Origin: a virus
Taxonomy: Duplodnaviria; Caudoviricetes
IMG/VR virus record: IMGVR_UViG_3300046678_000067
Span: 52,827-116,826 of that record
Reading direction: 5' to 3' (one strand)
DNA: 64,000 nucleotides
Both the position numbers and the translations under genes were made by a program. The notes beneath the pieces were generated by a model. It was given only the letters and a program-made list of their open reading frames with translations. It made no database searches and was not told the DNA's origin. Below, one piece after another: positions 1-64,000 of this stretch (positions within the stretch are counted from its first letter, which is position 1; every line of letters starts with the position of its first letter).

Positions 1-902
1 ACGGTTTCGATATTCGCATCAAGCTTCAAGACAACGTTGCTTACTTCAATATTCTGGATGTAGCCTACGCAGCTGAATTCTCACGAGCAAGTTCGCTTCG
101 CTATCATACAAAAGGCAAGCGCCGTGAAACGGTAATCGACGGTGCAATCTACCTGACCGTCAAGTCGATGAATAAGGTTGCCAAGGACGCGATCAAGACT
201 CCTGGTATGAAGCTGTTTGCCGATTGGGCCAAAACGACGCAAGTTGATTTGATCTTCGAAGCGAACAAGCCTAAGTCAGTTGCTGCTCCAGGATTCCAAC
301 TTTGCGTACAAGACTATACTTCTCAAAAGGGATTCCAGAGCAAGACTTCTAAGAAGAAAGTCAAGCTTGGTGTTGTGACTACGCCTGATATTGTTAAGGC
401 AGCCATCGTTACTGAGAAGTTGTATGGTATCAAGGAAGCGGCAATTCAACTGGGTATGACTGCTCAGCAACTATCGAATTGGCTTGTCTCTGAAGGCTAT
501 GCCAGCCGTTACAAGGGTAACAACGCGCTGTACTGGAACGCTTGGTTTAAGACCCAAGGTTACGGCAAGCGCCCGGTCATTACTGATCATAAGGGTCAAC
601 GCGAATCTAACGTGGCCAAGTTCACTGCTAAGGGCCTGGAGTTCGTTAAGGCTCGACTGGATTCTCAACGTGAATCGAATGTGCTTTCGTTCGCGTCTAA
701 AGAATCTAACGAACGCGTTAAGTTGGAGTCTGAGATCGACGCTCTGATCAAGAATACTTTCAAGGGCGTCAAGACTCAAAAGGAATACAGTGCATTGCTA
801 GGTATCTTCGATGCGGAATACTTCATGAAAGAAGCAGTTCTGATCAAGGGTGTCAAGGCAATCCTGGCCGAAGTTAAACTGAAGGAAAAGGCGAATGTCT
901 GA
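1..902 (+). CDS. Bro-N / antirepressor (KilAC-like) DNA-binding protein, 5'-truncated by window edge
   Basis: Frame is open from position 3 (GFDIRIKLQDNVAYFNILDVAY..., Bro-N-like). C-terminal GIKEAAIQLGMTAQQLSNWL...AKFTAKGLEFV resembles ANT/KilAC. Confidence 0.6.
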   Translation, partial: GFDIRIKLQDNVAYFNILDVAYAAEFSRASSLRYHTKGKRRETVIDGAIYLTVKSMNKVAKDAIKTPGMKLFADWAKTTQVDLIFEANKPKSVAAPGFQLCVQDYTSQKGFQSKTSKKKVKLGVVTTPDIVKAAIVTEKLYGIKEAAIQLGMTAQQLSNWLVSEGYASRYKGNNALYWNAWFKTQGYGKRPVITDHKGQRESNVAKFTAKGLEFVKARLDSQRESNVLSFASKESNERVKLESEIDALIKNTFKGVKTQKEYSALLGIFDAEYFMKEAVLIKGVKAILAEVKLKEKANV

Positions 903-1338
903 TTTCAAGGAAATGTCGTATGAAGAAATTGAAGGTGAGGTTGATAAGCTACTTACTATCAATCCTGATGACCTCGATGGAGAAGCCCTGCGAGGACCCA
1001 AAATTTTTACCTCGCTCAACCGTATCTATATCCAGAAGTCCCGACGACTCTCTGAATTGCTCACCGGTCTCCACAAGCTTGAGCATAAAAAGAACAGATA
1101 CTACGGCGGTAAAGACACAGCTGAGTCCTACCGCAAAGAGCCTCTGACCGAAGCGATTCTCAAGACTGATATTCCTAGCTATATGAATATCGACCCGCTG
1201 GTTGTTGAAATGCGGGAGCTTGTGAAGGAAGCCGAACGGATCGTCAAGTTTCTTGAAGACGCTAAGGGTCAGTTGCGCCAGCGCGGGTTCGACATCAAGA
1301 ACGCGCTGGAATTCCGTAAAATGATGTTGGGTCTATGA
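895..1338 (+). CDS. uvsY: Recombination mediator UvsY
   Basis: 147 aa helical protein with YYGGK...Y...P and QRGFDIKNALEFRK C-terminal motif typical of T4-like UvsY. Confidence 0.85.
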   Translation: MSDFKEMSYEEIEGEVDKLLTINPDDLDGEALRGPKIFTSLNRIYIQKSRRLSELLTGLHKLEHKKNRYYGGKDTAESYRKEPLTEAILKTDIPSYMNIDPLVVEMRELVKEAERIVKFLEDAKGQLRQRGFDIKNALEFRKMMLGL

Positions 1339-1529
1339 CACCAGTCACAGCGGCTATGGTTGCCAAGTTGAGACAAGAGACTAGCGAAACAATGATGGAT
1401 TGTAAGAAGTATCTTGTCCAATTCGAAGGCGACTTTGATGCCGCCTTGAAGTATATTCAAACAACGCCTTATCATATGCGTCGTAGTGCAAGACTAGACG
1501 GTAAGCGTTGCCCTTGTTGCGGGAAATAG
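1335..1529 (+). CDS. Small protein resembling the EF-Ts N-terminal (UBA-like) domain
   Basis: VTAAMVAKLRQETSETMMDCKKYLVQFEGDFDAALKYI matches the EF-Ts N-terminal pattern ITAxMVKELRExTGAGMMDCKKAL.ExxGDxExA. Confidence 0.7.
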   Translation: MTPVTAAMVAKLRQETSETMMDCKKYLVQFEGDFDAALKYIQTTPYHMRRSARLDGKRCPCCGK

Positions 1530-1536
1530 GAGATTA

Positions 1537-2079
1537 ATGAAGTATAGCGTCATTCCGGGTTCCGGTGATGCAGAGTTGATCGTAGTGCGTGGACTTCCCG
1601 GTTCTGGAAAGTCCTCATTCGCCAAGACTCTGACGGATACCCTTGTTATTGAATCAGACATGTGGTGGTATCGTAATCCTCAACTAGAATATCAATTCGA
1701 TTTCGACCTTCTGAGCCGCGCTCATCGCTGGGCTTTGCAGTCGGCAGAAGCGTTCTTGGCTGACGGTCGATGCGTTGCAGTAGCAAATACAAACCTGACT
1801 TTCCGTGAAGCTAAAGGCTATGTTGCTTTTGCCAAGGCTATCGGTTGCCCTATTTCCGTCTATACGATGGATAAGGGAGTCAACTATGGAAGCATCCACG
1901 GCGTACCGAAAGAAGTGATGGTACGGATGCACAATAAGATGGAATCACACGAAGTATTCATGGAGAAAGCAATTGCTTATCAACCCGACGGAACTGAAGG
2001 AATTTGTCGAGACAAACCCCAAGCTGGTCTCTCGGAAGGAGTCCAAGCGGCATCCGGGTCTGTTCGTACTGAAGTATAA
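1537..2079 (+). CDS. P-loop kinase (AAA_33 / polynucleotide-kinase-like)
   Basis: LIVVRGLPGSGKS Walker A, VAVANTN, HGVP...RM motifs. Confidence 0.75.
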   Translation: MKYSVIPGSGDAELIVVRGLPGSGKSSFAKTLTDTLVIESDMWWYRNPQLEYQFDFDLLSRAHRWALQSAEAFLADGRCVAVANTNLTFREAKGYVAFAKAIGCPISVYTMDKGVNYGSIHGVPKEVMVRMHNKMESHEVFMEKAIAYQPDGTEGICRDKPQAGLSEGVQAASGSVRTEV

Positions 2080-2896
2080 GAACAACGTATTCTATGATAA
2101 CCTTTGGCACCTCAGCCCGTTTCTGAATAAGTGCCGAGGATTGGTTGTAGATAAAGACTACAACGTTATCATCAAACCGTTTACAAAGGTATTCAATCAT
2201 CATGAGAATGGGACGGACATTGATCGGGACGAGCTTTGCACTGTTGTCCGCAAGGTCAATGGCTTCATGGGCGTCGCAACTTATGCTCCGAGTTTTTCTG
2301 ATGACATCATTTACTCTACTACTGGCAGTCTTGACAGTGACTATGTCGATTTGGTTAAGAAGCATGTAGCTCAGTATGAGGATCGGATTAAGTCTTGCGG
2401 TCCATGCACCTTCATCTTTGAGATTTGCGACGAAACCGATCCGCATATCATCAAGGAAGAATTCGGAGCTTGGTTGATCGGCGGTTCAGTATATCACAAC
2501 GATCAATCTTATCCGGTGTTGGAGAGCGTACTAGATCATTTGGCATATCACTGGGAATGTAAGCGCCCTGAGCATCACCCTTGTCTGAGATTCTCAGAAG
2601 TGGTAAAGATGGCCAAGGAATGTAAACACGAAGGTTATATGGTCTATGGTAGGTTTTCAGGCACGTCTCTGAAGATCAAATCGCCATATTACCTGGTAAC
2701 TAAATTCCTTGCTCGTGCAGGAGAAAAGAAATTGCTTGAAGGTGTCCTCTCGGAGAACCGTTATCAGGCAATGCAGAAATTTGATGAAGAGTTCTATCCG
2801 TTGCTAGGGTTTCTGTTTGCCCACAAGGAAGAATTCTTGACCCTAGATGAACAAGCCCGAATCAATATCATTCGAGGCTATTTGGAGGATAAATGA
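1973..2896 (+). CDS. rnlA: RNA ligase 1 (T4 RnlA-like)
   Basis: LKY, CRGLV, KPFTKVFN, motif I KVNG, TFIFEI, EGYMV, KIKSPYY. Confidence 0.8.
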   Translation: MLINPTELKEFVETNPKLVSRKESKRHPGLFVLKYKNNVFYDNLWHLSPFLNKCRGLVVDKDYNVIIKPFTKVFNHHENGTDIDRDELCTVVRKVNGFMGVATYAPSFSDDIIYSTTGSLDSDYVDLVKKHVAQYEDRIKSCGPCTFIFEICDETDPHIIKEEFGAWLIGGSVYHNDQSYPVLESVLDHLAYHWECKRPEHHPCLRFSEVVKMAKECKHEGYMVYGRFSGTSLKIKSPYYLVTKFLARAGEKKLLEGVLSENRYQAMQKFDEEFYPLLGFLFAHKEEFLTLDEQARINIIRGYLEDK

Positions 2897-3438
2897 ATTT
2901 GTATGACACTTTCTTTACCAGCGATACGCATTATTACCATAAGCGTATTCAAGAGTTTTGCCCTGATACGCGGGCTGGTAAGGATGCAGAAGAAATGACT
3001 GAGATCATGATCGACAACTGGAATAAGGTTGTTAAGCCTCATGATCGGGTTTACCACTTGGGTGACTTTAGCTTTGGTAGTTATGCAAAGACGGCAGAGG
3101 TTCTTGGACGACTGAACGGCAACATCGAGTTGATTATGGGTAACCATGATGGTAAGACTATCCGTAGTTTGTCTGGATACTTTGCTTCTATGAAGGACTA
3201 CGACCATATCAAAATTGGGGATCAATACCTAGTATTGTGTCACTTCCCTATTGAGAATTGGCGTGAGATGAAACACGGTACAATCCATCTTCACGGACAC
3301 TTGCACGGCGATAGTCACCATGGTGATCGAAAGATTCAAGGTCGCATCGACGTTGGTGTTGATACCCGTAAGGATCGACTCATGACACCATACCACTATG
3401 ACGAAGTTTTGGAGATTGTGAAGAATGGCGGCCATTAA
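2893..3438 (+). CDS. Calcineurin-like metallophosphoesterase
   Basis: SDTH, HLGDF, GNHD, HGHLH motifs. Confidence 0.85.
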   Translation: MNLYDTFFTSDTHYYHKRIQEFCPDTRAGKDAEEMTEIMIDNWNKVVKPHDRVYHLGDFSFGSYAKTAEVLGRLNGNIELIMGNHDGKTIRSLSGYFASMKDYDHIKIGDQYLVLCHFPIENWREMKHGTIHLHGHLHGDSHHGDRKIQGRIDVGVDTRKDRLMTPYHYDEVLEIVKNGGH

Positions 3439-3739
3439 GAAAGTCAAAGTTCCGTTTGATAAAGACGGCAATATGTTACATAAAGATCGCGGTAATGCAG
3501 CACAATATTCAGAAGTGGATGCCCCATTCAGAGAACATATGACTTTCAAGTCTATCCAGCGTTGGTCGTCTAACGTTGTGATATTTGAGAATGGAGTAGG
3601 TAATACTTTCTATATGAGCCAAGGTGAATTCGAGAACAATATCAAGTATATGGTTCGCGGGGTTCTGGAAGGTAGGTTTTACTTCCATAAGCAAGGCCAG
3701 TATTTTAGTTTGAAGTATATCCCAGATGCCGTCATTTGA
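3425..3739 (+). CDS. Hypothetical protein
   Basis: ORF overlapping both neighbours in operon. Confidence 0.6.
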   Translation: MAAIKKVKVPFDKDGNMLHKDRGNAAQYSEVDAPFREHMTFKSIQRWSSNVVIFENGVGNTFYMSQGEFENNIKYMVRGVLEGRFYFHKQGQYFSLKYIPDAVI

Positions 3740-4484
3740 TCTGGTAAAGGCTAGAAAGAATAGCGCTGATAAGCAGTTTCGGCAGCGCTTTCTAGAGGAA
3801 TACGATTGCTACAATATTGACTCTCCTACAGGACGCTTATATGTTACGCCAGACGGTAGCCGTTTTCCATCGGTTACTACCTTTCTCGGTTCTCTTGAGA
3901 AGGATGATGGCTGGTTTGAAAGGTGGGCTGAGAAGCTAGGAGGTATTGATAAGGCTAATGCTGAATCTGAGCGATGCGCTACGCGCGGAACCGGGGTTCA
4001 CTTGGCCTTAGAATATCTTCTCAAGAACAACCCAAAGCCTGAAGAGGCAGGTGATTATCAATTCATGTATCGTCAGATTGAACGTGTAATGCGTATTCAC
4101 GTCGATGATATCTATGGGTTGGAACTGCCGATGTGGTCTAAGAAGATGGGTCTTGCAGGTCGGGTAGACTGCATTGCCAAATACAAAGGCGAGTTGGCCA
4201 TCATCGACTTTAAGACTGCGACGAAAGAGAAGCTGGCTAAGTTTATTACCAACTACTTCCTTCAAGCTACATGCTATTCGATTATGCTTGAGGAGCTATA
4301 CGGTTTGAAAGCCGAGAAGCTAGTCATCATTATCTCTGTTGAGCAAGCGGCTGAAGCTCAAGTCTTTGTTAGGGATCGCCGCGACTATATGGTTTTGCTT
4401 GCTGAGAAGATCAAGGAATTCCGTGTGATCCAGTCAGAGAAAGAAGCTAAGAAATCAGATGATCTTTTCGCTATGTTCGCATAG
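3726..4484 (+). CDS. PD-(D/E)XK exonuclease (Cas4-like phage exonuclease)
   Basis: FPSVTT, RGTGVH, AGRVDCI, IIDFKT, YFLQATCY motifs. Confidence 0.85.
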   Translation: MPSFDLVKARKNSADKQFRQRFLEEYDCYNIDSPTGRLYVTPDGSRFPSVTTFLGSLEKDDGWFERWAEKLGGIDKANAESERCATRGTGVHLALEYLLKNNPKPEEAGDYQFMYRQIERVMRIHVDDIYGLELPMWSKKMGLAGRVDCIAKYKGELAIIDFKTATKEKLAKFITNYFLQATCYSIMLEELYGLKAEKLVIIISVEQAAEAQVFVRDRRDYMVLLAEKIKEFRVIQSEKEAKKSDDLFAMFA

Positions 4485-4496
4485 TTAGGGTATAAT
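4478..4496 (+). promoter_or_regulatory. Promoter with TATAAT -10 (CGCATAGTTAGGGTATAAT)
   Basis: Near-identical to CGCATATTAGGGTATAAT at 12670-12687; both lie upstream of gene starts. Confidence 0.5.
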
Positions 4497-4527
4497 CTCT
4501 TTATCGAAACTTACATAGTTAAATGAT

Positions 4528-5010
4528 ATGCCGATAGTTAAAACTGTAAAGGGCGATTTGCTGAAGATGTTCAAGGATGGAGAATTCGATGCCATCGCCC
4601 ACGGCTGTAACTGTTTCCATACGATGGGATCGGGAATTGCTGGACAGATCTCAAAGCAATTCCCTATCGCTCTGGAAGCGGATAAGAAACAGACGTTGAT
4701 GGGTAACGTCAAGAAGTTGGGTGACTACACCCGCGCATATACGAATCACGGATGGATCATCAATGCGTATACGCAATATCATCCGGGTTATTCGACAGAA
4801 GATGTTCTATATCCGGCCATTGAAAGTGTTTTCACCCGGATAAACAAGTATGTCGCACCTATGCTCGAATTTGTATCAGACACTGATCTTAATTTGGGAA
4901 TTCCTAAAATTGGCGCGGGAATTGCTGGTGGAGATTGGAACCGTATTGAAGGAATTATTAACCGTGTTAGCCCAAGGCTATCCATAACCCTGGTGGAATG
5001 GGACCGGTAA
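4528..5010 (+). CDS. Macrodomain (ADP-ribose binding/hydrolase, T4 Tk.4-like)
   Basis: VKGDL, AHGCNCFHTMGSGIA, INAYTQ, PKIGAGIAGGDW. Confidence 0.85.
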   Translation: MPIVKTVKGDLLKMFKDGEFDAIAHGCNCFHTMGSGIAGQISKQFPIALEADKKQTLMGNVKKLGDYTRAYTNHGWIINAYTQYHPGYSTEDVLYPAIESVFTRINKYVAPMLEFVSDTDLNLGIPKIGAGIAGGDWNRIEGIINRVSPRLSITLVEWDR

Positions 5011-5027
5011 GATTCAGATGTAAATGC

Positions 5028-5056
5028 TTTACTTTCGCATACTATGCGGATATAAT
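5028..5056 (+). promoter_or_regulatory. Early sigma70-type promoter TTTACT-N17-TATAAT
   Basis: Same consensus recurs at 49610, 49423(-), 56419 and 61442. Confidence 0.75.
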
Positions 5057-5074
5057 AGATGTAAGTTAAACGAT

Positions 5075-5151
5075 GCGCCGGTAGCTCAACCGGATAGAGC
5101 AGGGGATTTCTACTCCCCAGGTTGAGGGTTCGAATCCTTTCCGGCGCGCCA
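5075..5151 (+). tRNA. tRNA-Arg(TCT)
   Basis: Cloverleaf; GGGGA-TTTCTAC-TCCCC anticodon arm; GGTTCGAATCC; CCA. Confidence 0.93.
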
Positions 5152-5205
5152 TAAAGTTGCGCAAAAGCTGAGTTAGTATGGTATAGATACATATTGACTT
5201 GGTAC

Positions 5206-5277
5206 TGTTCTGAGGTGTATTGGAGTGCACACCGCCCTTTAAAGGCGGAAGATTTGGTTCGATTCCGAACAGAACAA
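5206..5277 (+). tRNA. tRNA with TTA anticodon (ochre-suppressor-like, or mutated Lys)
   Basis: Acceptor TGTTCTG/CAGAACA; anticodon arm CCGCC-CTTTAAA-GGCGG; T arm TTTGG-TTCGATT-CCGAA; no encoded CCA. Confidence 0.7.
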
Positions 5278-5293
5278 CTTAACAATAAGAGGT

Positions 5294-5743
5294 GTGATGA
5301 ATGAGTTAATTTGTATTAAGGGTTTTCCGGCCTATCATTTGGAAACCGAAACCCTTAAGGTTATTTCGTATCACAAGTCTCACGAGGGCAAATATCGCTC
5401 TCTGGAATTTAATGATCGCGGTCAGCACGGCTATACGCTGTATAACAACGGTCATAAAGAATGGTTCTCTCTTGAAAAACTCCGTGGCTCTGTTGAGCTG
5501 CACAAAATTAAAGGAATGGTTGTTCCGATGAAAGATAATGTTCTGAAAAGCGGTTACTGGATCGTTGGTTCGATTAGCAAGAGCACCGGCGCGTTCTCGG
5601 CAGCTTCAAATCCGAAGCCGCATTCTACTGAATCTGAAGCGCGTGCTGAAGCAGGTCGTCTGGCATCGCTTGATTCGAGCAAGAAGTTTACTTGGCTGCG
5701 AATCGGCGGTATGGCTTCGGCAGTTGGTATCGTCTACGAATGA
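5294..5743 (+). CDS. Hypothetical protein
   Basis: ORF with GAGG SD. Confidence 0.7.
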   Translation: MMNELICIKGFPAYHLETETLKVISYHKSHEGKYRSLEFNDRGQHGYTLYNNGHKEWFSLEKLRGSVELHKIKGMVVPMKDNVLKSGYWIVGSISKSTGAFSAASNPKPHSTESEARAEAGRLASLDSSKKFTWLRIGGMASAVGIVYE

Positions 5744-5979
5744 GTTTCAATCTTTCGAAGGATGCGGCTCCGATATCAAATACCTCTGTTACTGTTCCGC
5801 TAACTTTGGATGTATTGAAGTTGGTTGAGAAGACTGTAACAGATGTGTTGTCCTGCGTCTCTAATTCATTCCACTCCAATGGAGTTCTTGCAGAAACTAC
5901 TGCGGTAAAGAATCTGCATATGATCAAGGGTGAGATGGCGGCGTTGAAGAATCTGTTGGCAGCCATCGATAAGACTTAA
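5740..5979 (+). CDS. Hypothetical protein (start MSFNLSK, ATGA overlap)
   Basis: Translational coupling with upstream stop. Confidence 0.55.
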   Translation: MSFNLSKDAAPISNTSVTVPLTLDVLKLVEKTVTDVLSCVSNSFHSNGVLAETTAVKNLHMIKGEMAALKNLLAAIDKT

Positions 5980-5998
5980 TAAAAGTTCAAAGGTTAAA

Positions 5999-6391
5999 AT
6001 GAAGAAGATTTTCCTTGCGGCTCTGGTTGCTCTTTCGTTGGCTGCTTGCCACGATAATAACTATCCTCAGTATCAAACTCAGGCTCCTGCCGTTGTGGCT
6101 CCGCCCGCTGTAGTCGTGGCCCAGCAACCTAGCGGGAATGGTGGAGTTCTCACCGGAGCACTGCTAGGCGGGGCTGCTGGATTTATGGCTGGTAAGCTAT
6201 CTAACCGTGGTGCCGCAGCCGCTCCTGCGCCCGTTTATCATGTTACGAACGTGACCCAGAACGTCACGAAGAAAGTATATGTGAATAAGCCCGCTGCCGC
6301 GCCGGTTGTCGCTGCTCCCGCTCCTAAGCTGTCGTTGTCGAAGCCGGTTAAGACCAGCTCATCGTTCGGCGGATTTAATAAACGTAAGTGA
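5999..6391 (+). CDS. Pro/Ala-rich lipoprotein
   Basis: Signal peptide with lipobox LAAC; glycine-zipper-like GALLGGAAGF segment. Confidence 0.7.
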   Translation: MKKIFLAALVALSLAACHDNNYPQYQTQAPAVVAPPAVVVAQQPSGNGGVLTGALLGGAAGFMAGKLSNRGAAAAPAPVYHVTNVTQNVTKKVYVNKPAAAPVVAAPAPKLSLSKPVKTSSSFGGFNKRK

Positions 6392-6438
6392 ATTTTAACT
6401 GGTTTAAGTACCTATACTGAAGAGAAAGAAAGGAAAAT

Positions 6439-7071
6439 ATGAAGATTACTGTAACGCGCGGTTTGGCTGAACTGAAGACCCTTGATGCTCGCATTCAAAA
6501 TGCTATCAGTCAAGGAACCTATGTTGCTGTTGTTCGTGGTAACAAAGAAGTCCCGCTGAACGCTGCGGTTTCGAAGGATGAGCTGGAAAAGAATATCGGC
6601 GCGTCCTTTCAGCAAGTGGGTGACCTGATTAAGCGTCGTGATGCTATCAAGCGTGCGATTATCGTTGCGAATTCGAAAACGGAAGTTTCGATCAGCGGCG
6701 CAAAGATGACGGTTGCCGAAGCGATTGAACGTAAGAGTTCGATCCAGTACACGGAGCGATTCATCAATATGCTGCAAGCTCAGTATAACAACGCTACGGT
6801 TCAGGCTAATAACCAGAACGCGCGTGTTGAGGCTGACGTTGAGAAGCGTGTGATGGCTGCATACGGTAACGACAAAGGCAAGGTTACGGCAGAGCAACAT
6901 GACCTGATTGCTAAGGCAGTCAAGGGTGAGCAAGAAGCCAAGCTTCTGGACCCGAAGAAGATTGTGGAGCAGATCGCCACGCTTCGTCGTGAGTATGAAG
7001 ATTTTGTGACGGAAGTTGATTTCGTTCTGAGCGAGTCGAATGCTCGGACTGAGATTGAACTGCCCGACTAA
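6439..7071 (+). CDS. Helical coiled-coil protein (resembles DIP1984/DUF6847-like family)
   Basis: 210 aa all-helical; LAELKTLDARI...IKRAIIVANSKT...MTVAEAIERK...VDFVLSESNART; family name from recall only. Confidence 0.6.
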   Translation: MKITVTRGLAELKTLDARIQNAISQGTYVAVVRGNKEVPLNAAVSKDELEKNIGASFQQVGDLIKRRDAIKRAIIVANSKTEVSISGAKMTVAEAIERKSSIQYTERFINMLQAQYNNATVQANNQNARVEADVEKRVMAAYGNDKGKVTAEQHDLIAKAVKGEQEAKLLDPKKIVEQIATLRREYEDFVTEVDFVLSESNARTEIELPD

Positions 7072-7088
7072 GTAGTTTTGTAGGAAAA

Positions 7089-7404
7089 CTGAACTCATGG
7101 TACGCTGAACGCTTCAAAACTTTCGGCGTCCCTTCTCGCTTGGACGTAAAACCGCGAGAGCCAAAATCTACGATACTTGAATTTGCGAACCTATTATCCT
7201 CGCAAGGACAATTTGCCCCATAGGGGCTCCATTGTTAAAGTTCAAAGATTAAAGCTAAAGATTCAAAGATTAAATTTCTAAAGTTTAAGTCTCAACTTTC
7301 AAGATATTAAGTCTTAACGATTCTTTAAATCCTGGGTATGGTGTTGTGGGTGATCATTGAATTGACCCCGAGGTGTGCCCCAGGCTGGCGTGTCATGAGT
7401 TCGG
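7089..7404 (+). ncRNA. Putative ~316-nt structured ncRNA with internal A-rich repeat tract
   Basis: 7089-7107 pairs with 7386-7404 (19 bp, including G-U pairs); internal hairpins; no ORF; CTAAGTA late-promoter motif at 7068-7074. Confidence 0.7.
7237..7330 (+). repeat. ~12 imperfect tandem 6-8 nt units, consensus (A)AAGNTY
   Basis: AAAGTTC AAAGATT AAAGCT AAAGATTC AAAGATT AAATTTCT AAAGTTT AAGTCTC AACTTTC AAGATATT AAGTCTT AACGATT. Confidence 0.85.
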
Positions 7405-7467
7405 CTGATTGAATATATTCAAACGAGTGTATTCAACAAGCTAACGTTAAACTACAAACAGGTAATT

Positions 7468-7656
7468 ATGTCTCGTCAAAGTAAGAATGTGAAGAAGCGC
7501 GCAGAAGCAAAGCAGATCACCGCGATGCACAAGAAGGGCGAAAAGGGTCCGAAGCAAACCAAGGCTGTACACGGTAAAGACCCTGCGAAGCGTCTGTATA
7601 CGAAGTTGAAGCGCGGCCCGAATGATACGTCGCGTGAGAAGGCAAAGACTAAGTAG
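7468..7656 (+). CDS. Small, highly basic protein
   Basis: 62 aa Lys/Arg-rich ORF with phage-like codon usage. Confidence 0.65.
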   Translation: MSRQSKNVKKRAEAKQITAMHKKGEKGPKQTKAVHGKDPAKRLYTKLKRGPNDTSREKAKTK

Positions 7657-7665
7657 TTTTACTGA

Positions 7666-7749
7666 GGATAGGTTGCTGAGTGGTCAAAAGCGCCGGATTG
7701 CAAACCCGGTTCGAAAGATTCGTGGGTTCGAATCCCTCTCTATCCTCCA
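7666..7749 (+). tRNA. tRNA-Cys(GCA), enlarged variable loop
   Basis: GGATAGG/TCTATCC acceptor; loop TTGCAAA; U73; CCA. Confidence 0.85.
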
Positions 7750-7751
7750 AT

Positions 7752-7827
7752 CGAGAAGTAGCTCAGTCGGTAGAGCAACGGATTCATATTCCGTGTGTCG
7801 GCGGTTCGATCCCGCCTTTCTCGACCA
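7752..7827 (+). tRNA. tRNA-CAT (Met or Ile2)
   Basis: ACGGA-TTCATAT-TCCGT; CCA. Confidence 0.9.
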
Positions 7828-7832
7828 AATCT

Positions 7833-7961
7833 CGGAACTTATCCAAGTGGTAAGGAAACCCGTGTGTATCGGGAAGTAATGAAATTCAAACGGCGTCGGA
7901 GTACGATACGAGTTGAGTAGTGAAAATGAAATTGCTAGTTCGATTCTAGCAGTTCCGACCA
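7833..7961 (+). ncRNA. tRNA-like RNA with ~55-nt insertion
   Basis: Acceptor CGGAACT/AGTTCCG+ACCA; D loop AAGTGGTAA; T arm GCTAG-TTCGATT-CTAGC; no canonical anticodon loop. Confidence 0.7.
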
Positions 7962-7966
7962 GTTTA

Positions 7967-8081
7967 GATTGTGTGTCAAGGCGACCACTATACAGGATGA
8001 TGTGGGGAAGCGACAAAACAGGCGTCGGTCCTTCCAGGTATAGCGTTCCACAGATAGGTTCGATTCCTTACGCAATCACCA
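7967..8081 (+). ncRNA. tRNA-like RNA with extended central arm
   Basis: Acceptor GATTGTG/CGCAATC+ACCA; GGTTCGATTCC; CTATAC...GTATAG long arm. Confidence 0.65.
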
Positions 8082-8089
8082 AGTTTTAT

Positions 8090-8164
8090 CCCGCGTTCGT
8101 TTATTGGTAGGATGGGCGATATGTTCATCGTCAGAATGAGGTTCGATTCCTTGACGCGGGGCCA
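8090..8164 (+). tRNA. Atypical tRNA/pseudo-tRNA (abnormal anticodon loop)
   Basis: CCCGCGT/ACGCGGG+GCCA; T arm present; anticodon loop TATGTTCA is not 7 nt. Confidence 0.6.
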
Positions 8165-8184
8165 GTACTAAGTATTATTACAAT

Positions 8185-8260
8185 ACCAGGGTAACTCAGT
8201 TGGTAGAGTAGCGGACCGATAATCCGTTAGTCGCAGGTTCGAGTCCTGCCCCTGGTACCA
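8185..8260 (+). tRNA. tRNA-Ile(GAT)
   Basis: GCGGA-CCGATAA-TCCGT (C33); CCA. Confidence 0.9.
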
Positions 8261-8276
8261 AATTTGAAAGGATGAT

Positions 8277-8531
8277 ATGGGAAAGTTTTCTGAATTGCAT
8301 GAACGTATTGAGGAACCGGATGAATCTGGTTTCATTCATAATGCTACTGCTCAAGCTAGACATCCTGGATCTATCCGGCATGAAGCAAGGGTAAAGCCGG
8401 TTGGTTCTAAGTACCGGGTTACTCATTATCAAAACGGCAAGTATCAAGGCAAAGCCTCTGATCGGCATTTTGATGATAAAGACGAAGCGATCAATCACGC
8501 TAACACTCACGTGCAGCGAAACGTTCGCTAA
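8277..8531 (+). CDS. Hypothetical protein within tRNA array
   Basis: AAGGA SD, 84 aa. Confidence 0.6.
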   Translation: MGKFSELHERIEEPDESGFIHNATAQARHPGSIRHEARVKPVGSKYRVTHYQNGKYQGKASDRHFDDKDEAINHANTHVQRNVR

Positions 8532-8541
8532 GTAATTTTAT

Positions 8542-8631
8542 GGAAATGTGGCAGAGAGGTCTATTGCACCTGCCTAGAAAGCAGACGGTCGGTTCGCTGG
8601 CCCGTGAGTTCGAATCTCACCGTTTCCGCCA
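8542..8631 (+). tRNA. tRNA-Ser(AGA)
   Basis: Loop CTAGAAA; long variable arm; G73; CCA. Confidence 0.85.
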
Positions 8632-8638
8632 AGTTTAT

Positions 8639-8727
8639 GGAAGTTTGCCAGAGTGGCTTATTGGGTCTCCCTGCTAAGGAGCACGCTGGAAAACGGCACG
8701 AAGGTTCGAATCCTTCAACTTCCGCCA
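8639..8727 (+). tRNA. tRNA-Ser(GCT)
   Basis: Loop CTGCTAA; long variable arm; GCCA. Confidence 0.92.
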
Positions 8728-8801
8728 ATTAGGAGATTTATGTTTATTGTTCATCATTATAAGGCTTCTCATATAGGTAACTAACCTTATGAGGAGCAAA
8801 A

Positions 8802-9236
8802 ATGAGCAGAACCTTTCGACGTAAGAATATTGAAGATACATACGGTTGCAGTTGGAACCGTCGCGGTCGTAAGTCGGGTGGCTTCTATAGCACCTATGAT
8901 GCTGGTGAGATGGGCAAGAAGCGTTTCACCAAGCGACATGAATATGAAGAAGATGGTTTGATCTTCATCGAATGTAAGACTGGGTGGACTTGGAAACGAG
9001 ATTGCCCAACTTATCGTCCGATGACTGATGCTGAGCGTAATGATCGCTTTCGCCGGTTACACGGAGAAAGCCGCAGCCGTAATGCTTGGACTCCTGGTCG
9101 ATCCTATCGTCATGCGCGTGAAGTAAGATTGAGGACTCACAATAAGCAGGAGTTGATTCGTTATATGAAAGACCCTGAGAATTATGAGCCTATGGTGTTT
9201 GAGAATCCCGAGAGTCATATGTGGGATTGGTCGTAA
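8802..9236 (+). CDS. Arg-rich hypothetical protein
   Basis: GAGGAG SD; MSRTFRRK...WDWS. Confidence 0.7.
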   Translation: MSRTFRRKNIEDTYGCSWNRRGRKSGGFYSTYDAGEMGKKRFTKRHEYEEDGLIFIECKTGWTWKRDCPTYRPMTDAERNDRFRRLHGESRSRNAWTPGRSYRHAREVRLRTHNKQELIRYMKDPENYEPMVFENPESHMWDWS

Positions 9237-9399
9237 AGAGTACAATCGACAGTCAGCGGGCTTTAAACTCCCGCCTAATGCAAGCTGAAGTTACAGCTGA
9301 TTCCCCTTGGACGCTTGGGGATACGATATGCTTAAGAGAAGCCACCCGGCACCTTGAAGTGTCTACGGGACGATGGTACCCCGTCCGAATTAACAAAGG

Positions 9400-10230
9400 A
9401 TGAGAATGAAAAAGCTACTTGCTGCACTATTGATCGCCGCTGGCGTATTTGGTCTAGTTGACGGTTCTACCGCAGCTACAAATGAAGTTGGACAAACGTC
9501 TAGTATTGCTGTTGAGGCACCTTTTGGTCTACCGACTGACAACGTAGATGGTACGATTGTAGCTCACAAGGCTTTCGTATTGAAGCACGATAATGCGGCC
9601 AAGATTCCGGTTTGGGTTGCTTATACCCTAACTCCTCAACATACTGAAGGGTTAGTTGCACGTCAGGATAGTTTTAAGGCCGATGCTCTTCTACACGAAG
9701 GTCAACGGGCTGAACTGAATGACTATCGCAATAGCGGCTATGACAAGGGCCATTTGGCTAACAATGCAGATATGGCTTGGGAACTAGATGTCGACCAGGA
9801 CAGTTTCCTGTTGTCTAATATGGCACCTCAACTACATGCTTTCAATGCAGGTATTTGGGAGGAACTGGAAGAAAATGTTCGCGGTTGGGCGTTTAATCGT
9901 CAACACACGATGCTAGTATATGATGGTCCAATCTACAATAAGCAAGATAAGACTATCGGCGCTGATCACGTAGTTGTCCCGCATTCGTTCTATAAGATCG
10001 TTGTGGATGAAGTAACTAAAGAGTCTATGACTTTTGTGTTCCCTCATCAGGCTATCTCGATTAAAGCTGATATGACGCCTTATCTGGTATCTGTCGATGC
10101 GGTTGAGAAAGCGACTGGCGTTTCATTCCCGGTTCCTGGTAGTAAGACAGTGGTTGCTAAGGTTGTATGGCCGGATGATCTATCGAAGTTTAAAGCCGAT
10201 AAATCAGCGAAAAAAGCAGCCGCTAAGTAA
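9400..10230 (+). CDS. Secreted DNA/RNA non-specific endonuclease (Serratia/NucA family)
   Basis: Signal peptide MKKLLAALLIAAG; WVAY, GYDKGH, SNMAPQ..FNAGIWEELE, VPHSFYK. Confidence 0.9.
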   Translation: MRMKKLLAALLIAAGVFGLVDGSTAATNEVGQTSSIAVEAPFGLPTDNVDGTIVAHKAFVLKHDNAAKIPVWVAYTLTPQHTEGLVARQDSFKADALLHEGQRAELNDYRNSGYDKGHLANNADMAWELDVDQDSFLLSNMAPQLHAFNAGIWEELEENVRGWAFNRQHTMLVYDGPIYNKQDKTIGADHVVVPHSFYKIVVDEVTKESMTFVFPHQAISIKADMTPYLVSVDAVEKATGVSFPVPGSKTVVAKVVWPDDLSKFKADKSAKKAAAK

Positions 10231-10248
10231 TTTTGTAAGAAAGAAAAT

Positions 10249-10324
10249 GACGCGTTAACTCAGCTGGTAGAGTGCTAGACTGTCTATCTGGAAGTCAGGG
10301 GTTCGAATCCCCTACGCGTCGCCA
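10249..10324 (+). tRNA. tRNA-Asp(GTC)
   Basis: CTAGA-CTGTCTA-TCTGG; GCCA. Confidence 0.92.
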
Positions 10325-10331
10325 AATTAAT

Positions 10332-10405
10332 GCAGGTGTGGTATAGAGGTTGTGCCTTGGACTTCCACTCCAATGAGACGGGTTCGAATCCTGTCACCTG
10401 CTCCA
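10332..10405 (+). tRNA. tRNA-Gly(TCC)
   Basis: TTGGA-CTTCCAC-TCCAA; TCCA. Confidence 0.92.
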
Positions 10406-10415
10406 AATAGGAAAT

Positions 10416-10625
10416 GTGATGTATCGTTACAAAGATATGGTTGCTGCTGGTACTTCGGTTCTGGGAACTCTCATCAAAGAGAAAGCGCATCCTTCTGTAA
10501 TTGAGACAGTATATCAACGCGCTAATGCGGATTTTCTGAAAAGCTATCCGCAATGCGATGATGCTTGGTTTATGAGGATGAATAATGGGATCGTTAGTAA
10601 AGCTGATCAAAGACTGTCTAACTGA
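10416..10625 (+). CDS. Hypothetical protein
   Basis: Short ORF with AGGA SD. Confidence 0.5.
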   Translation: MMYRYKDMVAAGTSVLGTLIKEKAHPSVIETVYQRANADFLKSYPQCDDAWFMRMNNGIVSKADQRLSN

Positions 10626-10836
10626 AAATGATGGCGTGTCTTATTGTCCTTTCCGCGTAGCTGGTGCAGCTTTGGCCACTTCTGGAATTCCGGCTTTCGT
10701 CGGTGGGGCTATCGTTGATATCTATAAGCACGGTACTCTTGATTATGTAACATTCGGCACTGGTTTCGGTGCTATGATGGCCGGTCTTGCTGCCCTAGCT
10801 GGCGGCGTAGCTTTTAAAGCGAAAACCGACCGTTAA
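10585..10836 (+). CDS. Small two-TM membrane protein
   Basis: Two hydrophobic Gly/Ala-rich segments; GAGGA SD. Confidence 0.6.
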   Translation: MGSLVKLIKDCLTENDGVSYCPFRVAGAALATSGIPAFVGGAIVDIYKHGTLDYVTFGTGFGAMMAGLAALAGGVAFKAKTDR

Positions 10837-10900
10837 TGTTGTACTAAGTATTTTTTGTAGAGTCTCCTTAAGGGATGATTCTTCAAGCTCATACTTAGGA

Positions 10901-10973
10901 GTGGCTATATCTTAATTGGTAAAGAACTGGACTGTGAATCCGGTAAATATGGGTTCAAGCCCCATTAGTCACC
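10901..10973 (+). tRNA. tRNA-His(GTG), no encoded CCA
   Basis: CTGGA-CTGTGAA-TCCGG; GTGGCTA/TAGTCAC; C73. Confidence 0.85.
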
Positions 10974-11004
10974 CCTAAGTAAGTTTATGTAGTTGTTTTA
11001 CTAT

Positions 11005-11080
11005 TCCTCAGTAGCTCAGTTGGTAGAGCGTCGCACTGTTAATGCGTTGGTCGTAGGTTCAAGTCCTGCCTGGGGAGCCA
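11005..11080 (+). tRNA. tRNA-Asn(GTT)
   Basis: Loop CTGTTAA; GCCA. Confidence 0.93.
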
Positions 11081-11099
11081 GATTTTTGTAGTAACCTGT

Positions 11100-11171
11100 T
11101 GCGGGTTCCCAAGGGGGACTGCGGTCTCATAAGCCGTCTGGGAGTGGGTTCGATTCCTGCGCCCGCAACCA
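11100..11171 (+). tRNA. tRNA-Met(CAT), shortened D arm (initiator-like)
   Basis: TGCGGGT/GCCCGCA+ACCA; loop CTCATAA. Confidence 0.75.
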
Positions 11172-11181
11172 AAGTTTCATT

Positions 11182-11257
11182 CCGCGAGTAGCTCAATTGG
11201 TAGAGCGCTACCCTGAAGAGGTAGGCGTTGGAGGTTCAAGTCCTTCCTTGCGGACCA
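11182..11257 (+). tRNA. tRNA-Phe(GAA)
   Basis: CTACC-CTGAAGA-GGTAG; ACCA. Confidence 0.92.
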
Positions 11258-11266
11258 AGTTTCAAT

Positions 11267-11348
11267 CCTCGGTTTAGTGTAGAGGCCAAGCACAGTTGGG
11301 CGTCTAGTCCCTTCAGACATGGGTTCGAATCCCATAACCAGAGGTCCG
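11267..11348 (+). pseudogene. Degenerate tRNA-like element
   Basis: D arm GTGT..GCAC and T arm ATGGG-TTCGAAT-CCCAT intact; anticodon arm and 3' end irregular. Confidence 0.55.
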
Positions 11349-11356
11349 AGTTTAAT

Positions 11357-11432
11357 CAGGGTGTAATGTCAGCGGTAGACGGCGTGCTTTGGAAGCATGA
11401 GGCCGTAGGTTCGATCCCTACCACCCTGACCA
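11357..11432 (+). tRNA. tRNA-Pro(TGG)
   Basis: CGTGC-TTTGGAA-GCATG; ACCA. Confidence 0.92.
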
Positions 11433-11440
11433 AGTTTTAT

Positions 11441-11525
11441 GCGCGAGTGATGGAATTGGTAGTCTTGTCCGCCTTAGAAGCGGATGCCGTGAGGCGTGTC
11501 GGTTCGAGTCCGACCTTGCGCACCA
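11441..11525 (+). tRNA. tRNA-Leu(TAG)
   Basis: TCCGC-CTTAGAA-GCGGA; long variable arm. Confidence 0.93.
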
Positions 11526-11631
11526 AGTTTTAAAGAATTTGCCTTGCCACCAGTGGCGGTAAATGAAGACCGTTTGAGGAGATAATCGCGGCGCCAGTTC
11601 CCCGAAGTTACTGGTTTCTCCACTAATTATT

Positions 11632-11716
11632 GCCAGAGTGGTGTAATAGGTAGATGCAGCGGATTCAAAATCCGCCGTCGAAAGGCGTGCCGGTTCGAAT
11701 CCGGCCTTTGGCACCA
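11632..11716 (+). tRNA. tRNA-Leu(CAA)
   Basis: GCGGA-TTCAAAA-TCCGC; long variable arm. Confidence 0.93.
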
Positions 11717-11779
11717 AATTCCTCATGTTCGGGAAAATATGGGAAGGGATCGTTGACGGGCAACGTTAAAATCCGCAAT

Positions 11780-11856
11780 GCCCCGTTAGCTCAGTTGGCC
11801 AGAGCGTCTGCCTTGTAAGCAGAGGGTCGGCGGTTCGAATCCGTCACGTGGCACCA
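11780..11856 (+). tRNA. tRNA-Thr(TGT)
   Basis: TCTGC-CTTGTAA-GCAGA. Confidence 0.93.
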
Positions 11857-11873
11857 GAATTATGTTTTACTGT

Positions 11874-11949
11874 TGGGGTGTCGCCTAGAGGCCCAAGGCA
11901 ATCGGCTTTGACCCGGTTATCGTAGGTTCGAATCCTACCGCCCCTGCCA
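11874..11949 (+). tRNA. tRNA-Gln(TTG)
   Basis: ATCGG-CTTTGAC-CCGGT; GCCA. Confidence 0.9.
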
Positions 11950-12034
11950 ATTTCAGGCGATTCACCGCCTTAAGTGTGAACTTGAAATAGTATGATTGTG
12001 TTCGCCGGTACACGTAAAATAACGGCACGATTTT

Positions 12035-12113
12035 GGGCTTTGGGACTGCTTGGAGTGGTCGCCTGCTTTGCAAGCAGGATAACAGGTCGGTTCGAATCCG
12101 ACAAGGTCCACCA
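12035..12113 (+). tRNA. tRNA-Ala(TGC)
   Basis: CCTGC-TTTGCAA-GCAGG; G3-U70 identity pair. Confidence 0.92.
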
Positions 12114-12119
12114 AGATTC

Positions 12120-12206
12120 GGAGTGGAAGCATCAACGGTGATGCAGCGGACTGTAAATCCGCCGCCCCAACGGGCACGCCTGGTTCGATCCCAGGACACT
12201 CCACCA
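12120..12206 (+). tRNA. tRNA-Tyr(GTA)
   Basis: GCGGA-CTGTAAA-TCCGC; long variable arm. Confidence 0.93.
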
Positions 12207-12211
12207 ATTAT

Positions 12212-12351
12212 GGGATGATCTACACAAGTATATTGTGGAACCTTTTCTGCTAGCGCTGGCCGCATCGGAGAAGCAATATATTTGCTCCGGTGCACGTAGA
12301 ATGCTGGGTTGATCTCCAGCTGGGTTGGTTCGACTCCTTCTCATCCCTCCG
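12212..12351 (+). ncRNA. ~140-nt tRNA-like RNA with multibranched insert
   Basis: GGGATGA/TCATCCC terminal stem; GGTTCGACTCC T loop; internal hairpins GCATCGGAG/CTCCGGTGC and GCTGG/CCAGC. Confidence 0.6.
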
Positions 12352-12394
12352 TATTAGGCTCACCGGATGCCGCATTAGAAAATTCGGTACCAAT

Positions 12395-12469
12395 GTCGCA
12401 TTCGTCTATCGGTTAGGACATCAGGTTTTCAACCTGGTAAGGCGGGTTCAACTCCCGCATGCGACTCCA
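12395..12469 (+). tRNA. tRNA-Glu(TTC)
   Basis: TCAGG-TTTTCAA-CCTGG; CCA. Confidence 0.9.
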
Positions 12470-12519
12470 AATTAACAACGCTGCTGACGCCTCTTTACAA
12501 TGCGAAACACAGCAGAAAT

Positions 12520-12595
12520 GAGTGGTTGTTCTAACTGGTAAGATGCTGGCCTCCAAAGCCATGCGATCAGGGTTCAAATCCTTGGCTGCTCGCCA
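12520..12595 (+). tRNA. tRNA-Trp(CCA)
   Basis: Loop CTCCAAA; GCCA. Confidence 0.9.
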
Positions 12596-12630
12596 ATTTT
12601 GTATAATAAACTTTCATATATGGTTCATTT

Positions 12631-12668
12631 AAGCCCTGGGGAAACTCAGGGCTTTTTCTTTTTCTTTT
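12631..12668 (+). terminator. Rho-independent terminator ending tRNA operon
   Basis: AAGCCCTGGG-GAAA-CTCAGGGCTT followed by T-run. Confidence 0.85.
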
Positions 12669-12720
12669 CCGCATATTAGGGTATAATAGATGTATCCTAA
12701 CGATGGAGAGTATGTAAAAG

Positions 12721-12987
12721 ATGGCTGAAGCTAAAAGTATTAAAGTCTCTCGTGTGGTTGAGATTCCGGGAGTTCAACTAGACATGGATGTCGATGAAGC
12801 TATGATGCTTCGTGATGTTCTGTATAAGGTTGGTGGGTTTGAAGCTAGTCGAAGGATTCATGCAGATAGAATTCTGCAGGTTCTCGACAAACTTGTTCCT
12901 GTAAAGACCTGGTCCGATAAACCCGACTTGGTAGTCAGCAATGATGGATTGTGGTTCAAGTCGCCTAGTGAAATGGAAGGGAGTTAA
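12721..12987 (+). CDS. Hypothetical protein
   Basis: ORF downstream of TATAAT promoter (12682) with GGAG SD. Confidence 0.65.
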   Translation: MAEAKSIKVSRVVEIPGVQLDMDVDEAMMLRDVLYKVGGFEASRRIHADRILQVLDKLVPVKTWSDKPDLVVSNDGLWFKSPSEMEGS

Positions 12988-12989
12988 TT

Positions 12990-14063
12990 TTGAGTAAGCG
13001 TATTGGTGTATTGGCAGGGCGTTTCGCAGGTTATCATTTGAGTCATCACGAGCACGTTGTTCGTGCGGCCAACGAGAATGATGTTGTAGTGATTCTTTTG
13101 GGTTCGAGCAATCGTCGCATTTCGATTAAGAATCCATTCACGGTTGATCAGCGTCGTGAGATGATCATGGCGAATATTAATAGCGATTTCAATATTCCCC
13201 ATAAGGTCAAGTTCGTATTCAAGGAACTGCCGGATAATCCTTTTGATAACTATGCCTGGGCGCAAACCGTTCGTCATCTGGTTAACTCTCAAGCTCGTTG
13301 GGAAGACAAGATCACGTTGTACGGTAGCGATAAGGATGAATCGACGTTCTATCTGAAGATGTTCCCGGAATGGAATCAGGGTCTGACTGAAGCAACTAGC
13401 AACTTTGATGCATCTGCTCTGCGTAAGGCCTGGTTCGAAGGGCATCAAACTGATCGTTTCTTCAAGGATTTGCGCGATAAGGTTCCTTACGCAACGATGG
13501 ACTTTCTCCGCTCGCTGAAGTTCAATGAAGACCTTCAAGACGAATGGAAGTATTATCAAGATGAAGCGCTTCGTTTCAAGTGTTATCCGTATGCTGACAC
13601 GCTGAACTTCTGCTGCGGTGATGCTATTGTTCGTTGGCGCGATTACATCTTGTTCATCCGTCGCGGCCGCACTCCTGGTAAGGGTTGTTTGGCTACTCCA
13701 GGCGGATTCAAGAATCGCGATGAGACGTATATGCAAGCTGCGATTCGGGAATTCTATGAGGAATGTCGTCCCAATATTCCTCCTGCGGCTCTGGAGAAGT
13801 GTATCAAGACTTCTCATCTGTATGATGATGTTAGCCGTTCATTGGGTATTCCGCGTAATACGTTGGGCGTGTATTTCGATCTCACCCCTATGTTTGATGA
13901 TTTCCCTGAAATCTACCCGGCTGATGATGCGGCAAGCCACGAATGGATCCATATCGGTCAACTTGACGATGTAGCCAAAGAGACGTATGATGACCACGTC
14001 TTCATGGTGAAAGACCTGATTAAAAAATCAGACGATATTGACGAACTTCTGCTTCAACTTTAA
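12990..14063 (+). CDS. Bifunctional NMN adenylyltransferase / NUDIX ADP-ribose pyrophosphatase (NadM-Nudix)
   Basis: GRFAGYHLSH (HxGH-like), LGSS, KNPFT, ASALR; C-terminal PGGF...AAIREFYEE Nudix box, ADDA. Confidence 0.9.
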   Translation: MSKRIGVLAGRFAGYHLSHHEHVVRAANENDVVVILLGSSNRRISIKNPFTVDQRREMIMANINSDFNIPHKVKFVFKELPDNPFDNYAWAQTVRHLVNSQARWEDKITLYGSDKDESTFYLKMFPEWNQGLTEATSNFDASALRKAWFEGHQTDRFFKDLRDKVPYATMDFLRSLKFNEDLQDEWKYYQDEALRFKCYPYADTLNFCCGDAIVRWRDYILFIRRGRTPGKGCLATPGGFKNRDETYMQAAIREFYEECRPNIPPAALEKCIKTSHLYDDVSRSLGIPRNTLGVYFDLTPMFDDFPEIYPADDAASHEWIHIGQLDDVAKETYDDHVFMVKDLIKKSDDIDELLLQL

Positions 14064-14076
14064 TAGGAAATAACAA

Positions 14077-15516
14077 ATGTCTTTGAATACGATTCTGGCG
14101 GCAAACTTCATTCTTCTGTGCGACTCGTATAAGCTGCACCACTTTGCTGAGTATCCCGATGATACGGAATACATCTACTCGACGGTGGTCCCGCGCAAGG
14201 CTTCTAGCTACACGAATGAGATTGTTGCAACTGGCGCGACTTTCGTTGCCGCTCAGCTGGCTGCAGTTCGCATCACGCAAGAAATGATTGACGAAGCCGA
14301 ACAGGAAGTCAACGCCTACGGTTATGAGTTCAACCGTAAGGATTGGGAAACGATTGTTCGTGAATATGAAGGTCGTCTGCCGTTGAATATCTTCGGTGTG
14401 GAAGAAGGTACTGTGGTTAAGCCCAATACTCCGATTCTGGGTATTGTGAATACTGACCCGCGTTTCTTCTGGCTCGTTTCCTACGTTGAAACCATTGTTC
14501 AACGTATTATGTGGAAGATGACCACAGTTGCCTCGATCAGCCGTTATTGCTACAAGGCTCTTGAAGCTGCTACGGAGCGCACCGGCGCGACTGAGGCTCT
14601 CCTGGAATACAAGCTGCATAACTTTGGTGATCGCGGTGCTGATGGCGAAGATAGCGCGATTATGGCTGGTATCGCTCACGCAACTCTATTCAGCGGTTCG
14701 GACTGTTTGAGCGCAGGCCGTTACATCAAGAAGCTGTATCGCACCGGCAAGAACTATCTCAGTTCGGTTGATGCTACGGAACATAGCGTGATGTGCTCGC
14801 ACTCGGACGCTAAGGCCAAGGATGACTTTGGTGCAGCTGAGATGTCGGTTACGCGTTTGGAAGAAGCAGTTAAGCGTACCCAGCGTGGCATTGGTATTCC
14901 GTTGCAGTCGGTTGTGATCGACACGTATGATGACGAGCGTTTCGTCAAGGAATATCTGGGCGAACGTCTGGCTGACCGTATTATCAAGTCTGGTGGAGTT
15001 CTCGTTGCGCGTCCTGATTCTGGCGACCCGCTGACAAAGCCGATTGAAGTGATCGAGTGGCTGGAAGAGAAGTTTGGTTCCTCCAGAAACGACAAGGGTT
15101 TCCGGGTTCTGAATCCTGCGGTTCGTGTTATCCAAGGCGACGGCATCAATCAAGATTCTCTCGTGAAGATTCTGGAGAATCTGGTTGAATCGGGTTACTC
15201 GCTCGACAACCTGACATTCGGTATGGGTGGTGGTTTGACTCACGGTCCTGGCCGCGATGAGTTCTCGTTCTCGATGAAGGCAACGGCGCGTCTGGGTGGT
15301 AGCGGTTGGGTTAATCTTCTGAAGGAACCTAAGACGGACGCATCGAAGAAGTCGCTGACCGGTCTTGCTCACACGGTATACAGCGATGACGAACTGATCG
15401 TAGTTTCGGATTACACGGTATTCCAAGACCAGATCGGTTGGAAGCGTTACTTCCAAGAAGGTTATGTGGAGTATGTTCCGAAGTTTGAAGCGGTTCGTGA
15501 ACGTGCCCGAGCGTAA
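14077..15516 (+). CDS. nadV: Nicotinamide phosphoribosyltransferase (NAMPT/NadV)
   Basis: DSYKLHH, LHNFGDRG, ATEHSVM, VIDTYD, RPDSGDP, IQGDGI, FGMGGGL, FSMKA. Confidence 0.95.
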   Translation: MSLNTILAANFILLCDSYKLHHFAEYPDDTEYIYSTVVPRKASSYTNEIVATGATFVAAQLAAVRITQEMIDEAEQEVNAYGYEFNRKDWETIVREYEGRLPLNIFGVEEGTVVKPNTPILGIVNTDPRFFWLVSYVETIVQRIMWKMTTVASISRYCYKALEAATERTGATEALLEYKLHNFGDRGADGEDSAIMAGIAHATLFSGSDCLSAGRYIKKLYRTGKNYLSSVDATEHSVMCSHSDAKAKDDFGAAEMSVTRLEEAVKRTQRGIGIPLQSVVIDTYDDERFVKEYLGERLADRIIKSGGVLVARPDSGDPLTKPIEVIEWLEEKFGSSRNDKGFRVLNPAVRVIQGDGINQDSLVKILENLVESGYSLDNLTFGMGGGLTHGPGRDEFSFSMKATARLGGSGWVNLLKEPKTDASKKSLTGLAHTVYSDDELIVVSDYTVFQDQIGWKRYFQEGYVEYVPKFEAVRERARA

Positions 15517-15556
15517 GGTTATTTGCGTAGAATACAAGTCTTTCGACTTTAGGAGT

Positions 15557-15754
15557 ATGAACCATGGAGTCGAAAGACGTAAGGCGATCATTGATCATAT
15601 TCTACAATCCTCTAATGGCCTATGCGTAAATCGTAAGTATTGTCTTCAGATTGATGAAGATTCTGATCTGAAGTATCTATTGAAGAAAGGTATTCTCACC
15701 AGAGATCGTTGGGGATTCCGAGGCACCAAAAACACATACTTGATTCTCAAATAG
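15557..15754 (+). CDS. Hypothetical protein (start MNHGV, AGGAG SD)
   Basis: Short ORF before terminator. Confidence 0.55.
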   Translation: MNHGVERRKAIIDHILQSSNGLCVNRKYCLQIDEDSDLKYLLKKGILTRDRWGFRGTKNTYLILK

Positions 15755-15755
15755 C

Positions 15756-15789
15756 AAAAAGCCCCTCTGTGAAGAGGGGCTTTTCTTTT
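15756..15789. terminator. Bidirectional terminator at convergence of + and - blocks
   Basis: AAAAAGCCCCTCT-GTGA-AGAGGGGCTTTT. Confidence 0.85.
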
Positions 15790-16099
15790 AGGTCGCTAGG
15801 ACAACGTTAGCTACTGCGCCTGTACCCGTAATTGCAGTTACGTTAGCAAGTACATAAGCGTAAGCATCCGTAGATGTAAACACTTGAGTAGGAGCAGTAT
15901 TGGTTAGCGTAAAGGTATTCAAAGTGAACCAAAATACGCCATCGTTAGAAACTTGGATTTGAACCGTAGCAGAATAGGTTCCGGTTCCGCCTAGAGTTGC
16001 TTGATAAGAACGAACGTTACCAAGACCAGAGATTTGAGTTGCAGGGACTGCGCCGGTTACTGTTGCTCCGGCTAGAATTTGTTTGATGCGAAAAGACAT
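15788..16099 (-). CDS. Small beta-rich virion protein (possible head decoration)
   Basis: Directly downstream of gp23; Thr/Ala/Gly-rich; GGAG SD. Confidence 0.5.
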   Translation of the reverse strand: MSFRIKQILAGATVTGAVPATQISGLGNVRSYQATLGGTGTYSATVQIQVSNDGVFWFTLNTFTLTNTAPTQVFTSTDAYAYVLANVTAITGTGAVANVVLAT

Positions 16100-16123
16100 A
16101 TAATTTCTCCAATTCTATTAGAC

Positions 16124-16158
16124 AAAAACCCTCAGGACTTCTCCTGAGGGTTTCTTTT
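16124..16158 (-). terminator. Terminator downstream of major capsid gene
   Basis: AAAAACCCTCAGGA-CTTC-TCCTGAGGGTTT. Confidence 0.75.
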
Positions 16159-16192
16159 GTTTCTATAAGAAGCGGGGCGAACCCCGCATTTC

Positions 16193-17488
16193 TTAGAACA
16201 ACTTCGTTACGACAGCCTTGCGGTAGAAACCGTTTTCGCCTTGGCCTAGACCAGCGCCAGTAGCAGGAGTACCCGTAGCATCTTGCTTGTAGAACGGGTT
16301 AGCAGAGATTGCATAACGCGTCTTAAAGCCCATTCTTGGGTTAAAATTGTCTTCACCAACAGTACGGTACATTTCCAACGGAGTGTACGGGCTGTAGAAA
16401 ATACCAGCGTCCATTTCGTTAGCGCCCTTGTAAGCTACGCAGTAGAACTCGCGATCAGCATACGGGTCGATGTGTACGCGCATACCGTTAGCCAATACAC
16501 CGGCGAACGTGCTAGACGTAGAATCAACCTTGATAGACGTTGCTAGGTTCGGGTTGTACTCTAGAACACCAGCCATTGCCAAAGCAGAAGCGACGTTCGG
16601 AGAAACTAGCAAACGATTACCCTTACCACGCTTCGTATCGATAGCGATAGCGTTAGCGTCCAATTCGATTTGGAACAATAGACCCTTCCAACGTTCCATC
16701 ATCCAACGACCGTCAGTATCAACAGTTACGTCGAATAGACCAGCCTTCGTTGCACCAGCAGCGCCGTATTTAGCAGCGATCAACATCGTGCGGATGAACT
16801 CACGGTTCATTTCAGCTTGGATTTCGGTCACTAGCATTTCGCTTAGGATCGAGTCAACTTCAAGACCGTGAACAGCTTGCATGTCTTGACGTAGTTCGTG
16901 CGTGTAGTCAGCGAATAGACCACGAGCCTTTGCAGACACGGTCGTCTTTTCGATGCTGAAAGCCATCTGCGCCCAAGGAGTCGTAGACCCTAGAGATTCA
17001 GCAGTAGCCGTAGCCATACCAGTACCAGCAGAAGGATCAACAGCTGGGTTGCCAGCGGCTTGGTAGCCAGCAGGTAGACCAGTCGTAGAACCAGCTTGCG
17101 CACCTGCACCAGAGAATGCAGAGTTAGCTTCGTTGAATAGAGCTTCAGCGCCGGTTTGGTTCGTGTAACGCGAACGCATTGCGAATACTAGACCATCAGG
17201 AGTCTTTAGCGGTTGTACGCCGAAGAATTCCATGCTGATAAGCATCGGAGGCAAACGCTTTGCCATCTTGATAAGAACGGGAGACCACGTAGCAACAGAC
17301 GTGCCAGTAGCATTGGTCGAAGCAGCAGTTTCCAATAGGAATTGCTGATTAGACTTACACCAGTTTTCTTGGTTTTCCAAGAGACGTGCGGCGATCTTCG
17401 CTTGGTTTAGTTCAGCAGCTGATTGAGAGTCGGTGGACTCAATAACAGGCTTCCACTTGTTTAGCATTTCTTCAGTGACGAGTGCCAT
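16193..17488 (-). CDS. gp23: Major capsid protein gp23
   Basis: GVQP..P.GLVFAMRSRY, FSIEKTTVSAKAR, QDMQAVHGL, EIQAEMNRE, FYSPYTPL, PRMGFKTRY. Confidence 0.97.
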   Translation of the reverse strand: MALVTEEMLNKWKPVIESTDSQSAAELNQAKIAARLLENQENWCKSNQQFLLETAASTNATGTSVATWSPVLIKMAKRLPPMLISMEFFGVQPLKTPDGLVFAMRSRYTNQTGAEALFNEANSAFSGAGAQAGSTTGLPAGYQAAGNPAVDPSAGTGMATATAESLGSTTPWAQMAFSIEKTTVSAKARGLFADYTHELRQDMQAVHGLEVDSILSEMLVTEIQAEMNREFIRTMLIAAKYGAAGATKAGLFDVTVDTDGRWMMERWKGLLFQIELDANAIAIDTKRGKGNRLLVSPNVASALAMAGVLEYNPNLATSIKVDSTSSTFAGVLANGMRVHIDPYADREFYCVAYKGANEMDAGIFYSPYTPLEMYRTVGEDNFNPRMGFKTRYAISANPFYKQDATGTPATGAGLGQGENGFYRKAVVTKLF

Positions 17489-17522
17489 TTGTATTTCCTA
17501 TTAAAGTTTTAACATACAACTA

Positions 17523-17529
17523 TATTTAG
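17523..17529 (-). promoter_or_regulatory. Late (gp55-type) promoter CTAAATA
   Basis: CTAARTA also at 17637(-), 18672(-), 21476(-), 24002(-), 33974(-), 34225(-), 46201(-), 46219(+), 7068, 7649, 8168, 8528, 10223, 10844, 10975(+); variant of T4 TATAAATA. Confidence 0.7.
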
Positions 17530-17744
17530 AGGATGTTTTGCAAACGCCATCCTCATAGGTTTCTAATCGAGTCCAATACTCAAAGAGAATTTTTATAAAG
17601 GGAGGTTTGCGCTCCCTTTTGATTCATATCTACTAATACTTAGTTCTCTAAGCAGAAGATTGAATCGAAACAAAAACGGGGAGGGTTACTCCCCGTGCGA
17701 TAGTCTTGTACTTCCCTATCGCCTCAAAGATATTTAGTTGCCGA

Positions 17745-18638
17745 TTACTTGAACAACTTCAACGTTTCTGCAACCATATCCGCTTCGAAGTGAGGCGCAT
17801 AGTTATCGCGTGCGTGTTGGTAAGCTTCAGTTACTGGATCCTTCACGACTGCGCCCTTACCAGTTGCACCTTCAGCAGAGCCGGTAGCTCCACCTTCAGC
17901 ACCAGCTGGCTTTGTTACTAGAACACCTTCAGGATTTTCAACGCCAGTAGAGGCAGAGTCAATCGGGCTAGTAGCAATAGGAGTCTTGTCATCAGTTACT
18001 GCAACAACAGTACCGTCAGTGTTGAATGTACCCTTGATGGTCTTGCCACCAACAGCTTCAACAACTAGAGCAGCCTTAGCACGGAAGTCATCTTCAGACT
18101 TGAAGTCAAATGCTTCCAATAGCTTAGAAACGCGATGAATTTGCGTGTCGGCTAGACCTTCGGTAACTTGACCGATGATTTCCTTAACCTTGATTTGGAC
18201 GAGCTTAGATTCAGCTTCGACTAGAGCAGTCTTAGCAGCAGTCGCTTCAGCAACTAGAGCAGCATTAGCTTCTTGTAGCTTGACTAGTTCCTTACCAGCG
18301 GTGTCGCCAGTTAGTTCAATGTCAGCCTTTTCGAAAACGCCTTTTAGACCTTGTAGGAATGACTCAGCGATCTGACCCTTGATTTGAGAGTCTAGAGCAA
18401 CTGCGTTTTCCTTGGCCCATTCTAGGACGGTTTCTTCAACTAGCGCATCAACGGTCTTAACCGCTTCAGCAGCAAATTCAGCCTTAGCTTCAACTAGCTT
18501 TGCATCGTATGATTCTTGGATCTTAACGAGTTCAGCCTTGACGCTTTCGTCAACAGCAGCTTCGAAAAGAGTCGTTGTCTTTTCTTTGAAATCTGCTGGA
18601 AGTTCAGCGTTTTCAAAAAGGGCTTTTAGTAGTTCCAT
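17745..18638 (-). CDS. gp22: Prohead core scaffold gp22
   Basis: LPADFKEKTTTLFEAAV, AESFLQGLKGVF; synteny. Confidence 0.9.
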   Translation of the reverse strand: MELLKALFENAELPADFKEKTTTLFEAAVDESVKAELVKIQESYDAKLVEAKAEFAAEAVKTVDALVEETVLEWAKENAVALDSQIKGQIAESFLQGLKGVFEKADIELTGDTAGKELVKLQEANAALVAEATAAKTALVEAESKLVQIKVKEIIGQVTEGLADTQIHRVSKLLEAFDFKSEDDFRAKAALVVEAVGGKTIKGTFNTDGTVVAVTDDKTPIATSPIDSASTGVENPEGVLVTKPAGAEGGATGSAEGATGKGAVVKDPVTEAYQHARDNYAPHFEADMVAETLKLFK

Positions 18639-18699
18639 TTTTGTTCCTTGAGGTAATTCGTTTATAGAGAATATTTAGTTGGGATTTTAACCCACCCGA

Positions 18700-19329
18700 T
18701 TATTTAGACTTCTTGATTTCTTGAATCAATTGTTCAAACTTTTCCAAGAATAGTGCTTGAGCCTTTTCTCGGTTCTCTTTCTCAACCCAAATTCCGCCTT
18801 CCTGAACCCACTCAGTAGATTCCTTTAGGGCGTTCATATAGCAGTTTTGTCCCGAAGGCATATCAACTGCATCAATGGCGTTGAGCATATATTCTGTGAC
18901 ATACTTCTGGCCTGAACGTTCTACAACGTTACCAAGACCGCGAGTAGACATCCCCATGCGGAAGCCAGCTTCCACTAGAGATTTAATTTGTTGTCCGTGA
19001 ATATTATTTAGTACGCGTGCTTTACCAATAACATCAGTCCCTTGCCAAGTAAGAGATTCGATGTAGACAGCCGCTTCTTTGATATTAGGGAAAGGATAAT
19101 CAGGGTGATTTAGTTCACCAATCGCACGATTAGCATTTAGGTAGGTTTGGATGTAAGAATCAACCGAACTTTCCATCATTGCTTTTTCGTAGATACGACC
19201 GTTGCGGTTACGCTTTTCGGTCATGATCATTGGACCTTCCAAGTATAGAACCTTACCGTCAGAAGTCTGCTCGGTAAGGGTTTCCATATTCGGTGCCCAT
19301 TCTCTTAGAAAGAGCATCGGCTTGTTCAT
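18700..19329 (-). CDS. gp21: Prohead protease gp21
   Basis: NRNGRIY, AIGELNHP, MSTRGLG, DAVDMPS. Confidence 0.95.
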   Translation of the reverse strand: MNKPMLFLREWAPNMETLTEQTSDGKVLYLEGPMIMTEKRNRNGRIYEKAMMESSVDSYIQTYLNANRAIGELNHPDYPFPNIKEAAVYIESLTWQGTDVIGKARVLNNIHGQQIKSLVEAGFRMGMSTRGLGNVVERSGQKYVTEYMLNAIDAVDMPSGQNCYMNALKESTEWVQEGGIWVEKENREKAQALFLEKFEQLIQEIKKSK

Positions 19330-19331
19330 GA

Positions 19332-19766
19332 TTAAGCCTTAACGCCAGGAGGCGTTCCGCCCGGTGGCGTGAATCCACCTTCTTGCTTATATAGCCCATT
19401 TCCAACGGTAGCCTTTCCGCCGTCAGTCTTGACACCAGGAGCAACTCCGCCTTCAGGAGTGAAATCGCCAGCAGCTTTGTATAGAGTACCACCATCGACA
19501 GTTAGAAGTTCTAGTATACCATCACCAAGAACTTGCTTAACGATAACCTTAGCACCAGCAGCGTTTACGCCGTAGTCGCCAACCTTAATACCAGGCGGCT
19601 GGAAGGTCATTTCGCCTTCAAACAAAGATTTAGCTACGAATTTTGTACTATCTGCGCGGAACTGACCGGCACGTGCATCCAAAAGCGCCTTTAGAGCAGT
19701 CTTGGCTTCAGTTACCTTAGTTGCATCACCAGACAGAAACGAATTGATGATTTCTTGATTTTCCAT
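19332..19766 (-). CDS. Prohead core protein (gp67/68 position)
   Basis: Between gp20 and gp21; likely start MENQEII. Confidence 0.55.
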   Translation of the reverse strand: MENQEIINSFLSGDATKVTEAKTALKALLDARAGQFRADSTKFVAKSLFEGEMTFQPPGIKVGDYGVNAAGAKVIVKQVLGDGILELLTVDGGTLYKAAGDFTPEGGVAPGVKTDGGKATVGNGLYKQEGGFTPPGGTPPGVKA

Positions 19767-19776
19767 AATGATTCCT

Positions 19777-21450
19777 TTATTTAGCTTTGGGTGCAGGAGG
19801 TTTAGTTGCCTTAGCAACTTTGATCTGCGCATCTAGTTGGTCGTCGTGGATACCTGCATCCATATCGGCTTGATCTTGTGGGGACATATATTCACCAGCT
19901 GCGATTTCTTCATCAATCTCAGACTTGGTTTCCGCAATTTCCTCATCCGTCATTCTCAGAATCTTCTTCTGTACTTGACGTTTAGAGAAGTATTTACCAA
20001 CATATTCATCAGCTTGAGCAAGAGCTTCCAAGCGACCTTCCATGATCTGAGCTTCTTGTTCTTCCTTAACAAACTCATCCGAAGCATACTGGAAGGTGAT
20101 TAGAGGTAGAACAATATCATCCCAATCGTCAGCAGTCGTGATACCCTTAAGGATCAATTGAGTACGCAGCAAGTCCAAGAACAATCCGTTGAAGCGGCGA
20201 CGTAGGCGCTGTACAAACTTATTGAACTTGATTTCGTCACGGTTAATTTCTGTCGCGCGATTACCGATGGAGATAGTTGCTTCGTTTTCCAAACGAGACT
20301 TCGGCACATTCAGAGACTCTAGGAGTTTCTTCTGGAAGTAGCGCAAGTCATCAATCTGACCTAGGTTCTCACCCGCAGGCAATGTATCGATCTCAGTTCC
20401 TCGCCCACCTTCACGGCGCGGCAACCAATAATCTTCCATCATTGAAACTTGATGCGAGTTGCCCTTTACCTTACCAGTCGTGCCGTCATAAACCAATTTA
20501 GTCTTGTATTTATTGATCAGGCTCATCATGTATTCTTCAGCACCCTTCTTAGGAAGTGTACCAACGTCTACATAGAAAATACGACGTTCAGGCGCGCGTG
20601 TAATACGATAGATTACACAAGCGTCTTCAAGCATACGCAAGTTATTTAGCGGCTTTCTAGCCTTCTCAAGATGACCTAGGATAAGGTTACCAGAGTCACC
20701 AGAGATAATCCCGCTATGCACGAATGCGATGGTGTCTAGGCTGAGCTCTAGAGCCTGGTTTACGCGGCTGACTAGGTTAGACCTAGCTCCGGTATCGTTC
20801 GATGTCGTAGAGGCGTAGGAAGGGTCATATAGGAAGTAGGAGCGGGTGTCTACGATGCGATCAACCTGAGTCGTCGGATCGGTTTCCGTTGCAATTTCCT
20901 TGATCTTCTTAATAGCACGAGAATCTAGGTTGACCAGTTTAAGAATGCCCTTCTTAGGTGCATTCGGGTCAATAATTTTGTGGTAGTAGAGTCTACCATC
21001 AACGTAGAATTGTTTGAAGATTTCGTAAGAGCGTAGGTCAAACTTTAGCAGACGAACAAGATAATCAAACTCTTTGGTAATCTTATCTTTCGTGTCTTGA
21101 GATAGACCATCCTGCTTATCATCAATCTGAATAGCAACCGGGCCTTCATCAGCGTCTGCGGTTACAGCTTCGTTGATAATATCGTCTACTGCGCGATCCA
21201 CTTCTGAGTGGATTACCATAGAGCGATATTCATTGATGACTTCAGCCTGATTACGCAGGTCTAGCGAATTAGCAAAACCTGATGTGTAATAATGGTTTAC
21301 GTCAATTAGATCGGACGCATCATCGTTCTCGACAGCCACAAGGGTCTGCTTCTGGATGATCTTCTGTTCTGCTTCGCGCTCTGGATTTGCAAACTCGGTG
21401 CCTAGGAATAGGCGTGAGAAGCCGTTGCGAATAGATGATTGGAGTGCCAT
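19777..21450 (-). CDS. gp20: Portal protein gp20
   Basis: FYVDGRLYYHK, IYRITRAPERRIFYVDVG, EDYWLPRREGGRGTEI. Confidence 0.97.
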   Translation of the reverse strand: MALQSSIRNGFSRLFLGTEFANPEREAEQKIIQKQTLVAVENDDASDLIDVNHYYTSGFANSLDLRNQAEVINEYRSMVIHSEVDRAVDDIINEAVTADADEGPVAIQIDDKQDGLSQDTKDKITKEFDYLVRLLKFDLRSYEIFKQFYVDGRLYYHKIIDPNAPKKGILKLVNLDSRAIKKIKEIATETDPTTQVDRIVDTRSYFLYDPSYASTTSNDTGARSNLVSRVNQALELSLDTIAFVHSGIISGDSGNLILGHLEKARKPLNNLRMLEDACVIYRITRAPERRIFYVDVGTLPKKGAEEYMMSLINKYKTKLVYDGTTGKVKGNSHQVSMMEDYWLPRREGGRGTEIDTLPAGENLGQIDDLRYFQKKLLESLNVPKSRLENEATISIGNRATEINRDEIKFNKFVQRLRRRFNGLFLDLLRTQLILKGITTADDWDDIVLPLITFQYASDEFVKEEQEAQIMEGRLEALAQADEYVGKYFSKRQVQKKILRMTDEEIAETKSEIDEEIAAGEYMSPQDQADMDAGIHDDQLDAQIKVAKATKPPAPKAK

Positions 21451-21535
21451 AGTGCCCTCGTTAATGTAGTATTAATATTTAGGGCAATCCTCAAATCAAA
21501 AGGGACTCGTGAGAATCCCTTTCTTTATTTGAAGA

Positions 21536-22063
21536 TTACAGCGTAACGTTAGGCTGGCTGTAGTTGACGTAACGGAAAGTCACATCATACTGGGCATAGC
21601 CGTCCATTTCACCCGAATCCATAGACATCTGACCAACCGTAGCGGGCCAAGCATCATGTAGGACATAGGTCTTAGTTACTTGATCGTTCACGTCTAGAAG
21701 TTCTAGCGTGATGTCGTTCATAATCTGGTCAAGAGCGGTTAGGCCAGTGTTGCTGTCGGAACCGTTGATGTTTTCGGACCATTTCTGGAACGCGTTATAT
21801 ACATTCTGGTCGTTTACACCAATGAACGTAATAGCGAATTCTTCATAGGTACGATCACCAGGAACCGGCAAAGTACGACCACCCCAAGTTAGTTCGATAA
21901 CGCCTACCGCCGCAGAGGGAGTAGAAGTTGTACGAGCTAGCAAAGAGGCTTGTTGAGCATCAGCTTGACTACCGGCATAACCAGGTAGATTGATGGTGAC
22001 GCGCCAACGGTTGGTACGAACTAGACCAGACTTGACCGCTTGACGTAGTTGAGAAATCTGCAT
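21536..22063 (-). CDS. gp19: Tail tube protein gp19
   Basis: GRTLPVPGDRTY, AWPATVG, VTFRY. Confidence 0.92.
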   Translation of the reverse strand: MQISQLRQAVKSGLVRTNRWRVTINLPGYAGSQADAQQASLLARTTSTPSAAVGVIELTWGGRTLPVPGDRTYEEFAITFIGVNDQNVYNAFQKWSENINGSDSNTGLTALDQIMNDITLELLDVNDQVTKTYVLHDAWPATVGQMSMDSGEMDGYAQYDVTFRYVNYSQPNVTL

Positions 22064-22104
22064 TTTATATCCTTTTAAAAAGGGGAGACAAGCTCCCCAT
22101 CAGA

Positions 22105-23961
22105 TTACGAGTTTTCCGTGAAAGCAACGTCAGGGCGAACAGCTGACAAGTTCAACACGACCCAGTTGATAGAGTATGTTGGCTTTAGTAGCAACTGAAC
22201 AACCATCTTGTTCTGCAAGCGCGTATCAGCGTCGTTGTTGACTTCGTTACAGATGACACGGAAGTCTTCAAAAGCGCGTTGGTTCATCATGTTACGCAGG
22301 AACGGAGTCGCAGCGTTAACAAATTGAGAACGTGTGATAGCGTCGTTGATTTCAAACAAGAAGTAACGAGCCATAGAAGCAACGCTCTCTTTCGCTACGA
22401 TGAATGCCCAACGGACATTAACGCGGCTGAAAGCAGAAGGACGTTGAGTCAAAGTCTTATCGCCGTATAGAACAATACCGTCAGCCGGGAAGGTAACGAT
22501 GCTGTTGATACCAAACGGATATAGCGCGTCGCGGTCGCCTTGAGCTGCAGACCATGCCATCTTCGTGTAGTTCAAGTACTTGCCGCGAGTCAAACCAGCT
22601 GGAGAAGTCCAAGGAGTTTGATTAACGAACGTGCGAGCGAAGATACCTGCGGTTCCGCCAGTAGCAGGAATCCAACGGTAAACATCGTTGTACTTGTCGT
22701 AGATGTAACCCCAGTTGTCTACTGCGAAGCCGTAGTTAGAGTCACGAACTAGACGGTTCTTACGCCAATCTAGAACAGAAGCAACTTCATTACCACGATT
22801 ATTCACAACGTCAGACATACGCGGAGCTACGAACGGCATGCAGTTAGCGCGAATTTCAGCAACGTCGATAATAGCAGCTTGTTCAGCTTCAGAGCAATCA
22901 GGAGCGATTAGGAACTGAATGTCATAGGCTTCGCTGTTCTCGAATAGTTGGAAACCTTCAGTTACGTTAATAACTTGGTCATCAACACCGTTAGTAAGCG
23001 TTGTAATACGGTTAGATAGAGCAACTGACTTATCTCCTACGCGAACGTAAGAAGAACCCTTGTTGATCGCATCAGCGAAGTACTGGGTAGTACCGTCATC
23101 CAAGCGAGCAGTCGGGTTAGACGTCATCAATTCAAACTTTTCTAGAACACCACCTAGCGAACCAGAGCTAACAATAGTCGTTACGAATGTTAGACCATTT
23201 TGCGCAGCCGGTGCTGGAGTCACAGTAGAGTAACCAACGTTCTTTTCAACGTAAGTCACAACTGCGCCAACGGCAGTAACAGAAGCGAACAGCGCTTGAA
23301 TGCCAGCAGTAGCTGCGATCTTAGCGGCCACTTGAGCAGCAGTATCGTTTACAGCAACGGTAACAGGAACGCCAAAAATTGTAATGCTGGTAGCTGCCGT
23401 AGCAGAACCGCTTACATATAGATTTTCTTTTTGAGCTGCAGCAGCAGAACCAGTCCAATATCCGGCAGTGTCTAGAACAGCAATAGCGTATTCATTAGCT
23501 TGCGGAGTATAGGTGAAGTGTTGCTGTAGTTCGTGTCCGGCAAAGTGAGCGTTGTCGATTAGAACAACAGCAAGACCATTACCTGCGACACCTGGGAACT
23601 TAGCAAGGAAGTCAACACCGGCGAAAGTGCCTTGTTCAAAGTCTGCGTCGTTCTTCACTAATTTGGCCGTTTGGCCAGTAGGGAATGCGTTGCGCGCTGC
23701 AGTGCCTACTTGACGGTTGACAATCGCTGCATTAGAATATGCAAAGAAGTCAATCATTGGCATTACATACGGCCACGTTAGGCTATCAGGAATACCGAAT
23801 TTGGCTACAAATTCCTTTTCGCCTAGAGTGATTTGAGTGGGTTCGTCAACCGGACCCCACTGGAATGCACCAGAAATAGCACCAACTTTGTTCGCTACTT
23901 GCTGGGTATATAGGGTTTGATCGCTCTCAGAAGTGAGAACAGCTGGCGATAAAAATAGCAT
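22105..23961 (-). CDS. gp18: Tail sheath protein gp18
   Basis: GAFQWGPVDE, YDKYNDVYRWIP, PWTSPAG, LYGDKT, FSRVNVR. Confidence 0.96.
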   Translation of the reverse strand: MLFLSPAVLTSESDQTLYTQQVANKVGAISGAFQWGPVDEPTQITLGEKEFVAKFGIPDSLTWPYVMPMIDFFAYSNAAIVNRQVGTAARNAFPTGQTAKLVKNDADFEQGTFAGVDFLAKFPGVAGNGLAVVLIDNAHFAGHELQQHFTYTPQANEYAIAVLDTAGYWTGSAAAAQKENLYVSGSATAATSITIFGVPVTVAVNDTAAQVAAKIAATAGIQALFASVTAVGAVVTYVEKNVGYSTVTPAPAAQNGLTFVTTIVSSGSLGGVLEKFELMTSNPTARLDDGTTQYFADAINKGSSYVRVGDKSVALSNRITTLTNGVDDQVINVTEGFQLFENSEAYDIQFLIAPDCSEAEQAAIIDVAEIRANCMPFVAPRMSDVVNNRGNEVASVLDWRKNRLVRDSNYGFAVDNWGYIYDKYNDVYRWIPATGGTAGIFARTFVNQTPWTSPAGLTRGKYLNYTKMAWSAAQGDRDALYPFGINSIVTFPADGIVLYGDKTLTQRPSAFSRVNVRWAFIVAKESVASMARYFLFEINDAITRSQFVNAATPFLRNMMNQRAFEDFRVICNEVNNDADTRLQNKMVVQLLLKPTYSINWVVLNLSAVRPDVAFTENS

Positions 23962-24011
23962 AAATCTTCCTTTATCTTGTGTTTAGGGTACAACCTAGTA
24001 ATATTTAGACG

Positions 24012-25772
24012 CTACAAGGCCATCCATTGTTCAAACGTCATAGCATAATTTTCGGTTACGTTCATTGTGTGGCCGCCGATATTCCGGCTATACTCCTGAA
24101 CCTCGGGGTCTGCAACTTGGATATAACCAAATGGCAGAATACTTTCCATCGCAATACCGACATTTCTCTTGTAAAGGTCAGTACCGATATTACTACCGCA
24201 ATATTCATTGAAAAGCTCGGTCTTGATAAACCAAGAGAATAGCACCAACGGCATAACCGTATCGTCGTGACACTCATCATCGGCTTCGTAGCTTGCGCCC
24301 TTAGCGATGAATGTGCCCAACTCTTCAATAGTTTCCTGATCCTCAATAATCAGATACTCATTTTCTAGTAGAGTCTTGAGGTTAGAACAACCAATGGATT
24401 TAACCTTCTTGGTAGTCTTTACGCCAGGTAGAGCAGCATTACCCTTACCGCCTTCTCTCAATCCGCCGATGGCTCGCTCAGAGTTAGAGGTGAGAATCAC
24501 GTTCTCATATTCAAGTTCGTAATACAAGATATACGTTACTTGGCCACCAACGTCATTATTGGCTTCTACAAGAACAGGACAACTGCCGTAAGTCATACAT
24601 ATATTTAGAATGGTATGCGGGAACAGCAATGGACTGATATTGTTATTCCTATATTTAGCGGCGATCTTATAGGGATATTCAGTTACATCCAATACTGTAC
24701 ATACCGAATAATCTTGACCTAGACCACCAGCAGGATCAGAAATAGCAAGATATTTGCGATTTTCTTCCGGGTCAAATTCTTTATATACCTTGAAAGATTC
24801 ATCTTCAGATTCCTTAATAGCGTTGATCCACTGCATTCTTTCCAATACTTCAGTTGGAACTAACGTACCTGAAGAGCCTTGGAACTTACAAGCAAACTCT
24901 TGTGCAAATCTAGAGTAACCGATGTTAGCAATAGTTTCTTCTTTCCAACGTTCGTCGCGCTTAGGATGAGCATCCCAAATTACTTCAAGTCGTGTATAGA
25001 AGTTGCGATCAGCCATCGAATCTCGCCAGAGCATATAGAACATACCACGAGCACCACGAGGCGTTGTCGTCATGATAACGCGTGATTCCTTACCAGATGT
25101 AATAACCGGGTAAGTTGATTCGTAGAATGTCAAGTCGTTTTCGATGAAAGCAGCTTCGTCAATATAACAAAGATCGACAGAACGGCCGCGAATACCAGAA
25201 GCTGAAGTTGCCGCCGAGAAGATGATCGAACCGTTGTCGAATTCGATACGACGCTTGTTGTATACCTTGACGCCGTGTTGTAGGAAGAAAGGCAAGTATT
25301 CGAAAGCCATACGAATACGGTCCATAATTTCCTGAGCCTGTTCACCCTTGTTAGCAAGAACCGCAATGGTCTTAGTCGGGTGGAAAATAGCAAACCAAAG
25401 AATGAAGGCGGCCATCGCAGCAGTCTTACCCATCTGACGTGCAGTAAGGGTTAGACTGAAACGATTCTCCGCATACATCTTGATCATTTCTTTCTGATAA
25501 TCGAATAGCTTGAAAGGAATGATACCGTCATCTAGAGAAACAATACGACAATAGTTCTCGATGAAGTAAATTGGATCTTGTTCGCACTTAGCCGCTTCGA
25601 TGATGTGTTCCATCGAAAGCTCAGACTTTACGAACGCTTTCTTGATTAGAATGTTACCGTTGTAAGTGTCCTTATACGGCAGCATGATATCATCAACCGG
25701 AAAAGGATGACCCGCGCCATCCTTATACGGAGCAAATTGAACTGCTTTCTTCTCAAACATCAATAACCTCAT
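24012..25772 (-). CDS. gp17: Terminase large subunit gp17
   Basis: ARQMGKT, YIDEAAF, TTTPRG, FAQEF, HDDTVM; no intein seen. Confidence 0.97.
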   Translation of the reverse strand: MRLLMFEKKAVQFAPYKDGAGHPFPVDDIMLPYKDTYNGNILIKKAFVKSELSMEHIIEAAKCEQDPIYFIENYCRIVSLDDGIIPFKLFDYQKEMIKMYAENRFSLTLTARQMGKTAAMAAFILWFAIFHPTKTIAVLANKGEQAQEIMDRIRMAFEYLPFFLQHGVKVYNKRRIEFDNGSIIFSAATSASGIRGRSVDLCYIDEAAFIENDLTFYESTYPVITSGKESRVIMTTTPRGARGMFYMLWRDSMADRNFYTRLEVIWDAHPKRDERWKEETIANIGYSRFAQEFACKFQGSSGTLVPTEVLERMQWINAIKESEDESFKVYKEFDPEENRKYLAISDPAGGLGQDYSVCTVLDVTEYPYKIAAKYRNNNISPLLFPHTILNICMTYGSCPVLVEANNDVGGQVTYILYYELEYENVILTSNSERAIGGLREGGKGNAALPGVKTTKKVKSIGCSNLKTLLENEYLIIEDQETIEELGTFIAKGASYEADDECHDDTVMPLVLFSWFIKTELFNEYCGSNIGTDLYKRNVGIAMESILPFGYIQVADPEVQEYSRNIGGHTMNVTENYAMTFEQWMAL

Positions 25773-26328
25773 CTACTGGTTGTACTGCTTGAGGAGGATT
25801 TTCCTTAAGCATTTTCAACACTTCTGATAGAGAAGCATTGGTTGTGATGTTAGTTACATTGTTCTGCGTAACACTACCTGCGGCCTTTTCAGCTGCTGCT
25901 CTCGCTGCTTTCTCTGCCGAAATTTCCTTGTAGATTTTCTGCATCTCAAGCAAGTCTTTAGATAGGCCGCGCATCGTAGTTGCTAGCTCATTAAAGACAG
26001 TATAAGCCTTTGGGTGCTGAGTCTCAATAGCTACGCTTAGGGCACCTTCAAGAGCACTGCCTGCCATATCAATCAAGGTATGGGTAATGTTTCTTGAAGT
26101 GATGTAGTCGTCCCGAATATCTGAATTCTCAGTTTCAGGAACAGACGTAGCAATCTCTTTTGGTTTAAACGGGATGACCGCTCCCCCGTTTCCACCGCTT
26201 CCCGGATGACCGCCAATCACACCATCTTCATCAATATCAAATTCTGTACTTGGGCTACGTTTGATCTCAACGCCGCGAGATTCCAACATACCCAAGGTAT
26301 CTTTTAACCTATCGGACATTGTAGTCAT
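25753..26328 (-). CDS. gp16: Terminase small subunit gp16
   Basis: DDY..SR, HPKAYTVF; upstream of gp17. Confidence 0.85.
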   Translation of the reverse strand: MTTMSDRLKDTLGMLESRGVEIKRSPSTEFDIDEDGVIGGHPGSGGNGGAVIPFKPKEIATSVPETENSDIRDDYITSRNITHTLIDMAGSALEGALSVAIETQHPKAYTVFNELATTMRGLSKDLLEMQKIYKEISAEKAARAAAEKAAGSVTQNNVTNITTNASLSEVLKMLKENPPQAVQPVDEVIDV

Positions 26329-26340
26329 TTTTATTCCTTA

Positions 26341-27120
26341 TTATATGAGGTTTTCCGTAAACAAACTGAATTTGTCTAGGTTATCTCGAACTCCTTGAAT
26401 CGGAGTCTGGTCTGTAATTACATCAGTTTCCATAACGTAGGCATCAGGCCACAACGCTTTCTGGATATCAACTTCACGAATCACTAGGCTAGATTGGGTT
26501 TTCTTATAGAGATAGCCCTTCAACTCAAACGTGATCTTATATTCAATAAGACGCGTTTGCATTTCTTCGTTATAGTCATCATGCATATCAATCTCTTCAA
26601 TAGAAATGATGATGTCCTGTTCTACAGCAACTCCTGTCGTATCCTGAATAGTCACAGACAAATTACCATCGAACGCTGGAATAACTTGCTCAACGATCTG
26701 TAGCATGTCATCCATATTCTTAGTTCTGATGGTCAGGTCGAATAGGAAGTTGTATGGGATTCGGTTAAACTGGAACTGTTTCTGACCGGTTGAATCTAGA
26801 GTCGTGTTAACAATTCTATTCATCGGGTTGGTCTTTCTACTTACATCCTTGTAGATATTATCCAGGTTAAACGCCATTGCTGGAAGAATACGACTAATCT
26901 GCTTCTGTTCTCTGATGGCTGGATCTTGCGAAGCCTTCAAATACATATTACCGGCAGCATACTGAATCGGCACCTTAACGGTATCTTGTTTAGTACCGTC
27001 AGCGGACGTTCTCTGAATATATACATCAGAGAAGATCGTCCCAAATAGTGCCACATAACGACGAACAGATGCGTGATAGAAGAAGTTGTCCAGACCAAAA
27101 ATAGCAGCGGTATCACTCAT
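26341..27120 (-). CDS. gp15: Tail terminator/sheath stabiliser gp15
   Basis: FYHASVRRYVALFGTIFS, KVPIQYA, LQIVEQVIPAF. Confidence 0.93.
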   Translation of the reverse strand: MSDTAAIFGLDNFFYHASVRRYVALFGTIFSDVYIQRTSADGTKQDTVKVPIQYAAGNMYLKASQDPAIREQKQISRILPAMAFNLDNIYKDVSRKTNPMNRIVNTTLDSTGQKQFQFNRIPYNFLFDLTIRTKNMDDMLQIVEQVIPAFDGNLSVTIQDTTGVAVEQDIIISIEEIDMHDDYNEEMQTRLIEYKITFELKGYLYKKTQSSLVIREVDIQKALWPDAYVMETDVITDQTPIQGVRDNLDKFSLFTENLI

Positions 27121-27128
27121 TTATCACC

Positions 27129-27791
27129 TCAAAATCCAAACGTGTCTGTGGACGGCTGAACATCATAAGGAGCAAAAGCCTCTTGAATGTGTCCATTCTC
27201 ATCAATCTCTTCACCAGGACCGACTTCCAATAGACGTTTCAATCCTGCATCATCCAAATCTGTAACGGTTGAATACGTAGAGAAATCGCTTTCCGGGTTG
27301 TTGATTTCTTCGTGGCTGTATTCGAATAGCTTACAAACCAAACGGTAAGTGTAGTTACGGCCCATCTGATAATACTTAAGATCCATCTTCACCTTAGTGA
27401 TTTCCCAAAGGGAATCAGAGAAAGGAAGATAGATCAAATCACCTTCTCTTGGTCGTTCAACTTCAGTCGCTTCTTTATTGCTTGTAACTTCCAAGCGGAA
27501 TTTCCTAACTCCGACTTGGAAGATAGAAGAGTCAACCTTGTTAATACCAAACTCATCGAATACATCACCGTTGCCGTTAAAGTGTTCAACTGACTCCACG
27601 AACATCGGCAACTCATATCCTTGTTTAAAGTCAGACATAGTTGATTCGCCAAATAGCTCATCGGGGTTCAGCAGGTCACGTAGAATATAACGGACTTGTA
27701 CCCCGCGTTGCTCGATTGCCTCTTCAATCAGATTAGCAACCAAATCTTGCTCGTTGGGCCGTTTGTACTGCCCCATAATATTCATAGCCAT
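27129..27791 (-). CDS. gp14: Neck protein gp14
   Basis: EQDLVANLIEEAI, RPREGDLIYLP, FEYSHE. Confidence 0.93.
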   Translation of the reverse strand: MAMNIMGQYKRPNEQDLVANLIEEAIEQRGVQVRYILRDLLNPDELFGESTMSDFKQGYELPMFVESVEHFNGNGDVFDEFGINKVDSSIFQVGVRKFRLEVTSNKEATEVERPREGDLIYLPFSDSLWEITKVKMDLKYYQMGRNYTYRLVCKLFEYSHEEINNPESDFSTYSTVTDLDDAGLKRLLEVGPGEEIDENGHIQEAFAPYDVQPSTDTFGF

Positions 27792-27819
27792 GCTGAATCT
27801 CCTTGCGTATATCTATTAT

Positions 27820-28074
27820 TTAGGAAGCAACAGCCACATCGGTCGAGAACACTCTCCAAGCTCCGTGACTAAAATACACAGGAACCCCGGTGCCTTGACC
27901 TGCTAGTTCACCAGCCTTTCTTCCGTTGGAAGCGAATGCAATTGTGCCTTCAGTCGGCACCGGCGAACTCGGTAGATTGGCTACGGTATAAGAACCAGAG
28001 TTGTCGATTTTATTCTTGATTGAAGATAGAATAAGGTCAATCTCTTGACCACTGTAAATTGATCTATAGCTCAT
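27820..28074 (-). CDS. Small virion protein
   Basis: ORF between gp13 and gp14. Confidence 0.6.
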   Translation of the reverse strand: MSYRSIYSGQEIDLILSSIKNKIDNSGSYTVANLPSSPVPTEGTIAFASNGRKAGELAGQGTGVPVYFSHGAWRVFSTDVAVAS

Positions 28075-28078
28075 ATCA

Positions 28079-28849
28079 TTAGCCCATGAAGAAGTCCATC
28101 GGACTTGAATTTAGCATTTCTCTTGTTGCTCCATCCCACTCGCTCTTACCTTCTTCATACAACTTCTGGCCGTCTAGCGCAACCCCGCCTGGAAGGATAA
28201 CCTGACCGAACTTCTTCAGAACATTACCCCAAAGAACCTTACACTCAGCCGTAGCCAGTTGTAGAAGTAGTTCATCGTCCCATAGGTCAGCAGAGGCGAT
28301 TACCTTAGAAGGATCGATACCAACGTCAGCCGCTTCAGGATCGACGTTCTCATATACGCGCAAGGCGATTGTTCCGCCAGACACTAGATCGAAGTTAGGG
28401 ATGAGACGGCGCTGATAGCGGACGAATTCAAACGAGAATGGTGATTGAATAATACTCATAGTATTCTCTAGGCGCTGACGCAACGTAACGAAGTCCACTA
28501 GGGAAACGTTGTTGAATCGCATACCTGCCATGAATGTTTCGCGGGTCATCTGATACTCTGCGGTAGCAAATGATAGATCGCTGAGGGTATTACCCGCTTG
28601 AATTACCTCAACCACCGCATCGATTGTGCGAGGGATGGGGATATAACCGTTGGTCACATCCTGGTCAGTAATTGTGTAAGTATAGTGATTCTCAAAAGAG
28701 CCGTATGGGCTATATTTGAAGAAGTGACGTAGGGACGTATCAATCGCCATATCAATATGTTCGTCGGAAAGATCGACGTTGATATATGGGTGACCCAACC
28801 CTAGTAGAATTTTGTGCTTTAGCTCTGCACGAGACTGTACACGCTTCAT
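28079..28849 (-). CDS. gp13: Neck protein gp13
   Basis: LGHPYINVD, WGNVLKKF..LPGGVALDG, PMDFFMG. Confidence 0.93.
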   Translation of the reverse strand: MKRVQSRAELKHKILLGLGHPYINVDLSDEHIDMAIDTSLRHFFKYSPYGSFENHYTYTITDQDVTNGYIPIPRTIDAVVEVIQAGNTLSDLSFATAEYQMTRETFMAGMRFNNVSLVDFVTLRQRLENTMSIIQSPFSFEFVRYQRRLIPNFDLVSGGTIALRVYENVDPEAADVGIDPSKVIASADLWDDELLLQLATAECKVLWGNVLKKFGQVILPGGVALDGQKLYEEGKSEWDGATREMLNSSPMDFFMG

Positions 28850-28850
28850 A

Positions 28851-29057
28851 TTACTTCCTTTCTGTCAATAGCTGTAGAATAGTTGCTAGTGTGTTATTGA
28901 TATTAGCAACTTCATTTTCTAGCCTATCCAGCCTATTGCGATTCTCCATAATAGACTTACGTTTGGCGATGTATGATTGGTATGCATCTTGGTTGACGTT
29001 CTGGATGACCCCGTAGGTCGTTCTGGCCAAATCTGGCTCGCCTTCAACTCTAAGCAT
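28851..29057 (-). CDS. Small coiled-coil protein
   Basis: GGAG SD; usual position after VrlC-like gene. Confidence 0.65.
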   Translation of the reverse strand: MLRVEGEPDLARTTYGVIQNVNQDAYQSYIAKRKSIMENRNRLDRLENEVANINNTLATILQLLTERK

Positions 29058-29115
29058 TTGAATTTCTCCTGTGGAAATAGGGACTAGGTTTTCACCTAGT
29101 CCCTTATTCTCTTAT

Positions 29116-32100
29116 TTAAGCAAAAGCAAGCGCTCTAATATCAGCTAGAGCGGGAGGGGTATTATTGCTTCCCAGCAACTCCACCTTTAGCTTAAAGCCG
29201 ACAAAAGTACCGTCATAGTCATATTCGTATTCAACGAAGTTTTGACTGTTAGAGATCGGAGTAGTCGGGTTCAACTTCACCCAAGCCGTAGCAGCAACGT
29301 TCTGGTCCGTAGAATCAATTTCCTTGATATAGAAATTCATCTGAGAAGAACCGGGCAACTGCGCACCAACGAAGAATCTAGCGTGGTTGGTCGGGTTATT
29401 GAACAAGATATTCTGTGATACATAGTTGAAAATCTTCTTCGTAGAGTCAACCCGCAAGCTAATGACGATAGCGTTGATACCAGAACTTTCGATACAAGGA
29501 GACAAGTTATCCTTTGTTGTGGACATCGTTGCTCTGTACTGGAAGTCACTAGCTGCTCTCACAACCCCTTCAGACGGCAAGGTTACGTTATCGCCCGGAT
29601 TGAACTTAATCCAACCAGACTTAACGCGAGTAGCTTGAGAGGTGTACTGATATTCCCAAGTGATGCTAGAACCATCCGGTACGAACGTATCAACGTTTCC
29701 GCTGAAGATGTTGAACGGGAAGTTAGCTGCAAGGGTCATCGCACTACCGCCAATCGAGCCAGTAGCATTCGCTGTCGTCGGAGCCTGGATCGTGAACGTA
29801 TCCACATCAGACAACAAGACAGTAAATTGCACGCCGTTGATACCTGAAGCGTTGATGTTATTGCCCGTTACCAATCCGTTGATAGTTACCTTATCGCCAG
29901 GAACCAAACCGTGAGATTGTTTAGTCACAACCAAGTTATTAGAGCCGCTGGTTGTAGCAACTGCGTTGAACGTCAGCGGAGTAACCATAGGAGCAGCGTT
30001 ATCAAACACTACCACACCCGGATTTACCGTTGAGAATACCGCGCGATACACATCAAACTTCAAGTCAGCCGTCTGATCAGGCGTCCACGTAGAGCTATTT
30101 GAAGACGTCAGGAATACGCCAGTATAGGCTTGCTTAGAAAGCGCCATCGGTTGACCAATAACATCTTGTCCTTGGCGTGCAATATACACGTTATAGGATT
30201 GAGTATCAGCGGTCAATACTAGAGCATATTCAGAACCTTCTTGTAGATACACCGGATCATCAAAGATGAATGCCGTAGGAACCGAACCATCACCAGACGT
30301 GTTAACTTGGCTAGGAAGCAACGTTTTCGAAGCTAGAACTGTAGAACTCGGTAGACCTGAGCTAGCAGTTCTCAATTCCAATGTTACCGGAATCGTACTA
30401 GACTTAGTTGCGAAGTAGATGTTGATTCTAGTTGCGAACGAGCCACCCTTAGAAGGCATCATGAACGTTTGGGCAATCGGGTCAATATATCGAACTTGAC
30501 CAGTCTGAACCGCTACTGTCGATGCAGTCAATACCTTAGTGTTAGTAACCGTAATCTGACGACCTTCAGCAATACCACCAGAACTGAACGTGGTAGAACC
30601 TGAAGAGGTCACAACGTTAGGATCAGTGCCGTTGTTAGGATCATCCGATACTGCGAACACCGAGGTGCCAACCGGGAATCTTACATTAGCGTTACACGGA
30701 ACCAAATATACCCCAACCAACGAACCGTTAGCATCAGTCACTAGCGCATCACCGTAGTTACCGTATTGAGGCTTACAGTAAGCAGAAATCGCCACGTTAT
30801 CGAAGAACGGATACATTCTTGTGTATGGTCGGAATCCAGTACAAGTGAATGTAATAGGAATCGAACGCATAAACGGAATCAACGACGTAGAGACCATATT
30901 GTCGGTTTGCGTGCTGAAGTCCTGAGTGTATGTCGTAGTTTGGTATTGGTACAGATAACTAACCATCTGGGACTTTTTCCAGTCCTTGTGACCACCCAAC
31001 ATATCCCGAGTCACGTGCTGCCAAGAACCCCAGAAAGTACCTTGAGGTTGACCGCCCGTATAATCAAGCGTGTTGTTAATGATGATCGGTTGGTTGTAAT
31101 AAACGTCCGTCCAATAATCTCTATCTGGCGTTAGTGCAATACTACCAACCCAAGCATATACCGCATACGGATTGATATTGATCGTCGTCGTCGCATACGG
31201 TTGAGAAACCGCAGCTGCTTCAGAGTACGATTGCAAAAATACCTTGCTAGGCTTAACTGCGGCAGAAACCGCGCTAACATATAGATCAACACCGTTTTCA
31301 GCAAAAGACGGATTCAACTGACCTACATTCACATCCATTGAAGCTGACCACTCAGGCGAATTAGCATCAGCCATTGCGAAGTTCGTAAACCCATCCGCTG
31401 CGAAACCATTCTTGAAACGGTTTAGTCCGGTTGTAGGATCCAGAACCTCAACATTGTTAGCCTTATTCTCTAGAGAGGATAGCGACGTGTAATATTCAAC
31501 GTTGGCAATACGCGTTTCCAGAGCACCAATATCTCGCATAGTGTAGCGGCGATTATCAACCGACTTGATAGAAACGTCAGCCGTGCTTGCCGTGTATGCG
31601 TTTAGATAAAGCTCATACAACTTCATCGAGTCTTGCGGTACATCAGGAACCACAGGGCTCAGGCTAGGAATACCGCGAACATCTTTGAACTCACCCTTCG
31701 AGTTAACAACAATGATGTCTGCACGAGGCAAGTAATACGTGATATCCGCACGGATCGTTGAGCTAGGCTGAATGACTTCGCCGTAGACCGTAGATGACGT
31801 AAAGTTACCGCTTGCATCCTTACGCGGACGGAAGTCAATATAGTCGCCTAGATTGTTACCGTTGTAGGTAGGAAGCTGATTACGCGTCATACCGCTATAG
31901 GAGTCAATCGAGAAGTAATCGCCAGCCGAATGCGAGAAGTACTGATACGTGACCTTAAGCGTAGCAATTACCAACTGACCGTCAGCACGAATCAACTTAC
32001 CGCTTTCGTACCAGTTATCGCGCTGTCCGTTGTCGAAAGTATATTGTGCCGTAACGTCTGCACCAGTCGTATTATCAACAATCGATACGATCTGATAGAT

Positions 32101-33927
32101 GTCGGAGTTAGCCATCGCTTGTTGATTTGTCGTAACGAAGCTGATAAGCTCGTTAGTAACAGTCAACAAAGTCTTTGTCTTCTGAGTCGTTACCGTCTTC
32201 AGGACCGGGGCAATAACCTTGATAGCCTCATTAGCATTACCAATACCTAGTGCGATATTCATGGTCGTGCCAATAATAGTTCCGCCTAGCGTAATAGAAG
32301 CAACAGGGTCAAATAGCGTACCTACGCTGGCCGAGCCAGTCAAACCAACAATATACGAGTTACCGTCAACCGTACCGAAGAACTCATTAGCTCCGCAAGA
32401 TGCAGAAACGTTGCCGTTAGAATCGGTCGTTAGGTTGAATGTACGCAGAACCGTGTATGAAGTATCTCCACCGACACCAGCCTGGAACAAAGACTTAATC
32501 GCGGGAACCGGCAACTTAAACAATAGATTGCTGTTGCTGGTGTTATACAACTGAGCCGGTAGCGTTGCGATATTAGCCGTAAACAAGCTTGACGCGTCTG
32601 TGTACTTGATAGACACAACGTTGGAGATAGCCTTACCCAAGTTCATATTCGTATCGAATACATAAACTCGGTAGTTGGTGCCATCTTTACGCATCGCGCG
32701 GACGCGAGCCGTACCAATTTGTGCGTTACCTGCATCTAGCAATAGAATCTGCTTCTTAATGTCGATATCAGGAATAGACTTTACCGTGTTGACTAGGAAG
32801 TATTGACCGTAGTCCGCATTATAAGCAGCGTTGTTCAGGAATGCAGTATCACGAGCCTTGTCGAATACCACGTTTTGAATACCGATGTTCTCAACGCGAT
32901 AGCCCTTAACATAACCGACACCCGGCTTCATCGCAGCAACTAGCTTAGTCTCATCACCACCGCTCGCAGCATCATAGACACCGCCGTTGTTGCCAACCTT
33001 CAAATCTTCCTTGATATCCATACCGAAAACGTCAACGATGTAGTCGCCGTTGGTTTCATAGGTACGTTGAGCAATAGCTTGTTCAATCAAAGAATAGCTG
33101 GTATAGTCGATAACCGCTGCTAGAGAACCGCCATCGAAACGTGCAATTTCGATGAAGTTGCTATCTACAGCGTTGATGTCTAGGCCCGTTAGCTTTAGGG
33201 TAATCTTTAGACGTTGTGCGCCAGGAGCATTCTGATTAGGGAATCCGGTAGCATTAGAGTACAATGATACATCGTCGGTAGCCGACACTATAGATTCATT
33301 TACCTCAAAACCAACCTTCATAGTGGTTGAGGTGTTGTACTTTGCAACTACGAAGTCTTGATCATCTGTACGAACGAACATACCGCGAACGAAGTAGATA
33401 CCAGCTTGAACCTTCATCCAAGCGCCTTCGCCCAATTCTGTAGGCGTAGCTAGTGCTAGTGCCTGGGCAGTACCGTTGCTTGCGTACGTAAAAATCTGTA
33501 GCTGTTCACCAATCGTGAAAACCTTCTCCTGATTAGTACCAGGGGTTAGCAAGTCGATGAACAATGTAACTGGGTCTGTGCTGTTAGCGTCGAAAGTCTT
33601 AGCGACTTGGAAGATCACGCCTGTATTAACCGACTTGATGTATAGATCAGAAACACCTGAGAAGTCGGTGTAGGCCGAACCAGTATTCAAAGTTAGTTTG
33701 ACGTAATCTTGCGACTCAATAGCCTTGATACCACCCGGAACCACCATCGAACCTTCGGTGAACAGATGCTTACCGATTCTCTCAATCTGAGACTGTAGAA
33801 TCGTTTGGGCCTGAGTCAATTCACGCGCTTGAATGGCATTGCCAGCGTTGAATAGAATCCGGTGATAATTCTTTGTCTCATCGAAGTCATCGAAGATTGG
33901 AGAAATATTAGTGTTTGTCTTTTGCAT
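29116..33927 (-). CDS. Large baseplate-associated structural protein (VrlC/DUF4815-like)
   Basis: PIFDDFD..KNYHRILF, IQARELTQAQTILQ, RRYTMRDIG, NRFKNGF.AD.F, DPIAQTF. Confidence 0.85.
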   Translation of the reverse strand: MQKTNTNISPIFDDFDETKNYHRILFNAGNAIQARELTQAQTILQSQIERIGKHLFTEGSMVVPGGIKAIESQDYVKLTLNTGSAYTDFSGVSDLYIKSVNTGVIFQVAKTFDANSTDPVTLFIDLLTPGTNQEKVFTIGEQLQIFTYASNGTAQALALATPTELGEGAWMKVQAGIYFVRGMFVRTDDQDFVVAKYNTSTTMKVGFEVNESIVSATDDVSLYSNATGFPNQNAPGAQRLKITLKLTGLDINAVDSNFIEIARFDGGSLAAVIDYTSYSLIEQAIAQRTYETNGDYIVDVFGMDIKEDLKVGNNGGVYDAASGGDETKLVAAMKPGVGYVKGYRVENIGIQNVVFDKARDTAFLNNAAYNADYGQYFLVNTVKSIPDIDIKKQILLLDAGNAQIGTARVRAMRKDGTNYRVYVFDTNMNLGKAISNVVSIKYTDASSLFTANIATLPAQLYNTSNSNLLFKLPVPAIKSLFQAGVGGDTSYTVLRTFNLTTDSNGNVSASCGANEFFGTVDGNSYIVGLTGSASVGTLFDPVASITLGGTIIGTTMNIALGIGNANEAIKVIAPVLKTVTTQKTKTLLTVTNELISFVTTNQQAMANSDIYQIVSIVDNTTGADVTAQYTFDNGQRDNWYESGKLIRADGQLVIATLKVTYQYFSHSAGDYFSIDSYSGMTRNQLPTYNGNNLGDYIDFRPRKDASGNFTSSTVYGEVIQPSSTIRADITYYLPRADIIVVNSKGEFKDVRGIPSLSPVVPDVPQDSMKLYELYLNAYTASTADVSIKSVDNRRYTMRDIGALETRIANVEYYTSLSSLENKANNVEVLDPTTGLNRFKNGFAADGFTNFAMADANSPEWSASMDVNVGQLNPSFAENGVDLYVSAVSAAVKPSKVFLQSYSEAAAVSQPYATTTININPYAVYAWVGSIALTPDRDYWTDVYYNQPIIINNTLDYTGGQPQGTFWGSWQHVTRDMLGGHKDWKKSQMVSYLYQYQTTTYTQDFSTQTDNMVSTSLIPFMRSIPITFTCTGFRPYTRMYPFFDNVAISAYCKPQYGNYGDALVTDANGSLVGVYLVPCNANVRFPVGTSVFAVSDDPNNGTDPNVVTSSGSTTFSSGGIAEGRQITVTNTKVLTASTVAVQTGQVRYIDPIAQTFMMPSKGGSFATRINIYFATKSSTIPVTLELRTASSGLPSSTVLASKTLLPSQVNTSGDGSVPTAFIFDDPVYLQEGSEYALVLTADTQSYNVYIARQGQDVIGQPMALSKQAYTGVFLTSSNSSTWTPDQTADLKFDVYRAVFSTVNPGVVVFDNAAPMVTPLTFNAVATTSGSNNLVVTKQSHGLVPGDKVTINGLVTGNNINASGINGVQFTVLLSDVDTFTIQAPTTANATGSIGGSAMTLAANFPFNIFSGNVDTFVPDGSSITWEYQYTSQATRVKSGWIKFNPGDNVTLPSEGVVRAASDFQYRATMSTTKDNLSPCIESSGINAIVISLRVDSTKKIFNYVSQNILFNNPTNHARFFVGAQLPGSSQMNFYIKEIDSTDQNVAATAWVKLNPTTPISNSQNFVEYEYDYDGTFVGFKLKVELLGSNNTPPALADIRALAFA

Positions 33928-34023
33928 ATCCTATTCCTTGGAGGAAAGTGTAATCATATCCGTTCATATAGTTTATTTAGTGGATAACAAAAAGGAGACA
34001 CGAATTAACGTGTCTCCTTTCTT

Positions 34024-34194
34024 TTATGCCGTCGGAGCTTGGGCCGTGTTGACCTGAGCTTGCGCTTCGCTAGTAATTCTACCAATCAAGCTGTTGGATA
34101 GTCTATAAGGCATTTCTTGAAGACCAGACAAGATTAGATTAACATCATCCAACGATAGATTAGACAGCGATAGTACAATTTGTTTATCGGACAT
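34024..34194 (-). CDS. Small hypothetical protein (MSDKQIVLSL..., 56 aa)
   Basis: Own reading: ATG at 34194, TAA at 34024; below ORF-track cutoff. Confidence 0.6.
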   Translation of the reverse strand: MSDKQIVLSLSNLSLDDVNLILSGLQEMPYRLSNSLIGRITSEAQAQVNTAQAPTA

Positions 34195-34223
34195 TACAGA
34201 ATTTCCAAAGGGTTAATATATAG

Positions 34224-34763
34224 TTACTTAGTGAACAGGGATTTAATTCCAGCTAGACTAGGGGTGAAGCAAATCGGAGTACGCCATTCCGGTCCCCAAG
34301 GAGCAGTTTTCCATTGCGGCTTTCCGTCAGCATCTAGACCTAGGAAGTAATTCCAAGCTTTCCAGCCTAGCTTAGTTCCAGTTGCGGTCATGATGTTGAA
34401 ATACTTACCGTCAATAGAATGGGCCTTGAAGCTGGCCGTTCCATCAGAGTTTTTGATATACGAATCCACTACCCATTTAGTAGGGTCGAACGGAATACCG
34501 ATTGCCCAGTAGCAGAATCCATAAGCCGGATTACGCCACAACCACTTAGTACGATTCCACCACTTTGAAGAGGCAGGATCAAATCCAGGATATTTGTCGT
34601 TTACTCCAGCATCTAGCGGAGCATCGAACGTCTGAAACCAGGATAGCCATTTAGGGAGATAACCATCATCCTTACAGAACAATGCAACTAGCGGAGCTAG
34701 AGCATAGGCAAGTCCCGTAAAGATGACGTTAGCAATAGTCAATAGAATATATTTTAGGATCAT
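34224..34763 (-). CDS. Hypothetical membrane-anchored protein of tail-fibre region
   Basis: N-terminal TM; WLSWFQTFD, WLWRNPAYGF. Confidence 0.65.
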   Translation of the reverse strand: MILKYILLTIANVIFTGLAYALAPLVALFCKDDGYLPKWLSWFQTFDAPLDAGVNDKYPGFDPASSKWWNRTKWLWRNPAYGFCYWAIGIPFDPTKWVVDSYIKNSDGTASFKAHSIDGKYFNIMTATGTKLGWKAWNYFLGLDADGKPQWKTAPWGPEWRTPICFTPSLAGIKSLFTK

Positions 34764-35344
34764 GCCGGAGTTACGCCAGCCTCAGCATACGTTGGATTCC
34801 AACCCGATGCGGCATCGAACGTAGCCGGATCAGTAACTGCATTCAACGCCACACGCTTTGATTCTGCCGTAGCGAATAGAATAGCATCCAAGTCCTTAGT
34901 GGCCTGAACAACATCAAAGGCTAGTTGGACCGTCACTGGAACAAACGCCCCAGATAGAGTTTTCCATAGCAAATTTTGATTTTGGATCTGGATAGCGTCC
35001 GTCATCTTGCCGCCTGCCGCAAGCACATCGCGAGCAGAATCCTTAATACCAATCCATTGAATACGACTGGCGTCGTCGGTGTGGTACCAATTACCATCCA
35101 CCAATACTCCACCTGCCTTACGATTATCGCGTTGTACCTTAATATATTCCCACTTACGGTTACGCACCAAATCTACAGACATATTTGGATCTGGATCAGG
35201 AGTATTTCCAGCAGCAACCCAAGTTAGATACGTAGCATAATCTGTGTTGTTTGGGTCTAGTGGGATATATGTATTGTCTGAAGTTCGATTGATAGACAAT
35301 AGTGATCCATCAATCATACTTCTAGCTTCACGGTATAGTTGCAT
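34760..35344 (-). CDS. Tail fibre assembly/chaperone protein (DUF4376-like)
   Basis: IPLDPNNTDY..YL.WV.AGNTP; IK..RD.RK.GGV.V...WYHTD. Confidence 0.7.
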   Translation of the reverse strand: MQLYREARSMIDGSLLSINRTSDNTYIPLDPNNTDYATYLTWVAAGNTPDPDPNMSVDLVRNRKWEYIKVQRDNRKAGGVLVDGNWYHTDDASRIQWIGIKDSARDVLAAGGKMTDAIQIQNQNLLWKTLSGAFVPVTVQLAFDVVQATKDLDAILFATAESKRVALNAVTDPATFDAASGWNPTYAEAGVTPA

Positions 35345-35401
35345 TTTGTTCCTTCAAATAGTTACGCTTAATCTAATTTAACTAGCTAATATATGCCTGT
35401 A

Positions 35402-36574
35402 TTATAATTCAGAGATAATTTCGATATATGATCCTGACTGGTCTTCAAGTACTGCTGCCCCGCCAGACGCGCCGCTTGAACCATGGGTGACCGATGCCAA
35501 TACTTGACGAATAGTGCTTGTAGGCCAGCTTAGTGCTGTTACTGCAAGATTACCATTACCATTATATAGATAGAATGTGCCTACTGCAGAAGATGACACA
35601 GATGGGGCGGCTCGCTTGGGGATTTGGAACGTAATGTTCACATACGATAGGGTTGCACTGTTCTGTGATCCAACACCATAGTTACCGGTCGTTAGTCGTT
35701 CGTAATACCGCATACACTGATTCAGAACCATTGGGTATGTGAGACGTTCGAATGGAGTTGCAGTGCCAGTTTCGAACTGTAGTTCAGTCATAGCAATAGT
35801 ATTACCGTTCGTTGCTCCCCAATTAGTTACCCCCGACGCACTAATATAGTTACCGCTCACAAACTGGTTCAATGTGCTACCCATGAACGTACCTTGGTTC
35901 AGCGTTCCGATCCAAATGAACATACCAACACTATTATTGGCAAATGTATTCAGAGTCGTCGGCAATGCTGGGTAGTTCAAGATAATCTTAGTTGGCGTAT
36001 TGGCCGCTACAGTGAATGTCGTCAAATATGAGTTGGCTTGGTTACCATCTTGTAGGGATACCGAATATGTACCCGCCACACTAGCCTTGAAGATAAACGA
36101 GATTGCAACCGGCTGACCCAACATGTCGTAACAGTTGAAGCCTTCAATCTTCTGGACGAATCCAGAAAAATAGTTACCTGCCGTGTATGAAGCTACAGCA
36201 GTAGTGACAGTTTGTACAATAGCTTGCTTAACTACTCCGCCATAGGTGATAGTACCTGTAGACTGTGTGAACGCGCCAGCGCCGATTTCAGCGAACCAAT
36301 AACGGTCTGGGCCTCCATACAACCCAGAGCCGTTAATTGACGCCACCGAGGTTGCGCGTTGCACGACAGACATTGCTCCGTTGATGACTCGATTGCGACC
36401 CATATCAGTCACACCGCGAGTGTAGCCATCAGGCATCGTTAGTGTAGTACCGATTGACACTGAACCGTCAGGGTTGACGGTCAGGTTTCCATATAGCTTA
36501 GTTGGATCGGCGGTCGCAGGATTACCGAACAGGTCGATTAATCGGGCTTGTAGTTCTGTAGGTTGTGCTGGCAT
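35402..36574 (-). CDS. Tail fibre / receptor-binding protein
   Basis: Shared N-terminal anchor; GRNRVING...VVQR domain; ELQFETG..ATPFE..CMRYYE. Confidence 0.75.
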   Translation of the reverse strand: MPAQPTELQARLIDLFGNPATADPTKLYGNLTVNPDGSVSIGTTLTMPDGYTRGVTDMGRNRVINGAMSVVQRATSVASINGSGLYGGPDRYWFAEIGAGAFTQSTGTITYGGVVKQAIVQTVTTAVASYTAGNYFSGFVQKIEGFNCYDMLGQPVAISFIFKASVAGTYSVSLQDGNQANSYLTTFTVAANTPTKIILNYPALPTTLNTFANNSVGMFIWIGTLNQGTFMGSTLNQFVSGNYISASGVTNWGATNGNTIAMTELQFETGTATPFERLTYPMVLNQCMRYYERLTTGNYGVGSQNSATLSYVNITFQIPKRAAPSVSSSAVGTFYLYNGNGNLAVTALSWPTSTIRQVLASVTHGSSGASGGAAVLEDQSGSYIEIISEL

Positions 36575-37776
36575 TATTCCTTACCTTTCAATTGTTCTTT
36601 GAGTGACTTTACTTCTGCACTCAGTTGTTGGATAGCGTGCAGTGCCGTCATCAACATTTCGTGATGCTTCAGGAACCGAGCATCCTCAAATTCTCCGTTG
36701 TTGTGTTCAGATACCCATTGAGGGGCATACTGTTCCACCTGTTGAGCGATAACCCCAGCATTGATATGACCGCCTTTCTTATAGTCATACGATACGAATT
36801 CTGTCTGATCTATGATAGACAAAGAATCCTGTACAATCGGTTCGATGTTTTCCTTAATACGAACATCAGATGCGTTCTGGTGGATATAGGCAACGAACGT
36901 TGTATCGACCGTGATGTTGATGTTGGATTGTGAGCCGTCCCATTGGAACGTGAACGCATTCCCCGCTGCCTTGGCAGGAGTTGAGACGCCGCCCACTGAA
37001 CTAGCAGTAGCCGCGTTACCTGAACAACTACCTGCTGTTCCGGCACTATTTGCATAGTTGACAGAGAAGTTAGATGGGTTATACACATACATATTTGCCC
37101 CATCAGAACCGCCCCATACCCAAGGCGGTTGACCGCCTTGTCCCGCCCAGTTCCATGCGGTATCGCCACCTCCGCCCGTGCCTAGACGCAAGCGGTTAGC
37201 GGAATACGCAACACACGATGCGGCCATATTAGCTGTGTGGATCACATAGCCTCCAGCACCTCTATTGATATCAGTATTACCGAATGTCCAGGCGCTAGTT
37301 TGGTTAGCCACGTGCATGACGATGGACGGCTGAGTCGAACCGCTACCGCCTTCATATGCGTCGATAGCCGCAAGATGGCGACCTCCCCAACGGGTCCATC
37401 GGATACCACCATATGCCGCAGTAAATGCAGGCGCATCTACTTGGATTGGATATCCACGGTTTGCTTGATTGTTCCAATCAACAAACGAGCCACCTAGGTC
37501 GAAGGTTGTGCGTAATACTCCAAAGTTGGCTATCGGACTGGCGCTGGATACAATCGAACCTCCAACCGTATTCAGACCAGTTGTAGTTAGCGCGCCAGTA
37601 ATCTTGGTGGGTCCTGTCACCTGTAGCTTATTTGTCGCATCATCCGTGCTGGTGCCAACCAATACATTACCATTAGATGATACACCAAGATTACCCAGCA
37701 GCTTCGCCGGGTTAGCCGTTGCTGGTGATCCAAATAGATCAACCAATCTTGCAGTTAGTTGAGAAATACTAGCCAT
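36574..37776 (-). CDS. Tail fibre with C-terminal intramolecular chaperone (peptidase S74)
   Basis: SDVRIKENI...GVIAQQV...AIQQL. Confidence 0.85.
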   Translation of the reverse strand: MASISQLTARLVDLFGSPATANPAKLLGNLGVSSNGNVLVGTSTDDATNKLQVTGPTKITGALTTTGLNTVGGSIVSSASPIANFGVLRTTFDLGGSFVDWNNQANRGYPIQVDAPAFTAAYGGIRWTRWGGRHLAAIDAYEGGSGSTQPSIVMHVANQTSAWTFGNTDINRGAGGYVIHTANMAASCVAYSANRLRLGTGGGGDTAWNWAGQGGQPPWVWGGSDGANMYVYNPSNFSVNYANSAGTAGSCSGNAATASSVGGVSTPAKAAGNAFTFQWDGSQSNINITVDTTFVAYIHQNASDVRIKENIEPIVQDSLSIIDQTEFVSYDYKKGGHINAGVIAQQVEQYAPQWVSEHNNGEFEDARFLKHHEMLMTALHAIQQLSAEVKSLKEQLKGKE

Positions 37777-38939
37777 TATTTATTCACCTTTAATTCTTCT
37801 AGTTCAGACTTAACCAAATCTAATTCACGCTTCAGTTCCTGTATCGCAGACACCAGATATGGAACCATACCGATATAGTTGACAGACTGTAGGTCAGGGA
37901 CTACAACATCTTGTTCAACTGGCGGGACATACCCTTCAGGCTCTTCACCGGGCCTGTATGGAGTTTTATCTCCCACAAGTTGCTTGACCGTCTTGACTGC
38001 ATCCTTCTCGCCAGTCACCAGTAACGGGAACACTTCCTGAATCTCATGTGCAATGAAACCGATATGTTCTTCTCCGTCAGCGTGTTCATCTGTTCGGTCA
38101 TAAGTCACCGGACGCAATGCGAGGACGCCCGTCAGAGCATCTTGCGATTTAATAGTCGCCACATTTGTCTTAATTCGATAGTCCGAATTTTGCGCTAGTG
38201 CACCAGAGAATTGAGCGTTTCCGTTGTCATAGAAATAGAACTGTGGGGAGGAAACGCTATTCAATATAAGCGCAATTGAACATACTGAGGATGTGGTACC
38301 ACCTTCATAAGCGGCAATGGCCGCGACGTGGCGAGCGCCCCAATGCGTCCATCGCATTCCAACATAGGCAGCAGCAGCATTCGGAGAATCGTGTTGAACC
38401 GCCACCGCGCCTGTGCCATACCAGCTGGCCCAACCCATCCCCAAATCCTGAGTTACGTGGAATGCACCACTCGCACTCAGTGCATTGGTAGAGTTGGCGA
38501 CAAAGTTATATGCGCCAGTACCGCAAGTGATCGTCCCACCACTCGTCAGGTTGCCACCAGCGTTGGTATTTGCGCCATCACCAGCAATAGTCACTGCACC
38601 AGTACTAAGATTCCATTGAAACGGACGAAGCGCATTATATGTGCCATACGGTGTTCCAGATGCCGTGGACAGAAAGTAGCAGGATGATCCATCCTGCCGA
38701 ATCATGACACCATAGTTGCCCGCCACCACTCTCATGTTTGCGCCAGTGGTATCATAACCATTCAAGGATAGCCCGCTATTGACCTGAAGCTTGGCGCTAG
38801 TATTATCCGTAGAACTACCCACCAACACGTTACCGTTGGGCGATACCTGAAGGTTATTCAGCAGTTTCGCGGGATTTGCCGTGCTTGGTGAACCGAATAG
38901 GTCCACCAGCCGTGCTGTAAGTTGAGAAATTGTTGCCAT
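37776..38939 (-). CDS. Tail fibre with C-terminal intramolecular chaperone (peptidase S74)
   Basis: SDYRIKTNV...GFIAHEIQ...AIQEL. Confidence 0.85.
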   Translation of the reverse strand: MATISQLTARLVDLFGSPSTANPAKLLNNLQVSPNGNVLVGSSTDNTSAKLQVNSGLSLNGYDTTGANMRVVAGNYGVMIRQDGSSCYFLSTASGTPYGTYNALRPFQWNLSTGAVTIAGDGANTNAGGNLTSGGTITCGTGAYNFVANSTNALSASGAFHVTQDLGMGWASWYGTGAVAVQHDSPNAAAAYVGMRWTHWGARHVAAIAAYEGGTTSSVCSIALILNSVSSPQFYFYDNGNAQFSGALAQNSDYRIKTNVATIKSQDALTGVLALRPVTYDRTDEHADGEEHIGFIAHEIQEVFPLLVTGEKDAVKTVKQLVGDKTPYRPGEEPEGYVPPVEQDVVVPDLQSVNYIGMVPYLVSAIQELKRELDLVKSELEELKVNK

Positions 38940-38950
38940 ACACTAATCCT

Positions 38951-41900
38951 TTATAGTTCGGCTGAGAACGCCATATATGCCGGAGAGCCGCCAATAATTC
39001 GGCCGCAAGTCCCAGCTGCGCCACCGCCAGTACCAGTCAAGTTTATCATCACCACATTTGGCGTAATGCGGTCAATAGATAATGCTTGGCCAGCAGTCGG
39101 ACAGTTTTCATATGTGTTACCAGTCAATGAATAGTTCAATGATGGACCCACACGTTTCTGCGTATTGAAAGGCACGTTAAACAAAGATACTGTTGTAGTC
39201 TGGTTATAGGTAACGAAACCACCAAACGGCACAACTTCATAGTACCGTTGACATTGTGCAAATTCAGTTTGCGGATGAATCTGTTCGAATGGCGTACAAG
39301 ACTTACCAGGCTCCAACTGTAGTTCAGTCAACGCGATGAAGTTACCGTTGGTCGTAGCCCAGTTAGTAGCACCGGAGGCGGAAATCAGGTTACCAGTCTG
39401 CCAAGCGTTTAGTGTAGCGGTCTGATAAGACGGACCTGTGATCGAACCAATAGACAGCAACAACCCCAATGCATTAGTGTTAGGAATACCAAGCGATGAT
39501 GGGAACGGAATCGCCGGAATCGTCACACGAGTTGGAGTGTTTGCCGTCGCGCTGAACGTGGTCACATAACTGTTACCGCCCACAGGTTCAAACAACTGGA
39601 TAGAGAACGTACCAGTGACGTTTGTATTCCAGATGAAAGACAGCGACCCGTAACCGTTCAAGAAGTCGTGTACTTGCTGACCCTCAAGACGGGTTTGAAT
39701 ACCAAGCCATAGGTTAGTCGTTGTGAATGCAGCCCCGGTCGTGGTTACCGTCTGAACGACAGCCTTACGCAAGTTACTGTTATAGGTGATTGAACCCGAG
39801 GTTTGTGTGAATACACCACCAGCCGTGTTGTTCGTAGTGAACATATCAACACCACTATACCCAGATACGCCATTACCATACGAACCCGCGCCGCGTTGTG
39901 TGACGCGGCATGAACCGTTAGTAATACGGTTACGACCAGATTGAGTCTGCGTCTGAGTAAAGCCGTCAGGCATAACCAAGCCCTGAGATAGCGTAACCAA
40001 GCCAGTGTTACGATAGATATACAAAGGATTATCAATTACCGTACCATTGTCTGCATAGCGGCTGACGAACCAGTTGGCGCCCACATTAGAACCAGGTTCC
40101 GCGCCGTTATCTACACCTTCAACCCAACGAGTAGAACCCGATGTCTGGTACACCGTATCGCGGTAGTAGCCAGCATTGGTATTCATATAGTTAGTGCTAT
40201 CCGCCGCGCCAGTTGACTGAGTGATACCGCCAGTCATCGTACCGCCAGTTAACGGCAACATACCGTTGGCAGCAAACGCGGTAAACGTCACTACTTCATA
40301 AACGTCGGTGGCGCTATCAGAAACGTTGGTCAACGTGATAGACGTACCGTTGGTTGCAGTATAGTCCGCAGGCAACAACTTCAAGTTGTTCTTGAACACC
40401 CACAAACAACTAACGTTGTAGTTGACAGTCATTACTGATTGACCAACACCAAGCGTAAAGGTCTTACTAACAGGAGCAAATACCGCCGATGGGCTATATA
40501 CAACTGAAGTCAATACTTCATAGCGGTCACGACCAGTAGCTGCCGTTGTTAGCTGAACCGTTACGCCATCCGTTGCAGTAAAGTCAATCGTCGGGATCAA
40601 ACGCAGGTTATTCTTGAATACTTGTACAAACCCTAAGTTATAACCACCAGTCGTGATAGACGTTGCAGCTGCCGCAGGCGTATACACAACGCTGTTAGGT
40701 GCCGTTACGCCGTTGGCCGTAGTCTGAGTAGTACCGTCAGGGAAAACAAACCCGCCAGTCAGAGACTTAATCGTACCGTTGACCTGTAGCTTATCAACTC
40801 CGTTATCCGTGTTGGTGCCAACTACAACATTACCGCCCGTTGGCATCAACTGAAGGTAAGATAGGTTAAAGCTAGTTGAACGGTAGACTGCCAACGCATA
40901 TTGTGCCGCGCTATATGCATCGTTTACTGTACGTACCCCAAAAGATCCATCGCTTCCTTGTAGGAGTTCCCAGGACTTCTGGTCTGTTGGTCCACCAACT
41001 CTAGTCAGCTTAACTGATGTCTGACCAGCGCCGGTGCCGTTAGTTGCAACAAGAGCACCATTGGCTGAAGTACCAGTTACCGCGCCACCTGCCGTAAATG
41101 TGCCAGAGACAGAACCTGTACCAGTAACTTGTAGCTTATCAATACCGTTGTCCGTAGCTCCACCAAACAATGCCACCGGAGCAGAAACGCTAGTTTTGAA
41201 AGACGGGGTATAGGGGTTGCTATACCAAGACGTCAACCACTTGCTAACGTTATCTGAAGTCAGGAAATAACCATCGTTCGGCAACATCGTCAACGGTAAC
41301 GCAACTTCGCCAGTATCAGATCCAGAGCCGTTCTTGACTACAGTGATATTTCCGTTAGAAAGGTTGTGAATAAACACGCCCGCGCCTGCCGGATAACCGT
41401 TGGCCAAAGGTAGAGTGATCGTTACGCCAGCGGTCGTCACAACAACGATAGAACCAAGATAGCTCAAATCTAGCGCAGTGCTAGACGTAATATTGAACTG
41501 CTTGGCAAACTGAACGCCAGTAGTTGAAGACGTAGCATAAACGCCAGTCGTATCACAATACAACGAGTTAGCCTTATTCTGCACGACTTGAACGCTAGGA
41601 GTCATACCCGCAGACTTAATCGTCAACGTGTAAGAACCCGTAGTGTTGTTAGCGGCAATAAATGCGTGAGCTGTATTCGGAACTGTAACCGTAGTATTAC
41701 CAGTCAATGCTCCAGTGAACACGATCATCGAGTTTGAATATTCCGCCGCCGTTAGTGTCACGGCAGTGGAGGTCAAATTCTTAGTGATGATAGACGTAGA
41801 GCCAGACGCTGCGATAGCCGCATTAACCCAAGACGTGTTAGGAATAACGCTGCTGTTATCGTTTGCTGCCGGAGTCGGAACCGTAGGAGCGCCAGTGAAT

Positions 41901-43522
41901 ACCGGTGAGGCCAAACCTGCTGCCTTATTCGGCGTGATCGGGCCAGTCTTAACCGTATCAAAAGTAGTGACGTAAGAAACCGCCCAACCGCTCAACCAAG
42001 ATGCAGACAACCCAGTATTGCCTAGAGTTACGTTGGTGATCTGGATCTGAGGTGTAGTCCAAACATCGGCTAGTTCACCAACCCAAACGCAACACGTAGT
42101 ACCGTCATTACCGAATCTAACGTTGGGGATTCGACTAGCAACACCGCCTGCTACATATGCAGTAACGAATTGCCAAGTGCTATCGCCACGGTTCATACCG
42201 CTTACACGTAGACGCAAAGCTGAGTCGGTAGTCGCTTCATTAAGGTTTACATCAAAGCTAATCTGAGTACCAGTGTAGGCGACAGGCAGCTTGATCTTGA
42301 CCGAACCCGTAACGGATGCAGCCGATGTAGTGTAGTTCCCGTTAGATGGGAAAGGAACGCAAGCAAAATCGCCGGTGCTCAACCCGCCACCAGTTACAGT
42401 CATATTTCCGGTGAAAGCCGGATTTGCGATGTTAGCCTTTAGAGCCGCGATAGCATCTGCGTAAGCCGTGGACGCAGCCTGCGTAGAGTTAGTATTAGGC
42501 GCTGCGGTCGGGACCGTAGGAACGCCCGTAAACGCGGGAGAATCGGTGAAGGCTACTTCTCTCCAGGCGGTCCAGGCGGTAGTCGTCCATGCACGCGACC
42601 ACATTCTAGAAGTGGTGTTGTCCATATACAACTGGTGCGCGGTAAGGCCAGCAGCTTCACGACCAACCAATAGGTGACCATAGGTATCGCCTGGAGGCAT
42701 AGTACCAGTGTTCGTTGAGGTCACATAATATAGACCAGTCGGAATCGTGGAGTCATCAATAGTTGCAGTAGTGGCGCCAGGAATCGGAGCTGAAGTTCCG
42801 CCAATACCAGCGGCCGCCAACGCGGCTTTAACATAAGCCGTGTTTGCAATTAGAGTAGAGTTATCGCCAAATGTCGCAGTCGGTGCCGTTGGAGTGCCGG
42901 TCAAAGCTGGAGAGATAAGCGGTGCTCTAGTTGTATCAATCGGGTGAACGTGATCCTGTCTAGACCAACGAGTGCTAGTACCGGCTGAAGCCACACCTGC
43001 CATTAGAGGCGCGTTGTCACCCGCCTGCGCTAGCACGAATGCTGCGGTGGCGATCTGAGTTGTATTCGTATCCAAACCTGGGGTCGGAGACGTAGGAATA
43101 CCAGACAAGGCGGGCGAAGCTAGAGTTGCGTACAACTGATTCTTGACGTATTGAGTCGTTGCTACCAACGAGCTAGAGTCAGCAGTTGCAGGCGTAGGCG
43201 CAGTTGGAGTACCAGTTAGAGCCGGGGATGCCAACGGAGCCTTTAGCGCCAACTGGTTGGTCATCGTCGTAGCAAAGTTAGGGTCATCACCCAATGCAGT
43301 AGCAAGCTCATTCAAGGTATTGAGCGTGCCTGGTGCCGAAGCAACTAGATTTGCAATAGCTGTCTGAACGAACTGAGTCGTAGCAGCTTTGTTGGAATTC
43401 TCTGAAGCAGCTTGAGTCGGGACCGTGATGACGCCAGTAACATCCAAGTTACCAGTTAGGGAAGTATCACCTAGTACATCCAAGCCCTTCTTAACTCTGA
43501 AGCGATTATTAATTTCAGCCAT
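38951..43522 (-). CDS. Long tail fibre / RBP hub protein
   Basis: APGTLNTLNELATALGDDPNFATT; repeated SPALTGTPTAPT units; C-terminal domain paralogous to 35402-36574. Confidence 0.85.
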   Translation of the reverse strand: MAEINNRFRVKKGLDVLGDTSLTGNLDVTGVITVPTQAASENSNKAATTQFVQTAIANLVASAPGTLNTLNELATALGDDPNFATTMTNQLALKAPLASPALTGTPTAPTPATADSSSLVATTQYVKNQLYATLASPALSGIPTSPTPGLDTNTTQIATAAFVLAQAGDNAPLMAGVASAGTSTRWSRQDHVHPIDTTRAPLISPALTGTPTAPTATFGDNSTLIANTAYVKAALAAAGIGGTSAPIPGATTATIDDSTIPTGLYYVTSTNTGTMPPGDTYGHLLVGREAAGLTAHQLYMDNTTSRMWSRAWTTTAWTAWREVAFTDSPAFTGVPTVPTAAPNTNSTQAASTAYADAIAALKANIANPAFTGNMTVTGGGLSTGDFACVPFPSNGNYTTSAASVTGSVKIKLPVAYTGTQISFDVNLNEATTDSALRLRVSGMNRGDSTWQFVTAYVAGGVASRIPNVRFGNDGTTCCVWVGELADVWTTPQIQITNVTLGNTGLSASWLSGWAVSYVTTFDTVKTGPITPNKAAGLASPVFTGAPTVPTPAANDNSSVIPNTSWVNAAIAASGSTSIITKNLTSTAVTLTAAEYSNSMIVFTGALTGNTTVTVPNTAHAFIAANNTTGSYTLTIKSAGMTPSVQVVQNKANSLYCDTTGVYATSSTTGVQFAKQFNITSSTALDLSYLGSIVVVTTAGVTITLPLANGYPAGAGVFIHNLSNGNITVVKNGSGSDTGEVALPLTMLPNDGYFLTSDNVSKWLTSWYSNPYTPSFKTSVSAPVALFGGATDNGIDKLQVTGTGSVSGTFTAGGAVTGTSANGALVATNGTGAGQTSVKLTRVGGPTDQKSWELLQGSDGSFGVRTVNDAYSAAQYALAVYRSTSFNLSYLQLMPTGGNVVVGTNTDNGVDKLQVNGTIKSLTGGFVFPDGTTQTTANGVTAPNSVVYTPAAAATSITTGGYNLGFVQVFKNNLRLIPTIDFTATDGVTVQLTTAATGRDRYEVLTSVVYSPSAVFAPVSKTFTLGVGQSVMTVNYNVSCLWVFKNNLKLLPADYTATNGTSITLTNVSDSATDVYEVVTFTAFAANGMLPLTGGTMTGGITQSTGAADSTNYMNTNAGYYRDTVYQTSGSTRWVEGVDNGAEPGSNVGANWFVSRYADNGTVIDNPLYIYRNTGLVTLSQGLVMPDGFTQTQTQSGRNRITNGSCRVTQRGAGSYGNGVSGYSGVDMFTTNNTAGGVFTQTSGSITYNSNLRKAVVQTVTTTGAAFTTTNLWLGIQTRLEGQQVHDFLNGYGSLSFIWNTNVTGTFSIQLFEPVGGNSYVTTFSATANTPTRVTIPAIPFPSSLGIPNTNALGLLLSIGSITGPSYQTATLNAWQTGNLISASGATNWATTNGNFIALTELQLEPGKSCTPFEQIHPQTEFAQCQRYYEVVPFGGFVTYNQTTTVSLFNVPFNTQKRVGPSLNYSLTGNTYENCPTAGQALSIDRITPNVVMINLTGTGGGAAGTCGRIIGGSPAYMAFSAEL

Positions 43523-43597
43523 ATTTTACTCTCATTTCATTTTCCATGAGTTAATAGAATTAAAGGCGTTCCAATAAAGGAACGCCTCATCTAGTAT

Positions 43598-44401
43598 TTA
43601 AACGGTTTGTCTTAGTGCAACTCTGAAACCACTAGGATGAATCAACTTCTTATATATTGTATCGAAGATGTCTTGATATGTCGATGGAGGGTTAGCTACA
43701 TTGATCATATAAGAATATTCCTGATATAGCTCATCATCCCGGATAACCTGAGGGCCATCAACGATCATGTTGTCATCGATGACCCCTACAAGCGGCTTTG
43801 GATAGAACAAAGTCACTTGTTCATCAAAATACAGATCGAAGAACAGCTTGATGGAAGCCTCAGTTCCTTTGATGGCATAGATATGCTTCAATAGGGATAG
43901 CATCAGGACTTGGTCAACGCTATTCAACGCCTTGATTCTTGCCCTTTCTACTCGATCAAATCCCATCGAGTTAAACCAGCCGTCAAGAATGGCGTCTTCA
44001 ACTACGCTCAACTCAACGTCAGTATCATTGACGTCGTTGAAGACCATATCATCAGCGGTCAGGAACCCGTTGAAGTCATCTTCCAGATTGTAATTATCTG
44101 GAAGCATCTTGGCTTGAATACCGGGACTTTCCGCCGCGTTGATATCAATGATTGCTGTATCAAGGACATTGACGTCAGTAACCTGATCCATATATCTCAA
44201 CTTGCCGGTGGCGATGAACTTATCAAGATCATTCACCAACCAGGTTGTATCATTACGCAGATCGGTTACTTCGCCGTCAGATAGTCCTGACGTGCGATAC
44301 AACCAATTGTAATACTTCTCAAGAAACGTAATGAATCGAGGATAATATTGCTGATAATGCTTAGGCAATAAATCCTTGATTCTCGGATCGTATATCATCA
44401 T
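43598..44401 (-). CDS. Baseplate wedge subunit (gp7-like)
   Basis: FITFLEKYY, YAIKGT..SIKLFF, YQEYSY, LIHPSGF. Confidence 0.75.
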   Translation of the reverse strand: MMIYDPRIKDLLPKHYQQYYPRFITFLEKYYNWLYRTSGLSDGEVTDLRNDTTWLVNDLDKFIATGKLRYMDQVTDVNVLDTAIIDINAAESPGIQAKMLPDNYNLEDDFNGFLTADDMVFNDVNDTDVELSVVEDAILDGWFNSMGFDRVERARIKALNSVDQVLMLSLLKHIYAIKGTEASIKLFFDLYFDEQVTLFYPKPLVGVIDDNMIVDGPQVIRDDELYQEYSYMINVANPPSTYQDIFDTIYKKLIHPSGFRVALRQTV

Positions 44402-46170
44402 TTCAATACCGCCAACGGAGTAACGTTGATGTTATTAAACTTCAGAATCGAATTCTTAACACCAACCATAGATTGATCGTCTGATGGATTGCACGAGCAT
44501 GTAACAGTGATATACAAATCGGTCAGAATGTTCGGCTTAAACCCCACAATACTAATCAGACCAGAAGCATAATCAACGGTTCCGATATTAGCGTTCAGGA
44601 TTTGAGTATCTACCGCACCAACCTTCTTCAAAGCCAATACACCAAGACCATTATCATACATACTGTAGGTGTAGCCATCGCTATATGCATCAGCAACCTT
44701 AAACCCGGTGATGTTAACCGTACCAGGGCTGATAATATGCGAGAAGTCAATCGTATATGAACTATCGACGTTCAGAATCGGGTTGAATCGCTTCTCATAA
44801 GAAACTTGCGTGAAGTTACCTGTGATCGAGGCATCGACTGTATTAATGAAGTCTGACAGGTTAGACATATCCAACGAACCGCTGAACTTCTCCATCTTGT
44901 TCTTGCTATAGGTGCGGCAGTAATCGCTAACCTTGGCTCTCAAAGCATCCGTAGAAATACTCAACTGAGTGGCTTTATACTTGACCGTGGAATTAACGTT
45001 GATGTAAGTATATACTGGATCAACGATAACCGGAGTAACCGAGCCAACATTATATTGCTTGAGAATAGCAGACAACGCGGCTTTCTGATCAGACGATAGG
45101 ACATCGCTATTCTTAGGGATGATCGACAAGAAAACGTAACCATATCTAGGCGGAACATTATCTTCTCCGCCCCAGCAAATAGCATCAGCCGTCTCTGAGA
45201 ATAGCTTCTTCGATAGACCAACGTAGTCGCCAGAAGTTACGGCATTACCAGAAGCTGCGAAGGTAATAGGAGCCAATGAGCGGATAGATTCAATATCTTC
45301 GATGTCAGCGCCGCCATAGGAGCGAGTATCTACTTGTTGAATTGTGATATCATAGAAGCCGCCAATAGACGCCACAGTAGACAATCCTGAGATGTTATTG
45401 CCAGAATAGCCTTGAGTTACTAAATAGCGTGCGGTGATCACGTTTCCGTAATCTAGACGTTTAGCAAACTTATTATCTCCAAACTTAAACTCATACAAAC
45501 TATCGCGGTTTTCTCGGATGAAGTATAGTTGAGATGTAGGTCCAAGATCGTAAGCTGTCTGGAATGCTTTGTAAGTTACCTGGTCGCCAGAGGTTTCAGA
45601 AGTTCTTACCGCAATCTGTAGAGTGCTGGTGTCAATGTCGCCATTGGGTAACACATAGCTTTCAGTACCATATTGTGTTTGTACTAGATATCCGTTGATA
45701 GTCCAGATACCTTGCAATAGCTGAACTCCAGTAAACAAATATGATCCACCAGCCAATGTTGCAGAGTATGCTTGATCGGGGCTAAAGATATAAGTCTGGC
45801 CGTCTTTTGTTGAGTAGAACTGATTGCTACCATCCAACACTAATGTAGCCGGTGCGCTAGTCGGATCACTTGGAGCAACGGTAATATTTACCTTCAACTT
45901 GGCCGCAGTAGGCGATGAAGGAGTATAACCAAGACGCGAAGCAATACTAGCTACGTTCTGACGTAGCTGTGCAGAATCTAGTTGTAATTCGTTATAAACG
46001 AAGTTATTTTGGAAGGCTTGTTGTTGAGCGTTGAACGATAGAACACGCATCAACTCTTTAATAGCACTTCCGTCGAAATTCATATCCTGGAATTCTGACT
46101 GGTTTCTCATGAAGAGAACCAGAGAGTCCATGATATCATCGAAATCATTTGAAGTATAGGTCTGAGACAT
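44398..46170 (-). CDS. gp6: Baseplate wedge subunit gp6
   Basis: DFDDI, LDSAQLRQNV.S.A..LGY.P, FGD, AVT..DY, WGGED. Confidence 0.92.
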   Translation of the reverse strand: MSQTYTSNDFDDIMDSLVLFMRNQSEFQDMNFDGSAIKELMRVLSFNAQQQAFQNNFVYNELQLDSAQLRQNVASIASRLGYTPSSPTAAKLKVNITVAPSDPTSAPATLVLDGSNQFYSTKDGQTYIFSPDQAYSATLAGGSYLFTGVQLLQGIWTINGYLVQTQYGTESYVLPNGDIDTSTLQIAVRTSETSGDQVTYKAFQTAYDLGPTSQLYFIRENRDSLYEFKFGDNKFAKRLDYGNVITARYLVTQGYSGNNISGLSTVASIGGFYDITIQQVDTRSYGGADIEDIESIRSLAPITFAASGNAVTSGDYVGLSKKLFSETADAICWGGEDNVPPRYGYVFLSIIPKNSDVLSSDQKAALSAILKQYNVGSVTPVIVDPVYTYINVNSTVKYKATQLSISTDALRAKVSDYCRTYSKNKMEKFSGSLDMSNLSDFINTVDASITGNFTQVSYEKRFNPILNVDSSYTIDFSHIISPGTVNITGFKVADAYSDGYTYSMYDNGLGVLALKKVGAVDTQILNANIGTVDYASGLISIVGFKPNILTDLYITVTCSCNPSDDQSMVGVKNSILKFNNINVTPLAVLK

Positions 46171-46302
46171 TTGATTCCCTTTAATAGAGACGGTACAATA
46201 TATTTAGTATTTAAAACGCTAAATATTAAGACTCTCCATTTTTGAGTTTTCTATATGTGGAGGGCTTGGTATACACTCCTACACCTAATAAGGGAACCAT
46301 AA

Positions 46303-46602
46303 ATGAAACTTTTGAATATAATAAGTGTAGCATTTTGGTTAGTTCTAGCATTTCAAAGCATCCGGGTATTCCGATCATTGAGAGACGCAGGGCTGTCCAA
46401 GAGGGAAGTAACCGCCATTACCATTGTTCTGCTGTGCGGGCTGAACTTGTCATATGACGTGGTTTACTTTTTAACTCCGACTAGCAATATTTTATCGTCT
46501 GGTCAAAAACTGATGGATTACCTGTGGTACGGCGCTTCTATGTTTCAGCTTCTACTAGCATCTTTTGTGCTCGACCATATTGCTCATAATAAAACAAACT
46601 AA
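46303..46602 (+). CDS. Small multi-TM protein (lysis-associated?)
   Basis: Three hydrophobic segments; downstream of late promoter 46219. Confidence 0.55.
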   Translation: MKLLNIISVAFWLVLAFQSIRVFRSLRDAGLSKREVTAITIVLLCGLNLSYDVVYFLTPTSNILSSGQKLMDYLWYGASMFQLLLASFVLDHIAHNKTN

Positions 46603-46616
46603 TAGGACTGACCAAA

Positions 46617-46966
46617 TGACAGTTTCTAACCTACTTGACCGGATATCAGATTTGGCCGCAGCGGGGGTTCTAGCCTCTTTCGGTGGCGCTGCTCAAGCCT
46701 TATATCAGCTGTATAAAGGGGAGAAGCCATTCTCCATTATATCGTTCGTTGTATGCGTTCTACTTTCCTTCTTCGTGGGGCAAGTAGTCGGATCAATGAT
46801 TCCAGATAGTCTGCATCAATATCACGACGGGCTTTTGCTTATGTCCGGCTTCTGCGTATTTCCACTTTTGGATATTTTTAATGCTTATATTTCACGTCTG
46901 GTGAAGGCGATCCTTGAAAAGATCACCCCATTCGACTTGGAATCTGACGATGAAGGGAAGAAATAA
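46617..46966 (+). CDS. Putative holin
   Basis: ~116 aa, 3 TM segments, charged C-terminus, late expression. Confidence 0.55.
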
Positions 46967-49050
46967 TGATTCAACAACCCGCACTTGATCAGCAGTATTC
47001 AACTTTAGTTGATCAACTGAGTGCACAAAACACTACACTGACGGCTTTTGTGCAGGGAGCGGCAACAGATACCGTTGCCCTAAACAACAACCGAACAATT
47101 AAAACTCTGTCTGGAATTGTAGCGGACTTGACACAATTCCACTACGTTCAGAAAGTAGTGGATCATAAACTGTACAGCGATGTTATTGCTGCTGACGCTA
47201 CTCTAGAGAATGGGCTATTGGTTCGTGTCTGGGGAGACACTACTCAAGTTAATGGATTGTATCTAAAGGCTTCTGCTGGTGTATACAATAAGGTTTCTTA
47301 CAGCGACCTTTACGACTTGAATAGTAGCATCAACGGCCTAAGCGCTTATCAATTAGCAGTAAACTCAGGATTCGTAGGAACAGAAGCTGCTTGGTTGGCT
47401 TCTTTGGTGGGACCTGCTGGCACTAATGGAACCAATGGTATTAATGGAACCAATGGTATTAATGGAACCAATGGGGTAGACGGTGTTAACGGCACGAACG
47501 GTAATACCATCATCACCACGGCAGGAGCACCGGCATCAGGAACCGGCAATAACGGAGACTATGCCATTGATCCTACTGCCCAGATCATTTATGGACCAAA
47601 GGCAGCTGGTGTATGGTCAGCTGGAGTTTCATACAAGGGTATTCAGGGACTTGCCGGAACTAATGGCAACACAATTCTGACGACAAGCGGCGCTCCGGCA
47701 TCAGGAACAGGAAACAATGGCGATTATGCTATTGACCCTACAGCTCAAATAATCTATGGACCTAAAGCAGCCGGAGTTTGGCCTGCCGGAGTTTCATATA
47801 AGGGCACAGGCACTTCTGGTGCCGTTGGAACTATGCGTAATATTGCTATTCGTTGCCGCCATAACTATCAGACTTGGGCAACTCTAGCATACGCATTCAA
47901 GAGCGTGACTGAGCATATTAACCAAGGAAGTTCGGTTCCAGGAATCTCAGTGAAGTATGGTAATTGGTACGCCAATAACCTGAACGAATTCTCAACTTGG
48001 ACTAATGCCGGCACGATCAACTATTACGCAACGCTAGAATATCCGATTGGAACTTTCACTCCATTCGAATGGGCAACAGCGCAGGGTTCGATTCACGCTA
48101 GATTTGGTTCTGCCGCTCCTGGAACAAACGTTGAATCTGACGTGCTGCCAGTTTCACTACCTCGCGGAGCTAAGTTCAAGATTCACGTAATTGCGGTATC
48201 TGCTTCTGGAAGTCCAATTATTATGCCTTGTGCTGCTAGCTCTGTAAACGGCGGCGCAGATAACACAGCATATTGGGCAACATCTGCAACGTTCACTTCT
48301 GATCCAACAGTATTGAACTTGACAGGAGCAACTACAGGTTCTGCCGGTACTGGCGGAGCGCCTTGTATGTACCCTCTAGCAATTAAGGGTGTGGCTACAT
48401 CGCCAAGCGTTTTGCTGATAGGAGATAGTCGTCTGTCTGGTCGTTCTGACTCAACTTCTATCTCATCATCCACCTATTGGGGATATACAAATATCGGATA
48501 TTGGGGAGTTGGTGAGGTAGCACGTTCGTTGGACTATTCAGTTCCATATACAAACGCAGGGTGTGAATCTGATACTGCACTACAGTTCGTAGCCAACCAC
48601 ACGTTGCGTGCGGCTCTTGCAAGTGATCACACTTATGTTCACGTTGAATATGGCATCAATGACTTGACGGCAGGTAGAAACCTAGCAACAATTCAGGGCA
48701 ACTTGAATTCCATCTACGGTTACTTCCCAACGTTGAAGGTCTCTCAGTCAACTATCTCTCCTGTCACAACGTCAACAGACTCTTGGGCAACAGCAACTAA
48801 TCAAACTGCTGTAGTTAGCAATTCGGTTCGTACTGCGTTGAATGACTGGATTAGAACAACTCCTAGTCCACTTTGGAAGTATTTTGAAGTTGCTGACGTT
48901 GTAGAGACTGCTCGTAACTCAGGCATCTGGAAAAACGTTGGTGATGGATCTGCTACATCTGCTGTAACCGGCGATGGTACTCACGAAACGCCGTATGGTT
49001 ATAATCAGATTAAGCTATCTGGTGCTATCAACCCAGCGCTCTTTACCTAA
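46966..49050 (+). CDS. Tailspike-like protein with collagen-like repeats and C-terminal SGNH/GDSL esterase
   Basis: SAYQLAV..GF.GTEAAWLASL, (GxN)n, duplicated ~55-aa unit; IGDS, YGIND, DGTH catalytic blocks. Confidence 0.8.
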   Translation: MIQQPALDQQYSTLVDQLSAQNTTLTAFVQGAATDTVALNNNRTIKTLSGIVADLTQFHYVQKVVDHKLYSDVIAADATLENGLLVRVWGDTTQVNGLYLKASAGVYNKVSYSDLYDLNSSINGLSAYQLAVNSGFVGTEAAWLASLVGPAGTNGTNGINGTNGINGTNGVDGVNGTNGNTIITTAGAPASGTGNNGDYAIDPTAQIIYGPKAAGVWSAGVSYKGIQGLAGTNGNTILTTSGAPASGTGNNGDYAIDPTAQIIYGPKAAGVWPAGVSYKGTGTSGAVGTMRNIAIRCRHNYQTWATLAYAFKSVTEHINQGSSVPGISVKYGNWYANNLNEFSTWTNAGTINYYATLEYPIGTFTPFEWATAQGSIHARFGSAAPGTNVESDVLPVSLPRGAKFKIHVIAVSASGSPIIMPCAASSVNGGADNTAYWATSATFTSDPTVLNLTGATTGSAGTGGAPCMYPLAIKGVATSPSVLLIGDSRLSGRSDSTSISSSTYWGYTNIGYWGVGEVARSLDYSVPYTNAGCESDTALQFVANHTLRAALASDHTYVHVEYGINDLTAGRNLATIQGNLNSIYGYFPTLKVSQSTISPVTTSTDSWATATNQTAVVSNSVRTALNDWIRTTPSPLWKYFEVADVVETARNSGIWKNVGDGSATSAVTGDGTHETPYGYNQIKLSGAINPALFT
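47425..47805 (+). repeat. Intragenic repeats: 18-nt AATGGAACCAATGGTATT tandem units and a ~165-nt diverged duplication
   Basis: GTNGIN repeats; GAPASGTGNNGDYAIDPTAQIIYGPKAAGVW occurs twice. Confidence 0.8.
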
Positions 49051-49062
49051 GCTGTATAACAG

Positions 49063-49096
49063 AAACCCTCTAGAGAAATCTAGAGGGTTTTATTTT
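49063..49096. terminator. Bidirectional terminator
   Basis: AAACCCTCTAGA-GAAA-TCTAGAGGGTTT. Confidence 0.85.
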
Positions 49097-49388
49097 ATCT
49101 GAATTCCCCAGCACGGTGATTAGGCGAAAGATAGCCCGGACAATTAAGTCCGTAGCTCATCTTCCAATGCCTCCCATATACGGAGCCATAGGCCCATCGG
49201 TTACATAATCGTCCGACGAAAGCTACACCCTCTTGCGCTGTTCTGATTATCGAACAGTCGAAGCCCTAGGGTCATGCAAGCCTTTCGGCTTAGATTGCAG
49301 GGTTTGAGGTTTCTTCGATGCGTGGTTCCTCAACTACAAGTCTACGCGCCACCGTCTTACCTTACCGTCCACGTAAACTTTACTACAG
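49097..49388 (-). ncRNA. Putative ~290-nt structured non-coding transcript
   Basis: Own TTTACT-N17-TATAAT promoter (49423-49395, minus strand); many hairpins including AAGCC-GAAA-GGCTT; ends at terminator; no ORF in track. Confidence 0.55.
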
Positions 49389-49394
49389 GCGCGT

Positions 49395-49423
49395 ATTATA
49401 CCCGGTAGATGTAAAAAAGTAAA
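49395..49423 (-). promoter_or_regulatory. Early promoter TTTACT-N17-TATAAT (minus strand)
   Basis: Reverse complement reads TTTACTTTTTTACATCTACCGGGTATAAT. Confidence 0.75.
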
Positions 49424-49609
49424 GCACTATTTTCTATATTTTTATGAAATATTTTCCGTCCGAAAAACGTAGCTATTCTGCGGACGTAATAAGTGTGCCT
49501 ACGCAGCGCATAGCAGCTCACCGTAGGCTTTCCGTCTATAAGGATAGGAAAGGATAAGGAGATTAATCGCAGACGCTTATATCACTGCTAAAGAGGTCAT
49601 ATAAAGTTC

Positions 49610-49638
49610 TTTACTTTTTACATATTCCATAGTATAAT
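49610..49638 (+). promoter_or_regulatory. Early promoter TTTACT-N17-TATAAT
   Basis: Upstream of RNase H. Confidence 0.75.
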
Positions 49639-49657
49639 TCTCTTAATGTAAAATTAA

Positions 49658-50170
49658 GTGGATATTATGAAACTGGAAGTATGGACTGACGGTTCTTCGA
49701 TCGCAAATGGTAAGCCAAATTGCGTAGGTGGTTGGAGCGCCGCGTTTATGATGGGCAATAAGAAGTTTGTTCGATACGGACACCTCCCTGCTCCCTCCTC
49801 AAATAACCGAGGGGAAATTGGAGGTGTTTTGTTTACTATGTTGACTTTCGGCGCGAAGAAGGATTGGGAGATTCAAATCTACTCTGATTCGCAATATGTG
49901 GTGAAGTCGATTAACGAATGGCGATTCGGTTGGAAGCGTAACAAGTACGAAGGGATCAAGAATCCTGATATGTTCATCCCTCTGTTTGATGCCTGGGATA
50001 AACATGGCAACGCAAAGATTAGTTGGGTCAAGGGACACGCCGGGACTTATGGTAACGAGTTGGCTGATGAATATGCTGGCTACGGAAGCAAAAATCTCGA
50101 TATGTCAATTTCGAATGATGTTTATGATGTAAAAATGATTTTACCTGAAAGGTTGTTGAGTAATGCCTGA
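49658..50170 (+). CDS. rnhA: Ribonuclease HI
   Basis: WTDGS, SNNRGE, YSDSQYV, WVKGHAG..GNELAD. Confidence 0.92.
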   Translation: MDIMKLEVWTDGSSIANGKPNCVGGWSAAFMMGNKKFVRYGHLPAPSSNNRGEIGGVLFTMLTFGAKKDWEIQIYSDSQYVVKSINEWRFGWKRNKYEGIKNPDMFIPLFDAWDKHGNAKISWVKGHAGTYGNELADEYAGYGSKNLDMSISNDVYDVKMILPERLLSNA

Positions 50171-50876
50171 AATTATTGAAGATAACGAACTAGAGTCAAT
50201 CTCTTTCTCCAAAGATGCTCCGGCAGCTCCAAAGCCTAGCCGACATTATATTGATGACGATCACCTAACAAAGATTCTTTCTGAGTGGAAAGAAGTATTT
50301 GATAGATTGGTTGCTGAAGGTCAAGAACGTCCCAAGTTGCCTGAGTCGGTTGGCGAAGCTATCTGCGACATGGCCGAAGCGATGGGTAAGCGTCATAACT
50401 TCCACGGTTATTCGTATCTGGATGAAATGAAGTCCGATGCGATTCTGCACTGCGTCAAATACATCCACAACTTCAACCCGAAGAAACTTTCGCAAAAGAA
50501 AGGCAAGGTCAGCGCGTTCGGCTACATCAATATGATTATCTGGCGCAGCTTTACTCACCGAATTGATGAAGAGAAGCGAGAGCAATATCTGAAGTACAAG
50601 TCGTTCCAGTTGATGGGCGGTATGGATGCCTTCCAAGACGAAGATATGGCTGACGTTATGGGTGACGGCGAAACTGCTGATATTGGCGCTCTCGGTCAAG
50701 ACTTCATGAGCAAGGCTGCTGAGTATGAAGAAAAGTATGGCCTGGATAAGCAAAACAAGCGTGAGAAGAAAGTCGAGTTTGACGGCTTCATGTTTGAGCT
50801 AACGGCCCCTACTGACGAAACGCCGGAAGATGTTGATTTACAACTGGGTGAGGAACTGAATATTGACTTCGAGTAA
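50163..50876 (+). CDS. gp55: Late sigma factor gp55
   Basis: HYID, NFHGYSY.DEM..DA, FNP, AFGY..MI.WRSF..RI..EK. Confidence 0.92.
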   Translation: MPEIIEDNELESISFSKDAPAAPKPSRHYIDDDHLTKILSEWKEVFDRLVAEGQERPKLPESVGEAICDMAEAMGKRHNFHGYSYLDEMKSDAILHCVKYIHNFNPKKLSQKKGKVSAFGYINMIIWRSFTHRIDEEKREQYLKYKSFQLMGGMDAFQDEDMADVMGDGETADIGALGQDFMSKAAEYEEKYGLDKQNKREKKVEFDGFMFELTAPTDETPEDVDLQLGEELNIDFE

Positions 50877-51951
50877 AGTTGCTATCATTGGAGATATGCA
50901 CTTTGGAGTAAAGGCCGGGAACAACGACTTTCTGGCCTTCCAGATTTACTGGCTTGAAGAAGCTCTGAAGAAGATGCAAGCTATGGGTATTACGACTATC
51001 ATCCAAACCGGTGATATGTTCGATACCCGCCAGCATATCAAGTTGAACGTGCTCAGCTTTTTCCTGTGGGATTTTGTGCCTCTGCTTGACAAGTATGGAA
51101 TCGTTGAGTGGATCACATATGCGGGTAATCACGATTTGTTCTATCGTGATAGTAATGAGATCACTTCAATCGAATTGCTCAAGAAGTTGAACGGCAAGGG
51201 TGAAGTGATGTTTGATGTATTTACCGACAATGTTGGTTACATCAAGTATAACGATTCTCACCTAGCCTTCATGCCGTGGATTAACAAAAACAATAAGGAA
51301 CGGTTGTTTAAGGAGCTAGCAGACGTCAGGGCAGATTATGTGTTCGGTCACTTTGAAATGGCCGGGATGCCGATGATTCCCGGAGTTCTATGCGAACACG
51401 GCATTGATCCGAAGATGTTCAAGAGCTACAAGAAAGTCATCAGCGGACACTTCCATACCGTATCTCAACATACCAACGTCACTATGGTCGGCACGCCGTA
51501 TCATATTACTTGGGGTGATGTACAGGACGGCAATAACCGAGGCTTCTGGACTCTTGATCTAAAGACCGACGAACTTGAACTTCACAAGAACGAAGATCAT
51601 ATGACTCTGTTCTCGGTGCTTACCTATGACCCGGCTGAGAAATATACAGACAAGTCACTGGAGGCATATAAGGGAACGATTGCTAAGATTCTGGTGAAGG
51701 AAAAGCCTGAAGCAAAGCATTACAAGAAGTTCGTTGACCTGCTAGCTAAAGCTGAGATGATTGACTACAAGATTATCGACACCACGATGGTTGAAATTGA
51801 GAAGGTCGAGATTAGTGAGGAAGTACTTGCACTTGATACATTATCAGCCATGAACGCTTATATTGATAAGCAGAGTGTTCTTAATAACAAGGATAAATTA
51901 AAGTCTCTGGCGAAGAGCATTTATATGGAGGTTCTCACTAATGGCGGATAA
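50863..51951 (+). CDS. gp47: Recombination endonuclease gp47 (Mre11/SbcD-like)
   Basis: GDMHFG, GDMFD, GNHD, GHFE, SGHFH. Confidence 0.95.
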   Translation: MTSSKVAIIGDMHFGVKAGNNDFLAFQIYWLEEALKKMQAMGITTIIQTGDMFDTRQHIKLNVLSFFLWDFVPLLDKYGIVEWITYAGNHDLFYRDSNEITSIELLKKLNGKGEVMFDVFTDNVGYIKYNDSHLAFMPWINKNNKERLFKELADVRADYVFGHFEMAGMPMIPGVLCEHGIDPKMFKSYKKVISGHFHTVSQHTNVTMVGTPYHITWGDVQDGNNRGFWTLDLKTDELELHKNEDHMTLFSVLTYDPAEKYTDKSLEAYKGTIAKILVKEKPEAKHYKKFVDLLAKAEMIDYKIIDTTMVEIEKVEISEEVLALDTLSAMNAYIDKQSVLNNKDKLKSLAKSIYMEVLTNGG

Positions 51952-53659
51952 TAAGATTGTATTTGGTAAACTGACGGCAAAGAATTTCCGCAGTATTGGC
52001 AACATGCCGTTGGAAATCAACTATCTTGAATCGCCGTCAACCCTGATCGCTTCGGTAGACAACGGTAGCGGAAAGTCTACCCTTGCAATCTGGGCTTTGT
52101 ATTTCGCGTTGTTCGGTGAGCCGTATGGTAAGGATTGTAAGATTGGTGGTCTAGTCAACTCCAAGTCGAATAAGGACTTGATCGTGACTCTAGACTTCGA
52201 AGCTCATGGCGTCAAGTGGCATCTGAAGCGCGGTTACAAGCCTGCTGTCTTTGAGCTGTATCGTGAAGGCAAGCTGATTGAGAACGAAGCTGCGGGCGGA
52301 GATATGCAAGCGTATCTGCAATCCATCATCGGTATGGACAAGCGATCATTCTGTAATATCGTAGCGCTTGGGGTTGATCGCTTCGTGCCGTTTGTTCAGA
52401 TGAAGACTCAGGAACGTCGAGACTTTGTTGAGCAGATGTTGGATATGGTCGTTATCTCGCATATGAATACACTGACCAAAGATAAGGTCAAAGCGATTCG
52501 TAAGCAGATCGAGCAGCTCAATTATGATATCGGCATTCTGGAATCCAAGGTATCGGGTCGTCAGCGTACTATAGCCATTCTGGAAGACAAGAAGCAACAA
52601 CGTCTTGCTGAAACCGGCTCTGAACTGGATAATCTGAAGGCTGAGGCTTTCAAGACGGTATCGTTGATCAATATCGCTACGGATAAGATGGCTACACTCC
52701 AGAGCCAGATTGACGAGACTGCTTTGCCGAGTTTGAGTAAAGTCAGGACGATGCTCCAGCGATTCCAGTATAAGATGGATGAGATAGACAAGGCCGTTCA
52801 GAATATTACGGCTCTGCATGATTGTCCGACTTGTAAGCAAGGCGTTACTGAAGAACACAAGAAAAGTATTCGAGTTGAGTCGGATATTCGTCGGGATGAG
52901 CTAGTCCCTTCAATGAAGAAGCTTGAGGCTGAGATTGAGAAGTATCAAGCGATTATCGAAAGCAACAATAAGATTGAAGCCGAATATCAGAATCTGAGTA
53001 AAGTCAAATTCCAGCTTGATACTCGATTGTCTGCGACTCGCAATTCTATCCGTGGGATTGAAGCAAAGATGGTCGATTCGAATGAGGATGCTCTCATTCA
53101 AACGGAGAAGGATGAAGCGGGTAAGCTGAATACCGAGATTGAAGATAAGTCGGCTGAGTTGAATGAACTGACCGACACTGAAGAAGAACACCTTCAGCTG
53201 CTACAGATTCTGAAAGACGACGGCATCAAGGCCAATATCGTTGCTCAGTATGTGCCCTATCTTAACCAGTCCATTAACGCTATACTAGACCAGTTAAATC
53301 TATATGTGCAGATCAACATCGACTCTGAGTTTAATGTCTCGATGTTCGCTCCTGATCGTAAGGGACAAACTATCGGAAATCTTTCAACCGGTCAGTTGCG
53401 TCGTATCGACCTAGCAGTTTTGCTAGCTTGGCGAGAGATTGCAAAGAGCAAGGCGTCTGTAGATTGTAACGTTCTGATTCTGGATGAGATTCTAGAGAAT
53501 CTGTCTGCGTCTGGAGTTGAAGAGTTTATGGATATGTGGGGAACAATTGGCGCGGATACCAACCTTCTGGTTATTAGTCAACGCGCTGCTGAGTTCGATG
53601 AATATTTTGATCGTAAGATTACATATCGTCTCAAGGACGATATGACTGTGGAGGCTTAA
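51941..53659 (+). CDS. gp46: Recombination endonuclease gp46 (Rad50/SbcC-like)
   Basis: NGSGKST, CPTC hook, LSTGQ signature, LILDE. Confidence 0.95.
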   Translation: MADNKIVFGKLTAKNFRSIGNMPLEINYLESPSTLIASVDNGSGKSTLAIWALYFALFGEPYGKDCKIGGLVNSKSNKDLIVTLDFEAHGVKWHLKRGYKPAVFELYREGKLIENEAAGGDMQAYLQSIIGMDKRSFCNIVALGVDRFVPFVQMKTQERRDFVEQMLDMVVISHMNTLTKDKVKAIRKQIEQLNYDIGILESKVSGRQRTIAILEDKKQQRLAETGSELDNLKAEAFKTVSLINIATDKMATLQSQIDETALPSLSKVRTMLQRFQYKMDEIDKAVQNITALHDCPTCKQGVTEEHKKSIRVESDIRRDELVPSMKKLEAEIEKYQAIIESNNKIEAEYQNLSKVKFQLDTRLSATRNSIRGIEAKMVDSNEDALIQTEKDEAGKLNTEIEDKSAELNELTDTEEEHLQLLQILKDDGIKANIVAQYVPYLNQSINAILDQLNLYVQINIDSEFNVSMFAPDRKGQTIGNLSTGQLRRIDLAVLLAWREIAKSKASVDCNVLILDEILENLSASGVEEFMDMWGTIGADTNLLVISQRAAEFDEYFDRKITYRLKDDMTVEA

Positions 53660-53826
53660 TGAGTAATCCATATGTGAAGGTAGTCACTTGCCCGGAGCAA
53701 GGATGGGATTGTGTAGTGCGAGTATTTACAGATCACGTATCTGATGCGGATATTCGAAAAGAGTGGCCGGCAGATCAGTATGTGATTCACAGAGAGCAAC
53801 TGAGAAACATCGTGGAGCCACATTGA
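53659..53826 (+). CDS. Small hypothetical protein (MSNPYVKVV..., 55 aa)
   Basis: Own reading; GGAGG SD, TAATG coupling. Confidence 0.6.
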   Translation: MSNPYVKVVTCPEQGWDCVVRVFTDHVSDADIRKEWPADQYVIHREQLRNIVEPH

Positions 53827-54095
53827 TGAAGAAAGACCAGGACGGCGTTCTGGTTATCACCTACATACGGGCGGATGGAAGTCGCGGATTCCGGTGTAGG
53901 TGCCAAACCGGCAAAACATATCTACTGTTATATGAGAAGTTGAGGAAGTCCTCATATAAATGTGTTCATGAGGACTTCCCGTGGGATTATTGGATCTTCA
54001 CGGATAAGAGGGATGAAGACTCATTCCTTGAAGCGTTTAAGTGGTTTATTGTGTATGAGGATCAGGAAGGAAACCTGACTGAATTGGAGAAGTAA
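53826..54095 (+). CDS. Hypothetical protein (start MKKDQ)
   Basis: TGATG coupling. Confidence 0.55.
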   Translation: MKKDQDGVLVITYIRADGSRGFRCRCQTGKTYLLLYEKLRKSSYKCVHEDFPWDYWIFTDKRDEDSFLEAFKWFIVYEDQEGNLTELEK

Positions 54096-54098
54096 GTA

Positions 54099-55124
54099 AT
54101 GTCTGTTCTGATTGATAAGCAATATGTTAATTTTCTATCAGGACGCCTTGAAAGGTTTAAGTGGATTAGACCAAATGTGGCGTTGTGTAAGTGTCCTCAA
54201 TGCGGTGATGGTAGAAAGGGCACTCGCACGCGCTTCTATTTCTATGAGAATGTAAAGTATGGTTCTACGGGGTACAATGTTGAGTGTAAGAACTGCGGGT
54301 TTGCGATGTCGTTCCACAGCTTTCTGAAGGATTGGGACCCAGGTCTGTTCCGTGAATATCGTCTGGAAAAGTTCCGGGATAAATTCGGTAGAGAGCCTAG
54401 ACAAATGTTTCAGGAAGCGCCGACTGAAACGAGTCCTGTGATTGATCCTAGATTGGAGACAGTTGAGCTGGAAGGTGCAGTAAAGTTGTCTGAACTATCT
54501 GACGATAATCCTTGTGTTCAATATGTTAAGAGTCGTCTGATCCCAGATAAATACCTAGATTACCTGATGTATACGGATAACTTCAGAGTTATGACTGCGT
54601 CTTTCAAGGATGCGGAATATGCTCAGAAGATGCCAGAAGATGCGAGGCTCGTCATTCCATTTTACAATGAGTTTGGCGAGCTTTTGTGTTATCAGGGTCG
54701 ATCTTTAAAGCCTGACGATCGTATCCGTTACATTTCCGTGAAAAAGCACGATGCCGTATCAAAAGTGTTCGGAATGGATATGGTAGATCGTAGCAAGGAA
54801 GTCCGGGTATGTGAAGGTCCAATCGACAGTATGTTCATTAACAACTGTCTAGCTTCAGCCGATGCTGATTTGACCAAGGTTGAAGGCGATGTGTATATCT
54901 ATGATGCTCAGTATCGCAACAAGGATGTATGTCGTCATATCGACAAGGCAATCGAATCGGGGGTGAAGATGGTATTATTCCCGAAAGAGTTTGAATGGAA
55001 GGATATCAACGAGGCTGTGAAAGATGGTGGACTATCTTTGGATGATATTGAAAGAGTAATTAAGCAGAACACTTATCAGGGTCTTAAGGCCAAGTTGGTG
55101 TTCACAAAACTAAGAGGAACCTAA
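54099..55124 (+). CDS. gp61: DNA primase gp61
   Basis: CPQCGD..CKNC Zn finger, RLVIPF, QGRS, EGPIDS, KDINE. Confidence 0.95.
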   Translation: MSVLIDKQYVNFLSGRLERFKWIRPNVALCKCPQCGDGRKGTRTRFYFYENVKYGSTGYNVECKNCGFAMSFHSFLKDWDPGLFREYRLEKFRDKFGREPRQMFQEAPTETSPVIDPRLETVELEGAVKLSELSDDNPCVQYVKSRLIPDKYLDYLMYTDNFRVMTASFKDAEYAQKMPEDARLVIPFYNEFGELLCYQGRSLKPDDRIRYISVKKHDAVSKVFGMDMVDRSKEVRVCEGPIDSMFINNCLASADADLTKVEGDVYIYDAQYRNKDVCRHIDKAIESGVKMVLFPKEFEWKDINEAVKDGGLSLDDIERVIKQNTYQGLKAKLVFTKLRGT

Positions 55125-55125
55125 C

Positions 55126-56403
55126 TTGAGCATTAAAACAAAACTAACGTCGGAAGAAGTTGAACAACTACTACAGTTGGCGGAAGAAGGCCAGACAAAG
55201 ACTGCCATCGCGGCTGAACTGGGCATTTCTCGCTCAACTGTTAGTCGCCTTCTTGTGAAACTGAAGGGCATCCCCGAAGTATTTGAGTCTGTTGAAGATT
55301 TTGATGGTATTGACGATGCCGAAATCGTTGATGAGAATATCAAGCTGGCGAAGAAGGTATTCAAGCTGCAAGACGTTCAGCGAGTAGAACGCAAGTCTTT
55401 CCGGGAACACGCCCGCGTAGATAATATGATCCTAGCTCTTCATCAAAGTATGAAGGAAACGCTAGACAAGAATCAATTCTCTACGACCAGACTGCATGAA
55501 TATGAAGCTGGAGTTGCTCCGGTTGGGATCGTTCAACTAAGCGATGTCCACTTTAACGAACTGATTGATGACCTCCACGATAATGAGTTCAACTTCGAAG
55601 TCGCATCCAAGCGTCTACATAAGCTGATCCGCAAGGCGAAGCCGCTGTTCAAGGCTAACGGAGTCAAGGAAGTTGCATTGTTCCTTACGGGAGACTTGCT
55701 GAATAGTGATCGTCGTCTAGATGAAATCACAAATGCAGCAACTAACCGTTCTCGCGCAGTATTCCTAGCAGTTGACATTATTCAACAGATTATTATTGAT
55801 CTGAACCGAGATTTCAACGTAACTGTTGCAAGTATTACCGGAAATGAGTCCCGAGTTGGCGAACACGTCCACTTCTCGGATTTTCTAGCTGGCGATTCGT
55901 ATGATATCGTCATTCACAATATGCTAACCTATCTGTTTAAGGGTTCGGTTGGCGTTAAGTTTGTTCCGGTAGAAAATCCGGTGGAGGCAGTAGTCAATGT
56001 CAATGGCAACAATATTCTCCTTGTACATGGGAATCTACACAAGGGCATGGCTAGAAATCCTGAATCCGAAATCGAGAAAATCAAAGCTCGATACGCAATC
56101 CGAGGCACGCTGATCTCATACGTGCTGATGGGCCATATCCACTGTGCTCAAGTATCTGATCTCTATGCAAGATCGTCTGGACTACCTGGTAGCAACGCAT
56201 ATTCTGAACGAGCATTGAACCTTTCTGGTCGCGCATCACAGAACGTTTATCTTGTTCATAACAAGTTCGGTGAAATCGACGGCATCAAGATTGATCTACA
56301 AAATGTTGAAGATGAGCCGATGTATCGCTTTGATGAGACTCTGGTCGCATACCAGAAGAAGCAGAAGCAAGGCACATACACTATTCAGTCTGTGACCATC
56401 TAA
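55126..56403 (+). CDS. HTH-fused metallophosphoesterase
   Basis: N-terminal IAAELGISRSTVSR; SDVH, TGDL, GNESR, HG, GHIH. Confidence 0.75.
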   Translation: MSIKTKLTSEEVEQLLQLAEEGQTKTAIAAELGISRSTVSRLLVKLKGIPEVFESVEDFDGIDDAEIVDENIKLAKKVFKLQDVQRVERKSFREHARVDNMILALHQSMKETLDKNQFSTTRLHEYEAGVAPVGIVQLSDVHFNELIDDLHDNEFNFEVASKRLHKLIRKAKPLFKANGVKEVALFLTGDLLNSDRRLDEITNAATNRSRAVFLAVDIIQQIIIDLNRDFNVTVASITGNESRVGEHVHFSDFLAGDSYDIVIHNMLTYLFKGSVGVKFVPVENPVEAVVNVNGNNILLVHGNLHKGMARNPESEIEKIKARYAIRGTLISYVLMGHIHCAQVSDLYARSSGLPGSNAYSERALNLSGRASQNVYLVHNKFGEIDGIKIDLQNVEDEPMYRFDETLVAYQKKQKQGTYTIQSVTI

Positions 56404-56418
56404 AAACATATTTTACAT

Positions 56419-56447
56419 TTTACTTCCATAACGACATATAGTATAAT
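56419..56447 (+). promoter_or_regulatory. Early promoter TTTACT-N17-TATAAT
   Basis: Consensus match. Confidence 0.75.
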
Positions 56448-56486
56448 AGCTATATGTCGTTTTTTATTAACTGTACTGGAGATAAT

Positions 56487-56918
56487 ATGCCGTTGTTTCA
56501 TAAGGGCGATAAAGTAAAGGTCGTGAAAAAGGTTCACAGTAAATCCACCGTCGCTATTTGGGTCAAAGAAATGGACCAATACGTCAACGATGGTAAAGAA
56601 TATGTCGTTTTGAAAGATACTGATCGCCAAGGGGATACTCAAGTCAAGGTCGGTCCTGGTGAAGATTGGATTGACTTTTGGCATTTCCCTCCCGGATCAC
56701 TGGAGTTGGCTAATACGCAACTCACCGGACAAATCCAGGAAATTCCTGCGTATATCTACAACGGTCATACCTATACGCATAAGCAAGACCTCATTGGTAC
56801 AATCGCCAATGATTACATTTCGCAATTCACCGATGGTGAAGGTATCAGCGAAGCCTCTATTGATAAACTCATCGCAAATATGGAGCAACTGAAACAAGTA
56901 TGTCTGAAACTCAAGTAA
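56487..56918 (+). CDS. Hypothetical protein (SH3-like N-terminus, start MPLF)
   Basis: GGAG SD; FHKGDKVKVV. Confidence 0.6.
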   Translation: MPLFHKGDKVKVVKKVHSKSTVAIWVKEMDQYVNDGKEYVVLKDTDRQGDTQVKVGPGEDWIDFWHFPPGSLELANTQLTGQIQEIPAYIYNGHTYTHKQDLIGTIANDYISQFTDGEGISEASIDKLIANMEQLKQVCLKLK

Positions 56919-57265
56919 AGGTAGAAGTAGAAGAAGCGGCTGAGCCGACCGTTGAAGAAGTTGAACTGCTCGCGGCTCGTCAGCTGTTGAATGAATTGCT
57001 GATGATTAAGCGTCGTATCTATGGAATTCCGATGAACGGTGTTCTTCTGATGCAAGTCAAGCAGCTGATTCGCGGTCTGATGCGAAAGTATCAGGAATTT
57101 GGTCTGTTTAGTGACGATGATATCGCAGTGAAGTTCATCCGCAAGCAAAATGCGGTTGACTTTACACCTTCTGAGAATCTGCGTAAGCTGTTTGTTACGG
57201 TAACTTCGGAAGCTATGGAAGCTCAACAACAAAAGGAACAAAATGACTCAACCGATGAAGTTTGA
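56900..57265 (+). CDS. Hypothetical protein
   Basis: ORF in operon. Confidence 0.6.
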   Translation: MSETQVKVEVEEAAEPTVEEVELLAARQLLNELLMIKRRIYGIPMNGVLLMQVKQLIRGLMRKYQEFGLFSDDDIAVKFIRKQNAVDFTPSENLRKLFVTVTSEAMEAQQQKEQNDSTDEV

Positions 57266-57461
57266 CGGTAGCTATATCGATTTTGATAAAAATCGCAGCG
57301 TATTCGTGGCCAACAATGGCGAAGATTTTCTGTTGAAGTTTATCAACAAGGAAAACGTGGGTCAAGAGGAAATCGCATTCCTCCTGAGTCCTGAAGCAGC
57401 TGAGTTTGTTGCTACGAGTATTTTCGAGCAACTGTATCAGATGTTCCCCGATAAAGAATAA
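57243..57461 (+). CDS. Hypothetical protein
   Basis: ORF in operon. Confidence 0.6.
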   Translation: MTQPMKFDGSYIDFDKNRSVFVANNGEDFLLKFINKENVGQEEIAFLLSPEAAEFVATSIFEQLYQMFPDKE

Positions 57462-57483
57462 GATACCAAAAGGTAAAATAAGA

Positions 57484-58686
57484 ATGAGAAAGCTTGCTTC
57501 TATTCAAAAGATCACAAATATTCGTCCGATTCCTGGTGCGGATATGATCGAAACGGCAGACGTTCTTGGTTGGAGCGTTGTCGTAACCAAGGGTGATTTC
57601 GCAGTTGGTGACCTTGCGGTCTATTATGAGATTGACGCCTTCTTGAACTCCAACGATCCGCGTTATGCGTCGTTTGAACCTCGCTTCACCAACTGGGGTT
57701 CGAAGCGCGGTATGCGTCTGAAGACGATCAAGCTGCGTAAGCAAATCTCGCAGGGTCTGCTTCTGAAGGTCAAGGACTTCCCTGAGATCAAGAATCCGAC
57801 TGAAGGTGATGACGTCACCGAGTTGCTAAAGATTGAGAAGTGGGAAAGTTCCAGCGAAGCAAACGCGAATAGCAGCGGAGCTAATTCCAGCTGGGTATTC
57901 CCATCTTTCATCTTCAAGACAGATCAAGAACGCGTTCAGAACAGTGCAGGTCAAATCGTTAAGAACATTGACGAAGATTACGAAGCATCCATCAAGCTAG
58001 ATGGTTCTTCTATGACCGTGTTCCATCTGAACAAGAACTCGGCGTATTTTGAATCGTATCTGGAAGAAGTTCAGAAGCGCAACAATCGTAAGCTGGGTTT
58101 CTTCGGCAAGCTAATCTATGCGCTCAAGAAGAAGTTCGGTAAGATTGCTTCGCCGGATATTGTTCAAGGAGTCTGCTCGCGTAATGTGAATCTGGATCCG
58201 AAGGGAGATAGCACCTTTGCTAATTATGCAAAGGATCAAAGCATCTTCGAACGGCTGTCTAATCGAGATCAGAATATTGCCCTTCAAGGTGAACTGATTG
58301 CTCCGTCGATCCAAGGTAACTATGAGAAGGTTGATGGTTTCGAATATTACATCTATGATGTGTTCGATATTGATCAACAAGCATATATGCTTCCTGAATC
58401 TGCCCGCGAGGTTGTTGAGTCTCTTGGTCTGAACTATGTTCCGGTGCTGGCTAAGTCGATCAAACTTACAGATTTGGTCAAGGAACCTGGAGTTCTGGGT
58501 GATCTGAACGATCTGCGTAACAATGATGTTGGTATGCGTGCCCTGACCGATGCGATTCTTGCATATGCTGAAGGTCCGGGTAAGAATCCTGGCGTTAAGC
58601 GGGAAGGTGTAGTGTTCAAATCTAACAAATCGCAATTTAGCTTCAAGGCGATTTCTAACTCGTATCTGTTGAAACAAAAGGACTAA
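57484..58686 (+). CDS. RNA ligase, DRB0094/Rnl2-like with N-terminal OB-fold
   Basis: MRKLASIQ..IPGAD.IE..V.GW; KTDQER; motif I KLDGSS; QGEL; REGVV; FKAIS. Confidence 0.9.
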   Translation: MRKLASIQKITNIRPIPGADMIETADVLGWSVVVTKGDFAVGDLAVYYEIDAFLNSNDPRYASFEPRFTNWGSKRGMRLKTIKLRKQISQGLLLKVKDFPEIKNPTEGDDVTELLKIEKWESSSEANANSSGANSSWVFPSFIFKTDQERVQNSAGQIVKNIDEDYEASIKLDGSSMTVFHLNKNSAYFESYLEEVQKRNNRKLGFFGKLIYALKKKFGKIASPDIVQGVCSRNVNLDPKGDSTFANYAKDQSIFERLSNRDQNIALQGELIAPSIQGNYEKVDGFEYYIYDVFDIDQQAYMLPESAREVVESLGLNYVPVLAKSIKLTDLVKEPGVLGDLNDLRNNDVGMRALTDAILAYAEGPGKNPGVKREGVVFKSNKSQFSFKAISNSYLLKQKD

Positions 58687-58689
58687 ATC

Positions 58690-59055
58690 ATGATGAATCA
58701 AGAAATTAAGAAGGAATGGGTTGCCGATCTGCGTAGCGGCGAGATTATCAAGAATAGGTATGCTCTGCGTCAAGGCCGTAACCGTATGTGTGTTATGGGC
58801 GTTTTGTGTAACCTCCACGCAAAGCATCATCCTGATATCGCAGCGGTTCAACCGAAGATGAACGAGTATATGGGCAAATCGGTCACCCTTCCTGAGGAAG
58901 TTGCTGAGTGGGCCGGTCTGGGATATAACACCAATCCTGAAGTCTATCATGAGAGCAATGGTGGCTATTCTGGTCGCTATAGTCTTATGACTCTGAATGA
59001 TAATGGCGGTGTGACATTCAAGACGCTTGCCCGACTGATCGAAGAACAACTGTAA
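58690..59055 (+). CDS. Hypothetical protein
   Basis: WVADLRSG..C.MGVLC...LND. Confidence 0.65.
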   Translation: MMNQEIKKEWVADLRSGEIIKNRYALRQGRNRMCVMGVLCNLHAKHHPDIAAVQPKMNEYMGKSVTLPEEVAEWAGLGYNTNPEVYHESNGGYSGRYSLMTLNDNGGVTFKTLARLIEEQL

Positions 59056-59064
59056 GAGGTAAAT

Positions 59065-59532
59065 ATGAAACCTGGTGAAATGCTGAATACGATGCTTGTT
59101 TTGGCAGTCACCGGGCACGCAGGACAATACGATAAAGCTGGAAAGCCGTATATTCTGCATTGCCTGGCGGTTATGCACAAGCTTGGTAGTGATGATGAAG
59201 AGTTGAACTGTATTGCTGTCGGACACGATCTGTTTGAAGATACGGACATCACCGCTGCTGATCTCTACGACAAGGGTATCTCTGAACGAGTTATCCGAGG
59301 CATTAAGAATCTTACAAGGATTCCCGGCGAGACAAACGATGAATATATGTTCCGCGTTAAATCTGACTTGGATTCGATTAAGGTTAAGATGTCCGACTTG
59401 GAACACAATTCGGACATTCGACGGCTTAAGGGGCTGACCGAAAAGGATTTCAAACGGTTAGTCAAATATAACATGATGTATGCCAATCTAAAGGCAACGC
59501 TGGAGAATTATGGACACGATCACTCAACTTGA
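59065..59532 (+). CDS. HD-domain (p)ppGpp-hydrolase-like protein (SAH/Mesh1 type)
   Basis: H.GQYDKAGKPYILH, HDLFEDT, VKMSDLEHN. Confidence 0.8.
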   Translation: MKPGEMLNTMLVLAVTGHAGQYDKAGKPYILHCLAVMHKLGSDDEELNCIAVGHDLFEDTDITAADLYDKGISERVIRGIKNLTRIPGETNDEYMFRVKSDLDSIKVKMSDLEHNSDIRRLKGLTEKDFKRLVKYNMMYANLKATLENYGHDHST

Positions 59533-59803
59533 AATTTTGTATATCGTCAGCGCGGTGATCTGCGCTGTTTTGTATCCGTTCGATAATGCTAAGTCGGCTC
59601 AATATAAGGGCAGATATAATAGAGGTCAAATATCTCTCAGATTCTATCTGACTTGGGGACATATCGTTCGTGGGTTCCTATTGGGCCTGCTCCCGGTAAT
59701 CAACACAATCTATGTTGCTATCAGTATCTTCACCGGCGTGGCGGATTTTGTCTCGGATATGGACAACAAGAATGTGTTTACACCTAAAGGGTCCGACCGA
59801 TGA
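59510..59803 (+). CDS. Membrane protein
   Basis: Two hydrophobic segments. Confidence 0.6.
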   Translation: MDTITQLEILYIVSAVICAVLYPFDNAKSAQYKGRYNRGQISLRFYLTWGHIVRGFLLGLLPVINTIYVAISIFTGVADFVSDMDNKNVFTPKGSDR

Positions 59804-60003
59804 GCAAAGAAAAGCAAGTTCCAATTGAAACTGTTTATAAGGTTGAGGGGTTGGAGTTTAAATCCCTAACCAACGCGATGGATCATGTTCGTAAGATTCA
59901 AATTACTGAATTTGTCAACGAATTTGAAGTTGCGACGGCTGAGGATGTTATCAACCTAATCGTCAACAATCGCTATTTTGTAATGAATATTCTGAAGGAT
60001 TAA
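59800..60003 (+). CDS. Hypothetical protein
   Basis: ATGA coupling. Confidence 0.6.
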   Translation: MSKEKQVPIETVYKVEGLEFKSLTNAMDHVRKIQITEFVNEFEVATAEDVINLIVNNRYFVMNILKD

Positions 60004-60004
60004 A

Positions 60005-60313
60005 ATGAACGCACAAGAATTTGCATATTGGCTTAACGGCTTTGCTGAACTACAAGTTGTCGATACGCCTCCGACAACTGCTCAATGGAAGTCGATTAAG
60101 GAACATCTGAAGCTGACGTTCACGAAAGTTACTCCTGAAGTCAATGTTACTACGGTAACTCCAACTCAGGGTCTAGGAGTGAAGGATTTGGAAGAATTAG
60201 TGAAGAGGATTAACAATTATCCCATGCAACCGTCAACTCCGTATGAACCGTATGATTGGACAAGATCAGTCACTACGCTACCCTACACTCCTGGCACAAT
60301 CGTTACCTGCTGA
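60005..60313 (+). CDS. Hypothetical protein
   Basis: EFAYWLNGFAE...QW..IKEHL, a common phage family pattern. Confidence 0.7.
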   Translation: MNAQEFAYWLNGFAELQVVDTPPTTAQWKSIKEHLKLTFTKVTPEVNVTTVTPTQGLGVKDLEELVKRINNYPMQPSTPYEPYDWTRSVTTLPYTPGTIVTC

Positions 60314-60519
60314 TGGTCACCAAAGATCAAATTCGTGAAGTCTTTCTTCGGAACGGCTTCACTATCAAGGAAGGCCACACCGATCTGAAGCCGTATGTTT
60401 ATGATGCGGCTAATGAATTAGCAACTATGGTAGCCGAGGACATCTGCGAAATGCTTCGAAAATCGTATGATGAATCTTTACAAAAACAAAAGGATTTTGA
60501 TAACCGTGGAAGTCGTTGA
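60313..60519 (+). CDS. Hypothetical protein (start MVTKD)
   Basis: TGATG coupling; IREVFL.NGFTIKEG..DLKPYVY. Confidence 0.6.
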   Translation: MVTKDQIREVFLRNGFTIKEGHTDLKPYVYDAANELATMVAEDICEMLRKSYDESLQKQKDFDNRGSR

Positions 60520-60904
60520 AAATATTGGTACCATCATTGGCCGAGGCCACTTCATTGAGAACCGCACCTCAGGTCAATACAACTTTGATTTCACGCAACA
60601 TTGCGTTATCCTAGCTGAAGAGCCTGCGGAGTTTCTGGTTTCGTACTTCGATACCAAAACAATGACTCAAACTCAGCGATATATCAAAAAGTCAGACTTC
60701 TATGTGAAGACTGAAGCTAAAGAAAAGTCATATTGGGTGATCAAGAACGAAATGACCGGCGAATATTGGTCGGCGGCCCGTAGTCCTTCAACTGCACCTC
60801 AGTTGTATTTGACTAAAGGTAAGGCGGAAGGTAGATGTAAGCAAGTCGGTGGGGATCCAAACTGGAAAGTCAAGAAGTGGACCATCACGGAGACTAACGA
60901 TTGA
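60467..60904 (+). CDS. Hypothetical protein
   Basis: ORF in operon. Confidence 0.55.
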   Translation: MMNLYKNKRILITVEVVENIGTIIGRGHFIENRTSGQYNFDFTQHCVILAEEPAEFLVSYFDTKTMTQTQRYIKKSDFYVKTEAKEKSYWVIKNEMTGEYWSAARSPSTAPQLYLTKGKAEGRCKQVGGDPNWKVKKWTITETND

Positions 60905-61437
60905 TTGTAATTAACCTGTTTGCAGGACCGGGTGCGGGCAAATCCACTAATGCGGCGGGTTTGTTCTCTCTGATGAAGCGAAACTACTTCAACGTTGAAC
61001 TTGTGCAAGAATATGCCAAGGATTTGACCTATGAAGAGCGGTTTCGTGACCGGGCAGACCAGCTTTCAGTCCTGGCTAACCAAAATAAGCGGTTGCGTCG
61101 CCTAACCCGATCTGTAGATTTTGCAATTACAGATGGGGCTTTGCTTAATAGCATCGTGTATGCAGGCAAGGATTTCTATATTCCCAATTTTGATGCGGTC
61201 GTCAAGGCCGTACATGACCAATATAATAACATCAATTTCTACCTTGAGCGCACTAAGAAGTATGTTCCAATTGGTAGAGACCAGACCGAATCTCAAGCTA
61301 GAGCCTTAGATGTTGACGTGTCTTGGATGTTGGCTGATAATAAAATCCCATATACCAAAATTGTGGCTGATGATACCGCCCCTCAAGTGATGATGGAAAC
61401 CATTAAGAGTATGATTCAACAGGACATTTCAGCTTAA
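60901..61437 (+). CDS. P-loop ATPase/kinase (NadR-like AAA_28)
   Basis: INLFAGPGAGKST, EYAKD, ITD, GR.Q. Confidence 0.8.
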   Translation: MIVINLFAGPGAGKSTNAAGLFSLMKRNYFNVELVQEYAKDLTYEERFRDRADQLSVLANQNKRLRRLTRSVDFAITDGALLNSIVYAGKDFYIPNFDAVVKAVHDQYNNINFYLERTKKYVPIGRDQTESQARALDVDVSWMLADNKIPYTKIVADDTAPQVMMETIKSMIQQDISA

Positions 61438-61441
61438 CTGC

Positions 61442-61470
61442 TTTACTTCGCATTTCACATAGCGTATAAT
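61442..61470 (+). promoter_or_regulatory. Early promoter TTTACT-N17-TATAAT
   Basis: Consensus match. Confidence 0.75.
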
Positions 61471-61516
61471 ACTAGTATGCGTTCGATAACGAACGCTATA
61501 ACCTAAAAGGATTAAG

Positions 61517-62224
61517 ATGGAACTGTTTCACAAAATCAATGAACTCCGTTTGGCCGCTTTCAAGGCAGGCGATAAGTTTCTCCATAGCGTTCTGACGAAC
61601 GTGTTCTCTGATGTTGCTCCGGTTGGCACTGAAGCCGCTGCCGGTGTGGTTCCGACTGACGACCAAGTTCAAGCAGTTGTGAAGAAGCATCTGGATGGCG
61701 TGACCGATACCCTGAAGGCAATCGCAGGTAAGGCAGATCAAGACGTCATCGCTCTGAAGGAAAAGGAAAAGGCGATTCTGGAAGGTCTGCGTCCCTCGCA
61801 ACTCGATGCAGCTGCACTTGCTGCGGTACACGATGAAGTTCAGCCGGATACCCTGAAAGGTTGGATGGCTCACCTGAAGGCGCACTTCACGCATCGCTAT
61901 GACGGCAAGGTTGCAAAGACGGTTTTCGAAACGGCTCAAAGCGAAGCAGCCGCTGCAGTTGAGAATCAAGGCAACTATTCGAGCACTGACCCGGTTGCAG
62001 TTGAGGGAAACGTGGTGGCACCAGTAGCAAACGATTCGTCTGCCCCTGGTGCGGAACCGTCAGTCCCCAATTCGCCTGCTGTTGAAATTGACGATGCTGC
62101 CCCGTCGAGCACTGAACCTGTCGTTGCTCCGGTTGTGATCGAAGCGCCGGTTGGTGATACCTTCCAGGCTCCGGTTGCCGCCGAAGTAGTTCAAGAAGCG
62201 CCTGCAGCAGAAGTTACCCAGTAA
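61517..62224 (+). CDS. GatB/YqeY-like domain protein with disordered Ala/Pro/Glu tail
   Basis: AAFKAGDK, TDDQVQAVVKK, E..ILE...PSQL, YDGK. Confidence 0.65.
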   Translation: MELFHKINELRLAAFKAGDKFLHSVLTNVFSDVAPVGTEAAAGVVPTDDQVQAVVKKHLDGVTDTLKAIAGKADQDVIALKEKEKAILEGLRPSQLDAAALAAVHDEVQPDTLKGWMAHLKAHFTHRYDGKVAKTVFETAQSEAAAAVENQGNYSSTDPVAVEGNVVAPVANDSSAPGAEPSVPNSPAVEIDDAAPSSTEPVVAPVVIEAPVGDTFQAPVAAEVVQEAPAAEVTQ

Positions 62225-62226
62225 TG

Positions 62227-62256
62227 AAAAAGCGGCCTTCGGGTCGCATTTCTTTT
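62227..62256 (+). terminator. Terminator
   Basis: GCGGCC-TTCG-GGTCGC + T-rich tail. Confidence 0.7.
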
Positions 62257-62267
62257 AAGGATTTGTA

Positions 62268-62609
62268 ATGTTTGTGTATAACAAGACCGATAACGTTTTT
62301 AAGGCTGGAGAGAAAGTTTGGATTGCAAACACTCTGCTACCCTCGGAAACGCCTTTTGAAGTGCAAGTGATTAAGGTCATTCCTTCTGAAGAGACTTTCG
62401 GTTTGGGTCTGCACTACTTGCTGTATATTACAACTTGGATTGAAGACCGCCTAGAAGTTCGTCCGGCCAATCAGGTGTTCCGCAGCAAGGATCAATTTGA
62501 ATCAATCTGTAAAGATGTTACAGATCAACGAAGGAGTTTGAGAGAAAATGCGCAAGGTATTGCTGATTTGTTTAACCGCCCTATTCCTGTCCGCGTGCAG
62601 CCAAGTTAG
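62268..62609 (+). CDS. Hypothetical protein
   Basis: AGGA SD. Confidence 0.6.
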   Translation: MFVYNKTDNVFKAGEKVWIANTLLPSETPFEVQVIKVIPSEETFGLGLHYLLYITTWIEDRLEVRPANQVFRSKDQFESICKDVTDQRRSLRENAQGIADLFNRPIPVRVQPS

Positions 62610-62769
62610 AGTTGTTTGTTCGTCGGATGGTGACTTGATTCAACAAGTTGTATCGCCGTGGGGCAATACTACCAAAGTATTGGAAGCTGATAACCAGGTT
62701 TGCACCTATAACCCGGACGGCTCGTACACGGTCCAGGATATGGATCAACCTGCTTCTGAAGCGGAATAA
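62548..62769 (+). CDS. Small lipoprotein
   Basis: Lipobox LSAC after hydrophobic stretch. Confidence 0.65.
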   Translation: MRKVLLICLTALFLSACSQVRVVCSSDGDLIQQVVSPWGNTTKVLEADNQVCTYNPDGSYTVQDMDQPASEAE

Positions 62770-62957
62770 TACAAGTGAACGAATTTGACGCCGTGCAGTT
62801 ATTGTTATCCTTCAATGATATTTTCTTTTGCGGGTTTACTCCAGTAAAGCGAAAACCGGACCCGTTTGAAGGACATACTACGATAATTACATGGCGGCCA
62901 GATCCAAACCGCCCAGCAGGTTGGTTCCGAGTTAAACGAGAATTTTTGTGAGGTTGA

Positions 62958-63320
62958 ATGTTAGTAATCAAGTATGACCCGGATTTCGGTGATGTAGTTC
63001 CTGATAGTAAAGTTGCTAATTATGTTACCCAATGTATTAACGGTGCTCGTGTATCAACTCATTATTATCGGGTTGGTTCTGAACTGATCCTAGATGAATT
63101 CAGACTAAGAGTTGCTCAAGGTAAACTTCTTCCTGGAAACATAGAAATTACATACAAAGGCAAAACTTATAAGATGACGGAATTCGGAGTTATCTTGGAT
63201 GATGGAATTCCTTCTCCTAGTACCGATGTAACATATCAAATCGTAAGGAATGCAACAATTCGAAGCAAGGCAAGACGAGCAGAATTCGTAGAAAGATGTA
63301 AGAAACAGGTTGATGTGTGA
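62958..63320 (+). CDS. Hypothetical protein
   Basis: GAGG SD. Confidence 0.6.
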   Translation: MLVIKYDPDFGDVVPDSKVANYVTQCINGARVSTHYYRVGSELILDEFRLRVAQGKLLPGNIEITYKGKTYKMTEFGVILDDGIPSPSTDVTYQIVRNATIRSKARRAEFVERCKKQVDV

Positions 63321-63586
63321 CTGTTGTTCATTGCCAACGCGATGAGTATGATGTCTATATCGGGCGTCCAAGTAAGTGGGGCAATCCTTTTGAAATAGGG
63401 AAGGATGGCACCAGAACAGAAGTAATTGAGAAGTTCAGGAAATGGATTCAAACTCAGCCTGAACTTCTCAGTGCCTTGTCTGAGTTAGAAGGTAAGCGAC
63501 TAGGCTGTTGGTGCAAGCCTTTAAAGTGCCACGGAGACGTGTTACATGAACTAGCAAATAGAGAAAGGTTATTTGAAGAATGGTAG
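63317..63586 (+). CDS. DUF4326-like protein
   Basis: YIGRPSKWGNPF...LGCWC.P..CHGDVL. Confidence 0.85.
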   Translation: MTVVHCQRDEYDVYIGRPSKWGNPFEIGKDGTRTEVIEKFRKWIQTQPELLSALSELEGKRLGCWCKPLKCHGDVLHELANRERLFEEW

Positions 63587-63747
63587 AAATTAATGAAGAC
63601 ATCTTCAAGGATGTCGGAATCGAAAAGGTTGAGGTCTACAACAAAGTAGGTTTCAGTATCGCTGCATATAACGGCAATGAAGTGTTTATCGACAACGCCT
63701 GTGTTCGTGAGTTGTTCCGTATTGTAGAGGCAAATGATGCAGCTTAA
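63580..63747 (+). CDS. Small hypothetical protein (55 aa)
   Basis: Own reading MVEINEDIF...; overlaps both neighbours. Confidence 0.5.
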   Translation: MVEINEDIFKDVGIEKVEVYNKVGFSIAAYNGNEVFIDNACVRELFRIVEANDAA

Positions 63748-64000
63748 TATTGAACGTTTGCATGAAGTGCTGGAAGGAAAGCGATTTGGTCGTGGGGATG
63801 GTCGTACTGTAGCAGGCTTGATTCAGATCGCACAATATGTAGACTTCCATCCTTATGGTAAGCTGATTCATTTCTCCGCTAACTTCACACAAGCAAGAGA
63901 AAACGCATCTGTGTTCTACGAACAAATCCTTCCTGAGTTGGAAATGGATAAGGAGCTAGTTCAAAAGAATCGGGACTACGCAGTGTTTGAGAACGGATGC
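63734..64000 (+). CDS. Hypothetical protein, 3'-truncated by window edge
   Basis: Open frame MMQLNIERLHE... to end of window. Confidence 0.55.
   Translation, partial: MMQLNIERLHEVLEGKRFGRGDGRTVAGLIQIAQYVDFHPYGKLIHFSANFTQARENASVFYEQILPELEMDKELVQKNRDYAVFENGC

Follow-up and report, generated by a model that had tools for sequence, protein, structure and literature searches.

A helical-hairpin protein gene coupled to a pseudoknotted RNA with a heptad tract: a probable protein-RNA particle of T5-like and other phages and some bacteria

Several oligomeric proteins take one short RNA unit per subunit, as do TRAP on the trp leader, HutP on the hut leader, and the RSV nucleoprotein (7 nt per subunit). 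In type III toxin-antitoxin systems (ToxIN, CptIN, TenpIN and AbiQ), the RNA lies upstream of the gene of an endoribonuclease and consists of repeats of ~35 nt or more, each forming its own pseudoknot. In the Ro60 (Rsr)/Y RNA, YrlA and Yrn1 systems, found in bacteria and phages, a protein gene stands beside a closed non-coding RNA, and the tRNA-like module of Y RNAs can occur in either orientation (PMC4201824). The VIPR system (Vipr and vrRNA) combines a phage protein and an RNA of tandem repeats with a pseudoknot in it (bioRxiv 10.64898/2026.04.26.720920). Large structured phage RNAs with a dedicated partner are few.

The locus described here lies in a window of 64,000 nt (positions 52,827 to 116,826 of IMG/VR record IMGVR_UViG_3300046678_000067), taken from a fragment of 117 kb (74% complete) from the genome of a lytic phage of T4 type. 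A 210-aa gene is followed there by a closed RNA carrying an array of heptads (Table 1), and a sequence-only reading of the locus had proposed a ribonucleoprotein module of three components, with a small basic protein as the third. By their membership tests, the module falls outside every family considered. It resembles the Ro60/Y RNA systems in placing a protein gene beside a closed non-coding RNA, in bacteria as in phages, and in having tRNA-like modules of both orientations within the family; it differs in that its RNA is three times longer, pseudoknotted and furnished with a heptad array, with the tRNA module optional, and no TROVE domain (Pfam) was found in the 210-aa protein. VIPR differs in protein (RAMP there, non-RAMP here), in repeat period (5 versus 7) and in its units (hypervariable there, conserved here), and the RNA here is a single copy; the RAMP/RRM protein of VIPR, with its G-loop and thumb, is unlike the model of the 210-aa protein, a helical hairpin with short strands only. 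TRAP, HutP and the RSV nucleoprotein have folds unrelated to that of the 210-aa protein and lack a dedicated knotted RNA, and TRAP and HutP act in cis on an mRNA leader. With type III toxin-antitoxin systems the locus shares a protein gene beside a repeat-bearing pseudoknotted RNA, and the sequence-only reading had likened the RNA to a type III antitoxin; the likeness fails in its defining features, as the RNA lies downstream, the period is 7, and no nuclease or toxin family was matched by the 210-aa protein in Pfam, NCBIfam or PADLOC.

Other candidates were rejected. For tmRNA, ARAGORN and Rfam were negative, a period of 7 cannot hold a frame, and stops occur in all three frames through the arm and tract. 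RNase P RNA gave no covariance-model match, the likeness being one of helix order and a short motif only, and RNaseP-T gave no match. The PAK_P3 RNAs sRNA1 and sRNA2 are 89 and 132 nt long and lack a heptad tract (PMC4933390). No named RNA had been recognised at the locus, and this stands for the window copy, for which Rfam returned no family at gathering score nor at E up to 5; the RNA of 60 loci likewise matched nothing at gathering score except embedded tRNAs. It does not stand for the wider family, where RAGATH-27 (RF03100, 86 positions) is probably a catalogued 5' fragment of a sister clade. The P1 5' strand and the GAAAAC junction open its consensus, which scores 36–48 bits against the first 85 nt of the RNA in gut-phage loci (cut-off 76.1), with no match in the window. 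RAGATH-27 is an orphan candidate sRNA that, unlike the RNA described here, has neither heptad rail nor 3' core; a search of 151 Bacillota genomes recovered neither a match nor a true member, but carries no information because controls were silent too, and no text tying it to a protein was found. RAGATH-19 (RF03096, cut-off 85.6 bits) was also rejected, having no match in the genome of this locus or in five related genomes. In a literature search that covered few subscription papers, no paper on this system was found under the names DIP1984/DUF6847, T5.085, PHROG 1491 or RAGATH-27.

The RNA, its heptad tract and its coupling to the gene

Table 1. Features of the locus (positions in the window)
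Feature	Position	Strand	Remarks
210-aa helical-hairpin protein	6439-7071	+	PHROG 1491, E 4e-63; DIP1984 (3KDQ)-like fold; presumed RNA-binding oligomer
T4-late-type promoter-like motif CTAAGTA	7068-7074	+	overlaps stop codon
Closed, multiply pseudoknotted ncRNA, 316 nt	7089-7404	+	folding, covariation, family comparison
Closing helix P1, 5' strand	7089-7107	+	pairs with 7386-7404
5' threading strand	7109-7125	+	7109-7115 with 7370-7376 (long-range pseudoknot); 7122-7125 with hairpin loop 7358-7361
H-type pseudoknot	7126-7160	+	7126-7131/7142-7147 crossed with 7133-7139/7154-7160; found in window clade
Variable arm, small hairpins in window copy	7161-7236	+	
Rail of 12 heptads, presumed protein-binding array	7237-7323	+	median 12 units in 92 RNAs
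Conserved 3' core	7324-7385	+	AAAU; stem 7331-7335/7380-7384; hairpin 7348-7368, loop pairs with 5' strand
12-bp hairpin after RNA	7409-7436	+	limited to window clade; possible 3'-end signal
62-aa basic ORF	7468-7656	+	conserved in clade; syntenic neighbour

The region 7080-7445 folds at z = -5.4, and none of 100 shuffles folds as well. The 19-bp pairing that the sequence-only reading had seen between the ends of the RNA is present, with 14 Watson-Crick and 5 G-U pairs, and its claim of an RNA-level structure on the plus strand is supported; 12 of the 19 P1 pairs change on both sides in 12 close relatives (52–100% protein identity). That reading lacked pseudoknots, which are present in the RNA, and its list of hairpins is accordingly revised: TTCTCGC/GCGAGAG exists as one stem of the H-type pseudoknot, and CCTGG/CCAGG is crossed by the long-range helix. 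Over the 12 relatives, 94.9% of the cells of the proposed structure pair and 23 pairs are double-changed (0 of 500 shuffles), against 30–43% paired in slid controls, over which a structure drawn from the window sequence is favoured; a family-wide test was therefore added. The long-range helix is 98.8% paired in the close relatives, with three double-changed pairs, while in the H-type pseudoknot the first stem is 98.6% paired and nearly invariant and the second has double changes. Cognate duplexes of the two threading-strand pairings are stronger than non-cognate ones (-6.2 versus -2.3 and -5.9 versus -2.5 kcal/mol); a short pairing, 7119-7121/7340-7342, was weak and no different from controls.

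Among 92 diverse RNAs, which run from 255 to 468 nt in length and start a median of 19 nt past the stop codon, the top MI-APC pairs fall in the closing helix, the 3' stem, the long-range helix that crosses it, and the pairing of the 5' strand with the hairpin loop. The closing helix and 3' stem served detection, so that the signal there is partly circular, as are the junction logos, the junctions having been used likewise; neither crossing pairing entered into detection. Pairing of the 5' strand is stronger with the 3' core of the same RNA than with that of another (-12.8 versus -8.5 kcal/mol; control -6.5 versus -6.1). Comparison shows the RNA to be a closed ring, held together by P1 and by a conserved core with pseudoknots, and to carry a rail of ~12 heptads and a swappable arm.

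The tract of ~12 units with a ~7-nt period, noted already in the sequence-only reading, is confirmed as 12 heptads, with autocorrelation of 0.50 at lag 7 and 0.49 at lag 14, values reached by none of 2000 shuffles, and further peaks at 21-22. The unit (A)AAGNTY given for it is indeed a repeat, better written AA(A/G)(G)N-T-Y; across the family (A-A-(A/G)-(G)-N-U-Y) the first A and the U carry most information. Between 11 and 14 units are found in 79 of the 92 RNAs, frequently with a 9-nt turn after the first 7 units and 4 more behind it, and hairpins, where inserted, are looped out between units; by itself the tract has no strong fold (mean z -0.7). The narrow unit count and the hairpins between units make it look like a single-stranded rail on which subunits, fixed in number, would sit, and direct binding of the heptads by a protein oligomer is likely. 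Judged by diversity at 32 T5-like loci, the tract is under purifying selection: its value of 0.012 is ten times lower than that of four-fold sites (0.121), and its variable triplets, at 0.021, are ~6 times lower.

Gene and RNA go together well beyond the window. When homologous loci were tested for a closing helix and a repeat tract, the full architecture was recognised automatically in 92 of 118 non-redundant gene loci, and a heptad tract was clear in 23 of the other 26 (115 of 118 altogether); one of the three loci without a tract looks like a broken assembly. A covariance model built from the window clade alone and scanned over 78 distant loci found the 3' domain downstream of the gene at 72, 49 of them at E up to 0.01, with one match in the window and never one in DUF6847 loci. 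Starting from the RNA, a motif scan of viral contigs gave 39 matches, including five apparent chance matches without heptads and three that are truncated, and the gene lay upstream in 30 of the 31 testable. The RNA is thus almost certainly a real functional RNA coupled to the 210-aa gene. On these comparisons the module consists of two parts, one protein and one cognate non-coding RNA, and the pair is probably an undescribed protein-RNA particle.

The pair is found in phage T5, hundreds of other phages, some bacteria, and giant-virus bins, and its usual surroundings are tRNA genes. In T5, a long-studied model phage, and in >700 phage records, a complex, conserved RNA of ~350 nt lies unannotated together with the protein that goes with it, the protein often under the label 'tail fiber'. 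The giant-virus MAG bins with the module are L157, L158, L269 and L364. In L201 and L206, long inverted repeats put 370–490 nt between gene and RNA, and L369 carries a complete orphan copy of the RNA (165-620, minus strand) behind an unrelated phage gene.

The 210-aa protein

PHROG 1491, to which T5.085 of phage T5 also belongs, is represented in 718 phage records, 17 plasmids and ~3,400 clusters at 50% identity, and in bacterial genomes too. Its 'tail fibre' label is unsupported: the protein is a helical hairpin and not a fibre fold, and the gene is part of the tRNA region, with head and portal genes encoded on the other strand. Knock-down of T5.085 is scored 'Not Fit' on laboratory E. coli, that is, it carries no fitness cost (PMC11879866 supplement), which likewise argues against a tail fibre; that its knock-down costs nothing there although the gene is conserved suggests a conditional role. 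One T5 record (AY692264, locus L038) annotates at 2974-3771 an opposite-strand ORF, T5p083, instead of the real gene.

The AF2 model (pLDDT 93.5) has a long helical hairpin and a small beta-containing head, so that the description of the gene as all-helical was right as to its 210-aa length and close as to its fold, which is mostly helical with short beta strands. The top match in both fold searches was 3KDQ, a Corynebacterium diphtheriae protein of unknown function that we take to be DIP1984 (Foldseek E 1.8e-3, probability 1.0; VIA Z 11.2, the next match having 7.4), with 151 of 152 residues aligned at an rmsd of 7.2; the Z score is below the 13 advised for helical proteins, but the whole chain is covered and the match stands clear of the others. 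Of the proposed assignment to a DIP1984/DUF6847-type family, therefore, the likeness of fold is retained and DUF6847 membership is not. The window protein had no match to Pfam DUF6847 (PF20935, cut-off 27 bits) or in NCBIfam, and of 117 relatives only 6 match DUF6847, none better than E 0.006; an hhalign comparison between the family and one DUF6847 protein gave a weak result, with a probability of 4.8%, and DIP1984/DUF6847 and the window protein differ in length (150 versus 210 aa) and share 17% identity. Atlas neighbours have no common Pfam, DUF6847 appearing merely as a lead at 0.87, a PDB sequence search gave nothing useful, and the BFVD fold matches are all uncharacterised; weak ones are found among giant-virus proteins. 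No known RNA-binding fold was found in the protein. R7, K13, R18, R66, R67, K71 and K99 are kept across the family in a protein that is net neutral, as would be expected of an RNA-binding patch.

DUF6847 genes likewise precede a closed conserved RNA, of ~190–230 nt (six to eight loci), which suggests that the DIP1984 fold is generally RNA-coupled; that RNA differs from the window family in its conserved motifs and in a weaker period-7 signal. At L292-L299 (Bacillota) it has a conserved purine-rich 3' motif, without Rfam match, and two of these genomes have a pair of copies at a distance of 2 kb. Through the module, the structural-genomics orphan fold DIP1984 becomes accessible to tests, and the orphan motif RAGATH-27 is given a place.

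Flanking elements and the tRNA region

The motif CTAAGTA had been read as a late promoter, and its location and the plausibility of the reading hold, but the motif by itself is not enriched (11 found versus 7.1 expected in the window). Seven of its eight plus-strand copies in the genome lie at 7068-10981, most of them directly ahead of tRNA genes; the minus strand has 23 copies of the variant CTAA(A/G)TA, spread for the most part over the virion-gene region, with the major head gene among the genes that it precedes. From these positions before tRNA and virion genes, a late promoter starting the RNA near 7080 may fairly be inferred. The 12-bp hairpin behind the RNA, taken earlier for a possible processing site, exists but is not supported as a conserved signal, as a tRNA, a terminator or an inserted gene is found there elsewhere; most close relatives have it, with varied sequence, and it is lost in L001, the closest relative (protein 93% identical). 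In L001 a GIY-YIG-like endonuclease gene (3975-4712, recognised by an N-terminal motif) sits exactly at the RNA 3' end, replacing the hairpin. The 62-aa protein does not hold up as a third component: its ORF is present at only 10 of 92 loci, all in the window clade and 64–741 nt from the RNA, sometimes behind inserted genes or tRNAs, two upstream genes are equally syntenic with the module, and a homologue in L304 has no module in its 1.5-kb flanks. No family was found for this ORF, which is a neighbour outside the module.

The genome has major head and portal genes on the minus strand and, on the plus strand at 5075-12595, 23 tRNA genes (ARAGORN), inside whose region the single copy of the RNA lies, with no array. 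RNA ligase, phosphoesterase, a macro-domain-like protein and NAD-salvage genes are also present in this region. The genes that border the tRNA array (1537-5010 and 12990-15516, plus strand) are ATPase/kinase-like, RNA ligase, phosphoesterase, macro-domain-like, a NadR/Nudix fusion and nicotinamide phosphoribosyltransferase, an RNA-repair and NAD-salvage set of counter-defence type. A tRNA-like gene at 5206-5278 (plus strand) has the anticodon TTA (ARAGORN 'tRNA-Stop'; Rfam 52.7 bits) and is possibly an ochre suppressor or a degenerate tRNA, yet TAA ends many genes here; another ARAGORN tRNA, at 8090-8164 (plus strand), has an abnormal anticodon loop and no Rfam match at gathering score, and is possibly a tRNA mimic or pseudogene.

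Clusters of tRNA genes are general insertion zones for accessory phage genes. Across the family, a tRNA lies within 1 kb at 54 of 92 loci and starts within 30 nt of the RNA end at 14; 3 of 11 cyanobacterial-phylum loci are inside tRNA arrays, and at several bacterial loci there is none in the vicinity. The surroundings of the 11 cyanobacterial-phylum loci lack the TrcR operator known from the Anabaena tRNA operon (PMC8421152). The variable arm carries a tRNA-elbow mimic in 12 of 92 RNAs (~13%; null rate 0.0002): six inserts keep the standard order, most of them lacking CCA or having an imperfect acceptor stem, and the other six are permuted (T arm, capped acceptor, D arm), one of which matches YrlA at E 1e-4. 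The arm of the window RNA has small hairpins only, with no tRNA-like module. Because 87% of the RNAs, the window copy included, lack a tRNA-like arm, the core function must lie elsewhere than in that arm. Gut phages have further orphan RNAs close to the module, with matches to skipping-rope, RAGATH-36, drum and twister-like RNAs (L016 2642-2729, L031 2645-2732; L190 271-399; L330).

Possible roles of the module

We hypothesize, with a little more belief than doubt, that the oligomer on its heptad rail is a Ro60/Y-RNA-like scaffold in tRNA/translation conflict. The RNA would be made from its own late promoter together with the phage tRNAs; the DIP1984-fold protein would oligomerise, each subunit gripping one heptad via the conserved Arg/Lys, to give a fixed-size particle of ~12 subunits. 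As in Ro60/Y RNA, the protein would hold one module of the RNA and present another to the ribosome or to enzymes that recognise tRNA; as decoy or tether, the particle would serve, under certain conditions, to protect or manage tRNA and translation when the cell is infected or under translational stress. One subunit per repeat, as a putative arrangement, fits all the data. A role of the module in tRNA/translation conflict, taken on its own, is put forward tentatively, at slightly less than an even chance. We are more hesitant still about a wider reading, in which T5-like phages, giant viruses and bacteria share a widespread but undescribed RNP class—a DIP1984-fold oligomer on a 12-heptad rail, with a possibly catalytic pseudoknotted core and a plug-in arm that bears tRNA-elbow mimics in several lineages—which may intercept or redirect tRNA-targeting defence and RNA-repair enzymes. 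If true, the RNP could serve as a modular RNA-protein scaffold, and the module bears on the role of phage tRNA clusters against tRNA-targeting defences.

It is unlikely that the RNA instead restrains or templates the protein, as an antitoxin or as the ruler of a ring or filament, with the helical-hairpin oligomer doing the work, at membranes for instance, and with an incidental link to tRNA. Gene and RNA are tightly coupled and the unit number is fixed, as would be expected, and the long helical hairpin resembles F-BAR, ESCRT-III and CdvA at background level (Z no higher than 7.4); yet the searches for a toxin or nuclease family were negative, the RNA stands downstream with its own promoter-like motif, unlike in type III systems, and the recurrent tRNA-elbow inserts would go unexplained. 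We think it highly improbable that the core is a ribozyme, perhaps RNase P-like, which processes neighbouring tRNAs with the protein as cofactor. Its near-invariant junction bases and the 14 tRNAs that begin within 30 nt of the RNA end are in line with this, and its helix crossing order and AAAU-CC ... GGCU motif recall P1-P2-P4 of RNase P, but no RNase P family matched at any threshold used, inspection finds no G-C pair beside the bulged U, no CR-IV or CR-V and no specificity domain, and the heptad rail would have no role.

The tract itself allows further readings. Fixed and variable positions alternate in the heptads, with a triplet entropy of 4.9 of 6 bits across the family, and VIPR offers a precedent for a guide whose target would be written, in a non-contiguous code, by the three variable bases per heptad; the heptads are however conserved within T5-like phages, their triplets being far less diverse than synonymous sites, and are thus not variable guides, and a strong AGN bias, a single RNA copy without array and a helical protein model without RAMP/RRM match likewise leave this reading a very slim chance. 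Almost as improbable is that the heptads are not partner-protein sites but decoy tRNA loops, U-turns like T-loops or anticodon loops offered to tRNA-cutting defence nucleases: U-N-R marks 786 of 898 unit junctions, a likeness to the T-loop is seen in the common units and at the tract end, and the context is one of tRNAs, whereas flanking stems are lacking, anticodon-like readings are limited to A35, and the tight link to one protein and the fixed count are left unexplained. The short median distance from the stop codon to the RNA would also suit a cis element, the protein controlling its own mRNA by way of a structured 3' UTR; with an RNA that has its own promoter-like motif, closed ends and embedded tRNA mimics, lies up to ~490 nt away with other sequence between, and exists as an orphan copy, this is scarcely credible. 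In the divergent RNAs of L094 and L097 the core is kept with another repeat unit, possibly a change of protein specificity.
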